Shown here: positions 1-64,000 of the stretch, in pieces
Numbering within the stretch: the first letter of the stretch is position 1
Layout of the letters: the number at the start of each line of letters is the position of its first letter
NCBI GenBank assembly: GCA_029820295.1
Contig: JALGVA010000006.1
Coordinates: forward strand, 1,793-65,792
Length of the DNA stretch: 64,000 nt
Direction: 5' to 3'
Source of the DNA: Candidatus Zipacnadia bacterium
GTDB lineage: Bacteria; Armatimonadota; Zipacnadia; Zipacnadales; UBA5352
Made by a program: the position numbers and the translations under genes
Notes under the pieces: generated by a model
The model's input: the letters and a program-made list of their open reading frames with translations, nothing else
What the model was told of the DNA's origin: nothing
The model's database searches: none

Positions 1-1878
1 CTGCGTGACCACCCGGCGATGCTGGCCTACTACGGCATCGACGAGCCCTTCGGCGACATCGCGCGCGAGGGCTGCCGCATCCTCTACGACGCCGCACACC
101 GCCTCGACCCGCACCATCCGGTCTACGTGCTGTTCTCAAGCTGGGTGCCCCAGGAGCCCGGCTGGGAGGACACCATGGACCTGGTGGGCATCGATCCCTA
201 CATGGTGATGGGTCACCCCGAGCCGACCGAAATCCGCCATACGCTCGCCTACCCCGCGATCACCCAGGAGCGGGCCCGGCGCTTCGCCGACGAGATGCAC
301 ACCACGCTGTGGATCGTGCCTGAGAGCGAGTACTACTCCGGCTCGGTGCGCCCGCTGCTGCCCGAGGAGCAGATGTGTCAGACCTTCATGGCGCTGATCT
401 ACGGCGGGCGCGGGCTGCTTTACTTCCGCAACCCGGTCTACCACGCGCTGAGTTGGGACAACTTCCACGAGGTGACGCGGCGGGTGCGCACGCTGATGCC
501 CGCACTGCTCACGCGCCAGCCCGCGCAGACCGTGGAGTACCTTCCGCGCGAGGCCCGGCGCTTCGAGTACCCGCCGGTGCACGCGTGTGTGCTTGTCGAG
601 CCCGACGGCACGCCGGTGATCCTGGCCGCCAACACCGAGCCGAACGAGGCCCAGGTGCGCTTCACTCTCGATGGCCTCCCCGACGCTGCGACCGTCAGCC
701 GCATGTTCGCTGACGAGACCGCGCCCGTGAGCGCCGAGAGCTTCGCCGACTCCATCGAGGGCTACGGCGTGCGCGCCTACCGCATCGAGGGCTTCCGGCT
801 GCCCGACGAGACGCGACTGAGCGTGACCGTGGGCGGCGAGGCGCTGGAGAAACTGCGGGCGCCGACGCCGCCGACCATGCCCCCGCCGGAGCGCAACATG
901 CTGACAAACGGTGAGCTGGAAGGCCCGGAGGGCTGGGAGGTCTCGCCGGGCGGGAACGCCGACAACCCGCCTGCGGAGATCGACTTCCCCGAGCGCGACA
1001 ACGCCCCCGGGCGCTGCCTGCACATCGCACGCGACCACGACTACGGCAACGCGTGCATCATCAGCGACTGGATCACGCTGCAGCCGAACACGCGCTACCG
1101 CTACGGCTGCGACATCCGCGGCACCATCACCTGCGGCACCGGCCGTATCTCCATGATGATGATCGGCCGCGACGGCCACGGCGTCGCGCAGACGCCCAGC
1201 CTCACGCTGCAGGCCGGCGCCGAGCAGTGGCGGTCGCTGTCGCGCGAGGTGACCATCGGCGATGAGCCGGTCGAGCTGCGCGTGTGGCTGAGCCTCTACC
1301 GCGTGGGCGGCGAGGGCTGGTGGGACAACGTCTTCCTCGAGGAGGTGGGCGAGGCCCCCGACGCGCGCAACCTGCTGGCCAACGCGAGCTTCGAGCACGC
1401 GGTCATGCCCGGCTGGCCGGATATGTGGTGGCCGCCCCAGCGCGTCTTCCCGCGCATCGGCGAGCCGGACGCGCAGTGGACGCAGGATTTCGACGAGGCC
1501 TGGGAGGGCGAGTGCAGCCTGCGCACCAGCGGGCGCGAGGGCGAGATCGTGCGGCCCTACTCGACCACCAGGTACGGGCCGGAGGCCGTCGCGGGCGAGC
1601 CCTACACCTTCTCGATGTACATGAAGGCCGACGAGCCCGGGCGTCGCGTGACGCTGCGCGTGGGCGACACCTCGCAACGCCACGAGCTGACCACCGAGTG
1701 GGCGCGCTACCAGGTGACCGGTCGGTTCGGCGCCCAGGGGGGCCGGCCGGAGCACGTGTGGGTGAGCTGGTACTGCGAGGACCCGGGCACGTACTGGGCG
1801 GACGCGGCGCAGTGCGAGCGCGGCGAGCAGGCCACCGAGTGGACGCCGGACCTGTTCCCGGGCGCGGTCGGGCGGTAG
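1..1878 (+). CDS. 5-prime truncated glycoside-hydrolase-like protein (clan GH-A style TIM barrel fragment) followed by two CBM4/9-like carbohydrate-binding modules
   Basis: Frame 1 is open from base 1 (LRDHPAMLAYYGIDEP..., resembling the NEP acid/base motif region of clan A hydrolases). Two later segments start NMLTNGELEGPEGWEV and NLLANASFEHAV, typical of CBM_4_9 N-termini. High GC3. Stop at 1876-1878. Confidence 0.6.
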   Translation: MRDHPAMLAYYGIDEPFGDIAREGCRILYDAAHRLDPHHPVYVLFSSWVPQEPGWEDTMDLVGIDPYMVMGHPEPTEIRHTLAYPAITQERARRFADEMHTTLWIVPESEYYSGSVRPLLPEEQMCQTFMALIYGGRGLLYFRNPVYHALSWDNFHEVTRRVRTLMPALLTRQPAQTVEYLPREARRFEYPPVHACVLVEPDGTPVILAANTEPNEAQVRFTLDGLPDAATVSRMFADETAPVSAESFADSIEGYGVRAYRIEGFRLPDETRLSVTVGGEALEKLRAPTPPTMPPPERNMLTNGELEGPEGWEVSPGGNADNPPAEIDFPERDNAPGRCLHIARDHDYGNACIISDWITLQPNTRYRYGCDIRGTITCGTGRISMMMIGRDGHGVAQTPSLTLQAGAEQWRSLSREVTIGDEPVELRVWLSLYRVGGEGWWDNVFLEEVGEAPDARNLLANASFEHAVMPGWPDMWWPPQRVFPRIGEPDAQWTQDFDEAWEGECSLRTSGREGEIVRPYSTTRYGPEAVAGEPYTFSMYMKADEPGRRVTLRVGDTSQRHELTTEWARYQVTGRFGAQGGRPEHVWVSWYCEDPGTYWADAAQCERGEQATEWTPDLFPGAVGR

Positions 1879-1890
1879 GGCAGGGCTGGC

Positions 1891-2571
1891 CTACCGCAGC
1901 CCCAGCTCGTCCGCAATCGCGCGCGTCGAGCTGGTGCCGATGCGCGTCGCGCCGGCGGTGACCAGCGCCCGCGCGTCGCTGAGGGTGCGGATGCCGCCCG
2001 CGGCCTTCACGCCCACTCCTTCAGGCGCGACCTCGCGCAGCAGCGCTACGTCCTCGACCGTCGCCCCCGACGGCCCCAGCCCCGTCGAAGTCTTGAGGAA
2101 GTCCGCGCCCGCCTCGACCGCCAGCTCGGCGGCGACGCGTTTCTCATCCAGCGTCAGGTAGCACATCTCCAGAATGACCTTGACCACCGGCTGCTCCGCC
2201 GCGGCCGCGTAGGCCGCGCCCACCACGGCCGCGATGTCGTCAAGCACCGCCGTGCGGTCGCCGGACTTGAATGCAGTGATGGCCATGACCATGTCGATCT
2301 CGTCGGCGCCGTGCACGATGGCCTCGCGCGCTTCGGCGGCCTTGGTCTCGCTGGTGTTGGCGCCCAGCGGGAAGCCGGCGACCGTGCCGGTCGCCACGCC
2401 GCTGCCCGCCAGCGCCTCGGCGGCGGTGCGCACCCAGCGAGGATGCACGCACACGCCCGCCACGCCCAACTCCGCCGCCAGCGCGCAGGCCGCGAGCACG
2501 TCGTCGCGCGTGGAGTCGGGGGCGAGCACCGCGTGATCGATCATGGCGATGATGTCACGATCCTCGACCAT
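1891..2571 (-). CDS. deoC: deoxyribose-phosphate aldolase
   Basis: 226 aa with full-length DeoC-like pattern: IDHAVL, GVAGVCV, VAGFPLG, VKVILE, and FLKTSTG carrying the Schiff-base lysine context. ATG at 2569-2571. Confidence 0.9.
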   Translation of the reverse strand: MVEDRDIIAMIDHAVLAPDSTRDDVLAACALAAELGVAGVCVHPRWVRTAAEALAGSGVATGTVAGFPLGANTSETKAAEAREAIVHGADEIDMVMAITAFKSGDRTAVLDDIAAVVGAAYAAAAEQPVVKVILEMCYLTLDEKRVAAELAVEAGADFLKTSTGLGPSGATVEDVALLREVAPEGVGVKAAGGIRTLSDARALVTAGATRIGTSSTRAIADELGLR

Positions 2572-2574
2572 GGC

Positions 2575-3405
2575 TCAGTCCTCCTCCTGCGGCTTCGGCC
2601 GGCCCTCGGCGTCGCGGCCGGGCGCCGGCACCCCGCGCAGGTCGCGGATGGCGTCGCGCGCCCGCTCATAGTTGGGGGGCGGCTCAAACAGCGCCGCGTC
2701 GGCCCCCGCGGCCGCCACGCGTTCGGCGTCGGCGCGCCCGACGATCCCGTGCGCGGAGATGACCAGCACATCGCCCGGGATGTGCTGCGCGAGCCGCTCG
2801 GTCACCGACAGGTCCGACTCGCCCGTGGCCGGATCGCGGTTGTCGATGGCGACCACGGTTGCATGGGCGGCCAGCGCGCTGTCGATCTCGAAGCCGTCGC
2901 GCACCACGATGATCGGCGTCATGCGCAGCTTGCCCGCCGCGCGCACCATCTGCTGGAGCGCATCGTCATCGACCAGGCCGACGGTCAGCGCTACCGCGTC
3001 GGCGTTGTGGTGCCACGCCTGGTAGACCTGGTACTCGTCCACGAACCAGTCCCAGGCGATGACCGGCAGCGCCATGTACCTGCGCGCCCGGCGCAACAGG
3101 TGCAGCTCCGAGCCCACCTGCGGGTCATCGGGCGCCACCGCGATGGCCGCGGCCCCCGCGCCGGCGAACTCCTGGGCCACGAAGCGAGGGTCGAACATCA
3201 GCCGTGCCGCCGCCGCTTCGGCCGGTGGCCGGCGGATCTCGGCGATCAGCCGCAGCTCCCGCCCGGCCAGCGCCGCCCGCAGGTTGCGGCGGGGCTCCAC
3301 GCCCGCGAGCATCTGCTGCACCAGCTCATGCTGGGGCAGCTCGGCGCGCGCGGCCTCCACTTCACGCCGCTTGCGCTCGGCGATCCGGCGCAGGGCGTCG
3401 GTCAT
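2575..3405 (-). CDS. indole-3-glycerol-phosphate synthase (TrpC) fold protein, divergent at catalytic positions
   Basis: 276 aa and collinear with IGPS: N-terminal RKRREVE helix, LIAEIRR (canonical AEFK/IK), IAWDWFVD (canonical KDFI.D), IIVVRD (canonical VEVH), AIDNRD (canonical INNRDL), ISAHGI (canonical ESGI). Only 3 nt separate it from deoC. Confidence 0.7.
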   Translation of the reverse strand: MTDALRRIAERKRREVEAARAELPQHELVQQMLAGVEPRRNLRAALAGRELRLIAEIRRPPAEAAAARLMFDPRFVAQEFAGAGAAAIAVAPDDPQVGSELHLLRRARRYMALPVIAWDWFVDEYQVYQAWHHNADAVALTVGLVDDDALQQMVRAAGKLRMTPIIVVRDGFEIDSALAAHATVVAIDNRDPATGESDLSVTERLAQHIPGDVLVISAHGIVGRADAERVAAAGADAALFEPPPNYERARDAIRDLRGVPAPGRDAEGRPKPQEED

Positions 3406-3418
3406 CGTGTCGGAGTCC

Positions 3419-3898
3419 TCATAACTGCGCCGGCCCGTGCACGCCCGGCCGGTCGATGATCTGCTCGAACATGAACGCCTGCCGCGTCATCAGCCACGCG
3501 GCCAGCAGCCCCCAGATGACCACCAGCCCGCCCATGAGCAACACCCACAGCCAGCGCCCGGGCTCGGTCGTGCCCTCGATGCGCCGGCGCAGCGCCACGA
3601 CCACGAGCGCCGCCGCCGCGACCGTGATGCCGTATGCCGCCCACCGCCACGGGCTGGGCCGGCGCTGCATCTCCAGCGGACCGGGCACCGGCTCGACTCC
3701 GGTCGGCGTGGCCGGGGTGGGCGGCGGCTCCTCGGCGGCGTACGTCTCGGCCTACTCCTCCTCCGCCACCCGCTCAGTGGCGCGTGCCAGCGGCACCCAC
3801 AGGTGCGTGGTCAGCAGCGCCGCCTCGCCCGCCAGCATCAGCAGGATTGCGAGCAGCGCCGCCCACGACAGCAGCTCCTCGCGCCGGTCTTCCTCCAC
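3419..3898 (-). pseudogene. paralog of the 149-aa membrane protein at 3970-4419, interrupted by one in-frame TAG (3752-3754). Alternatively two ORFs, 3752-3898 and 3419-3688.
   Basis: GTG at 3896-3898 is preceded by GGGGGA at 7-nt spacing. The same frame runs VEEDRREELLSWAALLAILLMLAGEAALLTTHLWVPLARATERVAEEE-TAG-AETYAAEEPPPTPATP...SPWRWAAYG...AAWLMTRQAFMFEQI. It aligns end to end with the neighbouring paralog. Confidence 0.55.
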
Positions 3899-3969
3899 GG
3901 ACAGATCCCCCGGTTCAACGAACGACGTCAGCACACGAGGGCGCCTGCACTGCGGATCGGCATTCCCGG

Positions 3970-4419
3970 CTACTGCCCGCCGAGCTGCTGGTACATGAAC
4001 GCCTGGCGCACCATGGTCCACGCGGCGAAGATGCCCACGCCGGTGGCGATGATCCCCGCCGCCATCACCCAGGTCCAGCGCATCCGCTCCTGGGTGTAGC
4101 TGTTCAGCCGCCACGCAGCGAAGCCGGCGACGCACAGCGTGAGGAAGGACATCCCGTAGGCCGCCCAGCGCCACGGCGTCGGCCCCGGAGCGGGTTCCGG
4201 CTCGGGCTCAGCTCCCTGCGCGGGAGGCGGTACCCCCTCCGGCGCGACGACCTGCGGCTCAGGCGGATAGGCGTCCGGCTCGTCTTCGAGGAGCTGGTTG
4301 GCGACGCCGGCGAGCGGCAGCCACAGGCTTCCGGCCATGAGCACGACCTGGGCCGCGAGCAGCAGCACCACCAGGACCAGCGCCGCCATGGAGAGCTGAG
4401 TGTCGAGTGCCTCATCCAT
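3970..4419 (-). CDS. small integral membrane protein (about 3 TM) with Pro/Glu-rich linker, unknown function
   Basis: 149 aa. ATG is preceded by GGGGGAGG at 7-nt spacing. Hydrophobic segments flank a PEPEPAPGP linker. A paralog lies immediately downstream. Confidence 0.75.
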   Translation of the reverse strand: MDEALDTQLSMAALVLVVLLLAAQVVLMAGSLWLPLAGVANQLLEDEPDAYPPEPQVVAPEGVPPPAQGAEPEPEPAPGPTPWRWAAYGMSFLTLCVAGFAAWRLNSYTQERMRWTWVMAAGIIATGVGIFAAWTMVRQAFMYQQLGGQ

Positions 4420-4442
4420 GCGTCAGGCCTCCCCCGTTGCGG

Positions 4443-5144
4443 CTATCCCCCCGCCGAGCGCGCGCCGACCGGGGCGACTTCCTCGACCATGAGGTGCGGC
4501 ACCGGGTAGAGCGCCTTGTCGTGATCCCAGTCGAGGATGGTGCGCGTGCCGGCGAGCTTGCCGATGATCTGCCCGCCGCGCTGGCTGAAGAAGGTGCGTG
4601 CCGCCTGCTGGTTGTCGGTGAAGTTGAGCACCACCGACTGCCCCGGATGGATCTCGCTGCCCGACAGGTTCTGCTCGGTCACCGCCAGCGCGCTGTACCG
4701 GTTGTTCGGGAAGGTTTCAACCCTGCGCGTACGTTTGCCCGGCACCACCGGGGACGGATAGTAGTCGTCGATGACCAGCGCCCCCCAGAACGCCATCCCC
4801 GGCGACAGGCGCGCGATGTTCATGGGCAGGACCGGGGTGACGCGCACCACCACCGAGCCGGTGACCAGCAGGAAGGTGATGACCACGGCCCAGGTCTGCT
4901 GGATCTCCGACGTCCACAGGAACCATCCGAAGAGCGCGAAGGTAACCAGCGCCAGCAGGTCAGTCAGCACCTCGGAGCCGATGCGGTACTTGGCGCTGGT
5001 GGCGACGGGCAGCGGGTTGTTGCCCTCGCGAAGCTGATCCGCGGCCGCGATGGCCTCGGGCGCGGTGTCGATGATGGCCAGAATGAGGGTAATCACGGCG
5101 AGTGTGATGAAGATGGCGCCACAGGTCCTGGTCAGGAAGTGCAT
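4443..5144 (-). CDS. membrane protein with soluble C-terminal domain, unknown function
   Basis: 233 aa. About 4 hydrophobic helices, then a non-repetitive C-terminal about 100 aa. Locally lower GC but coherent codon usage. First gene of a minus-strand string ending at deoC. Confidence 0.7.
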   Translation of the reverse strand: MHFLTRTCGAIFITLAVITLILAIIDTAPEAIAAADQLREGNNPLPVATSAKYRIGSEVLTDLLALVTFALFGWFLWTSEIQQTWAVVITFLLVTGSVVVRVTPVLPMNIARLSPGMAFWGALVIDDYYPSPVVPGKRTRRVETFPNNRYSALAVTEQNLSGSEIHPGQSVVLNFTDNQQAARTFFSQRGGQIIGKLAGTRTILDWDHDKALYPVPHLMVEEVAPVGARSAGG

Positions 5145-5231
5145 CGATCATCACCCATCCTGGCGGCGTCCGCCGAGTATTGCCGGGGGCGCCCCCCCGG
5201 TAACCTGCATCAACGTGCGGTGGCCCGCGTA

Positions 5232-6227
5232 TCAGGCCAGCGGCAGCGCCACGGGCTCGCCGGTCTCGGCCGCGCGGTACGCCCCCAGCGCGACTTCCAT
5301 GGCCTTCAGCCCGTCATGGCCGGTGATGGGCACCGGCGCGCCGGTCTGGATGCAGCGCGCGAAGTCGGCGATCAGGTCGGCGTTCGCGTCATGGCCGTAG
5401 GGCTCCCACAGGTAGGTGCCGTCGGCCGGGCGCCACGCATCTACATGTTCAACGAACAGGTCGGCCCAGGCGTTCCCACCGGTGCCGATCACGGCCATGG
5501 TCACGTCGCCCCACGTCGGGTAGTTGTCCGGCCGCGACCACGAGGCATCGAGCGTCGCCACGCAGCCGCCCTCGAAGTTCATGGTCAGTACGCCCGCGTC
5601 GTCGCAGGGCAGCGACGGGTCGAAGAGCGTGTCGATCTCCGCGTAGACCTTCACGACCTCCTGCCCGAGCATGGTGCGCATCACGTCCACCACGTGCACC
5701 GTGTGATCGATGACCGTCCCGCCGCCCGCCAGCGACGGGTCGTTGAACCACCCGCCCGGGTTCTCGCCCCGGTTGGTGCCCTTGATGCACAGGATCTCGC
5801 CCAGCTCCCCCTCCTGCACCATCGTCATCAGCCGCTGCGCCGCGGGCGAGTAGCGGCACGGGAAGGCGATCATGAGCTGCACGCCCGCCTGCTCGCAGGC
5901 GTCGATCATCACCTGCGCGTCGTGCATCGAGACCGAGATCGGCTTCTCGCACAGCACATGCACGCCCGCCTGCGCCGCCGCCAGCACGTCACGCTTGTGG
6001 TGCACGTTCTCGCTGGTGACGATCGCGCCCTGGATCCCGTTCTCGGGCGCGAACAGCTCCTCGGGCGTGGCGAAGAACCGCGTCCCGTAGTGCGCGGCCT
6101 TCTCCTCGCCGCGCTGCGGGTTGTCGTCCCACACGCCCGCGATCTCGATCTCCGGCAGGCCGGCGATCGCCCCGGCGTAGAAGTCAGAGTGCAGGTGCGC
6201 GAAGCTCATGATGGCCAGGCGGGTCAT
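5232..6227 (-). CDS. Gfo/Idh/MocA family NAD(P)-dependent oxidoreductase
   Basis: Start chosen at MTRLAIMSF (ATG 6225-6227, AGGAGG 9 nt upstream). EKP motif (VLCEKPISV). The track ORF extends upstream with Arg/Pro-rich junk. Confidence 0.85.
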   Translation of the reverse strand: MTRLAIMSFAHLHSDFYAGAIAGLPEIEIAGVWDDNPQRGEEKAAHYGTRFFATPEELFAPENGIQGAIVTSENVHHKRDVLAAAQAGVHVLCEKPISVSMHDAQVMIDACEQAGVQLMIAFPCRYSPAAQRLMTMVQEGELGEILCIKGTNRGENPGGWFNDPSLAGGGTVIDHTVHVVDVMRTMLGQEVVKVYAEIDTLFDPSLPCDDAGVLTMNFEGGCVATLDASWSRPDNYPTWGDVTMAVIGTGGNAWADLFVEHVDAWRPADGTYLWEPYGHDANADLIADFARCIQTGAPVPITGHDGLKAMEVALGAYRAAETGEPVALPLA

Positions 6228-6400
6228 CGTCCGGTACCTCCTGCGCAGCAGTTGACATCCTCGTGCCGTTCCGTGGCACGGGCACTCCTGGTCCGTGCGT
6301 CGTGCCGGCGGTGAGTGACCGTCCTGAATGGCCGACGGGCGAGGGGCCCGTCGCACGGAACGACTGCGGCAGTACGGCAGGCGGGGCACAGGTCCCCGCC

Positions 6401-7384
6401 CTACAACTGCACAACCTTGCCGCCGGCCTCGTTGGAGGCCAGCGCAGCGAGCGCCACCTCGACCGCCGCCAGCGCCTCGTCACCCGAGATCGCCGGCTCG
6501 CGGCCCTCGATCACACACTGCACGAAGTGCTCGTCCTCCAGCAGATAGGGCGACTTGACCGCCGGACTCTCGGGCACCTGCACCGCCGCCAGGCCCTCGG
6601 CGCCGCCGCGGATCTGCGTCTGCAGAGTCGCCATCTGCGTGCTGTCGTGGCGCAGCAGCCCCGCCGAGCCCGCGATGTCGAAGCTCGTGCGGAACTGCCC
6701 CAGGTCCGCCCAGCTCCCCTCGCAGTGCGCGATCGCGCCCGACTCGAAGCGAATCGTGGTCAGGCCGTAATCGATCGGCGGCATGCGCTCGGGCACACCG
6801 ACCGAGTAGACCCGCCGCGCCGGCCCGAGCGTCCACAGCAGCCAGTCGAAGTCGTGGATGGTCATGTCGAGCGTGACGCCGCCGCTGAGTTCGTAGTTGC
6901 AGAACCACGAGTTGGGACCGCCGGGCAGCGTGTTAATGCGGCTGGTGCGCGCCACGCCCACCTGGCCGATCTCCCCGGACTGGATCAGGTCCCGCGCGAG
7001 CACGTACTCAGGGAAAAAGCGCAGCACGTGGCCGACCATGAAGGTCACGCCGGCATCGGCGACCGCCTGCAGCATCGCCTCCCCCTGCTGCATGGTGCGG
7101 CACATGGGCTTCTCGCAGAAGATGTGCTTGCCCGCCTGCGCCGCCTTGATGGTGTAATCGGCGTGGAAGGGCGTGGGCGTGGTGATGACCACCACGTCGA
7201 TGTCATCGGCCCAGAGGTCGGCCTCATCGGTGGTCGCGCGCGCGTCGAGGTCGTCGGCGAGCGCCGCCGCGGCATCGGCCACGACGTCGAACACCAGCGC
7301 CACCTCGGCGTCGGGGATCGCGGCGTAGTTCTCGGCGTGGTTGCGGCCCAGGCCTCCGGCGCCGCAGATGGCGACTGTGAGCAT
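6401..7384 (-). CDS. Gfo/Idh/MocA family oxidoreductase
   Basis: Start MLTVAICGAGGLG (Rossmann GxGxxG) at 7382-7384 with GGGAGGG 8 nt upstream. HIFCEKP motif. The 592-aa track ORF is an upstream read-through artefact. Confidence 0.85.
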   Translation of the reverse strand: MLTVAICGAGGLGRNHAENYAAIPDAEVALVFDVVADAAAALADDLDARATTDEADLWADDIDVVVITTPTPFHADYTIKAAQAGKHIFCEKPMCRTMQQGEAMLQAVADAGVTFMVGHVLRFFPEYVLARDLIQSGEIGQVGVARTSRINTLPGGPNSWFCNYELSGGVTLDMTIHDFDWLLWTLGPARRVYSVGVPERMPPIDYGLTTIRFESGAIAHCEGSWADLGQFRTSFDIAGSAGLLRHDSTQMATLQTQIRGGAEGLAAVQVPESPAVKSPYLLEDEHFVQCVIEGREPAISGDEALAAVEVALAALASNEAGGKVVQL

Positions 7385-7534
7385 CGCGCGGGCCCTCCCT
7401 CGGCAGCGGACCCATGCCGGCAGGCGCGCCGGCCGGGCCGCTCGTCTCGTGGCGTCGTGGGATTCATCGCCTAGCTTCCGCGCCGGGGCGCATAATCCTC
7501 CCTCGCAGAGGACACGCGCGGGCGTGGCGCGAAT

Positions 7535-8455
7535 ATGCCGCTGCGGGAGAGAGGTGGACTGAGGGTGTCCGAGTCCGCGCGGTCCGAGTTCGGCAGCGTG
7601 CGCGTCGGCCTGCACTTCGCGGAGGCGGTCACCGCCGCGGAGCTGGCCGCCTGCGGCTGCGACCACGCCGAGGTGGTCGAGCAGGTCGCGCCGCTGGTGC
7701 CCGCGCCCGACCACGAGCGCGCGCGCCGCATCGCCTCCACGCTGGCGCGCCGGGTGATGTGCGACTGCGCCGCACGCGGGGACGATGGCTGCGACGGCCC
7801 GCCCTGCACGCTGCCGGAGCTGATCGCCGCAGCGGGCCGCCGCCTGGACGCGCGGCACCTGCTGCTCTACGCGACCGCGCGCCGCGAGCGGCTCGTGATG
7901 GCCGTCGCCGAGGAGGTCTTCTACCCGCGCTTCGTGCTGGGGCGGATGCCCGCGGGCATGAGCGAGGCGGACTTCGCCGCCATCAACGCCGGCCGGCTGC
8001 TCGAGACCGACGAGGTCATCACCCACCGGCTGGTCGATGAGTACGCGCGCCGGCGCTGGCGACTCGACGACCCGACCAGCACGCAGTGCGCGCTGCGCAT
8101 CCTGCGCGAGGGCGGGGCGCTGGGCGCCACCTGGATCAGCCGTGACGACGGTCGCTGCCTGGGGTACTTCCCGACCCACCGCGGCCCGGGCTGGCAGGCG
8201 TTCGTCTACGCGCTCTGGGAGGAGTTCGCATCACGGGGCAGAAGAACCGTTCCTCGCGCGCACCTGCGCATGATGGCGCTCTCGCGCCTGTTCTGCCTGC
8301 GCGGGCCGGTCGTCGATGTGCTGGCCGAGCGCGCGGCCGCGGCGGGCTTCTGCACCATCGACGGGCGCCGCTCGGGAGGGCCTATCACCGCCACCCACGA
8401 CAGCTTCGAGCAGGCCGTGGGCGCCCTCGCGGACGGCTACCGCTGCGAGGCGTAG
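7535..8455 (+). CDS. hypothetical Cys-rich protein
   Basis: 306 aa with very high GC3 in this frame. No motif recognised. Cys cluster CGCDH...CDCAARGDDGCDGPPC. The exact start is uncertain. Confidence 0.6.
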   Translation: MPLRERGGLRVSESARSEFGSVRVGLHFAEAVTAAELAACGCDHAEVVEQVAPLVPAPDHERARRIASTLARRVMCDCAARGDDGCDGPPCTLPELIAAAGRRLDARHLLLYATARRERLVMAVAEEVFYPRFVLGRMPAGMSEADFAAINAGRLLETDEVITHRLVDEYARRRWRLDDPTSTQCALRILREGGALGATWISRDDGRCLGYFPTHRGPGWQAFVYALWEEFASRGRRTVPRAHLRMMALSRLFCLRGPVVDVLAERAAAAGFCTIDGRRSGGPITATHDSFEQAVGALADGYRCEA

Positions 8456-8582
8456 CCGACGGTCAACGCCCGCCGCGGGGTCTCGTCATCGGTGGGGCAG
8501 GCCTCCAGCCTGCCGGCGCCGTCGATCATCGGGCGGCGAGTGCCGTGCCGTACGGAGGGGCCGCAGCGAGCGAAGCGAGCTG

Positions 8583-8622
8583 TGAGACCTGCATGCCTGC
8601 GCGAGCAGGCGGGCAGGTCTCA
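8583..8622 (+). other. long composite hairpin in the spacer upstream of the giant NTPase gene
   Basis: tgagacctgc-at-gcctgc-GCGA-gcaggc-gg-gcaggtctca: 10 + 6 bp with a GNRA-type tetraloop. A second perfect 8-bp hairpin lies at 8664-8685 (cgacgggc GGAGAA gcccgtcg). A third 6-bp hairpin lies near 8497-8515. Confidence 0.6.
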
Positions 8623-8750
8623 GGTTCCATCCCGGCCCGCTCCTGGCCAGCGCCAGCAAGCGCCGACGGGCGGAGAAGCCCGTCGCACGGGAAGGTCGGG
8701 GCGTGGAGCGACCCGAGCGAAGCGCACACAACACGCGCCAACGGTGACTG

Positions 8751-11700
8751 ATGACACTCGCGGAACTCATCACAATCGAGGGGCTGCAGGAGAGCTTCGA
8801 GCTGGCCGACGCCGCCGCGCTGCGCCGGCGCCTGCTGCGCGATCCCGACGAGGACGCCGTCGCCGCACTCGACGGCGTTCTGTCCGCGTACGCCGCCGAT
8901 GACCCCGAGGCCGATGCCGCGCTGTCCACCGTGCTGGCCAGCCTCGCCCGCCGCGACGGCAAGGGCGACGGCTTTCTGGTTACCGGGCCCGCGGGCGCCG
9001 GCAAGAGCCACCTGCTGTGCACGCTGCTGCTGCTCGCCGGCTGCGGGCGCGCGCGCAAGAAGCTGGCCCTGGCGAAGACCGCGCTGGCCGACCATCTGCG
9101 CGCGCTGCACGAGGCCGCGCCCGTGCTGGTCGTCCCGCTGCCGCTTGAGGAGCACAGCGGGCGCGACGAGCTGCTCGAGGACATCGTCTTCGAGCGCACC
9201 GAGTGGGAGCTGCGCCGCCACCCCTACGACATCGTCGTGCCGCTCTCGCAGCACTCCTACGCCCTCGAGCTGATCGAGCGCCACGTCGCGCCGCGCTTCG
9301 AGGCCGAGCTGGACGCCTACATCGCCGAGCGCACCGGTCGCGCGCAGAGCTGGGCCGAGCTGCGCGACCGCGACGAGGAGTCGGCGGTGCGCGTGGGCCA
9401 TCAGTTCGCGCAGTCGATCGGCTACCCGCTGGACTTCCGCCAGTCGCGCGTCGAGCGCATGGCGCGGTTGCTCGAGATCGCCGACGGCGAGCGCATCTCC
9501 GGCGTGCTCTACCTCATCGACGACCTGGGCCGCTTCCTCGCCAGCGTCGAGGAGAAGGCCATGCAGGGCGACCTGGTCTTCCTCGAATTCCTGGCCCATC
9601 GGGGCAAGATCGCGCCCATCTGGACCGTCGCCGCGCTCGAGGTGCCGCTGCGTGAGATCCCCGGCGTCGAGCCGCACCTGGCGCGCCGCATCTCCGACCT
9701 CTACGGCGGCGGCCTCGCTCTCAGCTCCGCGCACATGCGGCGCGTGGTCGCCGACGCCGTGCGGCCCGCGGAGGACGTGGACTGCGGCCCGGCGCTGGAT
9801 GAGATGGTCGCCGCCTACGCCAACGCCTTCGAGGACGGTCCGGCGCCCGAGGAGCTGCTGGAGCACTACCCGCTCGACCCGCTGGCGGCGCAGTGCGCCG
9901 GCGAGCTGGCGGGGCGCGTGCTCGGGCGCGCCGACGGGCTGCTGACCGTGATCCGGCGCGCCGCCGAGGCCGGGATGCTCGACGAGCGCAGCCACCTGCA
10001 GCCACTGACCGTCGCCGAGGTCTTCGACGTCATGCAGCCGCAATTGCGTTCCACGCCGGACGCCGCGCCCTACCTCGCCCAGGCGCTGGAGTACTACGAG
10101 ACGCACGCCGCCGAGGTCGATCCGCGCAATCCCGACCTGCTGCGCCGCACCGTGCGCGCTCTGATCGCCCTGCGGCTGGCGAACCTGTGGCCGGGCGAGG
10201 AGGAGTTGCGCGTCGCCCTGGGCCTGGCCTCGGACGGCACGCCGCTGGCCGAGCCCGAGGAGCTGCGCGGCGTGCTCGAGGCGGCGCGTTTGCACGGGCG
10301 CTTCGTCGAGGTTCGGCGTGGGCGCGATGAGAACGAGGACGTGTACTGCATCGAGGTGCACACCCCGCTGAGCGACACGCTGCGCGAGCGGCTCTCACTG
10401 GCGCGCGAGAGCATCGCGCGCGATGACCCGCGCCTGATGGAGGCAGCCGTCGCGCACTCCGGCCCGGCGCTGCCGCTCGCGGAGCTGGTTGACGGGCCCG
10501 TGCTCGAAGTACGTTGGCGCAACACCGGCCGCGGTATGTCCGCAAGCCTGGAGAGCGTGCTGCGCATCGACGAGCTGGACATCAGCCGGCGCGTGCAGGA
10601 GCTGTCCGACCCATCCAACATCGCCAGCGTGCACCTCTACGTCGGCGGGCTGATCGCGCCGGAGACTCAGCGCACGCGCTGGCGCGAGATCACCGACACC
10701 GCCATGGCCGGGCGCTGGGCCGCCTCGGTACTGTGCTGGCTGCCGCGCCCCCTGCACGAACGCGAGCTGGACGCCCTGCGCGACTGCGCCGCCTGCCGCC
10801 TGCTGCTGGGCCAGCGCGACAGCCTCGAGCAGGAGAAGGGCCTGGTGCAGCGCCTCGAGGAGGAGGAGGCGCGGCTGGGCGCGCAGGTGCGTGAGATCGT
10901 GCGCGCGGCGTACTACGAGGGCGCCGTGCTCTCGGCCTTCGGCGAGATCGTCTCGGCGGGCGAGCTGGGCGCGATGGCGGGCGACTGGACCACCGCGCTG
11001 AGCAGCATCGCGAGCTGGGCGCTCGAGCGTATCTTCCCCGAGTTCGCGCGCATCGCCCCGCGCCAGCTCCTGGCCGAGCGCGAGCAGATCGACAGCATCA
11101 TCGACGACTTCGTGCGCCCGGGCGAGGTGGTGACCGACGCCGAGTCGCGCCTGGGCACGCTGATCGAGGCCTTCATGATCCCGCTGGGCGTGGCGCGCCG
11201 CGAGGGCGACGGCTACCTGCTCGACATCGCGCGCAGCGCCGCCGCCGATGAGGTCATGCAGCGCATTCGCGCCCGCGATCAGACCCCCGAGACGCGCCGC
11301 GGCCGGCCGCTGGCGTGCGCCGACCTCGCCGAGCATCTGCTCAAGTCCGAGTTGGGGCTGCCGCCCGAGCTGTTCGAGCTGCTCATCGCCTCGCTCATCC
11401 GGCGCGGCTACCTGATGGCCCTCGACGCCGAGGGGGAGCCGGTGCAGCTCGCCGACATCCCCACGCCCATCGCCCGGCACCTGCAGATGGTGGCGCGGCC
11501 GGCGCTGCTGTCATACGAGCAGTGGACCGCGCTCTCGCGCATCTGCCGCATCATGTTCGAGCAGGCGGTCGCCAACCCCGACCACGCCGCACAGGCCGCC
11601 GTCTGGGAGGCGTTGGTGCAGGCGCGGGGGCAGTGGCTGACGCGTGTGGCCGAACTACGCGAGGGCGTCGGCTCGCTGCGCGAGCGCCTCGGCCAGCCCG

Positions 11701-12737
11701 TGGCGGCGTGGCGCGAGTCACTCGCGGCGTTGAGCCACGTCGAGCGCTTCCTCGACCTGATCGACCCGGGCTCGTACGCGGCCGAGGGGCTCCAGCGGCT
11801 GCTCGACGGCGCCGAGCCCTACCTGGAGACCACCAACGGCGTCAGCAAGCTGCGCGATCTGCTGCGCGTCGTCGAGCTGCTCGAGCACTTCGTGCGCGAC
11901 GTCGGCCCGCAGCTCGTGGCGCTGCAGAGCTATCTGACCGATGAGGACCTGTGGCTCCCCGCCGACTCAGACCTGGTCGAGCTGCGCGACCGGCTGCTGG
12001 GGATGATCTGCTCGGGCGAGCAGGCCGTGGGCGAGGAGCAGGCCTTCGTGCGGCTGGCGCAGGTGTTCTTCACGCGCTATCGGCGGCGCTACGCCGCCTG
12101 GCACAACGCCGCCTACCGCGCCTCGGCGTTCGAGCCCTACAACGCCGTGCGCGCCACGCCCGAGATGCGCGTGCTGTCGGCGCTCGATCGCCTCGACCTG
12201 CAGGTGCGCCACGACCTCAGCTACGTCAACGAGCAGATCGAGCGCGAGCTGGCCAAGCGCTGCCGGGAGATGAAGCTGGCGGAGGCGCTGGAGCTGCAGC
12301 CTGTGTGCCCGACCTGTGGCCTGCGGCTGGGCGAGGAGCTGAACCTGCGCCCCGCTTCGGAGCTGGAGGCGCTGGCGCGGCAGGGGGTCGAGGAGTACCT
12401 CGCCACGCTTAGAGAGCCGACCAACCAGCGGGCGCTGGCGGAGTACATCCGCACGCTGCCGCATCGCGGGGAGACCACCCGTCGGCTGGCGGAGCTGGTG
12501 CGGCTGCCCGAGGACACCGGCGCGCGCGGGCTGATGCCGCTGCTGGGCGATGACGTGCTCACGCACCTGCAGCGCGCCTTCGCGGGCCAGCAGGTGCGCT
12601 CGCGCAGCCTGCGCGACCTGCGCGGCCTGCTCGCCGGCCGCACCATGAGCCGCGATGAGATCCTCGAGGCCCTGCAGCAGTGGGTCAACGGCCAGGACCA
12701 GGCCGACGACGATGACCTGCTGCACATTGAACCGTAG
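8751..12737 (+). CDS. giant P-loop NTPase, BrxC/PglY-like or DUF6079-like architecture (1328 aa)
   Basis: Walker A FLVTGPAGAGKSHLL at about aa 75-90. Candidate Walker B VLYLIDDLG at about aa 250. Very long helical remainder. CPTCG motif about 170 aa from the C-terminus. High GC3 throughout. Confidence 0.8.
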   Translation: MTLAELITIEGLQESFELADAAALRRRLLRDPDEDAVAALDGVLSAYAADDPEADAALSTVLASLARRDGKGDGFLVTGPAGAGKSHLLCTLLLLAGCGRARKKLALAKTALADHLRALHEAAPVLVVPLPLEEHSGRDELLEDIVFERTEWELRRHPYDIVVPLSQHSYALELIERHVAPRFEAELDAYIAERTGRAQSWAELRDRDEESAVRVGHQFAQSIGYPLDFRQSRVERMARLLEIADGERISGVLYLIDDLGRFLASVEEKAMQGDLVFLEFLAHRGKIAPIWTVAALEVPLREIPGVEPHLARRISDLYGGGLALSSAHMRRVVADAVRPAEDVDCGPALDEMVAAYANAFEDGPAPEELLEHYPLDPLAAQCAGELAGRVLGRADGLLTVIRRAAEAGMLDERSHLQPLTVAEVFDVMQPQLRSTPDAAPYLAQALEYYETHAAEVDPRNPDLLRRTVRALIALRLANLWPGEEELRVALGLASDGTPLAEPEELRGVLEAARLHGRFVEVRRGRDENEDVYCIEVHTPLSDTLRERLSLARESIARDDPRLMEAAVAHSGPALPLAELVDGPVLEVRWRNTGRGMSASLESVLRIDELDISRRVQELSDPSNIASVHLYVGGLIAPETQRTRWREITDTAMAGRWAASVLCWLPRPLHERELDALRDCAACRLLLGQRDSLEQEKGLVQRLEEEEARLGAQVREIVRAAYYEGAVLSAFGEIVSAGELGAMAGDWTTALSSIASWALERIFPEFARIAPRQLLAEREQIDSIIDDFVRPGEVVTDAESRLGTLIEAFMIPLGVARREGDGYLLDIARSAAADEVMQRIRARDQTPETRRGRPLACADLAEHLLKSELGLPPELFELLIASLIRRGYLMALDAEGEPVQLADIPTPIARHLQMVARPALLSYEQWTALSRICRIMFEQAVANPDHAAQAAVWEALVQARGQWLTRVAELREGVGSLRERLGQPVAAWRESLAALSHVERFLDLIDPGSYAAEGLQRLLDGAEPYLETTNGVSKLRDLLRVVELLEHFVRDVGPQLVALQSYLTDEDLWLPADSDLVELRDRLLGMICSGEQAVGEEQAFVRLAQVFFTRYRRRYAAWHNAAYRASAFEPYNAVRATPEMRVLSALDRLDLQVRHDLSYVNEQIERELAKRCREMKLAEALELQPVCPTCGLRLGEELNLRPASELEALARQGVEEYLATLREPTNQRALAEYIRTLPHRGETTRRLAELVRLPEDTGARGLMPLLGDDVLTHLQRAFAGQQVRSRSLRDLRGLLAGRTMSRDEILEALQQWVNGQDQADDDDLLHIEP

Positions 12738-12916
12738 GGCCCGACAGACGGGCGGCGCGCGCCGGGGGCCGGTGAGCGTTCTTGTTCATACAAGCTTAAA
12801 TCGGCGCGCGGAACTTCCGTGCGTCAGGTTCGTTTAAGCGCATACAGCAGCTCAATCAGAGTGAATGCTCGCCGCAGGGACCCTATCATCCATCGACGCA
12901 CCCTATGTGCGAGCCA

Positions 12917-12952
12917 CCGCCCGGCATCCGTTGTCGGGCGGTCTTCTTTTGT
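12917..12952 (+). terminator. rho-independent terminator
   Basis: 7-bp GC stem ccgcccg/cgggcgg with an 11-nt loop, followed by tcttcttttgtg. The T tail is only on the plus strand. It lies about 180 nt after the stop of the 1328-aa gene. Confidence 0.6.
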
Positions 12953-13063
12953 GCGTGGGGGCGTGCGGGAGCGCGGCCAGGGGCGACGACACGGGGGCGG
13001 GGCGCTCCCGCTCCGGAAGGACGCGGCAGTTCGGAGGGCGGCTCTTCGGCGCCGCCGCGGTCG

Positions 13064-14473
13064 TCACTTCGCCGGCGGCTCGAGTCTGGAGGCGGTGACC
13101 GCTGAGGCCGCGGTGGCCGGCTGGGGACCGTTGCGCAGGTCGGCGAGGCGGCGGTAGAGGAGCATGGTCACCGCCATGGCGACCGCGCCCAGCGCGAAGG
13201 CCACCATGTAGCGCCCCTGCGCGCCGATGATCGTCGCCGTCGCCAGGGGCATGAAGCACATCGGCAGCACCACGAGGTAGTAGGTCGCCATGTACACCGA
13301 GCGCGTGCGCTCGGGCGCCAGGTCCAGCAGGTAGGCCATGTGGGCGGTGAACTGCCCGCTCTCGCCCGCGCCCGCGGCGGCCATCACTACCAGCAGCATC
13401 ACCAGCGGCAGGTCAAACTGCAACCCCAGCACGCTCCCCAGCGCCGCCCGCGGCAGCAGCGGCAGCGACAGCACCAGCAGCAACGCCAGCACCTCCAGCG
13501 AGCCCGCCACCAACAGCAGATAGCGGTTGCCGCGCACCGCGCTGAGCCGACTCCACAGCAGGTTGGAGAGGCTGTTGCTGAGCACCTTCGCCGCCAGCGC
13601 CAGTCCGACGATCGCCTCGGTCATCCCCAGGCCGCTGAACGCGTAGGGGATGATGAAGGGCGTGAACAGGCCCATGGCGACCGCCAGCATCACGCGTGAG
13701 AGCATGAAGCGCCGGAAGTTGGGCTCGCGTCGCGCGCGCCGCCAGCCGCGCACCAGCTGCGCCGACAGCGGCAGGCTGCGCGTCTCCACCTTGTGCCGCG
13801 GCTCGTAGGCGAACCACCACGACACGAGGGCGATGGCCGCGACGATGGTGGCCGCGCCGAACAGCCGCGCGTAGTTCTCCGGGAAGCCCAGCCCGCTGTG
13901 CTCGCCCAGCAGCCACTTGACCCAGAAGCCCGCGCCGAAGGCCATCAGCCCGCCGAAGAAGTAGCGCATGGCGAAGAACGCCCCGCGCCGCTCGGGCGGA
14001 ACCGAGTCGGTCACCACGCTCATGAACGGGATGAGGCCCAGCCCGCCGCCGGAGGTGTAGGCGAGGTAGCTCAGCGCCACGCCCACGAAGGCGATCGTCG
14101 GCCAGTCGGCGGCGACGTAGCGCGTTATCGCCCACACCGCGACCATCGCCGCCATGCGCACGACCGCCGAGATCTTGTAGTAGGTGTGCCGGCTCTGGCG
14201 CGTGGACATCACACTGGTGGTGAGCAGCGGCGGCCAGAACCAGCCGGCGTTGACCACGGAGACCAGCAGCCCGACGTAGAGGGGGTTGTCGCCCATCAGG
14301 GCCACGGCGAAGGCGGGCAGGATCGTGTCGGGGTCGGTGAGTGCGCGCGCCAGCAGCCAGAACGAGCCGTTGAAGACGCCCAGGCCGAAATTGCGGCGTG
14401 TGCGCTGCTCGACGGTCTCGGACATCGCTTCTCCCGCCGCAGTCGCGGCCTGCGGCTGACGACGTGAGGTCAC
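13064..14473 (-). CDS. MFS-type transporter
   Basis: 469 aa and about 12 hydrophobic helices with a central loop. The GTG start overlaps the upstream stop (GTGA). An alternative ATG lies at 14423-14425. Confidence 0.8.
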   Translation of the reverse strand: MTSRRQPQAATAAGEAMSETVEQRTRRNFGLGVFNGSFWLLARALTDPDTILPAFAVALMGDNPLYVGLLVSVVNAGWFWPPLLTTSVMSTRQSRHTYYKISAVVRMAAMVAVWAITRYVAADWPTIAFVGVALSYLAYTSGGGLGLIPFMSVVTDSVPPERRGAFFAMRYFFGGLMAFGAGFWVKWLLGEHSGLGFPENYARLFGAATIVAAIALVSWWFAYEPRHKVETRSLPLSAQLVRGWRRARREPNFRRFMLSRVMLAVAMGLFTPFIIPYAFSGLGMTEAIVGLALAAKVLSNSLSNLLWSRLSAVRGNRYLLLVAGSLEVLALLLVLSLPLLPRAALGSVLGLQFDLPLVMLLVVMAAAGAGESGQFTAHMAYLLDLAPERTRSVYMATYYLVVLPMCFMPLATATIIGAQGRYMVAFALGAVAMAVTMLLYRRLADLRNGPQPATAASAVTASRLEPPAK

Positions 14474-15546
14474 GGACTGATCATGCGCACGCGCCCGTCG
14501 GCGGTGGCCCAGTAGATGCGCCCGAAGGCGGCGATCACGTCGGTGGTCTCCGCCTCGGCGGCGAGACGGCGCCGGATGCGCCCGCTCTCAACGTCCAGCG
14601 CGATCAGGTTCGGGCCCGCGCAGCACCACACCAGTCCGGCATGGATGACCGGCTCGGCGGCCACCGGCCCGGGCACGCGCGTGCGCCACACCTCACTCAT
14701 GTCGCTGGGGTTGATGCGCGCGACATTCCCGGCGCTGTCACCCGCGACCACCACGGTGTCGGCGATGCCCGCCGGCGCGCGCACCAGGCCCTCGAAGGCG
14801 TATTCGGCCACCAGCTCGCCCTCCGGGGTGATGTTGTGCAGCTTGCCCGCATCATCGCCCACGAGGATCGTGCTCGGGCCCATGCGCGGCGCGGCGTAGA
14901 TGGGCGCGTCGGTCGCCACCATCCACACGCGCGCGCCGCTCGCGCGCGCCAGGCAGTGCACCTCGCCCGCCAGCGTCGCCGCGATGACATACTCGTCGGT
15001 GACCAGCGGACCGGCCACCACGGGCGCCCCCAGGCCGGTGTGCCACATGTACCTGCCCTGCGTGGTCGCCGCGTGCACGTAGCCGTCCTCGGAGCCGAAG
15101 TAGACGTGCTCGTCGCGCGCCGCCACTGCGGGCACGGCCCCGCTCGCCGCCAGCTCCCAGGCCTGCAGCCCGGTAGCGACATCGACCGCGCGCAGGCGCA
15201 CGTCGGCGCAGCCGATCAGTGCCAGCCCCTGCGCCGGCACGGCCGGCCCCAGGAAGCCGGCGGGGTGGGTGAAGTCCCGCGCCCAGCGGGTAGCCTGGCC
15301 CGACAGCTCTGGGGTGGTGCGCACCAGCCGCCCCGAACGGGCGCACACCAGCAGGAAGTCATCGCCCGCAGTCAGCCAGCAGATGTCGGCGCCGGGCACG
15401 CTGAAGCCCGCGGGCGCCGGTCGGGCGATGCGCTGCCACGCCACGGCCACCGCCACCACCGCCAGCACGCACACGGCGATGATGATCAGCCGTTGTCGCG
15501 TGACCCGCTCGCGACGCCTCTGCTGCCACCGGCTGCGGTAGTCCAC
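14470..15546 (-). CDS. PQQ-like (BamB-type) beta-propeller repeat protein with N-terminal membrane anchor
   Basis: 358 aa. N-terminal TM (LIIIAVCVLAVVAVAVA), then repeated blade-like units (ALDVESGR, AVDVATGLQAWE, YFGSEDGYVHA...). Confidence 0.75.
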   Translation of the reverse strand: MDYRSRWQQRRRERVTRQRLIIIAVCVLAVVAVAVAWQRIARPAPAGFSVPGADICWLTAGDDFLLVCARSGRLVRTTPELSGQATRWARDFTHPAGFLGPAVPAQGLALIGCADVRLRAVDVATGLQAWELAASGAVPAVAARDEHVYFGSEDGYVHAATTQGRYMWHTGLGAPVVAGPLVTDEYVIAATLAGEVHCLARASGARVWMVATDAPIYAAPRMGPSTILVGDDAGKLHNITPEGELVAEYAFEGLVRAPAGIADTVVVAGDSAGNVARINPSDMSEVWRTRVPGPVAAEPVIHAGLVWCCAGPNLIALDVESGRIRRRLAAEAETTDVIAAFGRIYWATADGRVRMISP

Positions 15547-15604
15547 TCGCTGCGCGCGGCCTCCCTGGGTGAGTGCGATGGATGCCGAAGAGGTCGGGCG
15601 ACCC

Positions 15605-16411
15605 TCAGCCGCCCAGCGCGCGCTCGGCGGCGCGGCGGTGGCCCTCCGAGGGATGGTGCTCGGCTACATACTTCAGCGCCGCTCGGTAGGACGGGTCGGA
15701 CGCCTGCGGCATCGCCTCCGCCAGCGTGCGCGCGATGATCTGCCGCACCGCCTCCGACGCCGACGCCTCGCCCACCGCCATCATGTCCTCGAAGCGGCTC
15801 GCCCGGCTGATGCGGCCCATCACGATCTTGTTGTTGCCCAGCTTCATCGCCGCCGCGCGCGCGGTGTCCTCCCACACCGAGGTGCGGGCGATGGCGATCA
15901 TGGCCTCCATGGCGGGCTCGGAGGTGTTCAGCAGCTCCCCCAGGCGCTCGATGATGTGCTGGCGCACGGGGTCGCGGTCCAGCCGCGCCTCCTGCCGCGC
16001 GGCGATGCGTCGGCTCTGCGCCGCGCTCTTCGAGATCGCCTCGGCCTCCTCCAGGATGTGATCGGGGATCGCCGCCTCGCCCTCGTCGGGCGCCTCGAAG
16101 TCGCGGAAGATGCGCCCGGCGCCCAGCTCCCCACCCCCGCCGGTCGCCACCGTGCGCTTCACCTCGCGCCGCATGCACGCCCCCGCCACCAGCGGCTCGA
16201 ACACCTCGGCCTTGATCAGCGCATCGGTCATGCGCCGCACCGACACCTCAGAGCCGGTCAGCATCAGGTGGCTGAGTAGTTCGAACTCCTCGTCCGCGAT
16301 CAGCTCCGCGATGGTGTCAACCACCTGGCGCTCGATGTTTCCCTCCATCAGGATGCGGACCGCCGAAGCTCGTGCGATCAGGGCCTGCAGGTCCACGTCT
16401 GCCACCTCCAT
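15605..16411 (-). CDS. hypothetical helical protein
   Basis: 268 aa with high GC3 and no recognised motif. The annotated ATG overlaps the 3-prime end of the upstream gene by 95 nt. An internal ATG at 16346-16348 would still overlap by 32 nt. Confidence 0.6.
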   Translation of the reverse strand: MEVADVDLQALIARASAVRILMEGNIERQVVDTIAELIADEEFELLSHLMLTGSEVSVRRMTDALIKAEVFEPLVAGACMRREVKRTVATGGGGELGAGRIFRDFEAPDEGEAAIPDHILEEAEAISKSAAQSRRIAARQEARLDRDPVRQHIIERLGELLNTSEPAMEAMIAIARTSVWEDTARAAAMKLGNNKIVMGRISRASRFEDMMAVGEASASEAVRQIIARTLAEAMPQASDPSYRAALKYVAEHHPSEGHRRAAERALGG

Positions 16412-19220
16412 GTGCTCGCGGCGTGTGTCGGGTGGCGGCGGCCGCGGCCGGGTAGCCCATGGCGGTGGCGCGCACGCTCACCTCGATGATCTGCTCCTCG
16501 CCGGTGGACAGCCGCCCGATGCGGCGATCCACCTGCAGCTCCACGCGCGGCTCGGCGGCGCCGGCCGCCAGCGCGCGCTCGCGTGCGGCCCGCGACGCCT
16601 CCCGCGCCGCGTACTCCGCCGCAGCGGTCAGGCTCTCGAACTCCCGTCGCCCGCCCGGCGCGTAGACCGTGAACGCGTCGTACTCACTCGGGCGCACCGC
16701 GATGACCTCGGACGCCGATACGTGGCTCACGATCGCGCCCACCGCGTTGGCGACCTCGGCGTGTTCGGGCACCAGCACCTCGCAGCTCAGCCGCTCGGCC
16801 AGCGGGGGCAGGAAGGCGTCTGCCGGCGCACCGATGCCCACCACCGGGCGCGCGTAGTCCGGCGCGAAGCTCAGCGGGCCGTCCGGCCCCGGCGCCAGCA
16901 GCCGCTCGAGCACCGCCGCCAGCGCCGGCGACTGCGCCGCCTCCCCCTCGAGGTCTTCGCGGCCCATCTCCTCGGCGATGACCGTCAGCGCCAGCATGCG
17001 CGTGATGCGCTCCCAGGTCAGCGCGACCAGCTCGTCGGGCGCGCAACCGTAGAGGTGGGCGAAGGCCTCGACGCCCGCGCGCGCGGCCGCGACGTCCCAC
17101 GCCGCGAACTCACCGGTGTAATGCAGCAGGTCGGTCGGGGTCAGCGCCGCGCGCTGGATGACCCCGCGATCCTCCATGCGTCGCGTGTTCACCAGCCGCG
17201 GCGAGGCCAGGCCCAGGCGCGCCGCCAGCGCCGCCCGGTGCGTGGGCGCGTCGCGCAGCGCGTCGAGCACGCGCCGCTCCTCGTCCGTCGGCTCGCGGTG
17301 TGCGGCCATCGGTCCGGGCAGCAGGAAGTCGAGCGACATCGCGCAGGTGCGCACGACGTCGTCGCGTCGCGGCAGCGAGGCCAGCGTCGCCGTCACGCCA
17401 TCGCCCGTGGTCGCGGCCAGGTAGCACAGCGGCAGCACCCGGCGCGGCCCCACCAGCAGGTCGCGGTCAACGTTGAAGTCGATGGCGCTGTCGCCGCCCA
17501 GGCCCGAGGTGCGGATGCGCACCGCCTCGACGCTGGTCTGCCAGCCACCGACGCGCGCACCTTCGGGCGACAGCCGCGGCCGGCCCTCGACGATGATCGC
17601 CGCGTCGGTGGTGGTGCCGCCCACGTCGATGACCATCGCGCCGCCCTCGCCCGCGAGGTGCCGGGCGCCCAGCACGCTCGCGGCCGGTCCTGACAGGATG
17701 GTCTCCACCGGGCGCTGGCGCGCGGTGTCCACGTTGATGAGCGAGCCGTCGCCCTTGACCACCATCAGCGGCGCCGCGATGCCCCGCTCGCCCAGCGTGC
17801 GCCGGGCCGCGTCGAGCAGCCGGGCGATCAGCGGCAGCAGCCGCGCATTGAGCGCCGCGGTGTTTGCGCGGTTGATGAAGTTCAGGCGCCCGGACAGCTC
17901 GTGCCCGCACACCACCGGCAGGTCGCACTCGTCGGCGATGATCTCGCGGGCGCGCAGCTCATGGGCGGGGTTGCGCACGCTGCCGTAGCCGGAGACCGCG
18001 AAGGCGTCCACGCCCGCGGCCAGCAGCGCCCGCACCGCACGTCGGCAGCCCTCCTCGTCCAGGGGCGCCAGCTCCTCGCCGGCGATGCTCATGCGCCCGC
18101 CGATGATGGCGCGGTGCGGCCAGCGGATGCGCGCTTCGTCGAAGCCCTCGTGGGGCATGATGATGCAGCCGGGCTCGCCGCCGCTGTCCTCGACGATGGC
18201 GTTGGTGGCGAAGGTCGTGGACAGCGCTACCACGCTCACGCCCGCCAGCAGCGTGGAGTCGAGCCGGTCGAGCGCCGCGCTGATGCCGATGAGCGGATCG
18301 TGGTGCGTGGTCAGGGCCTTGGCCTTGCCGGCCACCGCGCCGGCGTCGAAGTCGTAGATCACGGCATCGGTGTACGTCCCGCCTGCGTCAATCCCCAGCC
18401 CCAGCCCCCCGCGCGTCCCCGGTTCGCCCTCGCCGGCCGCCAGCGCCTCCACAGATGCGGACTCGGCCACGCGCCCGCCGCTGGTCACCGCCACCAGCAC
18501 CTGCTCGTCGCCGTTGAACTCCGAGCGCTCCCCGGGGTGCAGGACCAGGAATCGCCCCGGGTCCCAGCGGCCCATGACCAGGTCGCGCAGCATCGAGGTG
18601 TCGCCGGCCAGTCGCTCGCACTGCCAGCCCAGCCCGTCCGCGATGCGCTCGGCCATGCCCAGGCATTCATCCACCTGCCCGCAGCCGGTGTCGATGACCG
18701 CCACGCGCGTGTAGTTGCGCTTCCAGCTCGCCAGGAAGTTGATGATCTCGACCGCCGACGCCTCGCCGAAGCGCTCCGAGAGCTCGGCGAAGCGCGGGTG
18801 CTCGCGCGCGTCCGGCGACCAGCGCCGCAGCCGCCCGGTCTGGTCGAGCGCGAGCTTGTGGGTGTACCAGCCCGGCGTGATGTAGTACGTGCCCGGGTGG
18901 CGCCGGAACTGCCGGCGGTACTCCTCGCGCGACCCCATGAACAGCGTCAGGCAGTCGTGTGCACGCGGGAGCACCACCGCCACGCCGCGGGCGATCAGGC
19001 CCGCCGTGCCGCGGCCGCACAGCCCGTAGGCCAGTGCCACCGCATCGTAGCCCTCGGCGGCCGCAGCGTCGATGCGCTCCTGCAGGGTCTCGCGCAGCTT
19101 CGCGGGCGTCTCGTGCAGCCCGGCCTCGAGTGCTTCGAAGTCCACGTCGTGCGGCGAGTCGACGATCAATACAGAAAGCTCCGGCTCAAAGACGCCGCAG
19201 CCCAGCACTCTCAGTCTCAT
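16317..19220 (-). CDS. DUF1638 domain fused to a hydantoinase/oxoprolinase-type (ASKHA) ATPase
   Basis: Start MRLRVLGCGVF (ATG 19218-19220). N-terminal about 220 aa show the DUF1638-like pattern (YGLCGRG...VLPRAHDCLTLFMGS...HPGTYYITPGW). Then GIDAGGTYTDAV and VIDVGGTTTDAA phosphate-binding loops of the hydantoinase_A family. Confidence 0.8.
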   Translation of the reverse strand: MRLRVLGCGVFEPELSVLIVDSPHDVDFEALEAGLHETPAKLRETLQERIDAAAAEGYDAVALAYGLCGRGTAGLIARGVAVVLPRAHDCLTLFMGSREEYRRQFRRHPGTYYITPGWYTHKLALDQTGRLRRWSPDAREHPRFAELSERFGEASAVEIINFLASWKRNYTRVAVIDTGCGQVDECLGMAERIADGLGWQCERLAGDTSMLRDLVMGRWDPGRFLVLHPGERSEFNGDEQVLVAVTSGGRVAESASVEALAAGEGEPGTRGGLGLGIDAGGTYTDAVIYDFDAGAVAGKAKALTTHHDPLIGISAALDRLDSTLLAGVSVVALSTTFATNAIVEDSGGEPGCIIMPHEGFDEARIRWPHRAIIGGRMSIAGEELAPLDEEGCRRAVRALLAAGVDAFAVSGYGSVRNPAHELRAREIIADECDLPVVCGHELSGRLNFINRANTAALNARLLPLIARLLDAARRTLGERGIAAPLMVVKGDGSLINVDTARQRPVETILSGPAASVLGARHLAGEGGAMVIDVGGTTTDAAIIVEGRPRLSPEGARVGGWQTSVEAVRIRTSGLGGDSAIDFNVDRDLLVGPRRVLPLCYLAATTGDGVTATLASLPRRDDVVRTCAMSLDFLLPGPMAAHREPTDEERRVLDALRDAPTHRAALAARLGLASPRLVNTRRMEDRGVIQRAALTPTDLLHYTGEFAAWDVAAARAGVEAFAHLYGCAPDELVALTWERITRMLALTVIAEEMGREDLEGEAAQSPALAAVLERLLAPGPDGPLSFAPDYARPVVGIGAPADAFLPPLAERLSCEVLVPEHAEVANAVGAIVSHVSASEVIAVRPSEYDAFTVYAPGGRREFESLTAAAEYAAREASRAARERALAAGAAEPRVELQVDRRIGRLSTGEEQIIEVSVRATAMGYPAAAAATRHTPRAHGGGRRGPAGPDRTSFGGPHPDGGKHRAPGG

Positions 19221-19458
19221 GGATTGACTGCTTCCACGGGAGATGCACCATATCTGCGTCGCCGGGAGTCTAACGCAAAGCAGGCGGCCGCGCAAGGCCC
19301 GCGGCGGACGACTGCGACGGCCGGCCATCAGGATCGTGAGCATTGTCCCGGAATCCCGACCGGAGTTGGAGGAATTGCGCGCCGGCGCGGGGCATACTAC
19401 CGCCCGCGGGCGCCGGGAGTGCGGCGCTCAAGGTCGCTGCTGCTGGAGGAGGGCCACC

Positions 19459-19878
19459 GTGATATTGTCGCAGAAGTGTCAGTACGCCCTGCGCGCCATG
19501 TACGAGATCACGCTGCGCGAGGACGACTGGCCGATCAAGAGCGGAGACATCGCCGAGGCCCAGGCCATCCCGCCGCGCTTCCTCGAGAACATCCTCGCGC
19601 AGCTCAAGCAGGGCGGCTTCGTCGACTCCAAGCGCGGCAAGGAGGGCGGCTACATGCTCGCCGACCCCGACCGCGAGGTCACGGTCGGCGAGATCATCCG
19701 CTTCGTCCAGGGCCCTGTGGTGCCGGTGCACTGCATGATCGATACCGGAGCCTCCGACTGCCCCTTCGGCCAGGACTGCCCCTTCCTCAGCATGTGGGCG
19801 CGCGCGCGCGATGCCGTCGTCGAGGTCTACGACAACACCACCTTCCGCGACCTGATCCGCGAGTACACGTCGAGGTAG
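19459..19878 (+). CDS. Rrf2 family transcriptional regulator with candidate Fe-S ligand cysteines
   Basis: GTG at 19459 is preceded by GGAGGAGGG. ILSQKCQYALRAMYEI is the classic Rrf2 N-terminus. FLENILAQLKQGGFVDSKRGKEGGY is the wHTH. C-x8-C-x5-C lies near the C-terminus. Confidence 0.85.
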   Translation: MILSQKCQYALRAMYEITLREDDWPIKSGDIAEAQAIPPRFLENILAQLKQGGFVDSKRGKEGGYMLADPDREVTVGEIIRFVQGPVVPVHCMIDTGASDCPFGQDCPFLSMWARARDAVVEVYDNTTFRDLIREYTSR

Positions 19879-19909
19879 GCCGCGCGCGAGGCCCATGTAC
19901 ATCAGCAAA

Positions 19910-19928
19910 GCCCGCCACCAGGGCGGGC
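19910..19928. terminator. hairpin between convergent Rrf2 gene and tmRNA
   Basis: gcccgcc-accag-ggcgggc, a 7-bp GC stem. It lies 32 nt after the Rrf2 stop and 28 nt after the tmRNA 3-prime end. No clear T tail. Confidence 0.4.
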
Positions 19929-19955
19929 TCTGCGGTGTACCTGCACGATGGCAAC

Positions 19956-20304
19956 TGGTGGAGGCGGCGGGAATTGAACCCGCGTCCGAGAAGGGGTGTC
20001 CGGAGCGTCTACGAGCGTAGTGCCCGCTTTGAGTAACCGGGGCGGCCCCCGAGCACCGGGTCCGCCGCGGCAAGCTCGACTCTGCTACCCCCGCGCGCTA
20101 GTCGAGCACAGGCGCGCGCTTCGGCCGATCCAATGACGTCCGGCCCCGACCTGATCGGCGGGAGGTCGGGCGGACGTCGCGACGATTAAGCCGCGAGTGC
20201 CAAATCGGTGTTGGCGTTTTTGGGGTTCCGGCGTTTCACGAGAGTCCGGAGATCTCGGCTCGCAGCCCCGACTCACCAGCTCCCCGTCGAAGCCGGTCGC
20301 CCCC
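19956..20304 (-). ncRNA. ssrA: transfer-messenger RNA (tmRNA)
   Basis: 5-prime GGGGGCGACCGGCUUCGACGGGG and 3-prime GGGUUCAAUUCCCGCCGCCUCCACCA. The acceptor stem has a G3:U pair. Internal reading frame GCC AAC ACC GAU UUG GCA CUC GCG GCU UAA (20186-20215) gives tag ANTDLALAA. 349 nt. Confidence 0.92.
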
Positions 20305-20309
20305 ACCAC

Positions 20310-20338
20310 TTGTCAACGTGCGCACCTGCCAGTATACC
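20310..20338 (+). promoter_or_regulatory. candidate sigma70-type promoter for the aminotransferase-fold gene
   Basis: TTGTCA, 17-nt spacer, TATACC. It lies about 205 nt upstream of the TTG start at 20545. Confidence 0.3.
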
Positions 20339-20544
20339 AGAGGCCGCAGCCCCTGTAAACACGACCGATGGCGTCCAGGCGGCCATCTCCTGATGTACCG
20401 ACGTTCCTGGGAGAACGAATGTTCGCACCAGTCCGCGATCGCTCGTTGCCGGCATGTTGACCGCCGCGCCGCAAGGGGATAGACTAAGCGCTCGTACCGC
20501 CGTGGCGACCCGACGATACGCTCTGAGGTCACGGAGGCGTCGGC

Positions 20545-22146
20545 TTGGATTTCGCGATTCCCGACAAGAGCCCGTTCCTGCTGCGCGACCTGCTGCTCGC
20601 CGAGGCCGCGCGCTCGGAGCGGGATGACCTGCCGCTGCTCGACGCCTCGCGGGGTGCCGCCAACTGGCAGCTCCGGCGCGTGCTCAATGCCTGGCACGCG
20701 CTGGGGCTCTATGCCGCGCAGGCCCCCGCGACCCCGCCGGATGATGGCGAGGTTGCGCTCAGGCTCGACCCGGACGGCCCGCACCGGGAGGCCTTCCGCG
20801 CCTTCGAGGAGCGCTGCGCGGTCGGCCCGGCCGGGCTGGTGGGGGGGGCGGGCTTCGTCGCGCGCGCCTGCGACTACCTCGCGGGCGAGGTTCTGCTCGA
20901 CCGCAGCCCCGACCGCGTACTCTACGAGCTGGCGGAGGCCGCCGCCGGACGCATCTATCCCAGCCCGCCCACGCTGAGCTTCGTCGCGCCCATTGTCACG
21001 CGCTACCTCGCGCCGCTGCTCTTCGGCGGCGACCTCGACCTGGCGCGACAGTTCCGCGTGATCGCCTGCGAGGGTGCCACCACGGGCATCGCCCAGGTGG
21101 CGGCGACGCTGGCGGGCAACGGGCTGATCCACTCCGGCGACCGCGTGGCCATGTGGTGGCCGACCTACGAGCCGCTGCGGGATCTCGTCGAGTGCCAGCT
21201 CGGCTGCGAGGTCGTGCCCATCCGCCGCGATCCGGGCGCGGGCTGGGCGGCGGTGCCGTCGGAGCTGGAGAAGCTCGACGACCCGCGCGTGCGCCTGGCC
21301 ATCACGGTGTCGCCGGGCAACCCGGTGCCCGTGGTGACCGGCCCGGGCGACCTCGATGACCTCGAACGCGCCGTCGTGCAGCGCCCGGACCTGCTGGTGC
21401 TCGCCGACTACGTGTACATGCACTTCCTCGACGAGCCCGTCGAGACCGAGATCGCGCGCCTGCCGCGCAACACCATCGGCGTGTACAGCGTCTCCAAGGA
21501 CTTCGGCCTTGCCGGCATGCGCCTGGGCGTGGTGCTCATTCACCCTGAATGCGTTGCCGAGCACCTGCTGGCGGAGCGGGCGGTCGCGGCGCAGGGCGCC
21601 GACGAACGCTACTGCCGCCGGGCGCTGCAGCCGCGCGCAATGCCCCTGGGCGAGCGCATCGTCGCCGACAGCCGCGGGGTGAGCTTCACGCACATGAGCG
21701 GGCTGTCCACGCCGCTGCAGGCGCTGATCTGCCTGTGTGCGGTCTACGACCTGATCGAGCCCGAGGCGGGGCGCTACTTCTCGTGGGTGCGCGGCGAGCT
21801 GGCCGCGCGCGTGGAGGCCCTCTACCAGGGCCTGGGGCTGCCCGCACCGGCCTGGGCGGCGGGCCCGAGCAGCCGCTACAGCACCATCATCGACCTGGCC
21901 GAGGTGGCCCGCGCGCGCGGTGGCGAGGAACTTGTAAGCGCCCTCAGGGGTCAGAACCTGTGGTCGCTGATGACCTGGCTCGCACGCGAGTGGAAGGTGA
22001 TCCTGACGCCCGGTGAGGGCTTCGGCGCGGGACCGTGGTCGGTGCGTGCGTGCTTCCCGTCGGTCAGCGCCGAGCAGGCGCGCGAGCTGGGCGAGCGCGT
22101 CGGGCAGGCCGTCGAGGCCTTCGCGCGGGCGAGCGGCAACGACTGA
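20545..22146 (+). CDS. PLP-dependent class I/II aminotransferase-fold enzyme, aspartate 4-decarboxylase (AsdA)-like
   Basis: 533 aa. YSVSKDFGLAGMRLG is the PLP-lysine motif. N-terminal LDASRGAANW resembles the GRGNPNW region of AsdA-type enzymes. TTG start with GGAGG 7 nt upstream. Confidence 0.7.
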   Translation: MDFAIPDKSPFLLRDLLLAEAARSERDDLPLLDASRGAANWQLRRVLNAWHALGLYAAQAPATPPDDGEVALRLDPDGPHREAFRAFEERCAVGPAGLVGGAGFVARACDYLAGEVLLDRSPDRVLYELAEAAAGRIYPSPPTLSFVAPIVTRYLAPLLFGGDLDLARQFRVIACEGATTGIAQVAATLAGNGLIHSGDRVAMWWPTYEPLRDLVECQLGCEVVPIRRDPGAGWAAVPSELEKLDDPRVRLAITVSPGNPVPVVTGPGDLDDLERAVVQRPDLLVLADYVYMHFLDEPVETEIARLPRNTIGVYSVSKDFGLAGMRLGVVLIHPECVAEHLLAERAVAAQGADERYCRRALQPRAMPLGERIVADSRGVSFTHMSGLSTPLQALICLCAVYDLIEPEAGRYFSWVRGELAARVEALYQGLGLPAPAWAAGPSSRYSTIIDLAEVARARGGEELVSALRGQNLWSLMTWLAREWKVILTPGEGFGAGPWSVRACFPSVSAEQARELGERVGQAVEAFARASGND

Positions 22147-22239
22147 TGAGAACGCGGCCGGCCGTTGTGTACCGCGGGCGAGCCGCCTGTGGGTCGTTCG
22201 GACCGTCGAGGATGTGGTGAACGACGCACCGCGACGACA

Positions 22240-22256
22240 GTGCCCCTTCGGGGCAC
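22240..22256 (+). terminator. GC-rich tetraloop hairpin after the aminotransferase-fold gene
   Basis: gtgcccc-TTCG-ggggcac, 94 nt after the stop. No U tract, so the function is uncertain. Confidence 0.3.
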
Positions 22257-22386
22257 CCCCGGCGGGGGCGTGGGGGGCACAACGGCAACCGCCGACAGGC
22301 GGCACCGTACCGGAGCTGCACCCCAGGCGGCACCCAGGCGTCCGCCGCTAGCCGGCGGCTGATGGCTGGTAGCTGTCCGCCGCGTC

Positions 22387-22395
22387 TGGTATAAT
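22387..22395 (+). promoter_or_regulatory. extended -10 promoter element (TGgTATAAT) upstream of the FHA/cell-wall cluster
   Basis: Perfect TATAAT at 22390-22395 with TG at 22387-22388. There is no good -35, as is often the case for extended -10 promoters. Confidence 0.4.
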
Positions 22396-22473
22396 CGAGT
22401 CGGCATGCGGGCGGCGGCCCGCTGTTTGACGTTCCGTGGTCGGGCCATCACGCCGCACTCCCCGGGGGCTGGT

Positions 22474-23127
22474 GTGTCTCTGCTCAGGCGCCTGGAGGAC
22501 GCGCTCGAGACGGTCATCGACGGCGGGCTGGCGCGCGTGGCCGGCGGCGGCGTGCATCCGCTGGAGATCGCGCGCCGGCTGCAGTCCGAGATGGCCGACG
22601 GCCGGTTGCTGGGCACCGACGCTTCCTACGTGCCCAACCGCTACGTGGTCACGCTCGCCGACGTCGAGATGGACCACCTGGGCGACGTCGCCGCCGGGAT
22701 CGCCGAAGAGTTGGGCCGGCACCTGGAGAGGCATGCGGCCGAGGAGGGCTGGGCGGTGGGCGATGGCGTGACGGTGCGTCTGCAGGGCGGGGGCAGGCCG
22801 GGGCGCATCGCCGTCGAGCGCGACTTCGACGAGCGCGCGCCCGGCGCGCGGCTGCTGGTGGAGGCCGGGCAGGCCGGCGGCAGCTTCGAGATCGGCGAGC
22901 GCGCGGTCATCGGCCGCGGTCCCGACTGCGAGGTGCTGCTGACCGAGCCGGCCGTCTCGCGCCGGCACGCCGAGATCGAGTGGACCTACCACGGCTACCG
23001 GCTGCGCGACCTGGGCAGCCGCAACGGGACCTTCGTAAACGCCGAGGAGGTGGACGAGGCGCTGCTGGCCGACGGCGACCTCATCGAGGTCGGGCTGGTG
23101 CAGCTCCGCTTCCACCCGATCGGCTGA
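22474..23127 (+). CDS. FhaA-like protein (DUF3662-type N-terminal domain plus C-terminal FHA domain)
   Basis: GTG 22474 (GGGGG 5 nt upstream) gives VSLLRRLEDALE, like FhaA N-termini. C-terminal FHA signature IGRGPDCEVLLTEPAVSRRHAEI...LGSRNGTFVN. The track ATG at 22405 is an alternative start. Confidence 0.8.
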   Translation: MSLLRRLEDALETVIDGGLARVAGGGVHPLEIARRLQSEMADGRLLGTDASYVPNRYVVTLADVEMDHLGDVAAGIAEELGRHLERHAAEEGWAVGDGVTVRLQGGGRPGRIAVERDFDERAPGARLLVEAGQAGGSFEIGERAVIGRGPDCEVLLTEPAVSRRHAEIEWTYHGYRLRDLGSRNGTFVNAEEVDEALLADGDLIEVGLVQLRFHPIG

Positions 23128-23172
23128 CCTGACGAGCCCGCGCACCCGAATCTGATCGGTCCTGAGGGATCC

Positions 23173-23841
23173 GTGTTGGGCCTGACCCTGGTCGTGACCA
23201 TCGGCAAGTACCTCCTGCTGGCGGGCCTCTACGCCTTCGTCTTCGTGGTGTTCCGGGGCATGATGGGGCAGATCGCGGCGGAGTCCGCGCGCGCGACCGA
23301 GGGCGGCCGCCGCGGCCGACGCCGGGAGGTCGCGTCGCGCCGGGCCATCATGCCGCAGGTGACCACCCGCCCTGCGCGGCCACCGCGCGCGGCGAGCCCC
23401 CCCGCGCCTGAGCCTGCGCTCGAACGCGCGCCCCAAGCTGCTCAGCAGGCTCCGCCCGCACGCGAGGCGTCCGCCCCGGAGGCGGCACCTGAGCCGGTGG
23501 CTCCCGCCGAGACCCCTCCCGCCGCTCCGCCCGCGCCCGCGGCGCCGCACCTGCGCGTGCTGGAGAGCGACGACGAGCGCCTGAGCGCCGGGGACACGCT
23601 GCCGTTGAGCGCCGCGGTCACCATCGGCCGCAGCGATGAGAACTCGGTGCGCCTGTCCGACCGCTTCGTCTCCAGCCGCCATGCCCTGATCTGCCTGCGC
23701 GACGGCCGGCGCCTGCTGGTCGATCGCGGCTCCACCAACGGCACCTTCCTCAACGGCGAGCGCGTTGAGGAGGAGGTCGAGCTGCACGACGGCGACCGCA
23801 TCGCCATGGGCAACACCGTCTTCGAGTACCACGTGGGCTGA
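23173..23841 (+). CDS. FhaB-like membrane-anchored FHA domain protein
   Basis: N-terminal TM, Pro/Ala-rich linker, C-terminal FHA (IGRSDENSVRLSDRFVSSRHALI...GSTNGTFLNG). Confidence 0.8.
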   Translation: MLGLTLVVTIGKYLLLAGLYAFVFVVFRGMMGQIAAESARATEGGRRGRRREVASRRAIMPQVTTRPARPPRAASPPAPEPALERAPQAAQQAPPAREASAPEAAPEPVAPAETPPAAPPAPAAPHLRVLESDDERLSAGDTLPLSAAVTIGRSDENSVRLSDRFVSSRHALICLRDGRRLLVDRGSTNGTFLNGERVEEEVELHDGDRIAMGNTVFEYHVG

Positions 23842-23907
23842 CCCGGCCCGGACGCGGGTGGGGATCGCCCGGCCGCACCGTGCGCTGCCCCGCCCCTGAG
23901 TCGTGAG

Positions 23908-25203
23908 GTGAATGTGATTCCGCGCAGCCAGCGGACCGAGCTTGCCCTGCTGCTCTTCGCCGCGGCCCTCGTGGGCTTCGGCGCCGCGCTGGTGTGCCTG
24001 GGCATGGGCTTTCCGGTGTGGCGGGTGACGCGTGCCCTGGCGGTGGTGGGCGCCTTCATCGCCGGTGCCATGATGCTCGACCTCGCCGACCCGCGCCGCG
24101 ACCGCTGGCTGCTGCCCATCATGGCGGCCATCTCGGGTGTGGGCTTCCTGCTGCTGTGGCAGCTCGACGGCGGCTCGGCGTCGCGGCAGATCGTGTGGAT
24201 GATCACCGGCGCGGGCATCATGGTCGCGGTCTACTACCTCATCGAGGACGTGCGCGACCTCGCCCGTCTGAAGTACACCAGCGGCGTGCTGGCGCTGGTG
24301 CTGGTGGGCCTGACGCTGGCCTTCGGCGTGGAGAAGGGCGGCGCGCGCCTGTGGCTGGCGATCCCGGGCGTCATCATGTTCCAGCCCACCGAGCCGGTGA
24401 AGGTGCTCATGTGCATCTTCCTGGCGGGCTACGTGGCGGACCGCCGCGAGCTGCTGCGCGAGGACACCCACCGCGTGGCCGGCTTCCAGATGCCGCGCGC
24501 GCGGCACATCGCGCCCCTGCTGCTCATGGTCATCTTCGCCCTGACCATCTTCGTGGGCCAGCGTGACCTGGGCGCCGCCGTCCTCTTCTTCGGCCTGTTC
24601 GTGGCGATGGCGTACCTCGCCACCGGCCGCAAGTCATACTCCATCCTGGCGCTGGTGCTCTTCGCCGGCGGCGCCGTCGGGGCGTACCACGCCTTCCCGC
24701 ACGTCGCCGCCCGTGTGGACATGTGGCTCAACCCCTGGGCCGATCCGGAGAACCGCGGCTATCAGATCCTGCAGAGCATGTTCGCGCTCGCCGAGGGCGG
24801 CCTGGTAGGCACCGGCTTCGCCACCGGCGGCGGTGACACCATCCCGGCCGCCACCACCGATCTGATCTTCGCCGTCGGCGCCCAGCAGTTCGGGCTGCTC
24901 GGCGCCGTCGCCATCGTCGTCCTCTACGCCCTCGCCGCCCACCGCTCGTTCAGCATCGCCTGGCGTGCCACGGATAACTTCGGCGCGCTGCTGGCGGCGG
25001 CGCTGGCCGTCGTGTTCTCGCTGCAGACCCTGGTCATCCTCGGCGGCGTCACCCGGCTGATCCCGCTCACCGGCATCACGCTGCCCTTCATGAGCTACGG
25101 CGGCACCTCGGTGATCGTCAACTTCATCGCGCTGGCGCTGCTGCTCGCGATCTCCCGTGACTGCACGCCGCATCGCCCGCCGGGCGAGGTTCTCCCGCGA
25201 TGA
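23908..25203 (+). CDS. rodA: FtsW/RodA/SpoVE (SEDS) family peptidoglycan polymerase
   Basis: 431 aa and polytopic. Motifs LAIPGVIMFQPTEPVKV, TTDLIFAV, and PLTGITLPFMSYGGTSV at the C-terminus. Confidence 0.9.
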   Translation: MNVIPRSQRTELALLLFAAALVGFGAALVCLGMGFPVWRVTRALAVVGAFIAGAMMLDLADPRRDRWLLPIMAAISGVGFLLLWQLDGGSASRQIVWMITGAGIMVAVYYLIEDVRDLARLKYTSGVLALVLVGLTLAFGVEKGGARLWLAIPGVIMFQPTEPVKVLMCIFLAGYVADRRELLREDTHRVAGFQMPRARHIAPLLLMVIFALTIFVGQRDLGAAVLFFGLFVAMAYLATGRKSYSILALVLFAGGAVGAYHAFPHVAARVDMWLNPWADPENRGYQILQSMFALAEGGLVGTGFATGGGDTIPAATTDLIFAVGAQQFGLLGAVAIVVLYALAAHRSFSIAWRATDNFGALLAAALAVVFSLQTLVILGGVTRLIPLTGITLPFMSYGGTSVIVNFIALALLLAISRDCTPHRPPGEVLPR

Positions 25204-26600
25204 ACGAGCTGGCGCGTGCTATCAGGCGAGTCGCGCTCGTGGCCGCGGTGGGCTTCGCGGTGTTGTGCGTCTACCTGAGTTGGTGGCAGGTGCTGCGCGC
25301 CCCGGCGCTGCGTGCCGACGAGCACAACTCGCGCGCCCGCGACCGCCTGCGCACCATCGAGCCCGGCGAGGTGCTTGATGCCGACGGTGAGGTGCTGCTG
25401 GGCGTGGAGCGGGGCCGCGAGGGCTGGGAGCGCACCTACCCCGCCGGACGCTACGTCGCCCACCTGACCGGGTACAACGATCGCAGCGGCCTGCAGCGCG
25501 GCCTGCGCGACGCCCTGCTGGGCGTGGGCCGCTACGAGAAGCCGTGGGCGGAGTTCATCGAGGGCCCGCTGCGCGGCAACGATGTGAAGCTGACCGTGGA
25601 CCTCGATGCCCAGCAGCTCGCCACCCGTCTGCTGCGCGGCCGGCGCGGCGCGGTGGTGGCCCTGGGCGCGCAGACCGGGGCGATCCTCGCGCTGGTGAGC
25701 GCGCCCGCCTACGACCCCGCGCGCATCCTCGACAGCGAGTGGGACTACCGGCTCTTCCAGGAGGACCCGGAGCTGCCCGAGCTTGACCGCGCGCTGCAGG
25801 GCCTCTACCCGCCCGGCTCGGTGCTCAAGGTCATGACCGCCGCGATCGCCCTCGACCTCGATCGCGTCGAGCCCGACACCACCTTCGAGTGCGCCGGCAG
25901 CTACGAGATCGGCGGGGCCAAGATCACCTGTCCGCGCGCGCACGGCAAGGTCACGCTCGCCGAGGCGCTCGCGGTGTCGTGCAACACCACCTTCGCGCGC
26001 CTGGGCGAGTACGTCGGCGGGGACGAGTTCATCGACTACGTGCAGCGCTTCGAGCTGCTCGAGCCCGCGCACATCCCTCTGCCCGCGCTGCCGGGGAAGA
26101 TCGGCGACCTGGGCCGTCAGAGCGACGGCGTGCTGCTCGCCGAGACCGCCTTCGGCCAGGGCGAGACGCTGGTGACGCCCTTCGCCATCGCGCGCCTGAC
26201 CCAGGCGTTGGCCAACGGCGGCACCATGATCGAGCCCTACCTCGTCTCCGAGGTGACCTCGCCCGCCGGGCACGTCGTTGCGAGCGCCCGCGAGCGCGTG
26301 GCCGGGCAGCCGGTGAGCGCCGGCACCGCCGCCCAGGTGGCAGGGATGATGGTGGGCGTCGTGGAAGAGGGCACCGGGCAGGTCGCGGCGCTGCGCGGCA
26401 TCGAGGTCGCGGGCAAGACCGGCTCGGCAGAGAATCCGCATGGTGAGGCGCACTCGTGGTTCACGGCCTTCGCGCCCGCCGACCGCCCGGAGGTGGTGGT
26501 CACCTGCGTGGTGGAGAACGCCGGCGCCGGCTCCGAGGCCGCCGCGCCCATCGTGCGCGAGATGCTCACGCATCTGCTGCGGCGGGCGGGCGTGAGATAG
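25200..26600 (+). CDS. class B penicillin-binding protein (PBP2/PbpA-type transpeptidase)
   Basis: SxxK (GSVLK), SxN (SCN) and KTG (GKTGSAE) motifs in the correct order. Its ATG overlaps the rodA stop (ATGA). Confidence 0.9.
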   Translation: MNELARAIRRVALVAAVGFAVLCVYLSWWQVLRAPALRADEHNSRARDRLRTIEPGEVLDADGEVLLGVERGREGWERTYPAGRYVAHLTGYNDRSGLQRGLRDALLGVGRYEKPWAEFIEGPLRGNDVKLTVDLDAQQLATRLLRGRRGAVVALGAQTGAILALVSAPAYDPARILDSEWDYRLFQEDPELPELDRALQGLYPPGSVLKVMTAAIALDLDRVEPDTTFECAGSYEIGGAKITCPRAHGKVTLAEALAVSCNTTFARLGEYVGGDEFIDYVQRFELLEPAHIPLPALPGKIGDLGRQSDGVLLAETAFGQGETLVTPFAIARLTQALANGGTMIEPYLVSEVTSPAGHVVASARERVAGQPVSAGTAAQVAGMMVGVVEEGTGQVAALRGIEVAGKTGSAENPHGEAHSWFTAFAPADRPEVVVTCVVENAGAGSEAAAPIVREMLTHLLRRAGVR

Positions 26601-26601
26601 C

Positions 26602-28509
26602 ATGCGACGAGGTGATGCCAACGTGGAGGGCACGCTGATCGCCGACAGGTACCGCGTCGATGCCCTCATCGGCGAGGGCGGCATGGCCCTGGTCTACCGC
26701 GGCACCGACACTACCCTCGACCGCCGCGTGGCCATCAAGATCCTGCGCCCCGGGCTGAGTGAGCAGCACGACGTCGTCGCGCGTTTCCGCCGCGAGGCCC
26801 ACGCCGCCGCCAAGCTCAACCACCCCAACATCGTGCAGATCTACGACACCGGCGTGGACGACGGCAGGTACTACATCGTCATGGAGTACCTGCCCGAGAT
26901 GAACCTCAAGGAGGTCATCAAGCGCTACGCGCCGCTGCCGCTGGACAAGGTCGTCGAGTTCGCCGTGGCGTGCTGCGAGGGGCTGGCCCACGCCCATCGC
27001 CAGGGCATCGTGCACCGCGACATCAAGCCGCACAACGTGCTCTTCACCGACGACGGCCGGGCCAAGCTGTCGGACTTCGGCATCGCCGCGGCGGCCGGCG
27101 AGGCCGGGCTGACCGAGGACGGCAAGGTCCTCGGCTCCGCGCACTACATCTCGCCCGAGCAGGCGCAGGGCGCCGCCGCCGGACCGCTGTCGGACATCTA
27201 CTCCCTCGGCGTGACTCTCTACGAGGCCGTGACCGGGCGCCTGCCCTTCAACGGCGAGACCGCGGCCGACATCGCCGCCCAGCACCTGCGCGAGGCCCCG
27301 CCCTCGCCGCGCTCGGTCAACCCCGACATCCCGCCCGCCGCGGAGTTCATCATCCAGAAGGCCATGGCGCGCGATCCCCAGCGCCGCTACCGCTCCGCCG
27401 ACGAGATGCTCGCCGACCTGCGCAAGCTCGAGCGCGGCCTGGACCTCGATCAGACCGGCGTGCTGCCGCCCACGCCGCCGGATGCCACCGTGGCGCTGCC
27501 GCGCGCGCCCGAGTCGGCACGGCGCCCACAGCCCACCTACGCGGAGCCCCCTGCCGCCCAGGCGGTGCGCCCGGTCACCGCTGCGCCGCGCCGGCCCCGC
27601 CAGGAGAATTCGGCAAACGCCGTCCTCGCGGGGGTCGGCGTCGGACTGCTGGCGGTGCTGGTGATCGTCGCCGTCGTCTGGCTGGTGCGCGCCGCCTTCT
27701 ACCCGCACGCCACGCCGACCATGATCGAGGTGCCCAACATCAAGGGCCTCACCGAGCAGCAGGCGCGCGATGCCATCGAGGAACGCGGGCTGGTGGTGGG
27801 GCGGGTCGAGCAGCAGTTCAACGATCTGCTCCCCCAGGGCGAGGTGACCGAGCAACAGCCCGCGCCCGGGCAGATGGTGCAGTCGGGCTCGACCGTGGAC
27901 ATGGTCGTGAATCTGGGCAAGGAGACGGTCTCGGTCATCGACGTCGTGGGCACGCGCGTGGAGCGCGCGCAGGCGCTGCTTGAGGCCGACGGCCTCACCC
28001 TGGGCGAGGTCACCGAGTACTTCCACGAGACCGAGCCGGCGGGCATCATCTTCGAGCAGGCCCCGCGCCCGGGCACGCGCGTGGACAAAGGCACCGGTAT
28101 TGATGTGTCGGTCTCCAAGGGCCCCGAGGAGCAGGCGCCGCCCGAGGAGCCCACGGAACCGGAGCCCGATGAGACTGTCGAAAACGGTGGCGAGACGCCC
28201 GGCGAGGAGCCCCAGGCCGCGGACCCGCGCGTCTTCGTCGACCAGGTCGGGGAAACCGAGGCATCGGGGTTGCGCAAGTTCCAGGTGCGCGTGATCGCCA
28301 CCGGTGAAGCCCCCGACCAGCAGATCGAGGTACGCTACCGCGATGAGAGCGGCTACGAGCGCCACGAGGAGTTCTCCCTGCAGCCCGGCGACAGCCGCAT
28401 CGTCGAGATCCGCACCGAGGGCACGGTGACCATCACGGTCTACCACCAGGACGGCGTCGTCTTCGAGAACACCTACCAGCTCGAGCAGGAAGAAGAGGCC
28501 GCCCCCTAG
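26602..28509 (+). CDS. Ser/Thr protein kinase with TM segment and two extracellular PASTA domains (PknB-like)
   Basis: Hanks kinase motifs VAIK, HRDIKPHN, DFGIA, SPEQ. TM AVLAGVGVGLLAVLVIVAVVWLV. Two PASTA-like repeats (VPNIKGLTEQQARDAIEE..., VIDVVGTRVERAQALLEA...). Confidence 0.9.
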   Translation: MRRGDANVEGTLIADRYRVDALIGEGGMALVYRGTDTTLDRRVAIKILRPGLSEQHDVVARFRREAHAAAKLNHPNIVQIYDTGVDDGRYYIVMEYLPEMNLKEVIKRYAPLPLDKVVEFAVACCEGLAHAHRQGIVHRDIKPHNVLFTDDGRAKLSDFGIAAAAGEAGLTEDGKVLGSAHYISPEQAQGAAAGPLSDIYSLGVTLYEAVTGRLPFNGETAADIAAQHLREAPPSPRSVNPDIPPAAEFIIQKAMARDPQRRYRSADEMLADLRKLERGLDLDQTGVLPPTPPDATVALPRAPESARRPQPTYAEPPAAQAVRPVTAAPRRPRQENSANAVLAGVGVGLLAVLVIVAVVWLVRAAFYPHATPTMIEVPNIKGLTEQQARDAIEERGLVVGRVEQQFNDLLPQGEVTEQQPAPGQMVQSGSTVDMVVNLGKETVSVIDVVGTRVERAQALLEADGLTLGEVTEYFHETEPAGIIFEQAPRPGTRVDKGTGIDVSVSKGPEEQAPPEEPTEPEPDETVENGGETPGEEPQAADPRVFVDQVGETEASGLRKFQVRVIATGEAPDQQIEVRYRDESGYERHEEFSLQPGDSRIVEIRTEGTVTITVYHQDGVVFENTYQLEQEEEAAP

Positions 28510-28556
28510 ACGGGGCGATGGCCGGCGATGGGAGTGACGGAACGATGGCAGGGCAG

Positions 28557-29294
28557 ATGAAGCTGCTGCTGGGGGCGAGCGTGCTGATCCTGGCCACGGT
28601 GCCGTGCTGGTCGGCGCCGACGGTGGCCGGAACCACGAACCTGGTGGCCGCCGAGAACGGCGGCCGCATCGCCAAGTTCTCCAGCCAGGCGGTAGACGAG
28701 AACGGACAGCCCCTGGCCGTGTGGTCGGTGACCAACCTTATCGACGGCAAGTACGTGGTCGGCTCGCACACCCCCGCGGATTCCTACGGCTGGCGCTCGC
28801 GCGGCGTCCCCGCGGCCGACCGGCCCGAGTGGATCATCTTCGAGCTGCCCGAGACCCGGCTGATCAGCCGCGTGGTCGTCGATCCCACCACCGACGACCC
28901 CGAGTTCCTCGGCCGCTGGGCCAAGAGTATCCGCGTCTCCGTTTCCACCGAGGGCGTCGATGGCCCTTACAAGACGGTGGGCTCGTACCTGGTGGTGCGG
29001 CGCGGCATCAAGCAGAGCTTCGACTTCACCCCCGTTGAGGCGCGCTGGGTCAAGCTCGACATCACCGAGAATTGGGGCTCCGACTTCGCCGTCGAGCTGG
29101 GCGAGTTCGAGGTCTACGAGGCGATCGTGGGGGACGACATGCTCGATCAGCTCATCCAGCGGTTGAGCACGCTGCTCGACGAACTCAAGCGCTACCGCGA
29201 CGCCGAGCGCTACCAGCAGCACCAGGCGAGCATCGAGGCGGTGACCAGCAGGCCCGAGCCGCCCGCCGAGGAGGCCCCGGCCGCGCAGCAGTAG
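28557..29294 (+). CDS. secreted F5/8 type C (discoidin, galactose-binding-like) domain protein with C-terminal coiled coil
   Basis: Signal peptide MKLLLGASVLILATVPCWSAP. NLIDGK...W...EWIIFELP...RVVVDP...VRVSVS...RWVKLDI is discoidin-like. The track ATG at 28518 is an alternative start. Confidence 0.65.
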   Translation: MKLLLGASVLILATVPCWSAPTVAGTTNLVAAENGGRIAKFSSQAVDENGQPLAVWSVTNLIDGKYVVGSHTPADSYGWRSRGVPAADRPEWIIFELPETRLISRVVVDPTTDDPEFLGRWAKSIRVSVSTEGVDGPYKTVGSYLVVRRGIKQSFDFTPVEARWVKLDITENWGSDFAVELGEFEVYEAIVGDDMLDQLIQRLSTLLDELKRYRDAERYQQHQASIEAVTSRPEPPAEEAPAAQQ

Positions 29295-29345
29295 GCTCGC
29301 GGAAGGCGCGTCAGGAGGGGGCTGCCGCATCGTCCGGGCGCGATG

Positions 29346-29374
29346 TTGCGCGGGCCTCGACAAGCGGGTATGAT
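29346..29374 (+). promoter_or_regulatory. candidate promoter of the toxin-antitoxin pair
   Basis: TTGCGC, 17-nt spacer, TATGAT, in a locally AT-richer spacer. Confidence 0.3.
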
Positions 29375-29379
29375 AATCC

Positions 29380-29389
29380 CGGGTACCCG
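29380..29389. promoter_or_regulatory. perfect 10-bp palindrome CGGGTACCCG just downstream of the candidate -10 (possible operator)
   Basis: Self-complementary decamer located between the putative -10 and the SD (GGAAGGGGG) of the antitoxin gene. Confidence 0.3.
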
Positions 29390-29422
29390 AACTGACTATC
29401 GACCAGGAAGGGGGCGACACCC

Positions 29423-30133
29423 ATGGAGACCATCTGCGCCGCTGACCGAGGTGTTTACACGCCTCGCCAGGTGTCTCTGCTGGTCAACCTGAGGCTTGAC
29501 AGCCGCTTCGACGCGGACACCTTTCGACGTTGGGCACATGGCTACGAGCGCGCGGGCCGCGTATACGAGCCCGTCATCCATCCCGAGTACGGTCCCGAAG
29601 CCCCGGTCCTGAGCTTCGTGGACCTCCTCGAGTTGATGTTCATTGGGGCATTGCGCCATCGGGACGTGTCACTGCCGGTCATCCGAGCAGCGGCACTGAA
29701 CGCTGCCCGGCGATTCCAGACCGATCATCCCTTCGCGGTCCGCAGGTTCCGCACTGACGGCAGGGCCATCTTCGCTGATCTGGAGCGCAACGGCCCCCCT
29801 CCCATAGACCTGCCGTCCCGCCGTCTGGTTGAGGAGCTTCACAGAGCCCAGATGGTGTTCCCAGAGATGGTCGAACCCTACCTCGAGGACATTGACTGGG
29901 GGGAGGTCGAGGCGCAGGCGTACTGGCCCTTCGGCCGAGAGGCCGGCATCGTGCTGGAGCCTGGCCGCTCCTTCGGCCAGCCCATCGACGCCGATACCGG
30001 CGTCCCGACGGAGGCTCTCTACTCGTTCTTCTCGGCGGGTGACAACCCGCAAATCATCGCCGAATGGTACGAGATACCCGTGGAAACGGTTGAGAGGGCA
30101 GTCGAGTTCGAGCGCGCGCTTCGGGCGGCATGA
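29423..30133 (+). CDS. DUF433-containing putative antitoxin with extended N-terminal DNA-binding-like domain (VapB45-like architecture)
   Basis: 236 aa. The C-terminal about 70 aa (PGRSFGQPIDADTGVPTEALYSFFSAGDNPQIIAEWYEIPVETVERAVEFE) match the DUF433/COG2442 pattern. The stop overlaps the next ATG (ATGA). Confidence 0.7.
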   Translation: METICAADRGVYTPRQVSLLVNLRLDSRFDADTFRRWAHGYERAGRVYEPVIHPEYGPEAPVLSFVDLLELMFIGALRHRDVSLPVIRAAALNAARRFQTDHPFAVRRFRTDGRAIFADLERNGPPPIDLPSRRLVEELHRAQMVFPEMVEPYLEDIDWGEVEAQAYWPFGREAGIVLEPGRSFGQPIDADTGVPTEALYSFFSAGDNPQIIAEWYEIPVETVERAVEFERALRAA

Positions 30134-30516
30134 GATTCGTCCTCGATGAGAACCTGCCACGTCAGCTCGCACGTCGCCTCGACGGCGAAGCCCGATTCCC
30201 CGTGGACCACGTGCTCGACTACCGCGAAGAGGGGAGACCAGACGAAGACCTCAAGGCGCTGGCCGCCGAGCAGGGCTTCGTTTTCGTCACGCGGGACTGG
30301 AACTTCATTCCACTTGACGTGACCCGCCAGACCTATCTGGATCAGCATGTGAGTGCCCTGATCTTCGTCGGATCACTGGGTGGGGCTTCGCTTCCGGAGC
30401 TACACGACTGGCTTCGCCGTCATTGGGCCCGGGTAGAAGACGCCTTCGCGAACGCCCGGACACCGACGGTCATTCGCGCCTACCTCGACGGGCGCCTCGC
30501 CGTTGATCCGTCCTGA
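30130..30516 (+). CDS. PIN-like DUF5615/COG4634-type putative toxin
   Basis: 128 aa. The N-terminus MRFVLDENLPRQLARRL is the hallmark of this family. 4-nt overlap with the DUF433 gene. GC is lower than the surroundings. Confidence 0.7.
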   Translation: MRFVLDENLPRQLARRLDGEARFPVDHVLDYREEGRPDEDLKALAAEQGFVFVTRDWNFIPLDVTRQTYLDQHVSALIFVGSLGGASLPELHDWLRRHWARVEDAFANARTPTVIRAYLDGRLAVDPS

Positions 30517-30541
30517 CCCAACGCTGACGGATACGCCCTGT

Positions 30542-31954
30542 TCACCTGGTCGCTCGCCGCGCCACCTCGCGCCCGGCCACGATCCCGCTGGCGCTCGCCT
30601 GCACCAACCCGCGCGTGAGTCCAGAGCCATCCCCCGCGAAGAACAGCTCCGCGCGCTCGGACTCGAGGTGCTCGCTCAGCCTCGCCGGGCGCACCGTGTA
30701 CAGCTTCGCCTCCGGCGCGTAGAGCAGCGTCCGGTTGCTGCACAGCCCCTCCAGCAGCCCGTCGCTGTCGAGCGCGCGCATGAAGGCCTCGATGACCCGG
30801 CAGGACTTGGCGTTGAGCGCCAGGCGGATGTCGCCCGGCAGTGCGCGCTCCAGCGTCGGCCGGATGAAGGCGTAGCCGAGGTCGCCGGCGCGCGAGCGCC
30901 GCCGCCGCTCGAACTTCGGCCAGGTCTGCACTATCGGGTTGCGCGCCCCCAGGATGCTCGCGGTGCGGATGTAGAGCTGGGCGTACTCGTTGGGGCAATC
31001 GCACGGGTCGTCGAGGTTGATAGTGTGCAGCACCGCGAAGTTGGTGCGCCCGGTCGGGCTCTCCAGCCGCGTCTGCCCGTTGACCGCCAGCAGGTCGGGG
31101 CCGTAGCGCTCGACCAGCACCGAGCCCTGGGGGCACACGCAGAAGGTGCGGATGCGCTCGCCCTCGATCAGCCCGCGCAGCTTGAATTCCCAGGTGGCCT
31201 CGGTCAGCGCCTCGGTCACGCGCGCGTCCGTCTCCACGCGCACGCCGATGTCGATGGGGCCGTGCACGCTGTCCAGGCCCAGCCCCTCCAGCGCGCCGAC
31301 CAGGAACTGGTGCCCGCTGCGCCCGGGGGCAGCCAGCAGCCACCGCGCGCACAGCTCCTCGCCGCCCTCGCAGTGCAGCAGCCAGCCACCGTCGTCCGCG
31401 GCGTCGAACGCGGTTACGCGCGTCCCCAGCAGGACCTGCACGCCCCGCTCGCTCAGGAAGTCGTACCAGCGGTCCACGATGCGCCGGCAGGTGGCGGTGC
31501 CCAGCGGGATGATGTCCGCCGGCACGTACTCCAGCCCCGCGCGGATGCAGGCGCGCTGGATCTGTTCGCTGGCCTGCGCGTCGCGGAAGCGCCCGCGCAT
31601 CTGCTCGTAGCGCGCGCTCTCCTCCGGCCCGAGGAAGCCCAGGTACAGCTCGAGCACCTCCTCGAGCAGCCCCGGCATGTCCGCCACGTGTTCCGCCAGC
31701 TCTCCGCCGATCTCCGATTCGAGTACCAGCTTGCCGTCGCTGTTGGCGCCCGCGCCGCCGAAGCCCGACACACGGCTGTCGTCGTGACGCGCGCCCTTCT
31801 CGATGATCGTGATGCGCTCGGCCGGCAGCCCCTCGCGCACGGCCGTGATGGCCGCCGCGATGCCCGCCGGTCCCGCGCCGATGATGACAAACCGCCCGTT
31901 CGGGTCCACGATCCGCGTCACCTCCCGACCTGCGTTGATACGTGCGACGCGCAC
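30542..31954 (-). CDS. FAD-dependent oxidoreductase (COG2509-like)
   Basis: N-terminal dinucleotide fold FVIIGAGPAGIAAA. C-terminal FFAGDGSGLTRGLVQASASG. Confidence 0.8.
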   Translation of the reverse strand: MRVARINAGREVTRIVDPNGRFVIIGAGPAGIAAAITAVREGLPAERITIIEKGARHDDSRVSGFGGAGANSDGKLVLESEIGGELAEHVADMPGLLEEVLELYLGFLGPEESARYEQMRGRFRDAQASEQIQRACIRAGLEYVPADIIPLGTATCRRIVDRWYDFLSERGVQVLLGTRVTAFDAADDGGWLLHCEGGEELCARWLLAAPGRSGHQFLVGALEGLGLDSVHGPIDIGVRVETDARVTEALTEATWEFKLRGLIEGERIRTFCVCPQGSVLVERYGPDLLAVNGQTRLESPTGRTNFAVLHTINLDDPCDCPNEYAQLYIRTASILGARNPIVQTWPKFERRRRSRAGDLGYAFIRPTLERALPGDIRLALNAKSCRVIEAFMRALDSDGLLEGLCSNRTLLYAPEAKLYTVRPARLSEHLESERAELFFAGDGSGLTRGLVQASASGIVAGREVARRATR

Positions 31955-31979
31955 CGGGAAGGTTCCTCGCCGGGGCCCG

Positions 31980-34340
31980 TCATTGCTTCTCGGGGTTGCG
32001 CGCCAGTATGCTCGCCGTCTCGGCGCAGCCGTACATGGTGCTCGTGTACGACTTGCCGAAGCCCTGCGTGGGCGCCTGGCCCAGCAACTTGCCGAACTTC
32101 TCCGCCCACGCCCTGCGCAGGATGCGCAGGTGCTCGGGGCTCTCGCCGAAGCGCACGCCGTTGACGTGCGCCATCATCGTCACGCCCGGCTGGCTGACGC
32201 CACGCAGCGCCGTCGCCGGGCATGAGGTGTAGCGCCAGCCGCTCCACTGGTCGTGCCAGGTGTCCAGGTCCAGGAAGGTCACCGCGCGGTCGATGGCGTC
32301 AGGCAGACGTTCGTCGCCGGAGAGCTGGTAGTAGCGCGCCAGGCCGTTGATGAGCACCGCGGTGATGAAGCCCGCCATCCCGGTGTGGCGCGCGGTCTCG
32401 CAGATGCAATGGTCGGGCGCCATCGGGTAGTACAGCCAGCCGCCGCACACCGGGTCCTGTGCGGCCAGCGCGTCCTCGGCGATGGTGCGCATGGCTGCGA
32501 GGTAGCGCTCGCCCAGGTCGATCTCGTACGCGCCCGCCAGCGCCAGCATGGTCCAGCCCGCCACGCGCCCACAGTGGCTGTGCCCCATGAACGGGAACTT
32601 GCGGTCCTCAACGAGCTGCGCCAGGTTGTCGCCGATCATCAGCACGGTCTCGCGGATGAACGGGTCGCCGGTGAGGAAGTAGTGCCGCGACACGCCCTGG
32701 GTGAAGATATGCCCCAGGTTGGTCGGCCCCAGGCACAGGTAGGGGCTGGGCGGACGTCCGACGCCCTTGTCGATGAAGAGCTGCCGGATGGTCTCGATGT
32801 CGTAGAAGCCGCTGACGTGCCCCACGGTGTGCTGGTGCACCATGCCCGGCCGGTAGGGGTAGTCGGGCTCCTCGCCCTCCTCACCGCGCTTCGGGCCGCC
32901 GGTGGTCTCGCAGAAGTGGTCCCACAGGTCGTCGCAGACGTGGTGGACGGTGTCCACCTCGGTCGAGTGCCGGGCGGCCGCGTCGGCCATGTAGAAGTAC
33001 TTCGGGTCACCGGTGCGCGCGAACTGGATCAGGAGCTGGTTGGTGGTGTCGTACTCGTGGTTGCCCCAATTGACCACGCGCTCGCCGAACCAGTCGCCCC
33101 AGTTCATTGCGCCGTAGTCGCGCTGCTCCTCGATGGAGCTGCAGTAGGCCTCGAAGAGCTTCTCGGCCCACTCATCGTACTCGGCCATCCCCGGCGCACC
33201 CCTGGGCATGATCTCGTCCCAGACGCCCGAGGCGATCGCCTGCTCGGGATCCGCGATGGGCAGCAGGGGTGCGTCGGCCGCCGCCCCGAGCGTCTCACCG
33301 TCGCCGCGCAGGTCCAGCCAGACCTCCCAGCGGCGCGCCTGGCCGGTGCGCAGGCGGTAGCTGGCGCCTTCGAACAGGTAGAGGTACTTCCACCACGGCT
33401 GCATGTGATCGAAGTCCTCGACCATGAAGGTGGGGAAGAGCCCCACCGCGAGGCCCTCGGCGGAGACCTCGAGGCTCTTGGGCCACTGCTGCCAGAAGTC
33501 GCGCAGCGCGACCGCAATGGTGCCCGCCTCGTCGCTGATCTCAGCCCAGCCGGGCGCGCGCCCCCCTCTGCCCTGGGCGCCCTCAAGCCGGCAGGTCTGG
33601 TCGTCGATCTGCATCAGGCCGACCGGCGTGCCTGCCGGGCCCTCCCAGCCGGGCTCGCCGCCGATGCGCGCGGTGGCCGCTCCCGAACGCGGGCGCACGT
33701 CCAGGTAGAGGCCTGCGATGCGCTGGATCACGCCCTCGTCGGCGTCCACGATGATCAGCGGCTCCAGCCGCAGCGTGCGCAGCCCCGCCCAGGCGCTGGC
33801 ACGCAGGCGGAAGCTGAAGACGCGCTCGCCGGACGGGCGCACGAACTCTCCGCGCACCTGCAGCGTGGCGCGCACCGGTCCCGCGCTCTCGACCTCAGCA
33901 GCCTGTACACGTGCGGCGCACGCCACGTCGCCCTCCAGCAGCAGGCGCAGGCCGATCTCCAGCCGGTCGCCGACGGCCAGGACGCCGTCCCGGCCGGGCG
34001 CGAGCCGCACCGCGCCGCACGAGACCGCCGGCGTATCGCCCTCGGCCGCACAGGGGACATCGGGCACCGCCGGCCGGTCGCTGTCCCAGGTGAGCGTGTA
34101 GCGCGCCTCGCCCCCGGGGGGCGGGTCGGCCTCGAAGTCGAGCAGCACCCAGCGCGCCGAGCCGTCCTGCCAGCGCCCGAGCACCTGCGCCTGCAGCGGC
34201 ACGACCGCCCCGTCGGCCTCCGCGAGGGCGAACACGCTGCCCTCAGGCGCAGCGCCCTGCGGCAGCGGCACGCCGCCGCCGACGGGTCTGCGCGCGGCGA
34301 CCCCGGCTACGTCCTTCACCATCACGTCGAGTCCGTCCAT
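31980..34340 (-). CDS. large polysaccharide-active enzyme candidate (PcRGLX / exo-rhamnogalacturonan-lyase-like N-terminal barrel plus alpha/alpha-toroid-like C-terminal region); family tentative
   Basis: Start MDGLDVMVKD (ATG 34338-34340, GGGGAGG 7 nt upstream). DGSARWVLLDFEA and later WQQWPKSLE and NWGNHEYD segments resemble that family from memory. 786 aa. Confidence 0.55.
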   Translation of the reverse strand: MDGLDVMVKDVAGVAARRPVGGGVPLPQGAAPEGSVFALAEADGAVVPLQAQVLGRWQDGSARWVLLDFEADPPPGGEARYTLTWDSDRPAVPDVPCAAEGDTPAVSCGAVRLAPGRDGVLAVGDRLEIGLRLLLEGDVACAARVQAAEVESAGPVRATLQVRGEFVRPSGERVFSFRLRASAWAGLRTLRLEPLIIVDADEGVIQRIAGLYLDVRPRSGAATARIGGEPGWEGPAGTPVGLMQIDDQTCRLEGAQGRGGRAPGWAEISDEAGTIAVALRDFWQQWPKSLEVSAEGLAVGLFPTFMVEDFDHMQPWWKYLYLFEGASYRLRTGQARRWEVWLDLRGDGETLGAAADAPLLPIADPEQAIASGVWDEIMPRGAPGMAEYDEWAEKLFEAYCSSIEEQRDYGAMNWGDWFGERVVNWGNHEYDTTNQLLIQFARTGDPKYFYMADAAARHSTEVDTVHHVCDDLWDHFCETTGGPKRGEEGEEPDYPYRPGMVHQHTVGHVSGFYDIETIRQLFIDKGVGRPPSPYLCLGPTNLGHIFTQGVSRHYFLTGDPFIRETVLMIGDNLAQLVEDRKFPFMGHSHCGRVAGWTMLALAGAYEIDLGERYLAAMRTIAEDALAAQDPVCGGWLYYPMAPDHCICETARHTGMAGFITAVLINGLARYYQLSGDERLPDAIDRAVTFLDLDTWHDQWSGWRYTSCPATALRGVSQPGVTMMAHVNGVRFGESPEHLRILRRAWAEKFGKLLGQAPTQGFGKSYTSTMYGCAETASILARNPEKQ

Positions 34341-34765
34341 GTCGCGACCTCCCCGTCCTGTACCCATCCTTGCGTGCGGGGTATTCGGTGCCGGCGTGGC
34401 GCGACCTGCCTTCGGTGTCGCCGTAGCGTGCCCGGGCGAGGTGACGCTGCTGTCCTGGCGCGAGTGCGGGCCGCTACGTCGGTGCCCCGGCGATGGCCAG
34501 ATGGCGACGCCACCAGTTGGCGATCGGCACCGGCAGCCGCGCATTCAGCCCGGCGAAGGCCATGAAGGCGTGCAGCGCCCGCTCCGCCCGCTCGCGATCG
34601 CGCAGCAACTGCCGGCAATCCCGGCTGATGTGCAACGTGCGCCCGTGGGCCGTTGGGTGATCGGTGGTACGAACGACGGGCCGCGTGGTAACGCGGCCCC
34701 AACGGCCACGGACAGGCGCCCGGACCGTGGTGGTTCGGGCGCCTCGTGTCGGCATAGGAGCGCGC

Positions 34766-35740
34766 TCAGGGGGCGCCGGAGTCCTGAGGGCCCGGGAACA
34801 TCTCGCACATCCGCTCGTAGACGTCGTCGGGGATCTGCGCGTCCGCGGCCTTCAGGTTGTCCTCCAACTGGCTGACCCTGGTGACGCCGCTGATGACCGA
34901 GGTCACCGCCGGGTGGCGCAGGCACCAGGCCATCGAGAGCTGCGCGGCGGTCAGGCCCAGGTCCCCGGCCATCTCCGCGAGCGTCTGCACCCTGCGCAGG
35001 TTGTCGTCGCTCCAGTACATGTCCATCATGATCTGATTCTGCGTGTCATCGGCCGCGCGCGTGCCCGCCGGCGGCGGCTGCCCGGGCTGGTACTTGCCGG
35101 TGAGGACGCCGTGCGCCAGCGGGGAGAACACCACGTTGCCCAGGCCGGTGCGCAGGCAGGTCGGGTAGACCTCCTCCTCCGGGTCGCGCCACAGCAGCGA
35201 ATAGCGCGGCTGGTTGGAGACCGGCGGCCGGCAGCCCATCATCTTCGCCAGGTCCACCGCCTCCTGGATCATCGACGCCGGCCACTCCGAGACACCCCAG
35301 TAGAGGATCTTGCCCGCCCGGGCGAGGTCGTCCATGATGCGGATGGTCTCCTCGAGCGGCGTCTCCGGGTCGGGCCGATGGCACTGGTAGAGGTCGATGT
35401 AGTCGGTCTGCAGGCGCGCCAGCGACGCGTGGCACTGCTCGAAGACGTGCTTGGCCGACAGCCCGCGGTCGTTGGGGCCATCGCCCATGGGCGCCCACAC
35501 CTTGGTGGCCAGCACGTAGTCGTCACGGTCGTAGTCGCGCAGGATCTTGCCCAGGGCGATCTCCGCCTGGCCGTGGTTGTAGGCGTTGGCGGTGTCGATC
35601 CAGTTGATCCCGCCATCGAAGGCCACGCGCACGCACTCGGCTGCGGTCTCGTCATCGACGTGCATGCCGATGGTCAGGTAGCTGCCGAGGCCGATGGTGC
35701 TGATCTTGACTCCCCACTTGCCCAGATTGCGGTACTCCAT
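34766..35740 (-). CDS. aldo/keto reductase
   Basis: MEYRNLGKWGVKISTIGLGS, IDTANAYNHGQAE, DYIDLYQCHRPD, GVSEW. AGGAGGA SD. The track ORF extends far upstream spuriously. Confidence 0.9.
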   Translation of the reverse strand: MEYRNLGKWGVKISTIGLGSYLTIGMHVDDETAAECVRVAFDGGINWIDTANAYNHGQAEIALGKILRDYDRDDYVLATKVWAPMGDGPNDRGLSAKHVFEQCHASLARLQTDYIDLYQCHRPDPETPLEETIRIMDDLARAGKILYWGVSEWPASMIQEAVDLAKMMGCRPPVSNQPRYSLLWRDPEEEVYPTCLRTGLGNVVFSPLAHGVLTGKYQPGQPPPAGTRAADDTQNQIMMDMYWSDDNLRRVQTLAEMAGDLGLTAAQLSMAWCLRHPAVTSVISGVTRVSQLEDNLKAADAQIPDDVYERMCEMFPGPQDSGAP

Positions 35741-35953
35741 CGTGCATCCTCCTCTTCGTGAGCGACGGTGCGTACCTGTTTCGCCTCCGATGCGCGCGAG
35801 TCCTCTGAGGAGGCATTGCTGTGCAGTTGGGCGAAGTGAGCACCGGAAGCGTGCATCATGTGCGCAACATCGCACACGTGAGCCTTCTCCGCAGACTGCG
35901 TCCGCGTCGGCGAGGTAGTTCGCCGTTTGATTGTTAGTGAGGGAGGGCCGGTC

Positions 35954-36694
35954 ATGTCCCAGGATCGTCTTCAGGACGGACGTGCGTATGTCGCGCGCCT
36001 GCGCCAGCAGGGGCGCAGCGACGAGCAGATCCGTGAGGGCCTCAAGGCCTCGGGGTGGGGTGAGCAGGACATCGCGGCCTTGATGGCGGACCCCGGGCCG
36101 ACGCCGGCACCGGCGCCCGGGCCTGCAAGGGACCGACGGGCCGAAGCGGAGAAGGCCGGCTGGTCGCTGGAGGACAAGGTGCCGGAGGGCTACAAGCCGG
36201 CCGGCGTGCGGGAGGCGGTGCAGGCGCGGGTGGCGGCGGCGAGGCGGCCGCAGGTGAAGCGGCCGGGCGAGTTGACCTTCTTCATCGTGCTCGTGGATGT
36301 CGTCGCGATTCTGGGGGCGCTGGGTGCGGCCCTGATGGTGTTGGGGGGGATGGCGGTGACCGCCGGCGGCGCCAGATCGGGCGAAGCCCTCGCCGGCGCC
36401 ATGGGCGGGGTGATGCTCGTCTTCGGCCTGTTCATTGGAGTGATCTACCTGGGCGTACTGGTAGTCGGGCACTTCCTGTGGAACGGCACCAACTGGGCCC
36501 GCATCACCATGATGGTACTCATGGTCCTGACCGTCCTGCAGTCGCTCTACGGCCTGCTCGCCGGTATCCGCGGAGCGGCAGCCGTCGGCGGGGGTGGAGC
36601 GGTAAGCGCGATCGTCTCAGTGCTCACCCTGCTGATCGCCGGCCTGTTCATCGTGGTGCTGAACAAGCAGAACGTGAAGGACTACTGCAGCTAG
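35954..36694 (+). CDS. membrane protein with N-terminal soluble segment, unknown function
   Basis: ATG at 35954 is preceded by GGGAGGG. Four C-terminal hydrophobic helices. Confidence 0.6.
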   Translation: MSQDRLQDGRAYVARLRQQGRSDEQIREGLKASGWGEQDIAALMADPGPTPAPAPGPARDRRAEAEKAGWSLEDKVPEGYKPAGVREAVQARVAAARRPQVKRPGELTFFIVLVDVVAILGALGAALMVLGGMAVTAGGARSGEALAGAMGGVMLVFGLFIGVIYLGVLVVGHFLWNGTNWARITMMVLMVLTVLQSLYGLLAGIRGAAAVGGGGAVSAIVSVLTLLIAGLFIVVLNKQNVKDYCS

Positions 36695-36745
36695 CGAGCC
36701 TCGGCCGGGGGGGCCGGTCGCGGTCGAGGAGCGCGCTGCCTCCGG

Positions 36746-37861
36746 TCACGGAGGTCCGATCTCCTGGAAGGGCGCGGGCGGCGCGCCGCACAGCTCGCGG
36801 ATGCGGTTCATGAACCGCCAGAAAGGGGCGTAGTGGCAGATGGGCGGGAGGCCGTGGTCGATGCTGGGCAGGTAGCCGCCGTGGCGCAGCATCGCCGGGA
36901 CCTTGCCGTCCACTTCCGCCAGCGCGGTCGCGCCCGTCGGGTCGAGCATGGCGTGCTTGTCGAGGCCGCCGCAGATGATGAACTCGGGCAGCTCCGCGCG
37001 GATGCGGTGGATGTCCGAGCCGCCGTGGGTGGGCTCGAAGGCGTGGCACATGTTGACGCCCGCGTTCCACAGGCAGTGCACAAACTCGCTCACGTCCCCG
37101 TCGCAGTCGATGTCCACCACCGCCGCGCCGATGGAGCGCGCGAAGTCGGACACCTCGCGATAGTAGGGCGCCATGAACTCCTCAAAGGCGTCCGGCGAGA
37201 TGAGCATCCCCGAGCGGTAGCACATGTCCTCCCAGCCGCCGATGGCGTCGATCTGAATGCGCTGCGCGACCCATGCGGCCTGATCGAGGAACAGGTCGGT
37301 GACCGCGCGGTTCATCTCGTGGATGAGGGCGGGGTCATCGTGCATGAACCAGCAGACGCGGTCGAGGCCGAACCAGCTCCGCCAGCGCCCCCAGTAGCTC
37401 GGGCAGCTCACCAGCACCGGCTGGTCGGGCTGACTCTCGGGGATGGCGGGCCGGCCGCGGTCGGGGTGCGCCGGGTCGAGGCGCGGGCGCATCTCCTCCT
37501 CCCAGTCGCGCCTGTCCTCGAACATGTAGGTCGCGAACTGGGGCATGGTGTAGGTGCAGGCGTTGACCGCCAGCTCGCGCGTCTCGGCTTTGTACTGGCG
37601 GATGAGCACGTAGCCGTCGCCCAGGTCGATGCGCTCGACCGGGAAGTCGGGCACGAAGCCGGTGTGCAGGCCGATGGTATGGTAGCCCTCGGCGCCCCAG
37701 AACTCGACCAGCGACTCGTAGTCGCTGGGGTAGCCCTCCTCGCGCTGCCAGCGCGCCACGGTCTCGATGTGCGCGATGCCGATGCCCGGCGCGTACCAGT
37801 AGGGCACGTAGTCGGGCTGCTCGAAGTTCACGATGGCCAGGAAGCGCTCGCGAGTGGTCAC
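36746..37861 (-). CDS. uroporphyrinogen decarboxylase (URO-D) family protein, MtaA/CmuA-like subgroup possible
   Basis: 371 aa. The N-terminus MTTRERFLAIVNFEQPDYVPYW is typical of non-HemE URO-D family members. 4-nt overlap with the upstream MBL gene. Confidence 0.7.
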   Translation of the reverse strand: MTTRERFLAIVNFEQPDYVPYWYAPGIGIAHIETVARWQREEGYPSDYESLVEFWGAEGYHTIGLHTGFVPDFPVERIDLGDGYVLIRQYKAETRELAVNACTYTMPQFATYMFEDRRDWEEEMRPRLDPAHPDRGRPAIPESQPDQPVLVSCPSYWGRWRSWFGLDRVCWFMHDDPALIHEMNRAVTDLFLDQAAWVAQRIQIDAIGGWEDMCYRSGMLISPDAFEEFMAPYYREVSDFARSIGAAVVDIDCDGDVSEFVHCLWNAGVNMCHAFEPTHGGSDIHRIRAELPEFIICGGLDKHAMLDPTGATALAEVDGKVPAMLRHGGYLPSIDHGLPPICHYAPFWRFMNRIRELCGAPPAPFQEIGPP

Positions 37862-38643
37862 GCGCGGCCCTCCAGGGTCACGACCTCGCCGGGCCCGGGC
37901 AGGAAGGCATCCGCGAAGACTTCACTCGCCGCGGCCAGCAATTCCTCGCGGGCGCCACCGCCGATATGCACCAGCGCCAGCCGCCCGACCTTCGCGTCGC
38001 GGGCGATGCGGGCCGACTGCACGACGCTTGAGTGCCCGGAGGTGCTGTCGGCGGGCGGGTCGGTCAGGCCGGTCGAGCCCTCCATGATGAGCAGGTCCAC
38101 GCCACGGAAGAACTCGGCCAGCGCGGGCAGGTAGGCGGTGTCGCCGCTGATGCCGATGGTGGCGCCGGTCTGCGGGTCGAGGATGCGGTAGGCCAGCCCC
38201 TGGACCGGGTGCTGCGTGGGGGCGGTCTGCACCTCGAACTCGCCGATGGTCAGCGCCTCGCCGGGCGTCACCGCGATGACCTCGGGCGTGGTCTGCACGG
38301 CACTGAAGCGGTCCACCTGCAGGTATGCGCGCGCCAGCTCGACCACGCGCTCGATGTCCTCGGCGGGCCCGAAGATGCGCAGCTCCGCTGCGTCGCCGAG
38401 CCGGGCGCGCTGCATGCGCCGGAAGAACAACACGCTCGCCAGGCCCATGTAGTGGTCGTGATGGCAGTGTGTGATCAGCACGTCGGTGAGCTGCGTCGGG
38501 TCGTGGCCGGTGGGCAGCATCGACAGCGCCGCGCACCAGCCGCAGTCGATGAGCACGTGGCCGTTGAGCAGGAAGCAGGCGGTGTCATTGCCGGCGGGCG
38601 GAGTGCATCCCGCGGTCCCGATGAAGGTCAGCTCGGTGGGCAT
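37858..38643 (-). CDS. MBL-fold metallo-hydrolase
   Basis: HCHHDHYMG (HxHxDH) motif, and later GDT and H residues in the expected order. Confidence 0.85.
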   Translation of the reverse strand: MPTELTFIGTAGCTPPAGNDTACFLLNGHVLIDCGWCAALSMLPTGHDPTQLTDVLITHCHHDHYMGLASVLFFRRMQRARLGDAAELRIFGPAEDIERVVELARAYLQVDRFSAVQTTPEVIAVTPGEALTIGEFEVQTAPTQHPVQGLAYRILDPQTGATIGISGDTAYLPALAEFFRGVDLLIMEGSTGLTDPPADSTSGHSSVVQSARIARDAKVGRLALVHIGGGAREELLAAASEVFADAFLPGPGEVVTLEGRA

Positions 38644-39395
38644 GGATCAGCCTCCGTGTCCAGAGATTGCGGCTCCTCGGCGCTCCTTCCCCAGCCCGCG
38701 GCGATGCGCTCGAGACAGTCGGTCGGGTCGTAGTCGGCCGGGTCAACGCCCAGGCCGAGGTCGGCGCGGATGCGCGCCAACTCGTCGAGCTGCACGGGCG
38801 AGAACGGCTCGGCGCCGCCGAGCGCGCGGATGATGGCGGCGACCTGCGCGCCCTGCTCGACCCACTCCATGCGATGGTGGGCCTCCTGCAGGTCGCGGCC
38901 CACCGCCACCGGGCCGTGATTGCGCAGCAGGAAGGCGTCGGCGGTCGCGAGCAGCGGCAGCGCGACCTCGACCACCTCGGTGGTTCCGGGGCGGGCAAAG
39001 GGCGAGCACGGAACCTTGCCCAGCGCCACCGCCATCTCGGTCAGGTAGTGCATGGGCAGCGCCTCACCACGCGCGGCGAAGGCGGTGGCATGGGGCGGGT
39101 GGGCGTGGACCACCGCCTGCACATCGCGACGCGCGCAGTAGCACGCGAGGTGCAGCATGGCCTCCGAGGAGGGCCGGCCGTCGCCGATGATGCGGCCATC
39201 GGGCGTGAGGCGCACGAGGTCCTCGGGGGCCATGAAGCCCTTGGAGACGCCGGTGGGCGTGCACAGGATGGTGCCATCGGCGAGGCGGGCGGAGATGTTG
39301 CCGTCGATGGCGGCGACCATGTTGCGCCGCCACAGGCGGCGGCCGACCTCGCAGATGGCCTCACGCAGCTCGGAGTCGGTGGGCATGGCAGATCC
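38628..39395 (-). CDS. class II aldolase/adducin family protein
   Basis: Start MPTDSELREAICEVGRRL (ATG 39393-39395, GAGGA SD). GNISARL, TPTGVSKG, VVHAHPPHATAF zinc-ligand region. 16-nt overlap with the downstream MBL gene. Confidence 0.85.
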   Translation of the reverse strand, partial: GSAMPTDSELREAICEVGRRLWRRNMVAAIDGNISARLADGTILCTPTGVSKGFMAPEDLVRLTPDGRIIGDGRPSSEAMLHLACYCARRDVQAVVHAHPPHATAFAARGEALPMHYLTEMAVALGKVPCSPFARPGTTEVVEVALPLLATADAFLLRNHGPVAVGRDLQEAHHRMEWVEQGAQVAAIIRALGGAEPFSPVQLDELARIRADLGLGVDPADYDPTDCLERIAAGWGRSAEEPQSLDTEADPCPPS

Positions 39396-39487
39396 TCGGC
39401 CGACATGACGTCGTCGTTGCGTTCTACGGGCGCCCTCGCCCGCCCGCTCGTCCCGCCCCCGGTTTCCCGGTTGCCGGATGCCGGCCC

Positions 39488-40459
39488 TCACACGTCTGCG
39501 ATCATCACCGGCTCGCCGGTCTGGGCGGACTTGTTCGCGGCGATGCTCACCGCCAGCGACTTCACGCCATCGGAGTAGTCGGACAGGATGCCCGAGGCAT
39601 CGCCGGTGGCGACCGCGTTCACGAACCCCTCGCTCTCGCGGAAGTGCGCCGCGATCGGCTGGAAGGTCCTGGTCTCGGCGCCGGCGGAGGTGCGCAGCTC
39701 GAAGTTGGACTGGTCGAAGATCACGGTCTTCCGGTCGCCGATGACGACCAACCCGTTCTTCCAGCCCGGCGGCACGCACGAGTTGGTGATGTTGCCGATG
39801 GCGCCGCTCGCGAAGCGCAGGTTGACCGTGCCCACGTCGGGCACCGAGATGTTCTCGACATCGGTCATCACGCGCAGCGCCATCTCGGCAGAGACGCGCT
39901 CCACCTCGCCCGCGAGGTAGCGCGCCATGTCGATGATGTGCGTGGTCTGCTCCAGGATCTGACCGCCCGACTGGTCCTGCACCCGCCACCACGCCACGCC
40001 CGGCAGGCCGCCCATCCACCAGCCCAGCACCATGCCGATGGTGCCGCCGGCAAGGGCTTCGCGCGCCCATTTCGCGGTGTCGTGGTAACGCCAGTGGTAG
40101 GCCGCGCAACTGATGACGCCCGCGTCGGCGATGGCGGCCTCGATCTCGCGCGCCTTGTCCATAGTCAGCGCCAGCGGCTTCTCGACGAACAGCGCCAGCC
40201 CCGCCTGCGCCGCCAGAATCTCCTGGTCGGTGTGGGCGAATGGGGGCAGGCAGACGTACACCGCGTCCATCTCGACGCCATCATACATCGCGCGGTAATC
40301 GGCGAAGGCCTTGCCGCCGTACTGGTCGGCGGCCTTCCGGGCCTTCTCCTCCACGATGTCGCTGAAGGCGACCATCTCCGCGCCGTCGATCTTGACGAGG
40401 TTCTGCATGTGCGCGTTGGCGATGCCGCCGCAACCGACGAACCCGATCCTGACAGACAT
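39488..40459 (-). CDS. Gfo/Idh/MocA family oxidoreductase
   Basis: MSVRIGFVGCGGIANAHM Rossmann start (ATG 40457-40459, GAGGGAGGA SD). LFVEKP motif. Confidence 0.85.
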   Translation of the reverse strand: MSVRIGFVGCGGIANAHMQNLVKIDGAEMVAFSDIVEEKARKAADQYGGKAFADYRAMYDGVEMDAVYVCLPPFAHTDQEILAAQAGLALFVEKPLALTMDKAREIEAAIADAGVISCAAYHWRYHDTAKWAREALAGGTIGMVLGWWMGGLPGVAWWRVQDQSGGQILEQTTHIIDMARYLAGEVERVSAEMALRVMTDVENISVPDVGTVNLRFASGAIGNITNSCVPPGWKNGLVVIGDRKTVIFDQSNFELRTSAGAETRTFQPIAAHFRESEGFVNAVATGDASGILSDYSDGVKSLAVSIAANKSAQTGEPVMIADV

Positions 40460-40521
40460 CCTCGTGTCCTCCCTCTCGATCTGTCCGGGCACGCGGGAGC
40501 GGCCCGGTCTCTGACGGTAAT

Positions 40522-40546
40522 GCGCCGCCTAGTTCGCAGGCGGCGC
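40522..40546. other. perfect 9-bp hairpin in the operon leader
   Basis: gcgccgcct-agttcgc-aggcggcgc, located between the heptamer repeat and the start of the Gfo-family gene. Confidence 0.5.
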
Positions 40547-40566
40547 GACGATACCTGCAGCGGGGC

Positions 40567-40629
40567 CGGGAAGCGGGAAGCGGGGATCGGGAATCGGCAA
40601 TCGGCAATGGGCAATGGGCAATCGGGAAC
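40567..40629. repeat. tandem heptanucleotide repeat, 9 units
   Basis: cgggaag cgggaag cggggat cgggaat cggcaat cggcaat gggcaat gggcaat cgggaac. The units drift stepwise along the array. Confidence 0.85.
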
Positions 40630-40655
40630 GGCGACGGCGAGGAGCCGGGCAGGCG

Positions 40656-41345
40656 CTACGTCGAGAGCCATCCTTCCAGCTCCCCCACGATCGCCCGCAC
40701 CGCATGCTTCGCCTCATCGAAGCGCCGCGCGCGATGCAACGGGAGGACCTCATCGGCGTGGCGGACGGCGAAGCGCTGCTGGATCTGATTATCCACCACC
40801 GGCACGCGCAGTGAACGAATCTCGTCGAAGCTCAGGTTCGCTGGGCCCACGCCGTTGAGCAGGCGGTGGATCTGCGCCCAGCCGAAGCGCGTGCGCAGGA
40901 AGGCCGCCGCGAAGTCAGGCTCGATGCCCTGCAGCCGCACCAGGTCCACGAAGCAGTCGACCACGGCCGGCGTGTCCTCGTGGTAGACCGCAAGCCGGTT
41001 CTTCTCGAGCGACCCCGCGCCTGAGCGCGCGATGAGCAGATCACCAGGTTGCACGCGCGCGCGCTCGATGCCCCAGGGCGAGTCGGCCGGGACGCGCGCC
41101 AGGCCATCGAGATCGACGCCACTGGCCAGCAGCGCGCCCTGGCCGATGAGCGCCGGACCCTCGGGGGCGGCGGGCGCGCGCTGCCCGGTGACGATCGCCC
41201 CGTAGGTGATGTGCGTGATGAACTCGCCCAGCGGCGCCAGCGGCGTCGCGCACTCGGCGAGGATCGCGTCGTACGCCGGGTGCCAGTAGCCCGGGTCGAG
41301 GCGCTCGACGAGACGGTCGTCCTGGGGGCGGCGGGCGATGAACAC
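40656..41345 (-). CDS. solitary half-size type I restriction-modification specificity (HsdS-like, single TRD) protein
   Basis: GTG 41343-41345 with AGGGAGA 7 nt upstream. RLDPGYWHP, LGEFITHITYG, VQPGDLLIARSG, FLRTRFGWAQIHRLLNGVGPANLSFDEIRSLRVPV and the following Q-containing helix match the Methylase_S pattern. Confidence 0.6.
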   Translation of the reverse strand: MFIARRPQDDRLVERLDPGYWHPAYDAILAECATPLAPLGEFITHITYGAIVTGQRAPAAPEGPALIGQGALLASGVDLDGLARVPADSPWGIERARVQPGDLLIARSGAGSLEKNRLAVYHEDTPAVVDCFVDLVRLQGIEPDFAAAFLRTRFGWAQIHRLLNGVGPANLSFDEIRSLRVPVVDNQIQQRFAVRHADEVLPLHRARRFDEAKHAVRAIVGELEGWLST

Positions 41346-41490
41346 GCTGGCGTCTCCCTGCTGGTGGTCGCGACGGCGATGGAGGATATTCGCCGGAAGG
41401 GGGCGAAGCGCCTGTGCACGGAGGATGAGGACCCGGCCGCGCGCCACGCGCGCAGGACGCTGGGGCCAGCAACCAAGGAGGGTGTGCGCG

Positions 41491-42411
41491 ATGGCCTTCA
41501 TGCCGGCGCTCGCGAAGTTCATCGACTTTCAGGATGCGCAGGAGTGTGCTCGCGTCCGCGCGATCACCAGGGAGCAGATCACGCAACACGCCAACCCGGA
41601 CTTCCAGATCCGCGTGATCGAGGACGCCGCCGAGTTCTATGGCGCCTTCGCCACCGACATCGTGATGCGCATCATCCAGGCGCGCGACGAGGGGCGGCAG
41701 TGCGTGCTGATCCTGCCGGTCGGGCCGGTGCCGCAGTACGCGGTCGCCGCCGGGATCATCAACCGCCTCGGGATCGACTGCAGCCACCTCGTGACCTTCA
41801 ACATGGACGAGTACGCCGACGAGAACGGGCAGACCGCGCCTGCGGACTGGGAGGGCTCGTTCGCGACCGCGATGTGGGCCAACCTGTTCGGGCGTATCGA
41901 CGAGAAGCTGCGCCCGAAGCAGGAGAACATCCACTTCCCCAACAGCGACAACATCGGCGACTACTCGAAGATGATCGCCGACACCGGCGGCGCGGACTGC
42001 TGCTACGGCGGCATCGGCTGGTGCGGCCACATTGCCTTCTGGGAGTCGAGCCTGGGCAGCGAGTTCGAGACCATGGAGGAATACAAGGCGGCGACCGCGC
42101 GCATCGTCGAGTTGACGCCGATGACCATCATGCAGAACGCCCTGCACAGCTTCGGCGGCGACTGGTCGTGGGTGCCGCCCAAGGCCGCGACCATCGCGCC
42201 GGCGGACATCATGGGCGCGAAGCACCGCAGCTTCTGGCTGGACGGCATGTGCGGCCCGGCCACGCCCATGAGTTGGCAGCGCTTCATCGCTCGGCTGGTC
42301 GCGCACGGCCCGGTCAACAAGTTCGTGCCGGGCTCGATCCTGCAGGACGCGCGCACCGACTACACGCTGCTGGGCGGCGTGGCCGACAACGTCGAGATCG
42401 ACATGTCGTAG
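41491..42411 (+). CDS. glucosamine-6-phosphate deaminase / 6-phosphogluconolactonase (NagB/SugarP isomerase) family protein
   Basis: ATG 41491 with AAGGAGGG 8 nt upstream. LILPVGPVP, FNMDEY, GGIGWCGHIAFWE motifs. Confidence 0.75.
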   Translation: MAFMPALAKFIDFQDAQECARVRAITREQITQHANPDFQIRVIEDAAEFYGAFATDIVMRIIQARDEGRQCVLILPVGPVPQYAVAAGIINRLGIDCSHLVTFNMDEYADENGQTAPADWEGSFATAMWANLFGRIDEKLRPKQENIHFPNSDNIGDYSKMIADTGGADCCYGGIGWCGHIAFWESSLGSEFETMEEYKAATARIVELTPMTIMQNALHSFGGDWSWVPPKAATIAPADIMGAKHRSFWLDGMCGPATPMSWQRFIARLVAHGPVNKFVPGSILQDARTDYTLLGGVADNVEIDMS

Positions 42412-42441
42412 CGATCGCGGCGGGCACCAACAGAATCAACA

Positions 42442-42469
42442 GCGGCGGAGCCGGGGAGGGCTCCGCCGC
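42442..42469. terminator. bidirectional hairpin between convergent genes
   Basis: gcggcggagcc-ggggag-ggctccgccgc, a perfect 11-bp stem. Confidence 0.5.
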
Positions 42470-42576
42470 GTCGTCTACCTGGTGACCGCCCGGCGACTTC
42501 GCTGCTGCGCGCCCCATGCAGGACGCGGAGGGAACGGCAGATGGCCCGCCCGTCGCGCCGGGGGGATGGCGCGTGA

Positions 42577-43707
42577 TCAGGGGATGCGCGTGCCCGAGTG
42601 CTTGGTGACGGTAAACTGCACGTGCCCGCGCTCGCCGGGGGCGACGCCCAGGTGCATGATCACCCGGCCGGGCTCGGTCACGTGCAGCGCCCGCGTCTCG
42701 AACTCCCAGGCGGTGTCTACCACGGCCTCAACGATCTCGATGCTCACGTGCTCGTCGCTGAGATTGCGCACCTCGATCAGATAGGTCTCGACAGTGTCGA
42801 AGCCGCTGACGCGGCCGAGGCGGTCGAACTCCATGCGCAGCTTCTCGCGCGACAGCAGTCTGCGGTCGACCAGGATATCGCGCGCGACGCCCAGGTCGAT
42901 CTCGAACTCCTCGCCCGGCTCGTACTTCAGCTCCGCGGCAAGCAGCTCGTCCGGGCCATCGGCGGTGGTCAGCGCGACGGTCATCGGGCCGGCGGGCAGG
43001 GGCCGGCGGGCCAGCACGCCCGCGGTCGGCGGCTGCACGCCCAGGCGCACGCGCACCTGCTCGGGCGCGGCCTCGGAGTCGATGCGGTGAATGACGCGCG
43101 TGCCCAGCGCCATCGTGGGCACGAGGGTGGTGCGCAGCGAGGCGCCGGCGGGGAGGTCGGTGAGGGCCGTGATCGGGAAGCTGAGTTGATCGGTGGGGTC
43201 TGTGCCCGGACGGCCGAGCACGACTCGCGCGCGCACGTCGGACAGGTCGAGGCCGCTGCCGTTGGTGACGGTCACCCAGCCCTGCAGCGTGGCGTCCGCC
43301 GCTCCGGGCTCCCATGCCAGTCGCCACTGCGGTGTCCAGGCGATGCCGGCGAGCTGGTAGCTGATCGTCACCGGGGTCATGCCGGGCGCCTGGGGAGTGA
43401 GCGTCCACTGCAGCGTGGTGGCGGCGCCGGCGGGGCGCAGCACCTCCCCGACTGCAACGTCCGCCGGGGCCTGCAGGCGCACGGTGGCGACGTCAATCTT
43501 GTCGCCGGTCCAGGCGAAGGTGACAACGTTCGCGCCCTCCCCCAGCCGGATCATCGACGACTGGCGCACCAGCGCCGTGGACGCGCCGGTGTACAGCACC
43601 ATCTCGGTCGCGGTGTCCATGCTCGACTGCTTGAGCACCGGCTGGCCCCACGCCGGCGCGGTCAGGAGTGCGACGATCAGCGCGAACGCGACTGTCCTGA
43701 TGGTCAT
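42577..43707 (-). CDS. secreted DUF4139-like protein
   Basis: Signal peptide MTIRTVAFALIVALLTAPAWG. ISYQLAGIAWTPQWRL-type segment. All-beta-looking composition. The family call is tentative. Confidence 0.6.
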   Translation of the reverse strand: MTIRTVAFALIVALLTAPAWGQPVLKQSSMDTATEMVLYTGASTALVRQSSMIRLGEGANVVTFAWTGDKIDVATVRLQAPADVAVGEVLRPAGAATTLQWTLTPQAPGMTPVTISYQLAGIAWTPQWRLAWEPGAADATLQGWVTVTNGSGLDLSDVRARVVLGRPGTDPTDQLSFPITALTDLPAGASLRTTLVPTMALGTRVIHRIDSEAAPEQVRVRLGVQPPTAGVLARRPLPAGPMTVALTTADGPDELLAAELKYEPGEEFEIDLGVARDILVDRRLLSREKLRMEFDRLGRVSGFDTVETYLIEVRNLSDEHVSIEIVEAVVDTAWEFETRALHVTEPGRVIMHLGVAPGERGHVQFTVTKHSGTRIP

Positions 43708-43720
43708 CTGTCCGCTCCCA

Positions 43721-46468
43721 TCAACGAACCGCGAAGCTCCCGGTGGCGGTGAGCCCCCGGCCCTGCTCGGCGCTCACCCGCACCGTGTGCTCGCCCTTGT
43801 CCAGCCAGTCGTCGCCCGTCCACTCGAGCGTCACCGCACCGCCGGGCGGGACCAGCGCCCTCTTCGCCGCCGGGAAGCGCCTGGCCTCCAGCAGCGCACA
43901 TCGCACGGTCACCCCGATCGGCTCCGAGCCGAAGCTGCGCACGACCGCCGTGACCTTCCAGGGCCGGCCGCGCTGAATGTCCGCGCCCTTCACGTGGGTG
44001 ATCGTCAGCGGTAGCCCCCGCGAGGGCAGCACCTGCACGCTCAGCGGTAGCGCGGCGGACACGCCGGCGTCGGGCGCCACCGCCTCTGCGCGCAGCGCCG
44101 TCGGTCCCGGCTCGCGGAACTCGGGGCGCCAGGTGAAGCTGATCACCGCGCGCGCGCCTGCGTCGAGATGCAGCGCGTGACCGTCGGGGATCACGCGGCC
44201 CGAGGGGGCGGCGAGGCTCACCCGCACCTGATGCGCGACCGGGGCGTTGTTGCTGACCGCCAGGCTCAGCTCCAGCGCGTCCCCGGGCGCCACCGCGGGG
44301 GCGTCGGTGAGCGGCGTCAGCTCAAGCTGCCGGGGCGAGTGCCGGCCGGGGGCGAGTGTGTGCGCGACGTCGGCGGTCCAGTCGTAGGTGGCGCCCGTGG
44401 CCATCACGTTGACGACCTCGAAGCCGGCGCGGTCGAGGTCGATACCCGCGGGCGCCGGGAAGGCGGTCCGGCCGTCCTCATCGGCTGAGGCCGATGCGGC
44501 GTGCTCGACCTCGCCCCACCAGCGGCCGGTCACGCGCGCGGTCGCGACCGGCCGGCCCGCCGAGTCGACGATGCGCACGCGCGCCGCCGGTGGCGAGGAG
44601 CCGCGATCGAGGGTCAACTCGCCGATGTGCACGAGCCGGTGCGGCGTGGGCTTCTGCCGACGTACGCGCCGCAGTTGCAGGCCGCGGTCGATGCGCCAGT
44701 CGTCGTCGAAGTAGCCCGCCTCGACGTAGTAGCCCGCCTCGTAGCAGGTCACCGGCGGCTTGTTGTTGACATTGAGCACGTGCGGCAGCTCGCTCTGATC
44801 GTTGTTGAAGACCACGTAGTCGGGGTAGGCCCACGGCAGTTTCTCGAGGTCGTAGCCGAGGAGCTGGGGCTGTCCGCCCTCGGGCTTCATGAACACGCGG
44901 CGGTTGACGACCACCAGGTAGGTGGCGAAGTCGGTCAGCGGGTTGGGGTAGCCCAGCATGGCGCCGAACTGCATGCCGGCGTAGCGCCGCTCGCCTCCCA
45001 GGGGGTCGAGCACCGTGACGCCATCGTTGCGGATGCGCACGGGCAGGGCATGCAGGGCGTCGGCGCGGCGCAGCAGCGCGCTGGTGTCGAGCGCGCCGAA
45101 GAGCACCACGGTGTGTGAGACGAGGTCGGCGGGGTCGATGCGATCCTCAGGCACCGCCTCGACCGCCTGCCCGTGCACCATGAAGGCATTCCACTCGCGC
45201 GCGAACTGCTCGGCCTCCAGGCGATGGCGGGCGCACTCGGCCGGGTCACCCGCGTTCGCCCACGCGACCAGGAAGGGGCGCAGGAAGGCGTCGCCGATGG
45301 GGCCGGACAGCCCCGGGCGCTTGCGCAGCGAGGCCGACTCGACACCCGGCCTCCAGCCGACGACCCTGCCGCCGGAGTTGAGGTCTGCCTGCAGCGCCAG
45401 CGTCCGCGGCGGCCCCTCGTACGCCGCGAAGCCATCGACGAAGACGCGCACGGTCTCCTCGTCGGCGAAGGGGCTCGCGTCCAGGAAGAGGGTGAGGTCG
45501 CTGACGTTGTCGGTGGTGGCGGCGACGGCATCGGCGTCGGCATGGACCTCGAGGCCGCCGGAGATACCGTCGATGATGAAGCCGTCGATGCGCGCCCAGT
45601 AGAGCCGGGCATGGGGGAGGATCGTGGTCTCGATGGTGAAGGCGGACGGGTCCACGATGCGCCGGCGGCCCTGGAAGAAGCTGTAGATCGCGTGGTAGTC
45701 AGTGCCGCGGCCGTGGCCGAGCAGCGGGTTGAAGATGAGCCGGTAGTCGTAGGCGGCGGGATCGCGCGTGCCCAGCTCGACCAGGCGGTTGCGCAGGCGC
45801 AGGCCGTTCTCGGGCAGCACCACGGTGTCGCTACCATCGACGATGTGCCCGATCGCGCCCCACCTGCCGCGCTCGGCCCAGTAGAGCGGCGACGCGGCCT
45901 CGAGCAGAGGCCGGCGGAACTCCTCGATGTCGTGGCGCATATCCGTGCGCGCGTACCAGTGCCAGTGCCACTCGCGGAAGTCGGTCCAGCCGTCCACGCC
46001 CATGACTGCCGCGAAAACGTCGGGGTGGCGCACGCCGTGGCGCAGGGCGCCGGTGCCGCCCATGGAGCCGCCGGTCATGTACAAGCGGTCGCGGTCGAGG
46101 CCGAAGCGGGCGGCGGCATCGTTGACCACGTTGAGTGTCTCGATGTCGCCGACGCCCTCGTAGAAGTTGGGGCCGCGCGCGTTGAGGTTGATCAGCACCC
46201 AGCGGTGCTCATCGGCCCACCGGCGCTGGAAGTCGGAGAAGTTGGCGCTCACGCTCCAGCCGTAGCCGTGCCCGTGCAGCACCGCGGGGTAGCCGTCGCG
46301 TGATGGGGGAGCGCCGGCCGGGAGGTAGACACCGTAGGCCTGCGTGGAGTCGTCGATGGGCGAGCGGTACTGCACGATCCTGGCGAGGCCGTCGGCATAC
46401 GCACCCGCGGCCAGGTACACGAGCAGGCCCGCGGCGGCAATCAGCACAGTCGCGCCACGCTTACTCAT
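43721..46468 (-). CDS. large alpha/beta hydrolase (S9/esterase-like N-terminal domain) with long beta-rich C-terminal region
   Basis: ATG 46466-46468 overlaps the upstream stop by 8 nt. Membrane anchor or signal peptide, then HGHGYGW...MTGGSMGG (GxSxG nucleophile elbow). The C-terminal about 250 aa look like Ig/CARDB repeats. Confidence 0.75.
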   Translation of the reverse strand: MSKRGATVLIAAAGLLVYLAAGAYADGLARIVQYRSPIDDSTQAYGVYLPAGAPPSRDGYPAVLHGHGYGWSVSANFSDFQRRWADEHRWVLINLNARGPNFYEGVGDIETLNVVNDAAARFGLDRDRLYMTGGSMGGTGALRHGVRHPDVFAAVMGVDGWTDFREWHWHWYARTDMRHDIEEFRRPLLEAASPLYWAERGRWGAIGHIVDGSDTVVLPENGLRLRNRLVELGTRDPAAYDYRLIFNPLLGHGRGTDYHAIYSFFQGRRRIVDPSAFTIETTILPHARLYWARIDGFIIDGISGGLEVHADADAVAATTDNVSDLTLFLDASPFADEETVRVFVDGFAAYEGPPRTLALQADLNSGGRVVGWRPGVESASLRKRPGLSGPIGDAFLRPFLVAWANAGDPAECARHRLEAEQFAREWNAFMVHGQAVEAVPEDRIDPADLVSHTVVLFGALDTSALLRRADALHALPVRIRNDGVTVLDPLGGERRYAGMQFGAMLGYPNPLTDFATYLVVVNRRVFMKPEGGQPQLLGYDLEKLPWAYPDYVVFNNDQSELPHVLNVNNKPPVTCYEAGYYVEAGYFDDDWRIDRGLQLRRVRRQKPTPHRLVHIGELTLDRGSSPPAARVRIVDSAGRPVATARVTGRWWGEVEHAASASADEDGRTAFPAPAGIDLDRAGFEVVNVMATGATYDWTADVAHTLAPGRHSPRQLELTPLTDAPAVAPGDALELSLAVSNNAPVAHQVRVSLAAPSGRVIPDGHALHLDAGARAVISFTWRPEFREPGPTALRAEAVAPDAGVSAALPLSVQVLPSRGLPLTITHVKGADIQRGRPWKVTAVVRSFGSEPIGVTVRCALLEARRFPAAKRALVPPGGAVTLEWTGDDWLDKGEHTVRVSAEQGRGLTATGSFAVR

Positions 46469-48659
46469 GGCTCTCGTCGGCCTCGTGGGTGTCCTCATCA
46501 AGCTCCAGCACCGCGTCGCGCAGGCGCATCAGCGCCGCCTCGGCGGCCTCGGCGTCGCCGGCGGGTGGCGGACCGGGCGCGAAGCGGGCGCCCACGTATT
46601 TCTCGGTAAGCAGCGCCAGCTCCTGTGCCAGCGGCGGCGCTTGGCCGGCGGCGACGCGCTGGAACTCCCAGGGAGCGGCACTGGGCGGCCGCGTGAGGCC
46701 GGCCTGGGCCAGGAGCTGCAGGGCCCGGCGGTAGGCGTGGACGACGCGATCACGAGCGGGCGCGCCCGGACGCAGCAGCCGCAGTTGGCGCCGGTACCAC
46801 CGCGTGGCGGCCAGGCCGCCCAGGATCGCCGCCGCCAGCAGCATCACCAGCGCCGCGACCGGCGCGGCATGTCCGGCGATCCACGTCCCCGTCGCCACGA
46901 GCCACGCGCGCGTGGCCGCGATGACCCCGCGCGTGCCGCCCGCCGGCTCCTCCGGGGTCTCCACGTCGGGAGTCGGGTCGAAGTCCACCCAGCCGGTGTC
47001 GGGCAGGAAGACCTCGACCCAGGCATGGGCGTCCTGGTCGCGGATCTCGTAGACCTCGCGATCGGGCCGGTACTGTCCGGCGGTGAAGCCGGTGGCAAGG
47101 CGCGCGGGGATGCCCAGCGACCGCACCATCACCGCCATCGCGGTAGCATAGTGGTTGCAGAACCCGCGGCGGCTGGTGAACAGGAAGTGATCGACGTAGT
47201 CGCGGCCCTCGGGCACCCACGGGGCGTCGAGGTCGTAGGTGAAGTTGTTCGGGTCGCGCAGGTAGTTCTCGATGGCGATGGCCTGCGTGGTCGGGATGGC
47301 TGCGTTGCCGTCGGTGACGATGCGCCGGGCGAGACGCCTGACGCGCGCCGGGAGGGTCTCGGGCAGTTGCAGCGCGTAGGCCATGTCCGCGGGGGAGGGC
47401 GGCTCGGCGCCCGGCGGGGCGGTGACGGCGGCGGGCATGGCCACGCGGGCGGTGTACGTGTCGCCGGGCAGCACGTGGCCCGTGAACGAGAGCATCCCGG
47501 AGCGATCAACGCGCAGCGACGGCACACCCACGTCGATCTCCTGCGGGAAGTACGGAACCGGCAGCAGGCCCAGGAACCCGCAGGCGCTGGTGATCTCGAC
47601 GTCAACGACGTCGGTGACCGCCGGCGCCGTGCCCATCTCGGTCAGCGGGGGCATGCGCCACACGTCGTCGCCGCGCGGCACGCGCCGCCAACTGCGCTCG
47701 CTCTGTCGCCACTGATTCCCCTCGTAGATATCGTAAACCGCAGTGCGCGGCTTGACCGGCGTCTCGCAGCGGACGATCAGCATGAGGCGGTCCTGAGGCG
47801 CGGGGGCGGGCCCGCCGAGCCCGAGCGTCGGCTCCGCCGCCCACGGCATGGCCTCCTCGACGATGATCAGCCGTGCCAGACGCCAGGCGAGCTGCCGGCG
47901 CAGCGAGCGCGCCAGCTCGTTGGTCGGCTGGTAGCGCGCCGCCAGGGCGGCGATGATCACCGCGGCGACCGCGGCCGCCAGCAGCAGGCTGAGCAACGAG
48001 TTGATCGTCGGGCGCCAGGAGGTGCTGCGCACGCGCCGTGCGGGGATGCGCTCATCGATGCCGTCCAGCCGCGCGACGGAGTGCTCGGCGGCGAGCAGAA
48101 CGAGTGTGCCTCCGATGACCAGCGCGGTGCCGAAGATGGCCACCGCGCCGGGGGCCGCGGTCAGCACCAGCAGCAGCCCCGAGATCGCGGGCAGGGCCGT
48201 CTGCGTGAGGTCGCGCACGGTGCGCAGGGCGAAGGCGCGGTAGGCCATGATCCAGTAGAAGATGGAGACGAGGGTGCGGTAGCTCACCACCAGGCTGCGC
48301 ATGTCCTCGCCGCCGGTGAACACGCCCATGCGCAAGTGGATGATACCCAGGACGAGCGCGACGAGGAAGGTGAGTTGGTTGAGCCAGAATCGGGGCATGG
48401 TGCTGAAGTGCAGCCGCCACACCACCGGGAAGGCGGCGACCACCACCACCGCCAGCTCCACCAGCAGCAGCGTGCTGTCCACGAGGGCGGTCGCCGCAAG
48501 CAGCGCTCCGGCCATCATCAGCCAGCACGCGATCATCAGCCCCAGCCAGCGGCGCCGCTCGGCGGGCGTGTCCTCCGGGGGCGTGTGCGGGAAGGGCGTA
48601 AATCGGTGACGGCGAGCAAACTCGCCGAAGCGCTGCAGGGCGGAGGTGGCACCTGCCAT
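46461..48659 (-). CDS. transglutaminase-domain membrane protein (TgpA-like: DUF3488 TM region + transglutaminase core + DUF4129-like tail)
   Basis: Start MAGATSALQRF (the ATG overlaps the upstream TGA). About 6 TM helices. Core RRGFCNHYATAMAVMVRSLGIPARL...DAHAWVEVF...GWVDFDPTP carries the Cys-His-Asp triad context. Confidence 0.85.
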   Translation of the reverse strand: MAGATSALQRFGEFARRHRFTPFPHTPPEDTPAERRRWLGLMIACWLMMAGALLAATALVDSTLLLVELAVVVVAAFPVVWRLHFSTMPRFWLNQLTFLVALVLGIIHLRMGVFTGGEDMRSLVVSYRTLVSIFYWIMAYRAFALRTVRDLTQTALPAISGLLLVLTAAPGAVAIFGTALVIGGTLVLLAAEHSVARLDGIDERIPARRVRSTSWRPTINSLLSLLLAAAVAAVIIAALAARYQPTNELARSLRRQLAWRLARLIIVEEAMPWAAEPTLGLGGPAPAPQDRLMLIVRCETPVKPRTAVYDIYEGNQWRQSERSWRRVPRGDDVWRMPPLTEMGTAPAVTDVVDVEITSACGFLGLLPVPYFPQEIDVGVPSLRVDRSGMLSFTGHVLPGDTYTARVAMPAAVTAPPGAEPPSPADMAYALQLPETLPARVRRLARRIVTDGNAAIPTTQAIAIENYLRDPNNFTYDLDAPWVPEGRDYVDHFLFTSRRGFCNHYATAMAVMVRSLGIPARLATGFTAGQYRPDREVYEIRDQDAHAWVEVFLPDTGWVDFDPTPDVETPEEPAGGTRGVIAATRAWLVATGTWIAGHAAPVAALVMLLAAAILGGLAATRWYRRQLRLLRPGAPARDRVVHAYRRALQLLAQAGLTRPPSAAPWEFQRVAAGQAPPLAQELALLTEKYVGARFAPGPPPAGDAEAAEAALMRLRDAVLELDEDTHEADESHE

Positions 48660-49918
48660 CACAGCACCTCCGCCGCGGCGCTGCGCGCCGGAGCCGTGGC
48701 CATGGTGAGCGCCTCGATGATGTCCGCGCCCGAACGCAGCGGTGCCACGGCGATGCCCGCGGCCATCGCCGCCTCGGAGACCCGTCGGGGCACCACCGCG
48801 AAGTGCTCGGGCACATCCTCGAGGTCGCCCTCCACCACCAGCAGCGTGAGCGATTCCACGTGCGCGGCGCCCGATGAGAGCACGCGCGCGAGCGCGTCCT
48901 CGGCCGCCGTCGTGATGACGAAGACAGTGGCGCCCCGCGGCACGGCCCGAAGCCGGCGGGAGAGTGTGCCGGCGAAGCTGTGCGGGGACAGGGCGCGCGC
49001 CTCGGCGAGCGCGACCATGATGCGGTGCAGGTGCGGCTGACCCGAGCCCGGACGCGCGACCTCGGTGGGCAGGCCATCGCCCACCACGGCCACCGAGCGC
49101 TGCTCGGCCAGCCCCGCGCGCGCGATCGATGCGGCGGCGGAGACCGCGGTCTCCAGCGTGCTCATCGGCCCCACGCCGTAGTGCCCGCTTGCGGCCAGGT
49201 CGAGCTGCACGGAGATCAGGTCGTGGCGCAGCGGCTCGTACTCCTTGACGGCCAGCTCGCCCACGTGCGCGCTGACCTTCCAGTGCACGTGGCGCAGATC
49301 GTCGCCCGGGGTGTGCTCCCGGATGCCGCGGAACTCGCCCTGATCGCGGCGCGCCTGGCGTCCGCGGGCACTGCGGCGGCCGTAGCCGACCTCCCACGCC
49401 GCCACCCGCGGCAGGTCCCAGGTGCGCGGGAAGACCACCAGCTCGAAGGGCTCGCCCTGCCGCCGGCTGCGCTCGAACATCCCGATCGGGTCCGAATCGA
49501 TCAGCGCCGGCGGCGACAGCCGGTACCGACCACGCATCGGAGGCACTATCTCCATGTCTATGTCCAGTTCAGCCGCCGGCGGCATGGGCGGCAGCAGCAC
49601 GCGGTGCGCGACGCGCACGTCCGCCACGGTAAGGTTCTCCGCCGCCAGCTCGACCGCCGCCGAGTTCACCGTGATGCCTCCACGCGAGCGCACGTGCACG
49701 CGCGGGCGGATAGGCGCGCCGGCGTTGGCGCGCCCGTGCGGCGGGATCATCGTCAGCTCCAGCCGCGACAGCGAGAGCTGGGCGAGCAGGTAGGCTACCA
49801 GCATCACGGCGATGCACACGCCGGCGAGGACGTACATGGCCGTGGCGTCGTTCATCGCGCCCACGGCCCAGAAGACTACGGTGGCGAAGAGGAAGATTCT
49901 GAAGTTGCGACTCATCAC
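48659..49918 (-). CDS. DUF58 domain protein
   Basis: EFRGIREHTPGDDLRHVHWKVSAHVGELAVKEYE is the DUF58 signature. Two N-terminal TM helices. Confidence 0.85.
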   Translation of the reverse strand: MMSRNFRIFLFATVVFWAVGAMNDATAMYVLAGVCIAVMLVAYLLAQLSLSRLELTMIPPHGRANAGAPIRPRVHVRSRGGITVNSAAVELAAENLTVADVRVAHRVLLPPMPPAAELDIDMEIVPPMRGRYRLSPPALIDSDPIGMFERSRRQGEPFELVVFPRTWDLPRVAAWEVGYGRRSARGRQARRDQGEFRGIREHTPGDDLRHVHWKVSAHVGELAVKEYEPLRHDLISVQLDLAASGHYGVGPMSTLETAVSAAASIARAGLAEQRSVAVVGDGLPTEVARPGSGQPHLHRIMVALAEARALSPHSFAGTLSRRLRAVPRGATVFVITTAAEDALARVLSSGAAHVESLTLLVVEGDLEDVPEHFAVVPRRVSEAAMAAGIAVAPLRSGADIIEALTMATAPARSAAAEVL

Positions 49919-49943
49919 GCAGGCCTCATGGCCGGTCTGGTGA

Positions 49944-50900
49944 TCAGGAGGGGACCGGCACGCTGTCCAGCAACTCCGCGATCACCTGCGCGCCGGTCAC
50001 GCCGCTCACGCGCGCCTCAGGGCGCGGGATGACGCGGTGGGCCAGCGCAGCGCGCGCGATCGACTTGATGTCGTCGGGCCCGACGAAGTCACGGCCGTCG
50101 ATGGTGGCCAGCGCCTGGGCGCAGCGCACCAGTGCCAGGCTGCCGCGCGGCCCGGCCCCCAGGTAGAGCTGGTCGGACGCGCGCGTTCCCTCAATGAGAT
50201 CGAGCACATAGTCGTACACGTCGTCGGCGACGTGGCAGGCCGCGACCGTCGCCTGCACCGCCGCCACCTCCTCGGCGGTGGCTACCGGCTCGAGCGTCTG
50301 CACCGGATGCCCCTGGAGCTGGTCGCGCACGATCTGCTTTTCCTCGCTGCGCTCGGGGTAGCCGATCGAGAAGCGCAGCAGGAAGCGGTCGAGCTGAGAT
50401 TCGGGCAGCGGGTAGACGCCCTCGTACTCGATAGGGTTCTCGGTGGCGATGACCATGAAGGGCTGCGGCAGGCGGTGGGTCACGCCGTCGGCGGTGACCT
50501 GCCGCTCCTCCATCGCTTCGAGCAGGCTCGACTGCGTGCGCGGCGAGGCGCGGTTGATCTCGTCGGCGAGCACGATGTTGGCGAAGATCGGCCCGCGCCG
50601 GAAGACGAACTCGCCCTGCTTCTGATCGTAGATGGACACGCCGGTCACGTCGGTGGGCAGCAGGTCGGGCGTGAACTGAATGCGGCGGAACTCGCCACCG
50701 ATGGAGGCGGCCAGTGAGCGCGCCAGCATGGTCTTGCCCACGCCGGGCACGTCCTCGAGCAGCACGTGCCCGCGGGCGATCATGGCCACGAGCACGCGCT
50801 CGACCGCCTCGCGCTTGCCGATGATCACGCGCTCCACGTTGTCCGCGATGCGCCGGCAGGTCTCGGCGGCCTCAGAGACCGCCATGGTCATCTCGGTCAT
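49944..50900 (-). CDS. MoxR-family AAA+ ATPase
   Basis: Start MTEMTMAV (ATG 50898-50900). Walker A GVPGVGKT, Walker B VLADEINRA, and TQSSLLEAMEERQVT, typical of MoxR. Confidence 0.9.
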   Translation of the reverse strand: MTEMTMAVSEAAETCRRIADNVERVIIGKREAVERVLVAMIARGHVLLEDVPGVGKTMLARSLAASIGGEFRRIQFTPDLLPTDVTGVSIYDQKQGEFVFRRGPIFANIVLADEINRASPRTQSSLLEAMEERQVTADGVTHRLPQPFMVIATENPIEYEGVYPLPESQLDRFLLRFSIGYPERSEEKQIVRDQLQGHPVQTLEPVATAEEVAAVQATVAACHVADDVYDYVLDLIEGTRASDQLYLGAGPRGSLALVRCAQALATIDGRDFVGPDDIKSIARAALAHRVIPRPEARVSGVTGAQVIAELLDSVPVPS

Positions 50901-51092
50901 GGCATCACCAGCGACGGGCTGCGAGCAACGGGCCACGAGCAGAGGACAGCGGCAAGGACGAACGGCCGCGGTGCACGCCGGCAGGGTGGGCCGGGGGGCG
51001 CCGTTCATGGAGAGGCGGGACCCCGCTCCCGCCTGTCCATGACGACTGACCGCCGCGGTACAGGCGTGTGCCGTCGGCCGTGCGCATCCCAC

Positions 51093-51926
51093 CTACCCCT
51101 CCGCGGCGGCGATGTACTCGCGCAGCGCCTGCGCGTCATGGGGCAGCACGACCTCGGCCTCGAGCGCCCGGATCCACTCGCCCGACAGCGAGCCGTCGTA
51201 GTCGATGGTCGCCAGCAGCTTGATGGCCTCATCGTGGGGGATGTCACCCTCGCCCATCAGCGCCAGCGTCCAGCCGTTGGGGCTGCCGTCGTCGGGCCGA
51301 GTGCCGTCGTGGATGTGGCAGTGGCGCACGTAGTCCTTCACGTTGTTGAACGCGGTCTCCATGCTCTCCCCGAAGCGGTAGGGGTGCATGATGTCCCAGT
51401 TGATGGCCACGTTCGGATGGTCGGCGGTGCGCACGACCTCGACCGCGTCCGCGGAGTTGCAGTACGCATCGTGCGTCTCGATGCACAGGTAGACGCCCCG
51501 CTCGGCCGCATATTCAGCGCACTCGTGCAGCGACTGTGCCACGAGCTTCTTCGCGTCGGCGAAGTCCATGCCCGTGGGCGTGGGGCCGCCGAAGACGCGG
51601 ATGTTCTGCGCGCCCAGGTCCGCGCACAGGTCGCAGTACTGCTTCGTGAGGTCAATCGACTCGCGCAGCTCGTGGTCGCTGTCGAGGGCGTAACGCCGTG
51701 AAGTGGCGATGGTGGTGAGCAGCACGCCGCAGTCGGCGAACTGCTGCTTGATGGCCGCGCGCTGCTTCTTGGTGGTGTCGAGTTCAACGCCGTGGGCGTG
51801 ATCGGCCTCGCAGCGGGGCTCGATGGCGTCGTAGCCGTAGCGGATGGCGGCGGCGAGGTGCTCTTCGAGGGTCCACTCGGGCGCTACGAAGGTCATGAAG
51901 CTGATCTTCATCATCGGTCGGCTCAC
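51093..51926 (-). CDS. sugar phosphate isomerase/epimerase (xylose isomerase-like TIM barrel)
   Basis: IETHD, INWDIMH and HIHDG metal-ligand motifs. The GTG start overlaps the Mpg stop (GTGA). ATG alternatives lie at 51912-51914 and 51909-51911. Confidence 0.85.
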   Translation of the reverse strand: MSRPMMKISFMTFVAPEWTLEEHLAAAIRYGYDAIEPRCEADHAHGVELDTTKKQRAAIKQQFADCGVLLTTIATSRRYALDSDHELRESIDLTKQYCDLCADLGAQNIRVFGGPTPTGMDFADAKKLVAQSLHECAEYAAERGVYLCIETHDAYCNSADAVEVVRTADHPNVAINWDIMHPYRFGESMETAFNNVKDYVRHCHIHDGTRPDDGSPNGWTLALMGEGDIPHDEAIKLLATIDYDGSLSGEWIRALEAEVVLPHDAQALREYIAAAEG

Positions 51927-52573
51927 CTTTTCTCGCGTCGTGCTGGCGCGTCGGCCCGCGGCGGCCTGGACACCCAGGGATCATCGGCCACGAGGTAGCG
52001 CAGCATCAGCTCGTCGCCGCAGCCCGCGCCCAGCCCGATGCGCGTGGTGACCACGACCTCGTCGGGCGGGTCGAGCGCCGGCGCGACGAACAGCGGCCCG
52101 CGCGTGACGTCCCCGCGGTTGTGCTCCAGACTCACACCGAAGGCCTCCACCAGTTTCGCCGGACCGCTGCACAGGTCCTCCCGGCGCTCGCGTCCGCGGC
52201 GCCGCCGCATCTGCTCGATGCCCGCCAGCGGCTCGGCCGCACGCAGCAGCACGGCCTCGGCGATGCCCGCGGGCGCGGTCACCAGGTTCATGCACAGGTG
52301 CATCCCGTAGATCAGGTAGACGTAGATCGTGCCGGGCGGGCCGAACATGGGGTCATTGCGCTCCGTGCGGCCGCGCGCGGCGTGGCAGCCGGCGTCACCC
52401 TCGGCCAGGTAGGCCTCGGTCTCAACGATGCGCCCGGCCAGCGTGCCCTCATCGGTGCGGTGCACCAGCACGCAGCCCAGCAGCGCCCGTGCCACCTCCG
52501 GCGTGGGCCGGAGGTAGAAGTCGCGGGGCAGGGGAGTGAGCCCGGCAAGTTGCGTGTTTGTGTTGCGGCTCAT
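51923..52573 (-). CDS. mpg: DNA-3-methyladenine glycosylase (Mpg/AAG family)
   Basis: Start MSRNTNT (ATG 52571-52573). FYLRPTPEVARALLGCVL, GRIVETEAYLAEGDAGCHA, MFGPPGTIYVYLIYGMHLCMN. Confidence 0.85.
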   Translation of the reverse strand: MSRNTNTQLAGLTPLPRDFYLRPTPEVARALLGCVLVHRTDEGTLAGRIVETEAYLAEGDAGCHAARGRTERNDPMFGPPGTIYVYLIYGMHLCMNLVTAPAGIAEAVLLRAAEPLAGIEQMRRRRGRERREDLCSGPAKLVEAFGVSLEHNRGDVTRGPLFVAPALDPPDEVVVTTRIGLGAGCGDELMLRYLVADDPWVSRPPRADAPARREKR

Positions 52574-52640
52574 GCGGGTATCCCAGTACTGCGAAGTGGC
52601 CGATAGAGGAGAGCGGAAGGAAGGCGGCATCGGGCCGCAG

Positions 52641-52728
52641 TTCGCCGACGGGATGGTGTTCCCTCCCAGTCTTCCCTGTCGGCGAAACGCAGGGCGGCGC
52701 CCATCATCCAGCGAGGTGGGCGCCGCCC
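52641..52728. other. two adjacent strong hairpins in a divergent intergenic region
   Basis: 52641-52686: 13 bp with one bulge (ttcgccgacggga...tccctgtcggcgaa). 52692-52728: perfect 11 bp (gggcggcgccc...gggcgccgccc) with a 15-nt loop. Confidence 0.5.
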
Positions 52729-52883
52729 ATTGTACGTGGCCGCCACTGAGAGCCAGGTGAGCATCGCTTCCGGCGCTCTCTGTGACGCGCGCGCCGGGTT
52801 CAGAGCCGGCGCGCAGGTCCGCGGGCACGGGCGGTGAACTCCTCCCCTGACAGCGACCGCCTACGCCCGGGAGGCCAGCGCCC

Positions 52884-54266
52884 ATGTCCAGCTCCCGCCA
52901 GACCGACATCGCAGTCATCGAGACCGAGATTACCTACGAGCCGCAGCGCGCCCGCACGCCGCTCAAGTTCGGCGGCGTGGTGGTCGAGAGCGTGCCCTTC
53001 TGCCGCATCCGTGTGAAGGTGCAGAACGGCATGCACGAGGTCGCCGAGGGCTGGGGCGGCATCTTCGTCATGGACCAGTGGGGCTGGCCCGACCCGTCCA
53101 TTAGCCATGAGGACAAGCAGCGCGTCATGCAGCGCACCATCGGCGACTTCGTTGACCTCGCGAGCGCCCACCCGGGGCCGTACCATCCCATCGAGTTGTT
53201 CATGGACCTGGAGGACGAGCTGGCGCGCATCAGCCGCGAGGCGTGTCGCGCCGAGGGCGTCGATGCCGAGCAGCCCTTCCTGAACGCCCTGGTGTGCGCA
53301 TCGCCGATGGACGCGGCCATCCACGACGCCTACGGCAACGTCAACGGCATCGACAGCTATCGCGGCTACGGGCCCGACTTCATGGACGACCTCAGCCGCT
53401 GGCTGGGGCCCGAGTTCGCGGGCGAGTACCCCGAGCAGTACATCCGCGACGCCTACCTGCCCAGGGTGCCGATCTTCCACCTGGTCGGCGGGCTCGACAA
53501 GCTCACCCGCGACGAACTCGACGACAGCGACCCCGACGACGGTCTGCCCAACTGCCTCGCCGACTGGATCGCCTACGAGGGCATGTACTGCCTCAAAGTC
53601 AAGCTGCGCGGCAACGATCTCGAGTGGGACATCGAGCGCACGCTGGCGGTGCACGACATCGGGCGCGAGGAGCTGGACCGTCTGGGCATCGCCGAGATGC
53701 ACCTGACCGCCGACACCAACGAGATGTGCGACAGCCCCGACTACATCGTGGAGTATCTCCACCGCATCCGCGAGCGCTCGTCCGAGTGCTTCGAGCGCAT
53801 CCTCTACATCGAGCAGCCCACCGGGCGCGACCTGGACGTGCACGATCACGACATGCGCGCCATCGCCGCGCTCAAGCCGGTGATCGCCGACGAGAGCCTG
53901 ACCACCATCGAGAGCTTCGACCGCGCGATCGAGCTGGGCTGGTCGGGCGTGGCCATGAAGACCTGCAAGGGCCACTCATCGGACATGCTGTTCGCGGCCA
54001 AGGCGGGCAAGCTGGGCATCCCCTACGCGGTGCAGGACCTGACCAATCCATCGCTGGCGCTCATCCACTCGGTGGGGCTGGGCGCGCGACTGTACACGAT
54101 CATGGGTGTGGAGGCCAACTCGCGCCAGTTCTTCCCCGACTCCACCACCGAGGCCGAGAAGCGCGTCCATGCGGGCATCTTCAGCCTCACCCGCGGCCAG
54201 GCCGACACCTCCAGCCTACGCGGCACCGGGCTGGGCTATCAGATGGGGCGGATCCTGGGCGAGTAA
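52884..54266 (+). CDS. enolase superfamily enzyme (mandelate racemase/muconate lactonizing enzyme-like)
   Basis: 460 aa. Metal-ligand context TADTNE, YIEQP, IADES, followed by KTCKGHSS. Confidence 0.85.
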   Translation: MSSSRQTDIAVIETEITYEPQRARTPLKFGGVVVESVPFCRIRVKVQNGMHEVAEGWGGIFVMDQWGWPDPSISHEDKQRVMQRTIGDFVDLASAHPGPYHPIELFMDLEDELARISREACRAEGVDAEQPFLNALVCASPMDAAIHDAYGNVNGIDSYRGYGPDFMDDLSRWLGPEFAGEYPEQYIRDAYLPRVPIFHLVGGLDKLTRDELDDSDPDDGLPNCLADWIAYEGMYCLKVKLRGNDLEWDIERTLAVHDIGREELDRLGIAEMHLTADTNEMCDSPDYIVEYLHRIRERSSECFERILYIEQPTGRDLDVHDHDMRAIAALKPVIADESLTTIESFDRAIELGWSGVAMKTCKGHSSDMLFAAKAGKLGIPYAVQDLTNPSLALIHSVGLGARLYTIMGVEANSRQFFPDSTTEAEKRVHAGIFSLTRGQADTSSLRGTGLGYQMGRILGE

Positions 54267-54526
54267 GATCGGGGGCCGGCAACCGGGGGGACGGCGGACG
54301 GCCGGGATCGTCAACTGTCGGACGGGCTGGGGAGCCCGCCCCTGCGTGCGACGGCGTTGTCGCGCCCTGCGCCTGCAGGCCCTGGCGGTTGCCGTCGTCG
54401 TGGTCGTGCGGAGGAGGGGCGTGCCGGAGACCACTTCACGGTCTCACGCCGCCCGCCGTTGTCGTCGCCGTCGAAAGCACCGACCTCGCCTGGCGGGGCC
54501 GCCAGATCGTTCCCGTCCGCCTGCGG

Positions 54527-55681
54527 CTACCAGTACCAATTCAGTTCCTCGGTGCGCAGCGCCACCATCAGCGCCGTCTGCGCCTGCCGGGCGAGCGTTG
54601 CCGCATCGGCGCCCTGCGCCTCGGCATCCTCCGGGTAGACCGTCAGGATAACCTGGTCACGGGCCCCAACCGCCGGGTTGCCGTCGTGGTCGCCGACCTC
54701 GAGTTCATAGCGCTGCAGGCCGTTCTCGAGCAGCGGCGTGAGCCGCGCGGCGATGGCCTCAGCGCGGGCCAGCGGGGTCTCGTCCTCAGGCCCGGGCGCC
54801 ATCACGCGGAAGATCTCGTCGCCCCACAGTACGACGCGCGCGACGGTCTGACCGTCCACCTCGACCTCCTCGGCCTTGGGCCACTCCCATCGCGTGGTCG
54901 CGCGCGGGTTCATGTCCACGCCCGCCTCAAAGAGCTGCTCAGCCAAGGCCTGCACCCGCTTGTCCGGGTCCGGGTGTGTCGGGAACACAGGGTCCGCCTG
55001 GGCCTCTCGGCGCCACTGCGCGGCCAGCCGCCCCATGAAGGTCAGTAGGCCGACCGGGTTGTAGGAGGTCTTGAGCAGGTAGTCGACCGCGTGCCGATCG
55101 GCCGCCGCCTCGAGGTCCACCGAGTAACCGCCGAGCACGCCGCGGCGGATGTACTCGCCGGCGATGAGCACGGTGGAGATGGTGTCGCTGCTGGCGCCGA
55201 GCAGGATGGCGGCGATGGTGGCCGCCACCGAGCCGGTGAAGTAGTCCTTGTTGCGCTCGGCCTGGAACAGGGCGTCGTACGTGCAGTTGTGCGCGATCTC
55301 GTGGGCGAGCACGCCGGCCAGCTCGTGGTCCGACTGCACGTCCTCGAGTAGCCCCCTGGTGACGTAGATGATGCCGCCGGGAAGGCTGAAGGCGTTGACC
55401 TCCTCAGTGTCGAGCAGGCGGACATCATAGGCTACGTCCGGCCGGCCACTGGCTGCCGCGATCTCCCCGACCATGGCGTCGAGCTTGGCCTGGGCCTCCT
55501 CGTCCTCATAGCGCGTGTACTCGGCCTCGACCTGCGCCGCCGCCTCGGCGCCGATGCGCCGCTCGTACTCGGCAGGGAACGGCGGCTCATCGTCCGCGGC
55601 CGTGACGAACGGCGCGGCGGTGAGCAGCAGCAGACACGCCAGTGCGACGGTCATGGTCCTCAAGGCAATCATCACACTCAT
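54527..55681 (-). CDS. secreted M48 family zinc metalloprotease
   Basis: Signal peptide. NAFSLPGGIIYVTRGLL, then HELAGVLAHEIAHN (HExxH). Confidence 0.85.
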   Translation of the reverse strand: MSVMIALRTMTVALACLLLLTAAPFVTAADDEPPFPAEYERRIGAEAAAQVEAEYTRYEDEEAQAKLDAMVGEIAAASGRPDVAYDVRLLDTEEVNAFSLPGGIIYVTRGLLEDVQSDHELAGVLAHEIAHNCTYDALFQAERNKDYFTGSVAATIAAILLGASSDTISTVLIAGEYIRRGVLGGYSVDLEAAADRHAVDYLLKTSYNPVGLLTFMGRLAAQWRREAQADPVFPTHPDPDKRVQALAEQLFEAGVDMNPRATTRWEWPKAEEVEVDGQTVARVVLWGDEIFRVMAPGPEDETPLARAEAIAARLTPLLENGLQRYELEVGDHDGNPAVGARDQVILTVYPEDAEAQGADAATLARQAQTALMVALRTEELNWYW

Positions 55682-55748
55682 GTAGACGCGCGCCGCCCGC
55701 GCTTTGTTTCGCCGGGGCGGCGCAGCGGCGGCATTCGCACAGCCCCGG

Positions 55749-56363
55749 CTACCGGGGTGCCAGCTCTATGTCCAGCCACAGGCTCTCCCCGGCCTTGATC
55801 TGCTGGCCCTGACGGGTCACAGGGTTGTGCCCGTTTGCAGTCGCGACAACGGTGTACCGCCCCGGCGGGTACCACCCGAGTTCATAGACGCCGGTGGGGG
55901 TCTGCGAGCGTGCCACGCCGACGGGCGTGCCGCCCTCCTTGACGAGCACCAGCGTGGCGTTGGGGATGGGCTCGCCCGCGGCGTTGCGCACGAAGCCGAC
56001 GATGCGCCCGAGACGGTTGAAGTCCTCGGAGCCGAACTTCACGAGCGCGAAGCTCACCGAGACCTGTCCCGAGAGCGCGACCCGCTTCGCCTGAGGCGCA
56101 TAGAGCTTCTTCGCGACCACCACGAACGCTCTCTCGGCATCCGGGGTGTGCGCGCTCCATGTGCCGTTCGGCAACGTGATGCCGCCGGCGGTAATCGTGT
56201 TGCCCATGACCACCGCGACCACGGCCTTGTTGATGGCGGCACCGCCGGCGGCGTCGGTGACCGTGACGGTCACCTGTGCCGCCTGCGCTCCTACCGGGGC
56301 GAAGGCCAGTGCGGCCAGCGCGGCCAGCGCGGCCGCAACCAGGACGCTGCTCGTGCTTCTCAT
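55749..56363 (-). CDS. secreted carboxypeptidase-regulatory-like (CarboxypepD_reg/Ig-like) domain protein
   Basis: Start MRSTSSVLVAAALAALAALAFAP (ATG 56361-56363). Two V-T-V-TD and G-V-NA-G-PI-NA type beta-sandwich repeats. Confidence 0.6.
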   Translation of the reverse strand: MRSTSSVLVAAALAALAALAFAPVGAQAAQVTVTVTDAAGGAAINKAVVAVVMGNTITAGGITLPNGTWSAHTPDAERAFVVVAKKLYAPQAKRVALSGQVSVSFALVKFGSEDFNRLGRIVGFVRNAAGEPIPNATLVLVKEGGTPVGVARSQTPTGVYELGWYPPGRYTVVATANGHNPVTRQGQQIKAGESLWLDIELAPR

Positions 56364-56421
56364 GGTCACATCACCTTGCCTCCACGTCAAAGACTCCCGT
56401 GGCTGTTGGCGCTCACGCGGC

Positions 56422-57249
56422 CTACAGCTCGAAGACTCGTTCCGGGTCCGGGTTGAGCCGGACGGTCTCACCCGCGCCGACCGTGCGCTGCAGGTCCCGG
56501 CTCTCGACCGCGACCTCGCCCTGGACGACGCTGAGCTGCGCGGTCTCCTCGTCGGCGCGCGAACTCACGTCGAAAACCGCGCCTTCGGCGCTCATCTCAC
56601 CCCACGGCGTGGCGACGGTGAACGGGCCGGTCGCGTCGCTCAGGTCGGCGTTGAGATCTCCCTTGAACAGGTCCACCGAATCGCGCCCGATGCGCACCAC
56701 CGCCTCATCGCTGAGCGTGATGCGCGCCCCGCCCGCGAACCGCAGGCAAATGGCGGAGCCGCCCAGCCCCCAGGCCACGCTCTGCTCCTGCAGCTCCTCG
56801 CCGGTGTGACCGGGCTGCGCGGTCTTCTGATTGGGTTCGAAGACGTGGATAGCGTCACCGCCGCTGATAACCACCGCGGGCGCGACTAACGGTGCCGGCC
56901 CCGGCCGCTGCCCATCGTGCGTGCCCAGCCGCGACAGGCCGAAGAGCACGAGCCCGGCGGCGAGCAGTAGCGCTGCGGCGGCGGGCAGCCAGGCCGCCCA
57001 CGCAGGACGCACCGCGGGGGCCTCAGCCAGCCGTGCGCGCACGCGCGCGGCCAACCGCGGCGGTGGCTCGGCGGCGGCCAGGCCCTCGCGCAGGGCCGCG
57101 TCGATACGCGTCAGCTCATAGAGCGCCCGGCGGCAGCGCGTGCAGCGCGTGAGGTGACCGTCGAGGCGTGACGCGTCGTCGTCGGCGAGTTCGCCGTCGA
57201 GGCGCAGATGGATCAATCTTCGGGCTTGTTGGCAGTCAAGGTCCGGCAT
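56422..57249 (-). CDS. anti-sigma factor (zf-HC2 N-terminus, TM, FecR-like periplasmic domain)
   Basis: Start MPDLDCQQARRLIH. HLTRCTRCRR is the H-x3-C-x2-C motif. One TM. 14-nt overlap with the sigma factor gene. Confidence 0.75.
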   Translation of the reverse strand: MPDLDCQQARRLIHLRLDGELADDDASRLDGHLTRCTRCRRALYELTRIDAALREGLAAAEPPPRLAARVRARLAEAPAVRPAWAAWLPAAAALLLAAGLVLFGLSRLGTHDGQRPGPAPLVAPAVVISGGDAIHVFEPNQKTAQPGHTGEELQEQSVAWGLGGSAICLRFAGGARITLSDEAVVRIGRDSVDLFKGDLNADLSDATGPFTVATPWGEMSAEGAVFDVSSRADEETAQLSVVQGEVAVESRDLQRTVGAGETVRLNPDPERVFEL

Positions 57250-57835
57250 GATCGTCCCCCGCGGCTCCCATGAGGATCTCGCGCAGCTTCTCCCGACCGC
57301 GGTGCAGCCGCACGCGCACCGCTCCCGGGCTGATGTCCAGCGCCTGTGCGACATCCGCCACCGACGCGTCCTCAAGGTAGAAGAGCGTCAGCGGGACTCG
57401 GTAGGTCTCGTCGAGGCGGCGCAAGGCCGCCACCGCCTGGTCCGCCAGCGGGGAGGACTCGGGGTCCTCGGGCGCAGGCGGGTCCAGCGGGCCGGCGTCG
57501 AGTGAGAGTTGCCGCCCTGAGCGCAGCGAGCGCCGCCGGAGCAGTTGCAGGCACACGTTCGACGCGATACCGCGCAGCCACGGGCCGAAGGTGCGCCGCG
57601 CATCGTAGCGCGGCAGGCTCTGATACGCGCGCACGAAGGTCTCCTGAGCGGCATCCTCCGCGTCCGCGCGGTCGCTGAGCATCGACCAGCACAGGCGGAA
57701 CACGGGCCTCTGGTGGCGCTCAATCAACCGGTCGAAGGCCGGCGTCTCACCCTTGCGCGCACGTACGGCGAGTTCGCTGTCGCTCACGTGCGCGTCATCC
57801 GGCGCGGCGGCGAGCCGGCCGGCGTGAGAGTCCAT
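57236..57835 (-). CDS. ECF (group 4) sigma-70 factor
   Basis: Region 2 FDRLIERHQRPVFRLCWSML...AEDAAQETFVRAY. Region 4 LTLFYLEDASVADVAQALDISPGAVRVRLHRGREKL. Confidence 0.9.
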   Translation of the reverse strand: MDSHAGRLAAAPDDAHVSDSELAVRARKGETPAFDRLIERHQRPVFRLCWSMLSDRADAEDAAQETFVRAYQSLPRYDARRTFGPWLRGIASNVCLQLLRRRSLRSGRQLSLDAGPLDPPAPEDPESSPLADQAVAALRRLDETYRVPLTLFYLEDASVADVAQALDISPGAVRVRLHRGREKLREILMGAAGDDHAGP

Positions 57836-57896
57836 GCGCCACCCTCCAGCAGTAGTTCGCGTAGTTGCACCCGGGCGTTACAGGTAGCGCCGTGCA

Positions 57897-58316
57897 TTAT
57901 ACATCGAACACGACCGTGACTTCGAGGCCCTCAGCACTCTCGCGCACCTCGATGCCGTGGTAGGTCACGGCCTTGATGTGATGCTGCATCTCCTCGCGGA
58001 CCGCCGCCAGCGGCACCACCCCGACGCGGCAGCGGGCGCGGCCCGCGGCCGCGTCGAGCACCCTGGCCGCCACGGGTGCCAGGCCCTCGAGGTCGACAAG
58101 GAGCAGCACCTCGCGCAGGCAGTCGACCAGCAACTCCTCGGCCGATGCGCCCTCGCCCACCACCTCGGTCTCGCGCTCGGGCGGAGGGATATCCGCGAGC
58201 ATCAGGTCGATCATGCCCAGCGCCGCCTGCTCGATGAGCGCGCGCAGATCCGGCGCAAACGCCTGCACCGCCAGGTCCGCCGTGTGCCCGATGATCTGGT
58301 AGCGCGCCTCAGCCAT
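57897..58316 (-). CDS. archease
   Basis: Start MAEARYQIIGHTADLAVQAF. C-terminal IKAVTYHGIEV. 139 aa. Confidence 0.8.
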   Translation of the reverse strand: MAEARYQIIGHTADLAVQAFAPDLRALIEQAALGMIDLMLADIPPPERETEVVGEGASAEELLVDCLREVLLLVDLEGLAPVAARVLDAAAGRARCRVGVVPLAAVREEMQHHIKAVTYHGIEVRESAEGLEVTVVFDV

Positions 58317-58450
58317 GCGCTCCGACACCCTCTTCACGGCTGTGTTCGCCCGCGACCGCGAGGGACCTGCCGGATGCGGCAGCGGCGTGGGGCGCGGGAT
58401 GGCCCCCCGGGCCGATTGACTTTCGCCGGAGGGTACCCTATTGTGTTGGC

Positions 58451-59680
58451 GTGCGACGGCGCACCGTGGGGACCGTGTCGAACACGACCGCAAAGCAGGT
58501 TGGGAGCTTGCCCCTCAGACGCCTGATCCCGCTCGTCCTGGTCGTCCTGTCGTGCCTGGTGGCGGGCTGTCGCTCGTCGGATGAGGCGACCCTGGCTGCC
58601 GCCCTGGCCGATGACCCGGTGCAGACCGCGCCCGCGGCGGCGCCCCCGCCACCGCGCAGCTTCACCATGGTCGCGGTGGGCGACGTGATGCTCGACCGCG
58701 GGGTGTGGCGCGCGATACAGCGCTCCGGGTACGAGAGCATCTTCAACCGCGTGCGCGAGGACTTGCGCGCCGCCGACATCACCTTCGCGAACCTGGAGTG
58801 CCCGCTGTCCACGGTCGGGCCCCACGCCCCGAGCGAGCACTGCATCTTCCGCGCCGATCCCAGCGCCGTAGACGTGCTCCTCGACGGCGGCATCGACGTC
58901 GTGGCGCTGGCGAACAACCACACGCTCAACTCCGGCGCCGAGGCGATGCTGCAGACCATCGAGCATCTGGGCGAGGCGGGGGTAGCGTACTGCGGGGCGG
59001 CGGCTGAGCGTGAACGCTCGTGGGAGCCATGCCTGTTCGACATGGACGGGCTGGTAATCGGCTTCGTGGGCTGCACCGACCTGAGCTTCGAGCACGGGAG
59101 CTGGGCCAGGGTCGATTCCGAGATGACCGAGTTCGCCGAGCATGTGCGCGCGGCGAGGGAACAATGTGACCTGCTCGCGTTGTCCATACACTGGGGGAAC
59201 GAGTACCAGAAGGTGCCGACACAGCGCCAGCGCGACGTGGCGCACGCCGCCATCGACGCCGGGGCGGACCTGATCATCGGCCATCACCCGCACACGCTGC
59301 AGGGCGTGGGATCGTACCGGGGCGCGCCCATCCTGTACAGTTGCGGCAACTTCGTCTTCGACCAGCGTGAAGGCGAGCGCATGGAGAGCGCGATCTTCCG
59401 ACTGCGATGGACCGAGGGCGAGGGGTGGGAGATCCGCATGGTGCCCGTGTGGATTCCGCGCTCGCGCTGCGGGCCGATCTACCCCGAGAGCGCGCGGGCG
59501 GCGAAGATCATCAACCGCCTGGCCACGCTGTCCGCGGACCTGGGCGTGCCGGTGACGGTGACAGACAACGAGGGCCTGGTCACCATCCCCGTCGAGGATG
59601 TTGGCGAGGCCGAGACGGAGCCTGCCCCTGAGCGGGCTCGCGAAGACGCCCAGCCGGCGGCCGCGGAGCAGACCGGCTGA
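58451..59680 (+). CDS. CapA-family (PGA_cap metallophosphatase-like) lipoprotein
   Basis: Lipobox LVAGC. VGDVMLDR, ANLECP, ANNHTLN, IHWGNEY, GHHPHTLQG. Confidence 0.8.
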   Translation: MRRRTVGTVSNTTAKQVGSLPLRRLIPLVLVVLSCLVAGCRSSDEATLAAALADDPVQTAPAAAPPPPRSFTMVAVGDVMLDRGVWRAIQRSGYESIFNRVREDLRAADITFANLECPLSTVGPHAPSEHCIFRADPSAVDVLLDGGIDVVALANNHTLNSGAEAMLQTIEHLGEAGVAYCGAAAERERSWEPCLFDMDGLVIGFVGCTDLSFEHGSWARVDSEMTEFAEHVRAAREQCDLLALSIHWGNEYQKVPTQRQRDVAHAAIDAGADLIIGHHPHTLQGVGSYRGAPILYSCGNFVFDQREGERMESAIFRLRWTEGEGWEIRMVPVWIPRSRCGPIYPESARAAKIINRLATLSADLGVPVTVTDNEGLVTIPVEDVGEAETEPAPERAREDAQPAAAEQTG

Positions 59681-59721
59681 GAACCGGCCGGCGCGCCGCG
59701 CCGATCGAGGGAGACGATATC

Positions 59722-60630
59722 ATGCAGCTTCATCGACGCACCCGAGTCGCCATGATCGCACTGCTCCTGATCGCCACGGCCGTGCTGGCCGGCGCCCAGG
59801 ATGACGCCAATCCGGTGCTGGCCACCGTCAACGGCCAGCCGATCGACGCCGAGTCTTTCCGCGAGGAGCTGCTGCACCGCTGGGGCGACATCGCGCTGGC
59901 GACGCTCATCCAGCAACTGGCCATCGAGCAGGCGGCGGCCGAGGCCGGGATCACGGTCACCGACGCCGAGGTCGAGCAGCGTGTCGAGGAGTTCCAGCGC
60001 AAGTGCGACGCCAACGCGCCCACCACTGGTGAGAGCTTCTCGCTGTGGCTGGCACGGCAGAAGCTCACGCCCTACGGCTTCCGCCAGTGGATGCGCGGCG
60101 AGATGCTGCTGGAGAAGATGGTCGAGGACGAGGCCGTGGTCAGCGACGAGGACGTGCGCCGGGTGTTCGACGCCTCACAGCAGCAACTGCGGCGGCCCGA
60201 GCGCATGCGCATCAGCCACATCTGCGTGACCACACTCGACGAGGCCGAGACCATCCGGGCGGAGATCATCGGGGGCAAGGCCTTCGAGGATGCCGCCCGC
60301 GAGTACTCAATTGACCCGTACACCAAGGACGAGGGCGGCAACTTCGGGCTGATCACGCGGGGCGAGAACCCGTTCCAGCAGGCCGCGTTCGGGCTGACCG
60401 CCGATGGTGAAATCTCCGACCCGGTGCAGACGCAGATGGGCTGGCACCTGATCCGGCGCGACGAGTACCTGCCCGCCTCCGTTCCCGAGTTCGACGAGGT
60501 CAAGGACGAGATCCGCGAGCAGCTTGAGCGGCAGAGGCTGCTGACGCTGATGAACCGCAGGCGCAACGAGATCATGCAGGATGCGCGCGTGGTGCGCGAG
60601 ATGGACCCGGACGAACTCGCGGCGCAGTAG
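59722..60630 (+). CDS. parvulin-type peptidyl-prolyl isomerase (SurA/PrsA-like)
   Basis: Signal peptide, SurA-N-like helical region, and PPIC domain ISHICV...FEDAAREYSIDPYTKDEGGNFG...GWHLI. Confidence 0.85.
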   Translation: MQLHRRTRVAMIALLLIATAVLAGAQDDANPVLATVNGQPIDAESFREELLHRWGDIALATLIQQLAIEQAAAEAGITVTDAEVEQRVEEFQRKCDANAPTTGESFSLWLARQKLTPYGFRQWMRGEMLLEKMVEDEAVVSDEDVRRVFDASQQQLRRPERMRISHICVTTLDEAETIRAEIIGGKAFEDAAREYSIDPYTKDEGGNFGLITRGENPFQQAAFGLTADGEISDPVQTQMGWHLIRRDEYLPASVPEFDEVKDEIREQLERQRLLTLMNRRRNEIMQDARVVREMDPDELAAQ

Positions 60631-60659
60631 CGACGCCGCCGGGGCAGGGAGGCAGCGCC

Positions 60660-61139
60660 ATGGAGCCGACACTGCGGGCCGCCACGCTCGACGACATGCC
60701 ACGGCTGCAGCAGATCGTGCGCGAGGTGTGGGCCATCGGCTCGGACTTCACGCTCGAGGAGAAGTACGGGTCGGTGGGCGATGAGGCGTGGGACCGCTGG
60801 CTGGTACCGAAGGTGATGTCACGGTTGTGGGACGAGATCGGCACCACGCTGGTGGCCGAGGTGGGCGGAGAGATCGCGGGCTTCATCAGCTACGCCATCG
60901 ACCGTGCGCGCCGGGTGGGGACGATCCACTACAACGCGGTCGCTCCGGCCTTCCAGGGACACGGGGTGGGCACGATGCAGGTGGAGCGGGTGCTGGAGAT
61001 CTTCCGCGAGCAGGGCATGCGCATCGCGTGCGTGGGCACGGGCCTCAATGAGGGGCACGCCCCGGCGCGGCGGATGTACGAGAAGGCGGGCTTTGAGCCG
61101 GTGATCGAGTACCGCATGTACGCGCGCGAGCTGGACTGA
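60660..61139 (+). CDS. GNAT family N-acetyltransferase
   Basis: 159 aa. Acetyl-CoA motif A-like VAPAFQGHGVGTMQVERVLEIF and C-terminal RRMYEKAGFEP. Confidence 0.85.
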   Translation: MEPTLRAATLDDMPRLQQIVREVWAIGSDFTLEEKYGSVGDEAWDRWLVPKVMSRLWDEIGTTLVAEVGGEIAGFISYAIDRARRVGTIHYNAVAPAFQGHGVGTMQVERVLEIFREQGMRIACVGTGLNEGHAPARRMYEKAGFEPVIEYRMYARELD

Positions 61140-61196
61140 GGTGCAGACGGCGGGGAGGCCCATGCGGCGCGGCGTCTGCCGCCCCGCCCTCCTGTA

Positions 61197-62546
61197 CTAC
61201 CGGACGAGGCGAGCGGCCTCGGGGAAGTGGTCGCGCACGACGGTGAGCGTCTGCTCGGCGTTGCGGCGCAGCATGGCGACGACGTCAGGCAGGTTCAGTC
61301 CCGGGCCCTGCAACGAGAGCAGTCCGGGGTGGGTGGTGAGCAGCTCCAGGTCGGTGCTGGCGGCCGTCTGGCGCGCATTGCGCAGCAGGTCCACCAGGTT
61401 CCCCCAGGCGTCGGTACCCACGTAGCTCCGGGGGGAGGCAAGCAGGTCGATCATGTACGCCTCTGCGGGCAGCCCCGCCCAGGCCATGGCGATGGCGCGC
61501 TGCAGGCAGGGCACGCAGCCACCGCACGGACGGTTCGCGCGCCCGGCCGCCCAGCACGACACGGTGGCCTGGATCTCCTCCGGCGACAGGACCGGCGCGA
61601 GCACATCGCGGACGAGGTCGGACTTGGTCTCGTAGACGAACGGGTTGCTGATGCGCGCGCGCAGGCCCAGAGCGGCGGCGATGGCGTTGAAGCACTCGAG
61701 GGCCGCCGGGTGCGTGGACTGCGTGGACATGCTGCCGGCGCGCGCGGCCGAGAGCGGCACGCCCGTGGTCATGGGGCCGTTCTCGCACATGAAGACCTCG
61801 TCGACACCCGCGCCCTCGGCGGTCACCGCGGCCAGCGCCATGAACAGCAGCGAGCGCAGGCGCCGCGAGGGCTCGCGCTCCTCCGGCGGCGGGAAGGGCA
61901 GGGCATCGGCGCCGCGCGCATCGGGCGCGATCGTGGCCTCGCACATGACGCCGGCGGCGGGCCAGTGGCGCTCGATGGTGGCGACGACGGCATTCTGAGC
62001 CGCGCGCGTCGTGGGGTTGCCGGAGCGGTGCATGACGTAGGCGGGCCGCCGGCCCCCCTGCTGGAGCAGGACAGCGCCCGCCAGTGAGTCGAGGCCGCCG
62101 GAGAGCATCGACACGCAGTCGGCCTCGGAGCCCGCGAGCGGCGACGCGGCGTGAGTGACGTCGGGGCACTGCGCGGCCGGGTAGAAGGTCAGCGCGATTC
62201 TGTCGCGGGTGAGCAGATGGGTGAGCCGGCCCAGGTCGGTGCTGACGGCGTCCCAGCTCTGCACGTCGCGCACCGGGATGGTCAGCTCGATGTCGCGGGA
62301 CCAGGCCTCACGCTCGCCGCGGCGCACGGCGATGTCGGCGGCGTACAGGGCGATCGCCACGCCCAGGAAGTCGCAGGCGGCGTCGCGCGCGGGGGAGGCC
62401 GCGACCTCGGCCAGGCAGGGCACACCGACGCGTACGTTGGCGCGCTCAGAACTCCAGTCGAGCAGCAGCTCGGCGGCTCCGACCTGTGGGCAGCGCCGGC
62501 CCGCGCGCTCGTGGGGCTCACTGGCGACAGCGAGGCGAACCGGCAT
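61197..62546 (-). CDS. QueC-like PP-loop ATPase with about 140-aa N-terminal extension (QatC/Cap9-like architecture)
   Basis: 449 aa. PP-loop SMLSGGLDSLAGA at about aa 148. C-terminal CWAAGRANRPCGGCVPC (C-x9-C-x2-C-x2-C) matches the QueC zinc-site pattern. The ATG is 3 nt after the upstream TAG, with GGAGGGGGGG inside the upstream gene end. Confidence 0.8.
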   Translation of the reverse strand: MPVRLAVASEPHERAGRRCPQVGAAELLLDWSSERANVRVGVPCLAEVAASPARDAACDFLGVAIALYAADIAVRRGEREAWSRDIELTIPVRDVQSWDAVSTDLGRLTHLLTRDRIALTFYPAAQCPDVTHAASPLAGSEADCVSMLSGGLDSLAGAVLLQQGGRRPAYVMHRSGNPTTRAAQNAVVATIERHWPAAGVMCEATIAPDARGADALPFPPPEEREPSRRLRSLLFMALAAVTAEGAGVDEVFMCENGPMTTGVPLSAARAGSMSTQSTHPAALECFNAIAAALGLRARISNPFVYETKSDLVRDVLAPVLSPEEIQATVSCWAAGRANRPCGGCVPCLQRAIAMAWAGLPAEAYMIDLLASPRSYVGTDAWGNLVDLLRNARQTAASTDLELLTTHPGLLSLQGPGLNLPDVVAMLRRNAEQTLTVVRDHFPEAARLVR

Positions 62547-62549
62547 CGC

Positions 62550-63326
62550 CTACCCCCCCTCCGCTCCGAGCCATGCCAGGCCCTGGTCGATCGCGGCCGC
62601 CATGACCGGCTGCAGCAGCGCGACACGTTCAGCCGGGGCCACGGTGAGGGTGAATGCGAGCGCATCCTTGTAGCCGTCGAGGGTGAGCGCCTGCCGGGCC
62701 TCGCGGCAGTGCGCGGCCACGGCGTCCTGCAGGCGGTTGGCGTGGCTCACCGTGGGCAGACCCTCACAGCCGACGAAGTCCGCGACGTCCCGGGCGACGA
62801 AGTGCCGGAAGGTGCGGTCCAGCTCGTGGCCGACGAAGAGCGCCGCCACGTCGTGCAGCCGCCCCTCGCGCGGGAAGCGGGCGAAGTTGTCCTCAGCGAC
62901 CGACAACGGCACCTCCATGATGCCCGCGCCGTCGCTGTGCAGCGTGGCGATGGCCAGTGCCGCGGTGCCGACGGCCTCGAGCGCCAGGTCGCCGAAGCGG
63001 GACGCGAAGCCCTCGTCGGCGATAATGCGCTCGGCGCGGTCGTGCAGGCCAGCGGCCATCTGCACCGCGACGGGCTCGCGTCCGGCGCCCAGATGGTCGA
63101 GGGTGGCGGCCAGACCGCGCTCGGCCACGAGCTGCGCGCCCTCCATCAGCGTGCCCAGACAGGTGATCGGCGCCGGCGCGCTCATGCCGGCGCGGGTGTC
63201 GGGGTCGAGGGCGGCCACGATGCGCGCGACCACCTCGCGCGGTGATGGGGCGGGCTGCGCGTACAGCTCGCGCACCCGACGCCACTCTTGCGTCTCGGGT
63301 GATCTGTGCCAGGTTGAAGTGCCCAT
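62550..63326 (-). CDS. 258-aa hypothetical protein starting MGTST..., candidate QatB-like partner of the QueC-like enzyme
   Basis: High GC3, helical-looking, no enzymatic motif. Tightly linked to the downstream QueC-like gene. Confidence 0.65.
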   Translation of the reverse strand: MGTSTWHRSPETQEWRRVRELYAQPAPSPREVVARIVAALDPDTRAGMSAPAPITCLGTLMEGAQLVAERGLAATLDHLGAGREPVAVQMAAGLHDRAERIIADEGFASRFGDLALEAVGTAALAIATLHSDGAGIMEVPLSVAEDNFARFPREGRLHDVAALFVGHELDRTFRHFVARDVADFVGCEGLPTVSHANRLQDAVAAHCREARQALTLDGYKDALAFTLTVAPAERVALLQPVMAAAIDQGLAWLGAEGG

Positions 63327-63419
63327 GAATCACGCCATGATCACGAGGATGGTCGGCACCGGACACTAAGCGGCCGGCCCGTCCCCGCCGGGTCGACCGC
63401 GCCTGTCGTTACACGATTG

Positions 63420-64000
63420 TTACCCCGGTACGCTCGGGTTCATTCGCCCACCCGCCCTGCTCGTCCTCCAAAGTCGATGACGCTTGGGTCCATGGACTCC
63501 TCCCAGGTCATCGGGTGGGGCCGTGAGCCGACGCACGCGCACATCGCGGAGCGTCGCAGTATCGGTCTCCCCCGGGTTGTGCTCGAGCAGCAGGCCGACC
63601 AGCTTCTCCTCGAGCTCGAAGTCCTCGTCCTCCATGTCCCGCCTGATCACCGGCTTCCCGCCCAGCAGCACGCGCGCCGTCGAGCCGAAGACCTGCACCG
63701 CGATGCCGGTGTCCGCCTCGACCTTGACCGGGATGTTGCGTGAGCCCTCGAAGCGGTTGCCGTCCACGCCCAGTAGGCCCACCGGATAGTTGATGCCGGC
63801 CCAGTTCGCCCCCTGAGTGAACCCGACGTTCGGCCGCGGGAAGCCGAAGACTAGGCCCGCATAGGCATCCTCGGCATCAGGCGGGAAGTGGACGTCGGCG
63901 GTCAGCTCGAAGTTGCCCGGGACGTTCCCGGGGAAGACCAGCCATGCGCCGGACTCGTCCTCGGCGGTCGCGGTCGCCGTCCCGTCCTCGGTACGCCAGT
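63420..64000 (-). CDS. 3-prime part of a gene running off the window; C-terminal beta-sandwich (LamG/DUF1080-like?) domain
   Basis: I hand-translated the minus frame. It is open from base 64000 to the TAA at 63420-63422 (...WRTEDGTATATAEDESGAWLVFPGNVPGNFELTADVHF...GKPVIRRDMEDEDFELEEKLVGLLLEH...). The track shows only its last 120 aa. Confidence 0.5.
   Translation of the reverse strand, partial: WRTEDGTATATAEDESGAWLVFPGNVPGNFELTADVHFPPDAEDAYAGLVFGFPRPNVGFTQGANWAGINYPVGLLGVDGNRFEGSRNIPVKVEADTGIAVQVFGSTARVLLGGKPVIRRDMEDEDFELEEKLVGLLLEHNPGETDTATLRDVRVRRLTAPPDDLGGVHGPKRHRLWRTSRAGGRMNPSVPG

Follow-up and report, generated by a model that had tools for sequence, protein, structure and literature searches.

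What does a core ATPase of an anti-phage system do where the rest of that system is missing? BrxC/PglY proteins are large AAA+ ATPases at the core of the BREX anti-phage systems; BrxC is the least understood of the core BREX parts, and the mechanism of BREX itself is still without agreement. The 64-kb stretch of DNA analysed here (the window) carries on its plus strand a gene of 1328 codons (8751-12737), for which an original prediction, made from the sequence, had proposed an orphan P-loop NTPase of the BrxC/DUF6079 kind, preceded by a gene for a 306-aa protein with a cysteine cluster (7535-8455, same strand). Three options were left by that prediction: a stand-alone system, a two-gene system or a host-domesticated relative of the defence ATPase.

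Both open reading frames are real genes as judged by codon-position GC in a genome of 71% GC: GC3 and GC2 are 0.95 and 0.45 for the large gene, and 0.93 and 0.56 for the smaller one. The composition of the pair is native, in line with the codon usage first described. Minus-strand genes flank the pair on both sides, which leaves the 306-aa protein, as had been noticed, the only same-strand neighbour. The next gene downstream is that of an MFS transporter (13064-14473), convergent to the large gene, and the interval before it (12803-12952, plus strand) holds two terminator-like hairpins, at 12803-12825 and 12916-12942, the second followed by a T-run (the pattern scan gave 3 sites vs 0.7 in shuffles). 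Other genes of defence type in the window are QatC-like and HsdS-like, and the genome is therefore not defence-poor. The cumulative GC skew has its minimum near 35 kb of the window; a link to a replication origin was discarded, as DnaA boxes are not enriched (2 matches in the window vs 1.7 expected), and neither a cluster of them nor an origin signal is present.

The assignment of the large protein to the BrxC/DUF6079 family was right, because Pfam, full-length profile homology, structural matches and the modelled domain order all lead to BrxC. The Pfam DUF6079 model (PF19557) matches at 35.6 bits (cut-off 23) with a span of aa 823-1225 only, and the BrxC-PglY model of PADLOC gives a marginal 25.6 bits. 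Using hhalign against a set of 20 canonical DUF6079 proteins, homology extends over 1113 columns (aa 2-1329) with 99.5% probability, an E value of 3.7e-23 and 21% identity. The protein was modelled with AlphaFold2 in two parts, aa 1-800 and aa 701-1328 (pLDDT 88.7 and 86.4), and for the confident aa 1-800 model the best PDB matches in Foldseek are the solved N-terminal structures of Acinetobacter BrxC, 9zll and 9zdx (E 7e-12 to 2e-9; TM 0.58 normalised to the target, ~600 aligned columns). ORC and Cdc6 rank next and DnaA domain III far lower. A sequence-only search of the PDB is nearly blind to both proteins of the pair, BrxC being barely detected (E 0.09). Identity as a DUF499/SspC-type ATPase was rejected, since Pfam gave no DUF499 match in the 1328-aa protein and the SspC matches of PADLOC were marginal, on short stretches, at E 4e-4 and weaker. 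The 1328-aa protein thus belongs to the BrxC/PglY (DUF6079) family over its full length, although its sequence has diverged greatly.

How far it has diverged is best seen by comparison with the known members. The canonical DUF6079/BrxC of BREX type-3-like loci (P0266, 1242 aa, locus L065) is homologous over its full length, has the same domain order as the one modelled here and shares the H...C...CPxC set of the helical arm; however, the two are only ~21% identical, the protein studied here has an extra insert in its AAA+ domain (aa 167-248) and a Walker B motif with DD in place of DE, and it lacks both the 996-aa methyltransferase and the PglZ which stand in operon with the canonical gene. 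The type 1 BrxC of Acinetobacter (9zdx, 9zll; PMC13326643), the best structural match, resembles it in an AAA+ domain of the ORC/Cdc6 type that precedes a winged helix, in a C-terminal domain of the dimerisation type (putative here) and in having a BrxA partner (here BrxA-like). Identity is nevertheless 14-16%, the catalytic residue E269 (of the published E269Q mutant) is here an Asp, and Acinetobacter BrxC works with BrxB, PglZ and PglX, none of which was found here.

The anatomy of the large protein, encoded throughout on the plus strand, begins with an AAA+ module of the ORC/Cdc6 clade (aa 71-415; 8961-9995), assigned on its invariant Walker residues and the ORC/Cdc6 structural matches. Both nucleotide-binding motifs lie where they had been predicted, near aa 80 and aa 250: Walker A, GPAGAGKS, at aa 79-86 (8985-9008), with G79, G84 and K85 invariant, and Walker B, LYLIDD (hhhhDD), at aa 253-258 (9507-9524), with D257 and D258 invariant. 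In all 41 clade members Walker B ends in DD, while most relatives have DE, and the catalytic glutamate of the hhhhDE form is absent from the clade. The Walker B motif of DnaA also has DD. The DD of the clade marks a variant, and is still compatible with homology to the BrxC/PglY family. Between the two motifs lies a helical insert (aa 167-248; 9249-9494), recognised from conservation and from the hhalign alignment, which contains the near-invariant motif YPLDFRQSRVER. It exceeds every other segment of the protein in conservation, with 23 of its 82 columns invariant; that alignment shows nothing equivalent in canonical DUF6079, and the insert is found also in the wider solo and fusion subfamily.

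The AAA+ module is followed, in the secondary-structure order of the models, by a first winged helix (aa 416-538), an alpha/beta domain (539-775) and second and third winged helices (776-920), together encoded at 9996-11510, of which aa 829-920 are conserved as strongly as the ATPase core. This order fits the published architecture of BrxC, for whose C-terminal part there is no solved structure for comparison. A long helical arm comes next (aa 921-1200; 11511-12350), with an H...C...CxxC set recognised from residue conservation: H1118 (12102-12104), C1171 (12261-12263) and C1186 to C1189 (12306-12317), the last pair being the invariant cysteines of the CPTCG motif (aa 1186-1190) reported earlier near the C-terminus. 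Each of these four residues is kept in 163-164 of the 164 family members, canonical DUF6079 has a matching C...CPHC, and the CxxC sits in a loop of the modelled arm; the set is a putative zinc site. Foldseek found no PDB fold match for the aa 701-1328 model, which contains the arm. A zinc-hook, SMC-like or Rad50-type C-terminal half was rejected, as the head is of the AAA+ type and Rad50, MukB and cohesin appear at E > 1 only. The final alpha/beta domain (aa 1201-1328; 12351-12734), delimited by the modelled secondary structure, holds the place of the BrxC dimerisation domain and may likewise serve dimerisation. Overall, the models contain 62% helix and 9% strand (68% helix past aa 920), so that the protein is mostly helical, as predicted, although winged-helix hairpins and an alpha/beta domain are also present. 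No effector domain was found in the protein or adjoining it.

Regarding the upstream gene, the claim that the window lacks BrxA was wrong, because the 306-aa protein scores 25.8 bits against the Pfam BrxA model (PF08849, cut-off 23, E 1e-5), its aa 25-137 (7607-7945) covering profile positions 11-112 of 184. The same model is matched by 12 of 16 homologues (E <= 0.01), one of which has been named 'BrxA family protein' by NCBI. A PDB sequence search with the 306-aa family profile found no match to BrxA, whose fold consists of two or three helix-turn-helix modules. The evidence, a modest score with a single Pfam model, is weak but consistent, and suggests a BrxA-family protein acting as lineage-specific accessory partner. 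Its gene has a dN/dS of 0.22 relative to an 86%-identical orthologue. The cysteine cluster which had drawn attention (aa ~75-91) is not a conserved metal site, because it falls in a variable stretch, C208 being the sole invariant cysteine across the homologues.

Wherever this BrxA-like gene was found, in 10 fetched loci from 9 distinct genomes, it lies directly upstream of the large gene on the same strand, with gaps of 42-358 bp; such loci are only about a fifth of the total, and an obligatory two-gene system is unsupported because the partner fails this co-occurrence test. Rather, the BrxA-like gene was probably an ancestral partner lost in most lineages. No BrxA-like gene was found near the outgroup relatives of the solo gene. 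Two other candidates were discarded for want of any relation: a 331-aa open reading frame directly upstream in three loci (L019, L024, L053), which was compared by hhalign as a diverged BrxA analogue, and the 251-aa product of the gene that ends the canonical BREX-type locus, taken as BrxA comparator. In the window the two genes are separated by a 295-bp spacer (8456-8750, plus strand) with an inverted repeat at about 8586-8623, read from the sequence. No sigma-70-like promoter was found in it, and a conserved RNA or promoter was dismissed, given that the spacer varies in length among the orthologous loci and nothing was detected.

The absence of the remaining BREX partners, also claimed initially, holds true. 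Among the predicted proteins of the window covered by Pfam scans (PADLOC was used as well for some of them), no PglX methyltransferase, PglZ nuclease/phosphatase, BrxB or BrxL was found: there was no match to BrxB (an inactive STAND), BrxL or a helicase, no protein with an N6-methyltransferase or PAPS-reductase domain and no match to PglZ (PF08665), which was missing as well from the Pfam-scanned conserved neighbour families of 54 loci. A very diverged BrxB could have escaped these models. Furthermore, no BREX partner was found within 8-10 kb of the gene in 54 species-representative genomes (16-20 kb per locus), or adjoining three solo outgroup relatives, and the large gene is properly called an orphan. 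As a positive control, the look-up for canonical DUF6079 gave the full BREX-type locus, with its methyltransferase and PglZ.

The BrxC part, with or without BrxA, might nonetheless belong to a split BREX, whose PglZ, PglX and BrxB would act in trans from genes at other chromosomal sites, and BrxA, like BrxC, is indeed a core component of BREX. We regard this as improbable: BREX genes normally form one operon, and BREX occurs in ~10% of genomes whereas the solo gene is present in 54 species, with no partner in the 64 kb examined here or around any homologue. Moreover, the low identity to canonical DUF6079, the presence of a conserved insert in the very domain, AAA+, by which BrxC binds BrxB, and the loss of the BrxA-like gene from most lineages all speak against a BREX working in two pieces.

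The homologues of the 1328-aa protein, with identities of 32-91%, come from those 54 genomes, one copy in each, all of them Armatimonadota; the source organisms are uncultured and represented by MAGs. The solo gene belongs chiefly to the class Ca. Zipacnadia, formerly "WS1", and class-wide is used here of the 54 species representatives having the gene, which is not to say that it is universal in the class. From 91% down to 37% identity the gene keeps the same surroundings, with a membrane protein and two GFO/IDH/MocA oxidoreductases before it and MFS or LptC/LptA-like genes after it, and its pairwise identities are correlated with those of the adjacent oxidoreductase (Spearman 0.84). In the flanking genes that were scanned, neither an integrase nor a transposase nor any other domain of mobile elements was found. 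A phage origin was rejected, since no relative of the protein was found in the viral contigs of IMG/VR. Inheritance of the solo BrxC-like gene is vertical, and the gene, chromosomal and single-copy, keeps the same place among genes for metabolism and the cell envelope.

The same data bear on whether the gene is left over from an earlier BREX locus, decaying and without current function, as the absence of the other BREX genes might indicate. Yet dozens of species keep the 1328-codon frame intact and at full length, dN/dS, at 0.12, matches the low values of the neighbouring enzymes, the catalytic Walker A and many other residues are invariant, and GC3 is that of a real gene, so that decay is refuted in practice by the conservation data and may be given a negligible probability. 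Conservation is also even over the whole protein, including the DNA-binding modules, without any hypervariable region; in BREX BrxC the DNA-binding modules have been reported as fast-evolving. Among the options first proposed, that of a host-domesticated relative is favoured by the evidence, because inheritance is class-wide and vertical, synteny is conserved and purifying selection is strong and even. Vertical descent as an ordinary chromosomal gene suggests that a part of a defence system was retained for another job.

Vertical inheritance and purifying selection are also compatible with a long-resident defence gene, and the characterised relatives BrxC, PglY and SspC-like proteins all act in defence. 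A minimal defence module without DNA modification has therefore to be considered, in which the BrxC-like ATPase, alone or with the BrxA-like protein retained by some lineages, would sense and coat incoming DNA and block replication or trigger growth arrest, with no need of PglZ or PglX. The nearest larger relatives resemble conflict systems: these include the BrxC-PglZ fusions described below and a 1246-aa relative followed by five same-strand genes without known function. Against this possibility, which we judge rather unlikely, count the absence of an effector domain within or beside the protein and the marginal score of the PADLOC BrxC matches (25.6 bits). In addition, the locus is single-copy and syntenic, diverging together with its neighbour across the class, while defence genes are patchy and borne on islands, and it is free of both a hypervariable region and, in the scanned flanking genes, mobile-element domains.

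The BrxC-PglZ fusions (1640-1850 aa; P0039, P0041, P0230) were placed, by a search with the 1328-aa protein and a tree, in the same diverged DUF6079 subfamily (E 1e-28 to 1e-37), and they too have no methyltransferase nearby, but differ in a C-terminal PglZ-like domain, a conserved TPR neighbour and a Walker B with DE. The BREX-related system centred on HerA/FtsK (Rakesh & Krishnan, bioRxiv 10.1101/2025.10.09.681413) also has an ATPase of the DUF6079/BrxC type without being one of the six classical BREX types; that system, however, is built of seven conserved components, among them PglZ, a STAND NTPase, HerA/FtsK and TGT, and these are all missing here.

On balance, and with modest confidence, we take the solo protein for a BREX-derived, ATP-gated DNA-binding switch, a domesticated defence component kept as a host gene outside any BREX system. 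The steps by which it would act are proposed from its anatomy and from the published biochemistry of BrxC, which binds dsDNA in an ATP-dependent manner, forms dimers both by its C-terminus and by N-terminal contacts that depend on ATP, and is bound by BrxA, which lowers its DNA binding (PMC13326643). The solo protein would be dimeric via its C-terminal domain, and ATP binding would join the ORC/Cdc6-type N-terminal domains and so enable the winged-helix and alpha/beta domains to bind DNA. From general knowledge of AAA+ proteins, the clade-wide change of Walker B from DE to DD may mean slow hydrolysis, which would give a nucleotide-gated switch or clamp on DNA and not a fast motor. The ORC/Cdc6-type switch ATPases, next-best structural matches for the AAA+ and winged-helix part, offer a likeness in that the solo protein may also use ATP as a binding switch; there is, though, no detectable sequence membership in that family, and the solo protein is three times larger, with C-terminal 900 residues of the BrxC type. 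Where present, the BrxA-like protein could adjust how the ATPase is loaded onto DNA, an effect that BrxA has on BrxC in vitro. With neither effector nor modification enzyme, restriction-modification of the BREX type should not be its output, and our guess is that the host maintains it for a role on DNA.

A more specific form of this proposal, which we put forward tentatively as a possibility short of probable, is that a core BREX ATPase was taken over by the host and became, in Armatimonadota, a lineage-specific, ORC/Cdc6-like, ATP-gated chromosome factor, the occasional BrxA-like gene being a relic. DNA organisation, replication control or repair are examples of the roles that such a factor might have.

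A BrxC-type protein which stands alone under strong selection, with no nuclease, methyltransferase or BrxB, is a simplified system that could show the action of the ATPase itself on DNA, and the Walker B with DD, the insert carrying YPLDFRQSRVER and the conserved H/C/CxxC residues provide handles for experiments. If the chromosome-factor proposal is true, the locus would document how a defence component turned into a housekeeping gene; and if the role is indeed housekeeping, the protein would clearly exemplify the recruitment of a defence protein to core cell biology and would give a little-studied phylum a DNA-binding AAA+ switch of a new type.

The window has a GC content of about 71% throughout, and long spurious ORFs are frequent in such DNA, for which reason the codon-position composition of the two plus-strand ORFs was checked. 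GC3 is 0.93 in the 306-aa ORF (7535-8455, +) and 0.95 in the 1328-aa ORF (8751-12737, +), and second-position GC is low in both, as in the other real genes of the window. In the frame plot, a minus-strand gene ends near 7400 and is followed by the two plus-strand genes and then by a convergent minus-strand gene from 13064; two terminator-like hairpins lie downstream of the large gene. The spacer between the two genes, which differs in length among relatives, holds an inverted repeat (GAGACCTGC...GCAGGTCTC, 8586-8623). The three motifs named in the original prediction are all present in the translation of the larger ORF: Walker A (GPAGAGKS, aa 79-86), Walker B (LYLIDD, aa 253-258) and CPTCG (aa 1186-1190).

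Profile, profile-profile and fold tests all place the large protein in the BrxC/PglY (DUF6079) family, and its earlier description as 'BrxC/DUF6079-like' is thereby borne out. In a recent survey all BrxC ATPases had DUF6079 as their top profile, and PF19557 is named 'BrxC-PglY_N' in newer Pfam releases. Pfam DUF6079 was matched above its curated cut-off, only over aa 823-1225, and the PADLOC BrxC and SspC models gave only marginal matches. Because the direct Pfam match was partial, a stricter test was run, comparing a profile of 24 homologues with one of 20 canonical DUF6079 proteins, and the two aligned over 1113 columns, nearly the full length (99.5% probability, E 3.7e-23, 21% identity). 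Structure prediction and fold search, a check proposed with the original prediction, gave the same answer. AlphaFold2 models, built from the family alignment in two overlapping pieces, were confident (pLDDT 88.7 for aa 1-800 and 86.4 for aa 701-1328), and in the PDB the N-terminal model most closely matched the recently solved Acinetobacter BrxC structures (E 7e-12 to 2e-9, 14-16% identity over about 600 aligned columns), with ORC and Cdc6 next. No PDB fold match was found for the aa 701-1328 model, as expected, since the solved BrxC structures cover the N-terminal part only. From N- to C-terminus the models show an AAA+ core and lid, a winged helix, an alpha/beta domain, two more winged helices, a long helical arm and a small C-terminal alpha/beta domain, in agreement with the published BrxC architecture.

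Within this family the protein is atypical, on account of its DD Walker B and an extra insert. The residue after the Walker B aspartate is Asp in all 41 members of the Zipacnadia clade and Glu in nearly all relatives. The insert, a helical segment of the ATPase domain (aa 167-248, motif YPLDFRQSRVER), and the third winged helix (aa 829-920) are conserved at least as strongly as the ATPase core. Conservation is even along the whole protein, whereas the alpha/beta and winged-helix modules of BREX BrxC have been reported as fast-evolving. Against a 91%-identical orthologue, dN/dS is 0.12 for the large gene, 0.22 for the 306-aa gene and 0.14-0.26 for neighbour genes. The idea that the large gene is a decaying remnant is refuted by these conservation data and is hardly credible.

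The locus is not a BREX system, since a search for the defining partners found none of them: among the predicted proteins scanned over the 64 kb, including gap ORFs left by the first gene list (Pfam, for some also PADLOC), there was no PglZ, PglX-type methyltransferase, BrxB, BrxL or BREX helicase, as had been claimed for the first four. Applied as a positive control to a canonical 1242-aa DUF6079 protein, this kind of look-up recovered a BREX-type operon with a 996-aa methyltransferase and PglZ. A split BREX system, with partners elsewhere in the genome, is improbable. Upstream lie two GFO/IDH/MocA oxidoreductases, IGPS and a DeoC-type aldolase; on the downstream side are an MFS transporter, a PQQ-like propeller, a DUF1638-hydantoinase fusion and Rrf2. 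Some 7 kb downstream of the large gene there is a tmRNA gene (19956-20304, -; Rfam RF00023, 146.8 bits), and at 22363-28509 (+) FhaA, FhaB, RodA/FtsW, a penicillin-binding protein and a PknB-type kinase with PASTA domains form a cluster similar to the actinobacterial cell-division cluster, with no PP2C phosphatase gene detected between FhaB and RodA.

Elsewhere in the window, a 450-aa QueC-like protein (61197-62549, -) gave a strong PADLOC QatC match (185 bits, E 4.5e-55); the adjoining same-strand frames at 62550-63329 (259 aa) and 63420-63998 (192 aa, near the window end) gave no matches, and all three may belong to a Qat-type defence locus truncated at the end of the window. A 290-aa protein (40656-41528, -) matched numerous models of HsdS, the type I restriction specificity subunit, the best at 38.8 bits, and may be an orphan or remnant, as no HsdM or HsdR was detected nearby. 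A single minus-strand cluster (46461-51092) comprises a MoxR-type AAA ATPase, a DUF58 protein and a large transglutaminase-like TgpA protein. The lowest GC of the window (0.674) is found at 28347-30133 (+), with an F5/8 type C domain protein and a protein joining DUF433 and HTH_66, an antitoxin-like domain pairing. Cumulative GC skew has its minimum near 34-36 kb and changes sign near 35 kb, with flanking genes still on the minus strand; no replication origin is proposed there, because DnaA-box enrichment is absent.

The absence of BrxA, also claimed originally, did not hold, as the 306-aa protein upstream matches Pfam BrxA (25.8 bits, cut-off 23 bits), as do 12 of its 16 homologues, one of which is named 'BrxA family protein' by NCBI. 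Its cysteine cluster is present, as stated, but variable among homologues, C208 being the sole invariant cysteine. Co-occurrence of the pair is far from constant: in the fetched loci, where gene calls are rough, a family HMM placed the partner directly upstream of the large gene in 10 (9 distinct genomes), nine from the closer clade (59-91% identity to the window protein) and one, L036, from the deeper clade (36-41%). The L036 partner and large protein are 37% and 39% identical, respectively, to their window counterparts, values which fit co-divergence of an ancestral pair followed by repeated partner loss. The same HMM found no trace of the partner in several close relatives with the same flanking genes (for example the L007 locus, where the gap is 752 bp); the partner is therefore dispensable for whatever maintains selection on the large gene. 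In three deeper-clade genomes the BrxC-like gene is preceded, at a distance of 16-72 bp and on the same strand, by a gene for a conserved 331-aa protein without Pfam match (L019 6973-7968, L024 1226-2224, L053 2213-3208), for which hhalign showed no relationship to the BrxA-like protein.

All relatives are known from metagenome-assembled genomes. In an indexed protein search the close hits formed 37 clusters, every named one belonging to Armatimonadota or 'candidate division WS1', and a few distant BrxC-PglZ fusions also came up. With one genome scanned per GTDB species, the gene is present in 54 species genomes, all Armatimonadota and many labelled Ca. Zipacnadia (GTDB class UBA5377), at 32-91% identity, in one copy per genome and nearly always full-length; IMG/VR yielded no relative. 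The neighbourhood analysis suggested earlier found gene order conserved in blocks. In the closer clade, DeoC, IGPS, two small membrane proteins and two oxidoreductases occupy one flank, and MFS, PQQ, a HEAT-like protein and the DUF1638-hydantoinase the other. In the deeper clade, the membrane protein and two oxidoreductases often still lie upstream; in other cases TrpRS lies on one side of the gene and a PfkB kinase on the other, and LptC/LptA-like genes are close by. Pairwise identities of the large gene and the adjacent oxidoreductase correlate (Spearman 0.84 overall, 0.87 in the closer clade).

When 1.84 billion representative proteins were searched exhaustively with a profile, 618 clusters scored at E <= 0.001, and 266 of them at E <= 1e-30. 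The best 164 long sequences were placed in a distance tree, where the Zipacnadia clade is nested within a broader group; its further members are solo proteins some 1300-1450 aa long, a set of about 1250 aa, and fusions to a PglZ-like tail (1650-1850 aa, at least 42 of them). H1118, C1171, C1186 and C1189 are each conserved in 163-164 of the 164 sequences and may reasonably be taken as a putative structural metal site; canonical DUF6079 has a C...CPHC matching the conserved C/CxxC residues. Three solo outgroup proteins are likewise encoded amid housekeeping genes (those for EF-P; for ATP synthase and ribosomal protein S21; for DNA ligase); BREX partners were not found beside them, and other members of the cluster of one are labelled Armatimonadetes by NCBI. 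Fusions of 1637-1754 aa from Acidimicrobiales and Armatimonadetes MAGs (L058 19-4932, L059 5079-10343, L064 4594-9552) have no methyltransferase nearby and, in L059 and L064, where the upstream region is available, are directly preceded by a TPR protein; the two genes may constitute an undescribed BREX-derived system. Furthermore, in an Armatimonadetes MAG (L063 9001-19069) a 1246-aa BrxC-like protein is followed by five same-strand genes (562, 381, 147, 555 and 409 aa), with no Pfam matches on record and a weak RecD-like match as the sole PADLOC one, possibly a novel operon.

In AAA+ proteins, a Glu-to-Asp change at the catalytic position is expected to slow hydrolysis and to favour a switch-like cycle, and this would apply to the Zipacnadia clade. 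BrxC shows ATP-dependent binding to dsDNA and forms a stable C-terminal dimer with ATP-dependent contacts among N-terminal domains, as well as higher-order assemblies on DNA, and its DNA binding is reduced when BrxA binds it (PMC13326643). Since the modules corresponding to those of BrxC are all retained under selection, the solo protein is best read as an ATP-gated, dimeric DNA-binding switch. The conserved insert sits in the domain that binds BrxB in BrxC, and may offer a different interface. Without nuclease or modification enzyme, BREX-type restriction-modification is impossible for the solo system. A stand-alone defence module acting without modification is a possible reading, though a rather unlikely one: the inheritance pattern argues for a host-maintained function, without amounting to proof of a non-defence role. 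The literature searched contained no account of a BrxC-like lineage that is solo and inherited vertically; in a large BREX survey, unassignable hits were discarded and put down to incomplete gene neighbourhoods. The identity of the large protein is firmly established, and its evolutionary pattern is unusual for a protein of a defence family.

Follow-up and report, generated by a model that had tools for sequence, protein, structure and literature searches.

A QatC-type enzyme and its Met-Gly-start partner form a candidate minimal protein-modification module in Armatimonadota

Two adjacent genes in a 64,000-nucleotide stretch of a Candidatus Zipacnadia contig (the window, from JALGVA010000006.1) probably constitute a self-contained QatBC-type protein-modification module. 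The second gene encodes a 449-aa protein that, judged from its sequence, is a diverged QatC-type PP-loop enzyme and not a housekeeping QueC. The first encodes a 258-aa partner, which is likely the substrate of the enzyme given its invariant Met-Gly-Thr-Ser start. Recent work identified the QatB-QatC complex as the functional core of QatABCD, and the pair is predicted to be a natural minimal version of this core that standard QatB models miss. The features of the locus are as follows.

62550 to 63326, minus strand: 258-aa ORF, the partner, an all-helical putative N-terminal-glycine acceptor that begins MGTSTWHRSPETQEW
63261 to 63326, minus strand: codons 1-22 of the partner, the putative acceptor tail MGTSTWHRSPETQEWRRVRELY, conserved across the superfamily
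62547 to 62563, minus strand: gene junction, read from the sequence, comprising GGAGGGGGGG (Shine-Dalgarno-like), TAG, a 3-nt spacer and the QatC-like ATG
61197 to 62546, minus strand: 449-aa ORF, a QatC-like PP-loop ATP pyrophosphatase with an N-terminal extension, a QueC-type core and a C-terminal extension
62085 to 62102, minus strand: PP-loop SGGLDS (S149-S154), corresponding to S156/D160/S161 of Pseudomonas aeruginosa QatC
61707 to 61724, minus strand: substrate-site motif T275-Q-S277-T-H279-P280, corresponding to T278-R-T280-T-H-P of P. aeruginosa QatC in the HMMER alignment to 9zee_B
61506 to 61556, minus strand: zinc site C331-x9-C341-x2-C344-x2-C347, corresponding to C334/C354/C357/C360 of P. 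aeruginosa QatC, with a first loop 10 residues shorter
60660 to 61139, plus strand: GNAT acetyltransferase, convergent with the pair, very conserved and a frequent neighbor of it

Both ORFs lie on the minus strand at the coordinates given in the preliminary description. Reading of the junction (...GCG GAG GGG GGG TAG GCG ATG CCG...) confirmed the 3-nt spacing and the ribosome-binding sequence in the last codons of the partner that had been described: the partner terminates with TAG at 62550-62552, 3 nt follow (62547-62549), the QatC-like ATG begins at 62546, and GGAGGGGGGG is contained within the final codons of the partner. Among relatives, the two genes overlap by 1 nt at one extreme and are 6 nt apart at the other. 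This arrangement suggests a single transcript with translational coupling of the two genes. A scan for promoters and terminators around the pair found none, although it looks for sigma-70 elements specifically and tells little at 71% GC. The MGTS start of the partner is real, since the ORF has no start codon before the one at position 63326 and residues 1-22 hardly vary among 29 homologues, while annotated upstream extensions are not conserved. Gene callers can clip this start.

The partner gene was detected in 45 GTDB species, and all of the named species belong to the Armatimonadota (class Zipacnadia and relatives). In 41 of 41 GTDB loci with enough downstream DNA, the partner was followed by the QatC-like gene, a conserved synteny that bears out the pairing first noticed in the window. 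The search of related loci reached at most 6-10 kb to either side, as far as the contig permitted. QatA (KAP NTPase) and QatD (TatD nuclease) were absent by Pfam from loci L001, L002, L004-L007, and L015 and were not found by tblastn in the 45 GTDB loci, while both genes are present in the canonical loci L008, L009, and L011. For the window, Pfam scans at E<=1e-8 covered another 34 ORFs of the window and 1 ORF read from L001, a different assembly of this locus (35 in total), and the precomputed Pfam hits of the L001 genes were added. Neither the complete lists from these scans (24 and 16 families) nor the L001 hits contained QueD, QueE, QueF, TGT, KAP NTPase, or TatD, consistent with the earlier statements that the window carries no que genes and that QatA and QatD are missing. 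In the Armatimonadota clade, the two genes of the module are stably inherited on the chromosome, and neither a nuclease nor an ATPase accompanies them.

The neighborhoods of the pair were also conserved. A site with the order GNAT-PPIase-PGA_cap-archease-ECF sigma was kept in 13 GTDB species, over which the identity of the partner declines from 83% to 52%, in parallel with that of the flanking genes, and in a second group of 9 species the pair lies beside dnaA/dnaN. The window is core chromosome with tmRNA and cell-division genes, and the genes flanking the pair are housekeeping genes. Plasmid and viral searches returned no copies of the Armatimonadota partner, and no mobile-element copies were found. 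The pair has housekeeping genes around it and appears to be inherited vertically, a context unlike that of a defense system, so that a defense role is putative. ORF clustering over 45 loci, examined for a third conserved gene of the module, yielded the GNAT as the sole recurrent neighbor. The GNAT was adjacent to the pair in 19 of 41 GTDB loci and 23 of 34 metagenome loci, even where no other common neighbor was present. The upstream neighbor is a 202-aa ORF (about 63471-64079 in window coordinates, taken from L001) that matches no family significantly and has a single weak hit, to the 3-keto-disaccharide hydrolase family PF06439 (E=0.019).

These neighborhoods lend weight to an alternative in which these organisms use the module outside immunity, either because an immune function was lost or because it never existed. 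The module would then be a domesticated system of N-terminal modification, inherited vertically and serving regulation or housekeeping, possibly linked to the RimI-like GNAT through, for example, competing N-terminal modifications. The two conserved chromosomal sites, the core-chromosome setting, the lack of mobile copies in the searches above, and the recurrence of the GNAT are all in line with this proposal. However, the closest characterized relatives of the pair are all anti-phage (PMC13279940), and more distant pairs of the same superfamily are found in defense islands. In addition, the pair was absent beside the GNAT in 11 of 34 GNAT loci, including one (L092) with the same PPIase neighbor, so that the presence of the pair may be patchy. 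Further, the GNAT is convergent and not co-transcribed with the pair, and its similarity to RimI is far under the cut-off (34.8 versus 86.4 bits). We therefore consider a role outside immunity unlikely. Its more specific form is a somewhat longer shot: a domesticated pair of Zipacnadia and relatives would attach a nucleobase-like adduct to the N-terminal glycine of a single dedicated protein, for regulation or housekeeping outside phage defense, and might interact with the strongly conserved RimI-like GNAT beside it. If true, this protein modification would have its first use outside immunity. Anti-phage defense is the most likely role of the module, and a plausible one, given the homology and the presence of distant relatives in defense islands.

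The assignment of the 258-aa protein as the acceptor is based chiefly on its N terminus. Homology searches identified 69 homologues. The partner begins MGTSTWHRSP, and M1, G2, T3, and S4 are near-invariant in the family. Among 112 sequences of the wider superfamily, G2 and W15 were each conserved in 100% and P10 in 96%; M1, G2, P10, W15, and V18 were among the few positions conserved throughout, while the globular part kept mostly small or hydrophobic residues. The tip and tail M1-G2...P10...W15...V18 are thus the best-conserved part of the protein across the three diverged groups of the superfamily. In QatB, the MGTS motif and G2 are essential, and a G2D substitution abolishes defense (PMC13279940, PMC13639016). 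Further, an NDG-modified GTSKAY peptide has been detected for E. coli QatB (PMC13639016). The AF2 model of the partner (pLDDT 93) contains 12 helices, with low confidence at residues 1-6 only and a first helix that begins at residue 13. The long disordered N-terminal linker of QatB (30-90 aa) was not seen in this model, while the model of canonical QatB is disordered to about residue 65.

Standard models did not recognize the body of the partner as QatB. The PADLOC QatB models (PDLC02211-02213) gave no match to the window partner at E<=1, or to any of 29 aligned family members, the window partner included, at E<=10; the canonical QatB control scored 7.7e-75. Precomputed annotation with the Pfam QatB family PF28083 was absent from 69 of 69 partner homologues and present on canonical QatB. 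The local copy of Pfam-A lacks PF28083, and the negative result of the partner against that copy therefore says nothing about QatB. The partner sequence had no significant hit among PDB chains or in local Pfam-A, NCBIfam, or PADLOC. Foldseek with the partner model found no match at E<=0.001 in PDB or BFVD and no QatB chain among the PDB matches listed, while the canonical QatB model recovered the solved QatB 9y01_A at 1.5e-9.

Profile comparison pointed to a more distant relationship. When a narrow family profile was compared to QatB by hhalign, only the first 12 columns, comprising the tip (MGTSxxxxxP), were aligned, whether QatB was supplied as single sequences or as an alignment. In contrast, a broad superfamily profile was aligned to QatB over 160 columns with a probability of 82% (P=1e-5, score 43.4), while reversed and 20 column-shuffled control profiles scored 8-21. 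The partner/QatB hits obtained by hmmsearch were colinear (best E=7e-5), and the order of helices was colinear between the AF2 models of the partner and canonical QatB. The broad-profile comparison with its controls and the hmmsearch result led us to revise the reading from the narrow profile that the partner is not homologous to QatB. Our reading is that the partner is probably related to QatB, though very remotely, and is without its long disordered linker. The QatB-like acceptor of the preliminary description is thus upheld in the MGTS tip and in the position of its gene directly upstream of the QatC-like gene; the resemblance does not extend to any match with QatB models or by Foldseek, and the link of the globular part is found with the broad profile only.

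A second alternative is that the substrate of the enzyme is a small molecule or nucleic acid, that the partner is a regulator, chaperone, or immunity factor, and that the resemblance of its tip to QatB is convergent or fortuitous. The failure of family models and Foldseek to recognize the globular part is in line with this scheme, and modification of canonical QatB has itself been hard to show in vitro (PMC13279940, PMC13376578). Against it, the tail is the top-conserved feature in three diverged groups, the remote QatB homology signal exceeds all controls, and Gly2 of QatB sits in the active site of QatC in crystal structures (PMC13376578, PMC13639016). These data make such a scheme improbable, and favor the partner as the substrate.

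The identity of the 449-aa protein as a QatC-like enzyme, as originally suggested, was supported by family models and solved structures. It matched the PADLOC QatC model (PDLC02214) at 4.5e-55, the NCBIfam QatC model (NF041925) at 1.3e-60, and the solved QatC chains 9zee_B and 9vlk_A at 5.6e-36 and 2.8e-29, respectively. Its NF041925 score of 205.4 bits lies under the NCBI equivalog cut-off of 280 bits, while the same model gives canonical QatC 522.6 bits. The PP-loop, the C-x9-C-x2-C-x2-C motif, and the extra N-terminal residues that had been described are all present, the last amounting to about 148 residues ahead of the PP-loop. The SGGLDS motif does not vary among 78 family members or among 31 other QatC-like proteins. 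Position 277 is Ser in 74 of the 78 family members and Thr in 27 of the 31 other proteins; the corresponding T280 of P. aeruginosa QatC is essential, as is T278 (PMC13279940). [quoted passage not shown] The published QatC signature comprises SGGxDS; D..R..WxR; RxRxxxF; ExG; T-x-T-T-H-P; P(x)4TK; and four zinc cysteines (PMC13329287, PMC13279940). All of its residues are kept in the 449-aa enzyme with two variations, S277 for T280 and C-x9-C for C-x19-C.

The enzyme has diverged from canonical QatC. It is about 30% identical to canonical QatC, 32% identical to the QatC-like protein confirmed in a qatABCD locus, and at most 34% identical to any of the canonical QatC-like proteins found. QatC model alignments end at residue 357-369, leaving the last approximately 80 residues unaligned to the canonical QatB-binding extension; the C-terminal extension of 89 residues contains 10 positions that are at least 95% conserved. 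Given the low identity to canonical QatC-like proteins and the different C-terminal extension, the data show the Armatimonadota pair as an apparently old, separately evolving clade. The preliminary description of a stripped-down two-gene version therefore stands with respect to the missing QatA and QatD, but not as a recent loss.

That the 449-aa protein is instead the housekeeping QueC (preQ0 synthase) of the organism with extra domains, next to an unrelated ORF, has almost nothing left in its favor, since the Pfam QueC match to its C-terminal half (E=2.2e-7, 31 bits) and the public name of its homologues, "7-cyano-7-deazaguanine synthase," are outweighed by a TIGR00364 QueC score of 21.4 bits against a cut-off of 150.3 (and 205 bits for QatC), by the failure to find the QueC substrate motifs YPDC, VPxRN, and YxQxHxxE in the protein, by the lack of a queD, queE, or tgt gene nearby, by strict linkage to the MGTS protein, and by the inability of E. 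coli QatC to complement a queC deletion (PMC13329287); the first two of these counts led to its rejection. Housekeeping QueC shares with the enzyme the PP-loop ATP pyrophosphatase fold, SGGxDS, and a C-terminal zinc cysteine cluster. Unlike the enzyme, it is about 220-230 aa long and carries the three substrate motifs, and, unlike the pair, it is linked to queD and queE and uses ammonia as the nucleophile.

The pair most closely resembles the QatB-QatC core of the QatABCD systems of P. aeruginosa and E. coli (PDB 9y01/9y02, 9zee, and 9vlk). The enzymes share the N-terminal extension, the PP-loop, T-x-T/S-T-H-P, and the four zinc cysteines, and the partners share a gene immediately upstream, the MGTS start, the proline (position 10 in the partner), and a helical body that is comparable in size, with distant similarity at the profile level and helices in colinear order. 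On its own, QatBC confers protection against lambda-vir, and the two-gene core suffices against some phages (PMC13279940). In contrast to QatABCD, the Armatimonadota loci all lack QatA and QatD and lie in chromosomal core-gene neighborhoods rather than in defense islands or on plasmids. The enzyme differs from canonical QatC in its sub-cut-off equivalog score, its Ser in place of P. aeruginosa T280, its shorter first zinc loop, and its unalignable C-terminal extension. The partner differs from QatB in that it lacks the 30-90-residue disordered linker, so that helix begins at residue 13, and in that the Trp lies five residues past the Pro (P10, W15) rather than two (P16, W18).

Type IV CBASS provides a second point of comparison. 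There, a QueC-family enzyme, Cap9, modifies Gly2 of a Met-Gly partner, CdnD, whose N-terminal tail enters the active site, and the chemistry has been demonstrated as an NDG adduct of +176 Da (10.1101/2025.04.06.647259). Cap9 had been cited in the preliminary description as an extended QueC-like protein, which is incorrect, as it is about 185 aa long (PMC13329287). This minimal enzyme keeps the Tyr/Asp substrate motif of QueC, whereas the enzyme described here is 449 aa long with QatC motifs. The Cap9 system also has a CD-NTase partner and requires Cap10 (TGT-like) and an effector, none of which are present here; no CD-NTase or TGT family was found by Pfam in the neighborhoods L001, L002, and L004-L007.

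By analogy with these systems, a sequence of steps can be proposed for the pair. Methionine aminopeptidase would remove Met1 of the partner and expose Gly2, following the established general rule, and the partner would then engage the enzyme in the manner of the solved QatB-QatC and CdnD-Cap9 complexes. Because the disordered linker is lost, the helical body of the partner would have to dock close to the enzyme. The enzyme would adenylate a carboxylate first substrate by means of the PP-loop and ATP, and the Gly2 amine would attack to yield an N-terminal amide adduct. One candidate for the carboxylate is 7-carboxy-7-deazaguanine; even for canonical QatC, the first substrate is disputed, as two groups observed no activity with CDG (PMC13376578, PMC13639016). 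The modified partner presumably serves as a sensor, switch, or effector.

The field questions on QatABCD concern the first substrate, the effect of the modification on QatB, and the means of phage restriction. As a two-gene unit without ATPase or nuclease, with a very short tail between the acceptor glycine and the body and a highly diverged partner, the pair offers a compact comparative system. Features common to both branches (the tip, P10, the Trp, and the QatC active site) are probably needed by the chemistry, while the differences probably reflect specificity. The QatB models of PADLOC and Pfam miss the whole acceptor superfamily, which comprises 271 clusters at 50% identity, and annotation pipelines give the enzyme a queuosine-pathway label.

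More distant members of the superfamily were found in other settings. The QatC-like gene followed the partner gene in every distant relative examined (L061, L062, L063, L064/65, L067/68, and L012), and hhalign between the partner groups gave a probability of 99.9%. These relatives share the partner superfamily, the gene order, and the QatC-like enzyme core with the Armatimonadota pair but, unlike it, have an obvious effector domain or a defense-island context. In one locus, a 583-aa QatC-like protein and its MGTS partner lie inside a type I restriction-modification island, and pairs in which the QatC-like protein is fused to a restriction endonuclease lie beside SIR2-TPR. In a Leptospira noguchii plasmid and in metagenomes, the QatC-like protein is fused to a DpnII/MboI-type nuclease and accompanied by a partner of the form MGH...LPKT..W; the Leptospira locus was traced from one plasmid hit of this distant MGH group. 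The nuclease-fused forms suggest that QatC-based systems are more diverse than has been described.

The two open reading frames that the preliminary description had proposed as a QatB/QatC-like pair were both present, at exactly the coordinates claimed:

62550-63326, minus strand: partner ORF (putative Gly2 acceptor), 258 aa, beginning MGTSTWHRSPETQEW
61197-62546, minus strand: QueC-like (QatC-like) ORF, the enzyme, 449 aa

The junction has the minus-strand sequence GCG GAG GGG GGG TAG GCG ATG; therefore, a Shine-Dalgarno-like GGAGGGGGGG lies within the final codons of the partner, and 3 nt separate the partner stop from the enzyme ATG, as originally described. Residues 1-22 of the partner were almost invariant across 29 homologues, annotated N-terminal extensions showed no conservation, and 63326 is the earliest possible start of the ORF. 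Thus, the MGTS start is real, and with it the Met-Gly start first noticed in the sequence. In L001, another assembly of this locus, the public gene call begins the partner 17 codons late, at residue 18, leaving 241 aa:

L001 1311-2036 (= window 62550-63275): truncated partner gene call, without the MGTS tip

The same kind of start misannotation is known from the QatB literature. In public annotations, the enzyme carries the label '7-cyano-7-deazaguanine synthase'.

Profile searches bore out the QatC-like assignment of the enzyme, which matched the PADLOC QatC model (4.5e-55), the NCBIfam QatC model (1.3e-60, 205 bits) and solved QatC chains (9zee_B, 5.6e-36; 9vlk_A, 2.8e-29). Housekeeping QueC was rejected as its identity, with a QueC model score of 21 bits against a cut-off of 150, and the QueC motifs YPDC, VPxRN and YxQxHxxE were absent from the enzyme family in a 109-sequence alignment. 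The PP-loop (SGGLDS, residues 149-154) and the cysteine motif (C331-x9-C341-x2-C344-x2-C347) were found as reported. Residues were mapped by HMMER alignment and the 109-sequence alignment. Enzyme S149/D153/S154 correspond to S156/D160/S161 of Pseudomonas aeruginosa QatC, H173 to H180, R231 to R233, F235 to F237, T275 to T278, S277 to T280, H279-P280 to H282-P283, and C331/341/344/347 to C334/354/357/360; D59 corresponds to D63 of Escherichia coli QatC. Across 78 family members, all mapped residues showed complete or near-complete conservation.

By sequence comparison, the enzyme is placed on a branch separate from canonical QatC. Its NCBI QatC score lies below the equivalog cut-off of 280 bits (canonical QatC, 523), and identity, at least 42% inside its own family, falls sharply to 34% or less for everything else. 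The second essential Thr position is Ser in 74 of 78 members of the enzyme family and Thr in 27 of 31 other QatC-like proteins. The first zinc loop of the enzyme is 10 residues shorter than that of canonical QatC. The last ~80 residues of the enzyme do not align; in canonical QatC, this part forms the QatB-binding extension.

The proposed likeness of the partner to QatB held in part: the MGTS tip and remote profile similarity spoke for it, while QatB family models and Foldseek did not. None of the three PADLOC QatB models matched the partner or any other sequence in the 29-member family alignment to which it belongs (canonical QatB as control, 7.7e-75), and the precomputed newer Pfam assigned no family to its 69 homologues; canonical QatB carries PF28083 (QatB). 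An AF2 model built from 29 sequences was confident (pLDDT 93) and all-helical, with disorder limited to residues 1-6 and helix 1 starting at residue 13. Foldseek with this model returned no match in the PDB or BFVD; in the control, a canonical QatB model (P0190) retrieved the solved QatB chains 9y01_A and 9y02_A (1.5e-9, TM 0.87). With a narrow partner-family profile, alignment to QatB was confined to the tip, MGTSxxxxxP.

An exhaustive profile search for the partner gave 271 cluster representatives at 50% identity, which fell into three groups: long MGTS (the family of the window partner), short MGTS (185-235 aa) and 'MGH-RLG-LPKT--W' (255-265 aa). Conservation across 112 sequences was found at M1, G2 (100%), P10, W15 (100%) and V18, a few small or hydrophobic residues and R179; thus, the tail is the main conserved feature of the superfamily. 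When the broader profile was aligned with 109 QatB sequences by hhalign, partner positions 60-255 matched QatB 120-284 over 160 columns (82% probability, P=1e-5, score 43.4), and the best-conserved motifs of the two families paired off in matching order; the controls, four with reversed alignments and 20 with shuffled columns, scored 8-21. Colinear matches were also obtained by hmmsearch (lowest E=7e-5), and helix order agreed between the AF2 models of the partner and canonical QatB. Because the Foldseek search was negative, it is by inference that we place the partner in a QatB superfamily, probably as a very distant member. QatB has a disordered linker of 30-90 residues (PMC13279940), which the partner has probably lost.

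When each GTDB species was scanned through one genome, the partner was present in 45 species, and those with a name all belonged to the Armatimonadota (class Zipacnadia, 'Armatimonadia' MAGs and 'WS1'). The pair proved conserved across these genomes: at each of the 41 loci where downstream DNA was available, the QatC-like gene came directly after the partner. The claimed lack of QatA and QatD was upheld: canonical QatA, QatB and QatD gave no tblastn match at the GTDB partner loci, and Pfam annotation of seven longer neighbourhoods contained no KAP NTPase or TatD, both of which were seen in canonical control loci. Likewise, 35 additional ORFs, of which 34 lie in the window and one was read from L001, showed no QueD, QueE, QueF, TGT, KAP-NTPase or TatD family (family lists complete at E<=1e-8), in agreement with the reported absence of que genes from the window. 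No partner copies were found on plasmids or viral contigs. The chromosomal site of the pair was stable inside sub-lineages: a GNAT-PPIase(-PGA_cap-archease-ECF sigma) site was common to 13 species, across which the partner diverges alongside the flanking genes, its identity going from 83% down to 52%, a dnaA/dnaN site was common to nine species, and a HAD-DHDPS site to others.

When all ORFs of 45 loci were clustered, the sole recurrent extra neighbour of the pair was an acetyltransferase:

60660-61139, plus strand: GNAT acetyltransferase, 159 aa, convergent with the pair

In 14 orthologues, the GNAT had 60 invariant columns and a mean identity of 79%, a conservation far above that of the pair, and it adjoined the pair in 19 of 41 GTDB loci, even where every other neighbour differed. 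Its best named match, far below cut-off, was RimI, an N-terminal acetyltransferase. Probing metagenomes with the GNAT gave 34 loci of sufficient length, and the pair lay next to the GNAT in 23 of these but not in the other 11; therefore, it is common, but not universal, at the GNAT site. In one metagenomic locus (L092 1240-2277), PPIase-GNAT synteny was kept and the GNAT was followed by something other than the pair. This may be an empty or replaced site, and it is relevant to the core or accessory status of the pair. A functional link between the GNAT and an N-terminal-glycine modification system is speculative.

In every distant relative with a readable neighbourhood, a QatC-like gene followed the partner:

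L012 6469-9954: FokI-cleavage-domain protein, 195-aa MGTS partner, QatC-like protein (P0157) and 205-aa protein, in that order
L067 7001-9506: MGTS partner and 583-aa QatC-like protein, Ca. Aadella gelida, type I restriction-modification island (likewise L068)
L063 5548-8192, L064 6952-9611 and L065 1563-4222: MGH partner, then 621-625-aa QatC-like protein fused to a DpnII/MboI-type nuclease

A further relative, L062, has a short MGTS partner, and L061 is a fragment. The partner of the fused architecture has 260 aa and starts MGH..LG.LP.T..W; this architecture, apparently undescribed, came from a Leptospira noguchii plasmid (L063) and otherwise from metagenomes, and L064 adjoins a SIR2-TPR protein. 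These distant relatives look like defence systems; in contrast, the Armatimonadota pair has neither an effector domain nor a defence-island context.

Once Met has been removed from CdnD, Cap9 attaches 7-carboxy-7-deazaguanine (CDG) to its Gly2, using an adenylation mechanism like that of QueC (10.1101/2025.04.06.647259). In the QatB-QatC complex, Gly2 of QatB occupies the active site of QatC; the MGTS motif, G2 and the PP-loop of QatC are all essential, and QatBC by itself confers protection against lambda-vir (PMC13279940, PMC13376578, PMC13639016). A QatB peptide with the N-terminal adduct NDG was found at low level (PMC13639016). No in vitro activity was obtained for canonical QatC with CDG, and its Thr/Thr site suggests that a different first substrate is possible (PMC13279940, PMC13376578). 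An enzyme-substrate relationship within the pair is the reading we favour with fair confidence. The partner and enzyme genes would be expressed in a coupled manner, Met1 of the partner would be removed, and its short conserved tail would enter the QatC-like site; the enzyme would then adenylate a carboxylate with ATP and pass the activated group to the Gly2 amine. Whether the biological role is anti-phage defence appears roughly evenly balanced.

The locus fell outside the QatC equivalog, the QatB family models and the four-gene QatABCD system, and it is best filed as a QatBC variant that would work like QatBC. One survey notes qatA or qatD close to only about a third of QatC-cluster genes and does not comment on the others (PMC13329287), and our literature search found no paper on naturally occurring QatC systems of two genes that include this partner family. 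In the light of the 2026 QatBC papers, the locus is not conceptually surprising; the pair is a useful minimal comparative system and evidence of under-annotated acceptor-protein diversity.

The window is core chromosome (71% G+C), with cell-division and housekeeping genes and a tmRNA gene on which ARAGORN and Rfam agree:

19956-20304, minus strand: tmRNA gene, tag peptide ANTDLALAA

FHA/FhaA_N, FtsW/RodA, penicillin-binding transpeptidase and PASTA Ser/Thr kinase genes at about 22400-29300 (plus strand) form a typical cell-wall and cell-division regulatory cluster. Two small ORFs at 29423-30516 (plus strand) have a third-position GC of 0.72-0.78, against about 0.93 in their neighbours, and PIN_10 and DUF5615 matches lie in the same half of the window; together these features suggest a horizontally acquired toxin-antitoxin-like pair. 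A DUF6079 match was found among the window ORFs at 19-30516. An archease gene (57897-58493, minus strand) lies 3 kb from the QatC-like pair in the synteny group of the window, and the dnaA-linked group has RtcB, the enzyme with which archease partners, at a distance of 5-7 kb from the pair (related locus L004, 2930-4390); this nearness may be coincidence.
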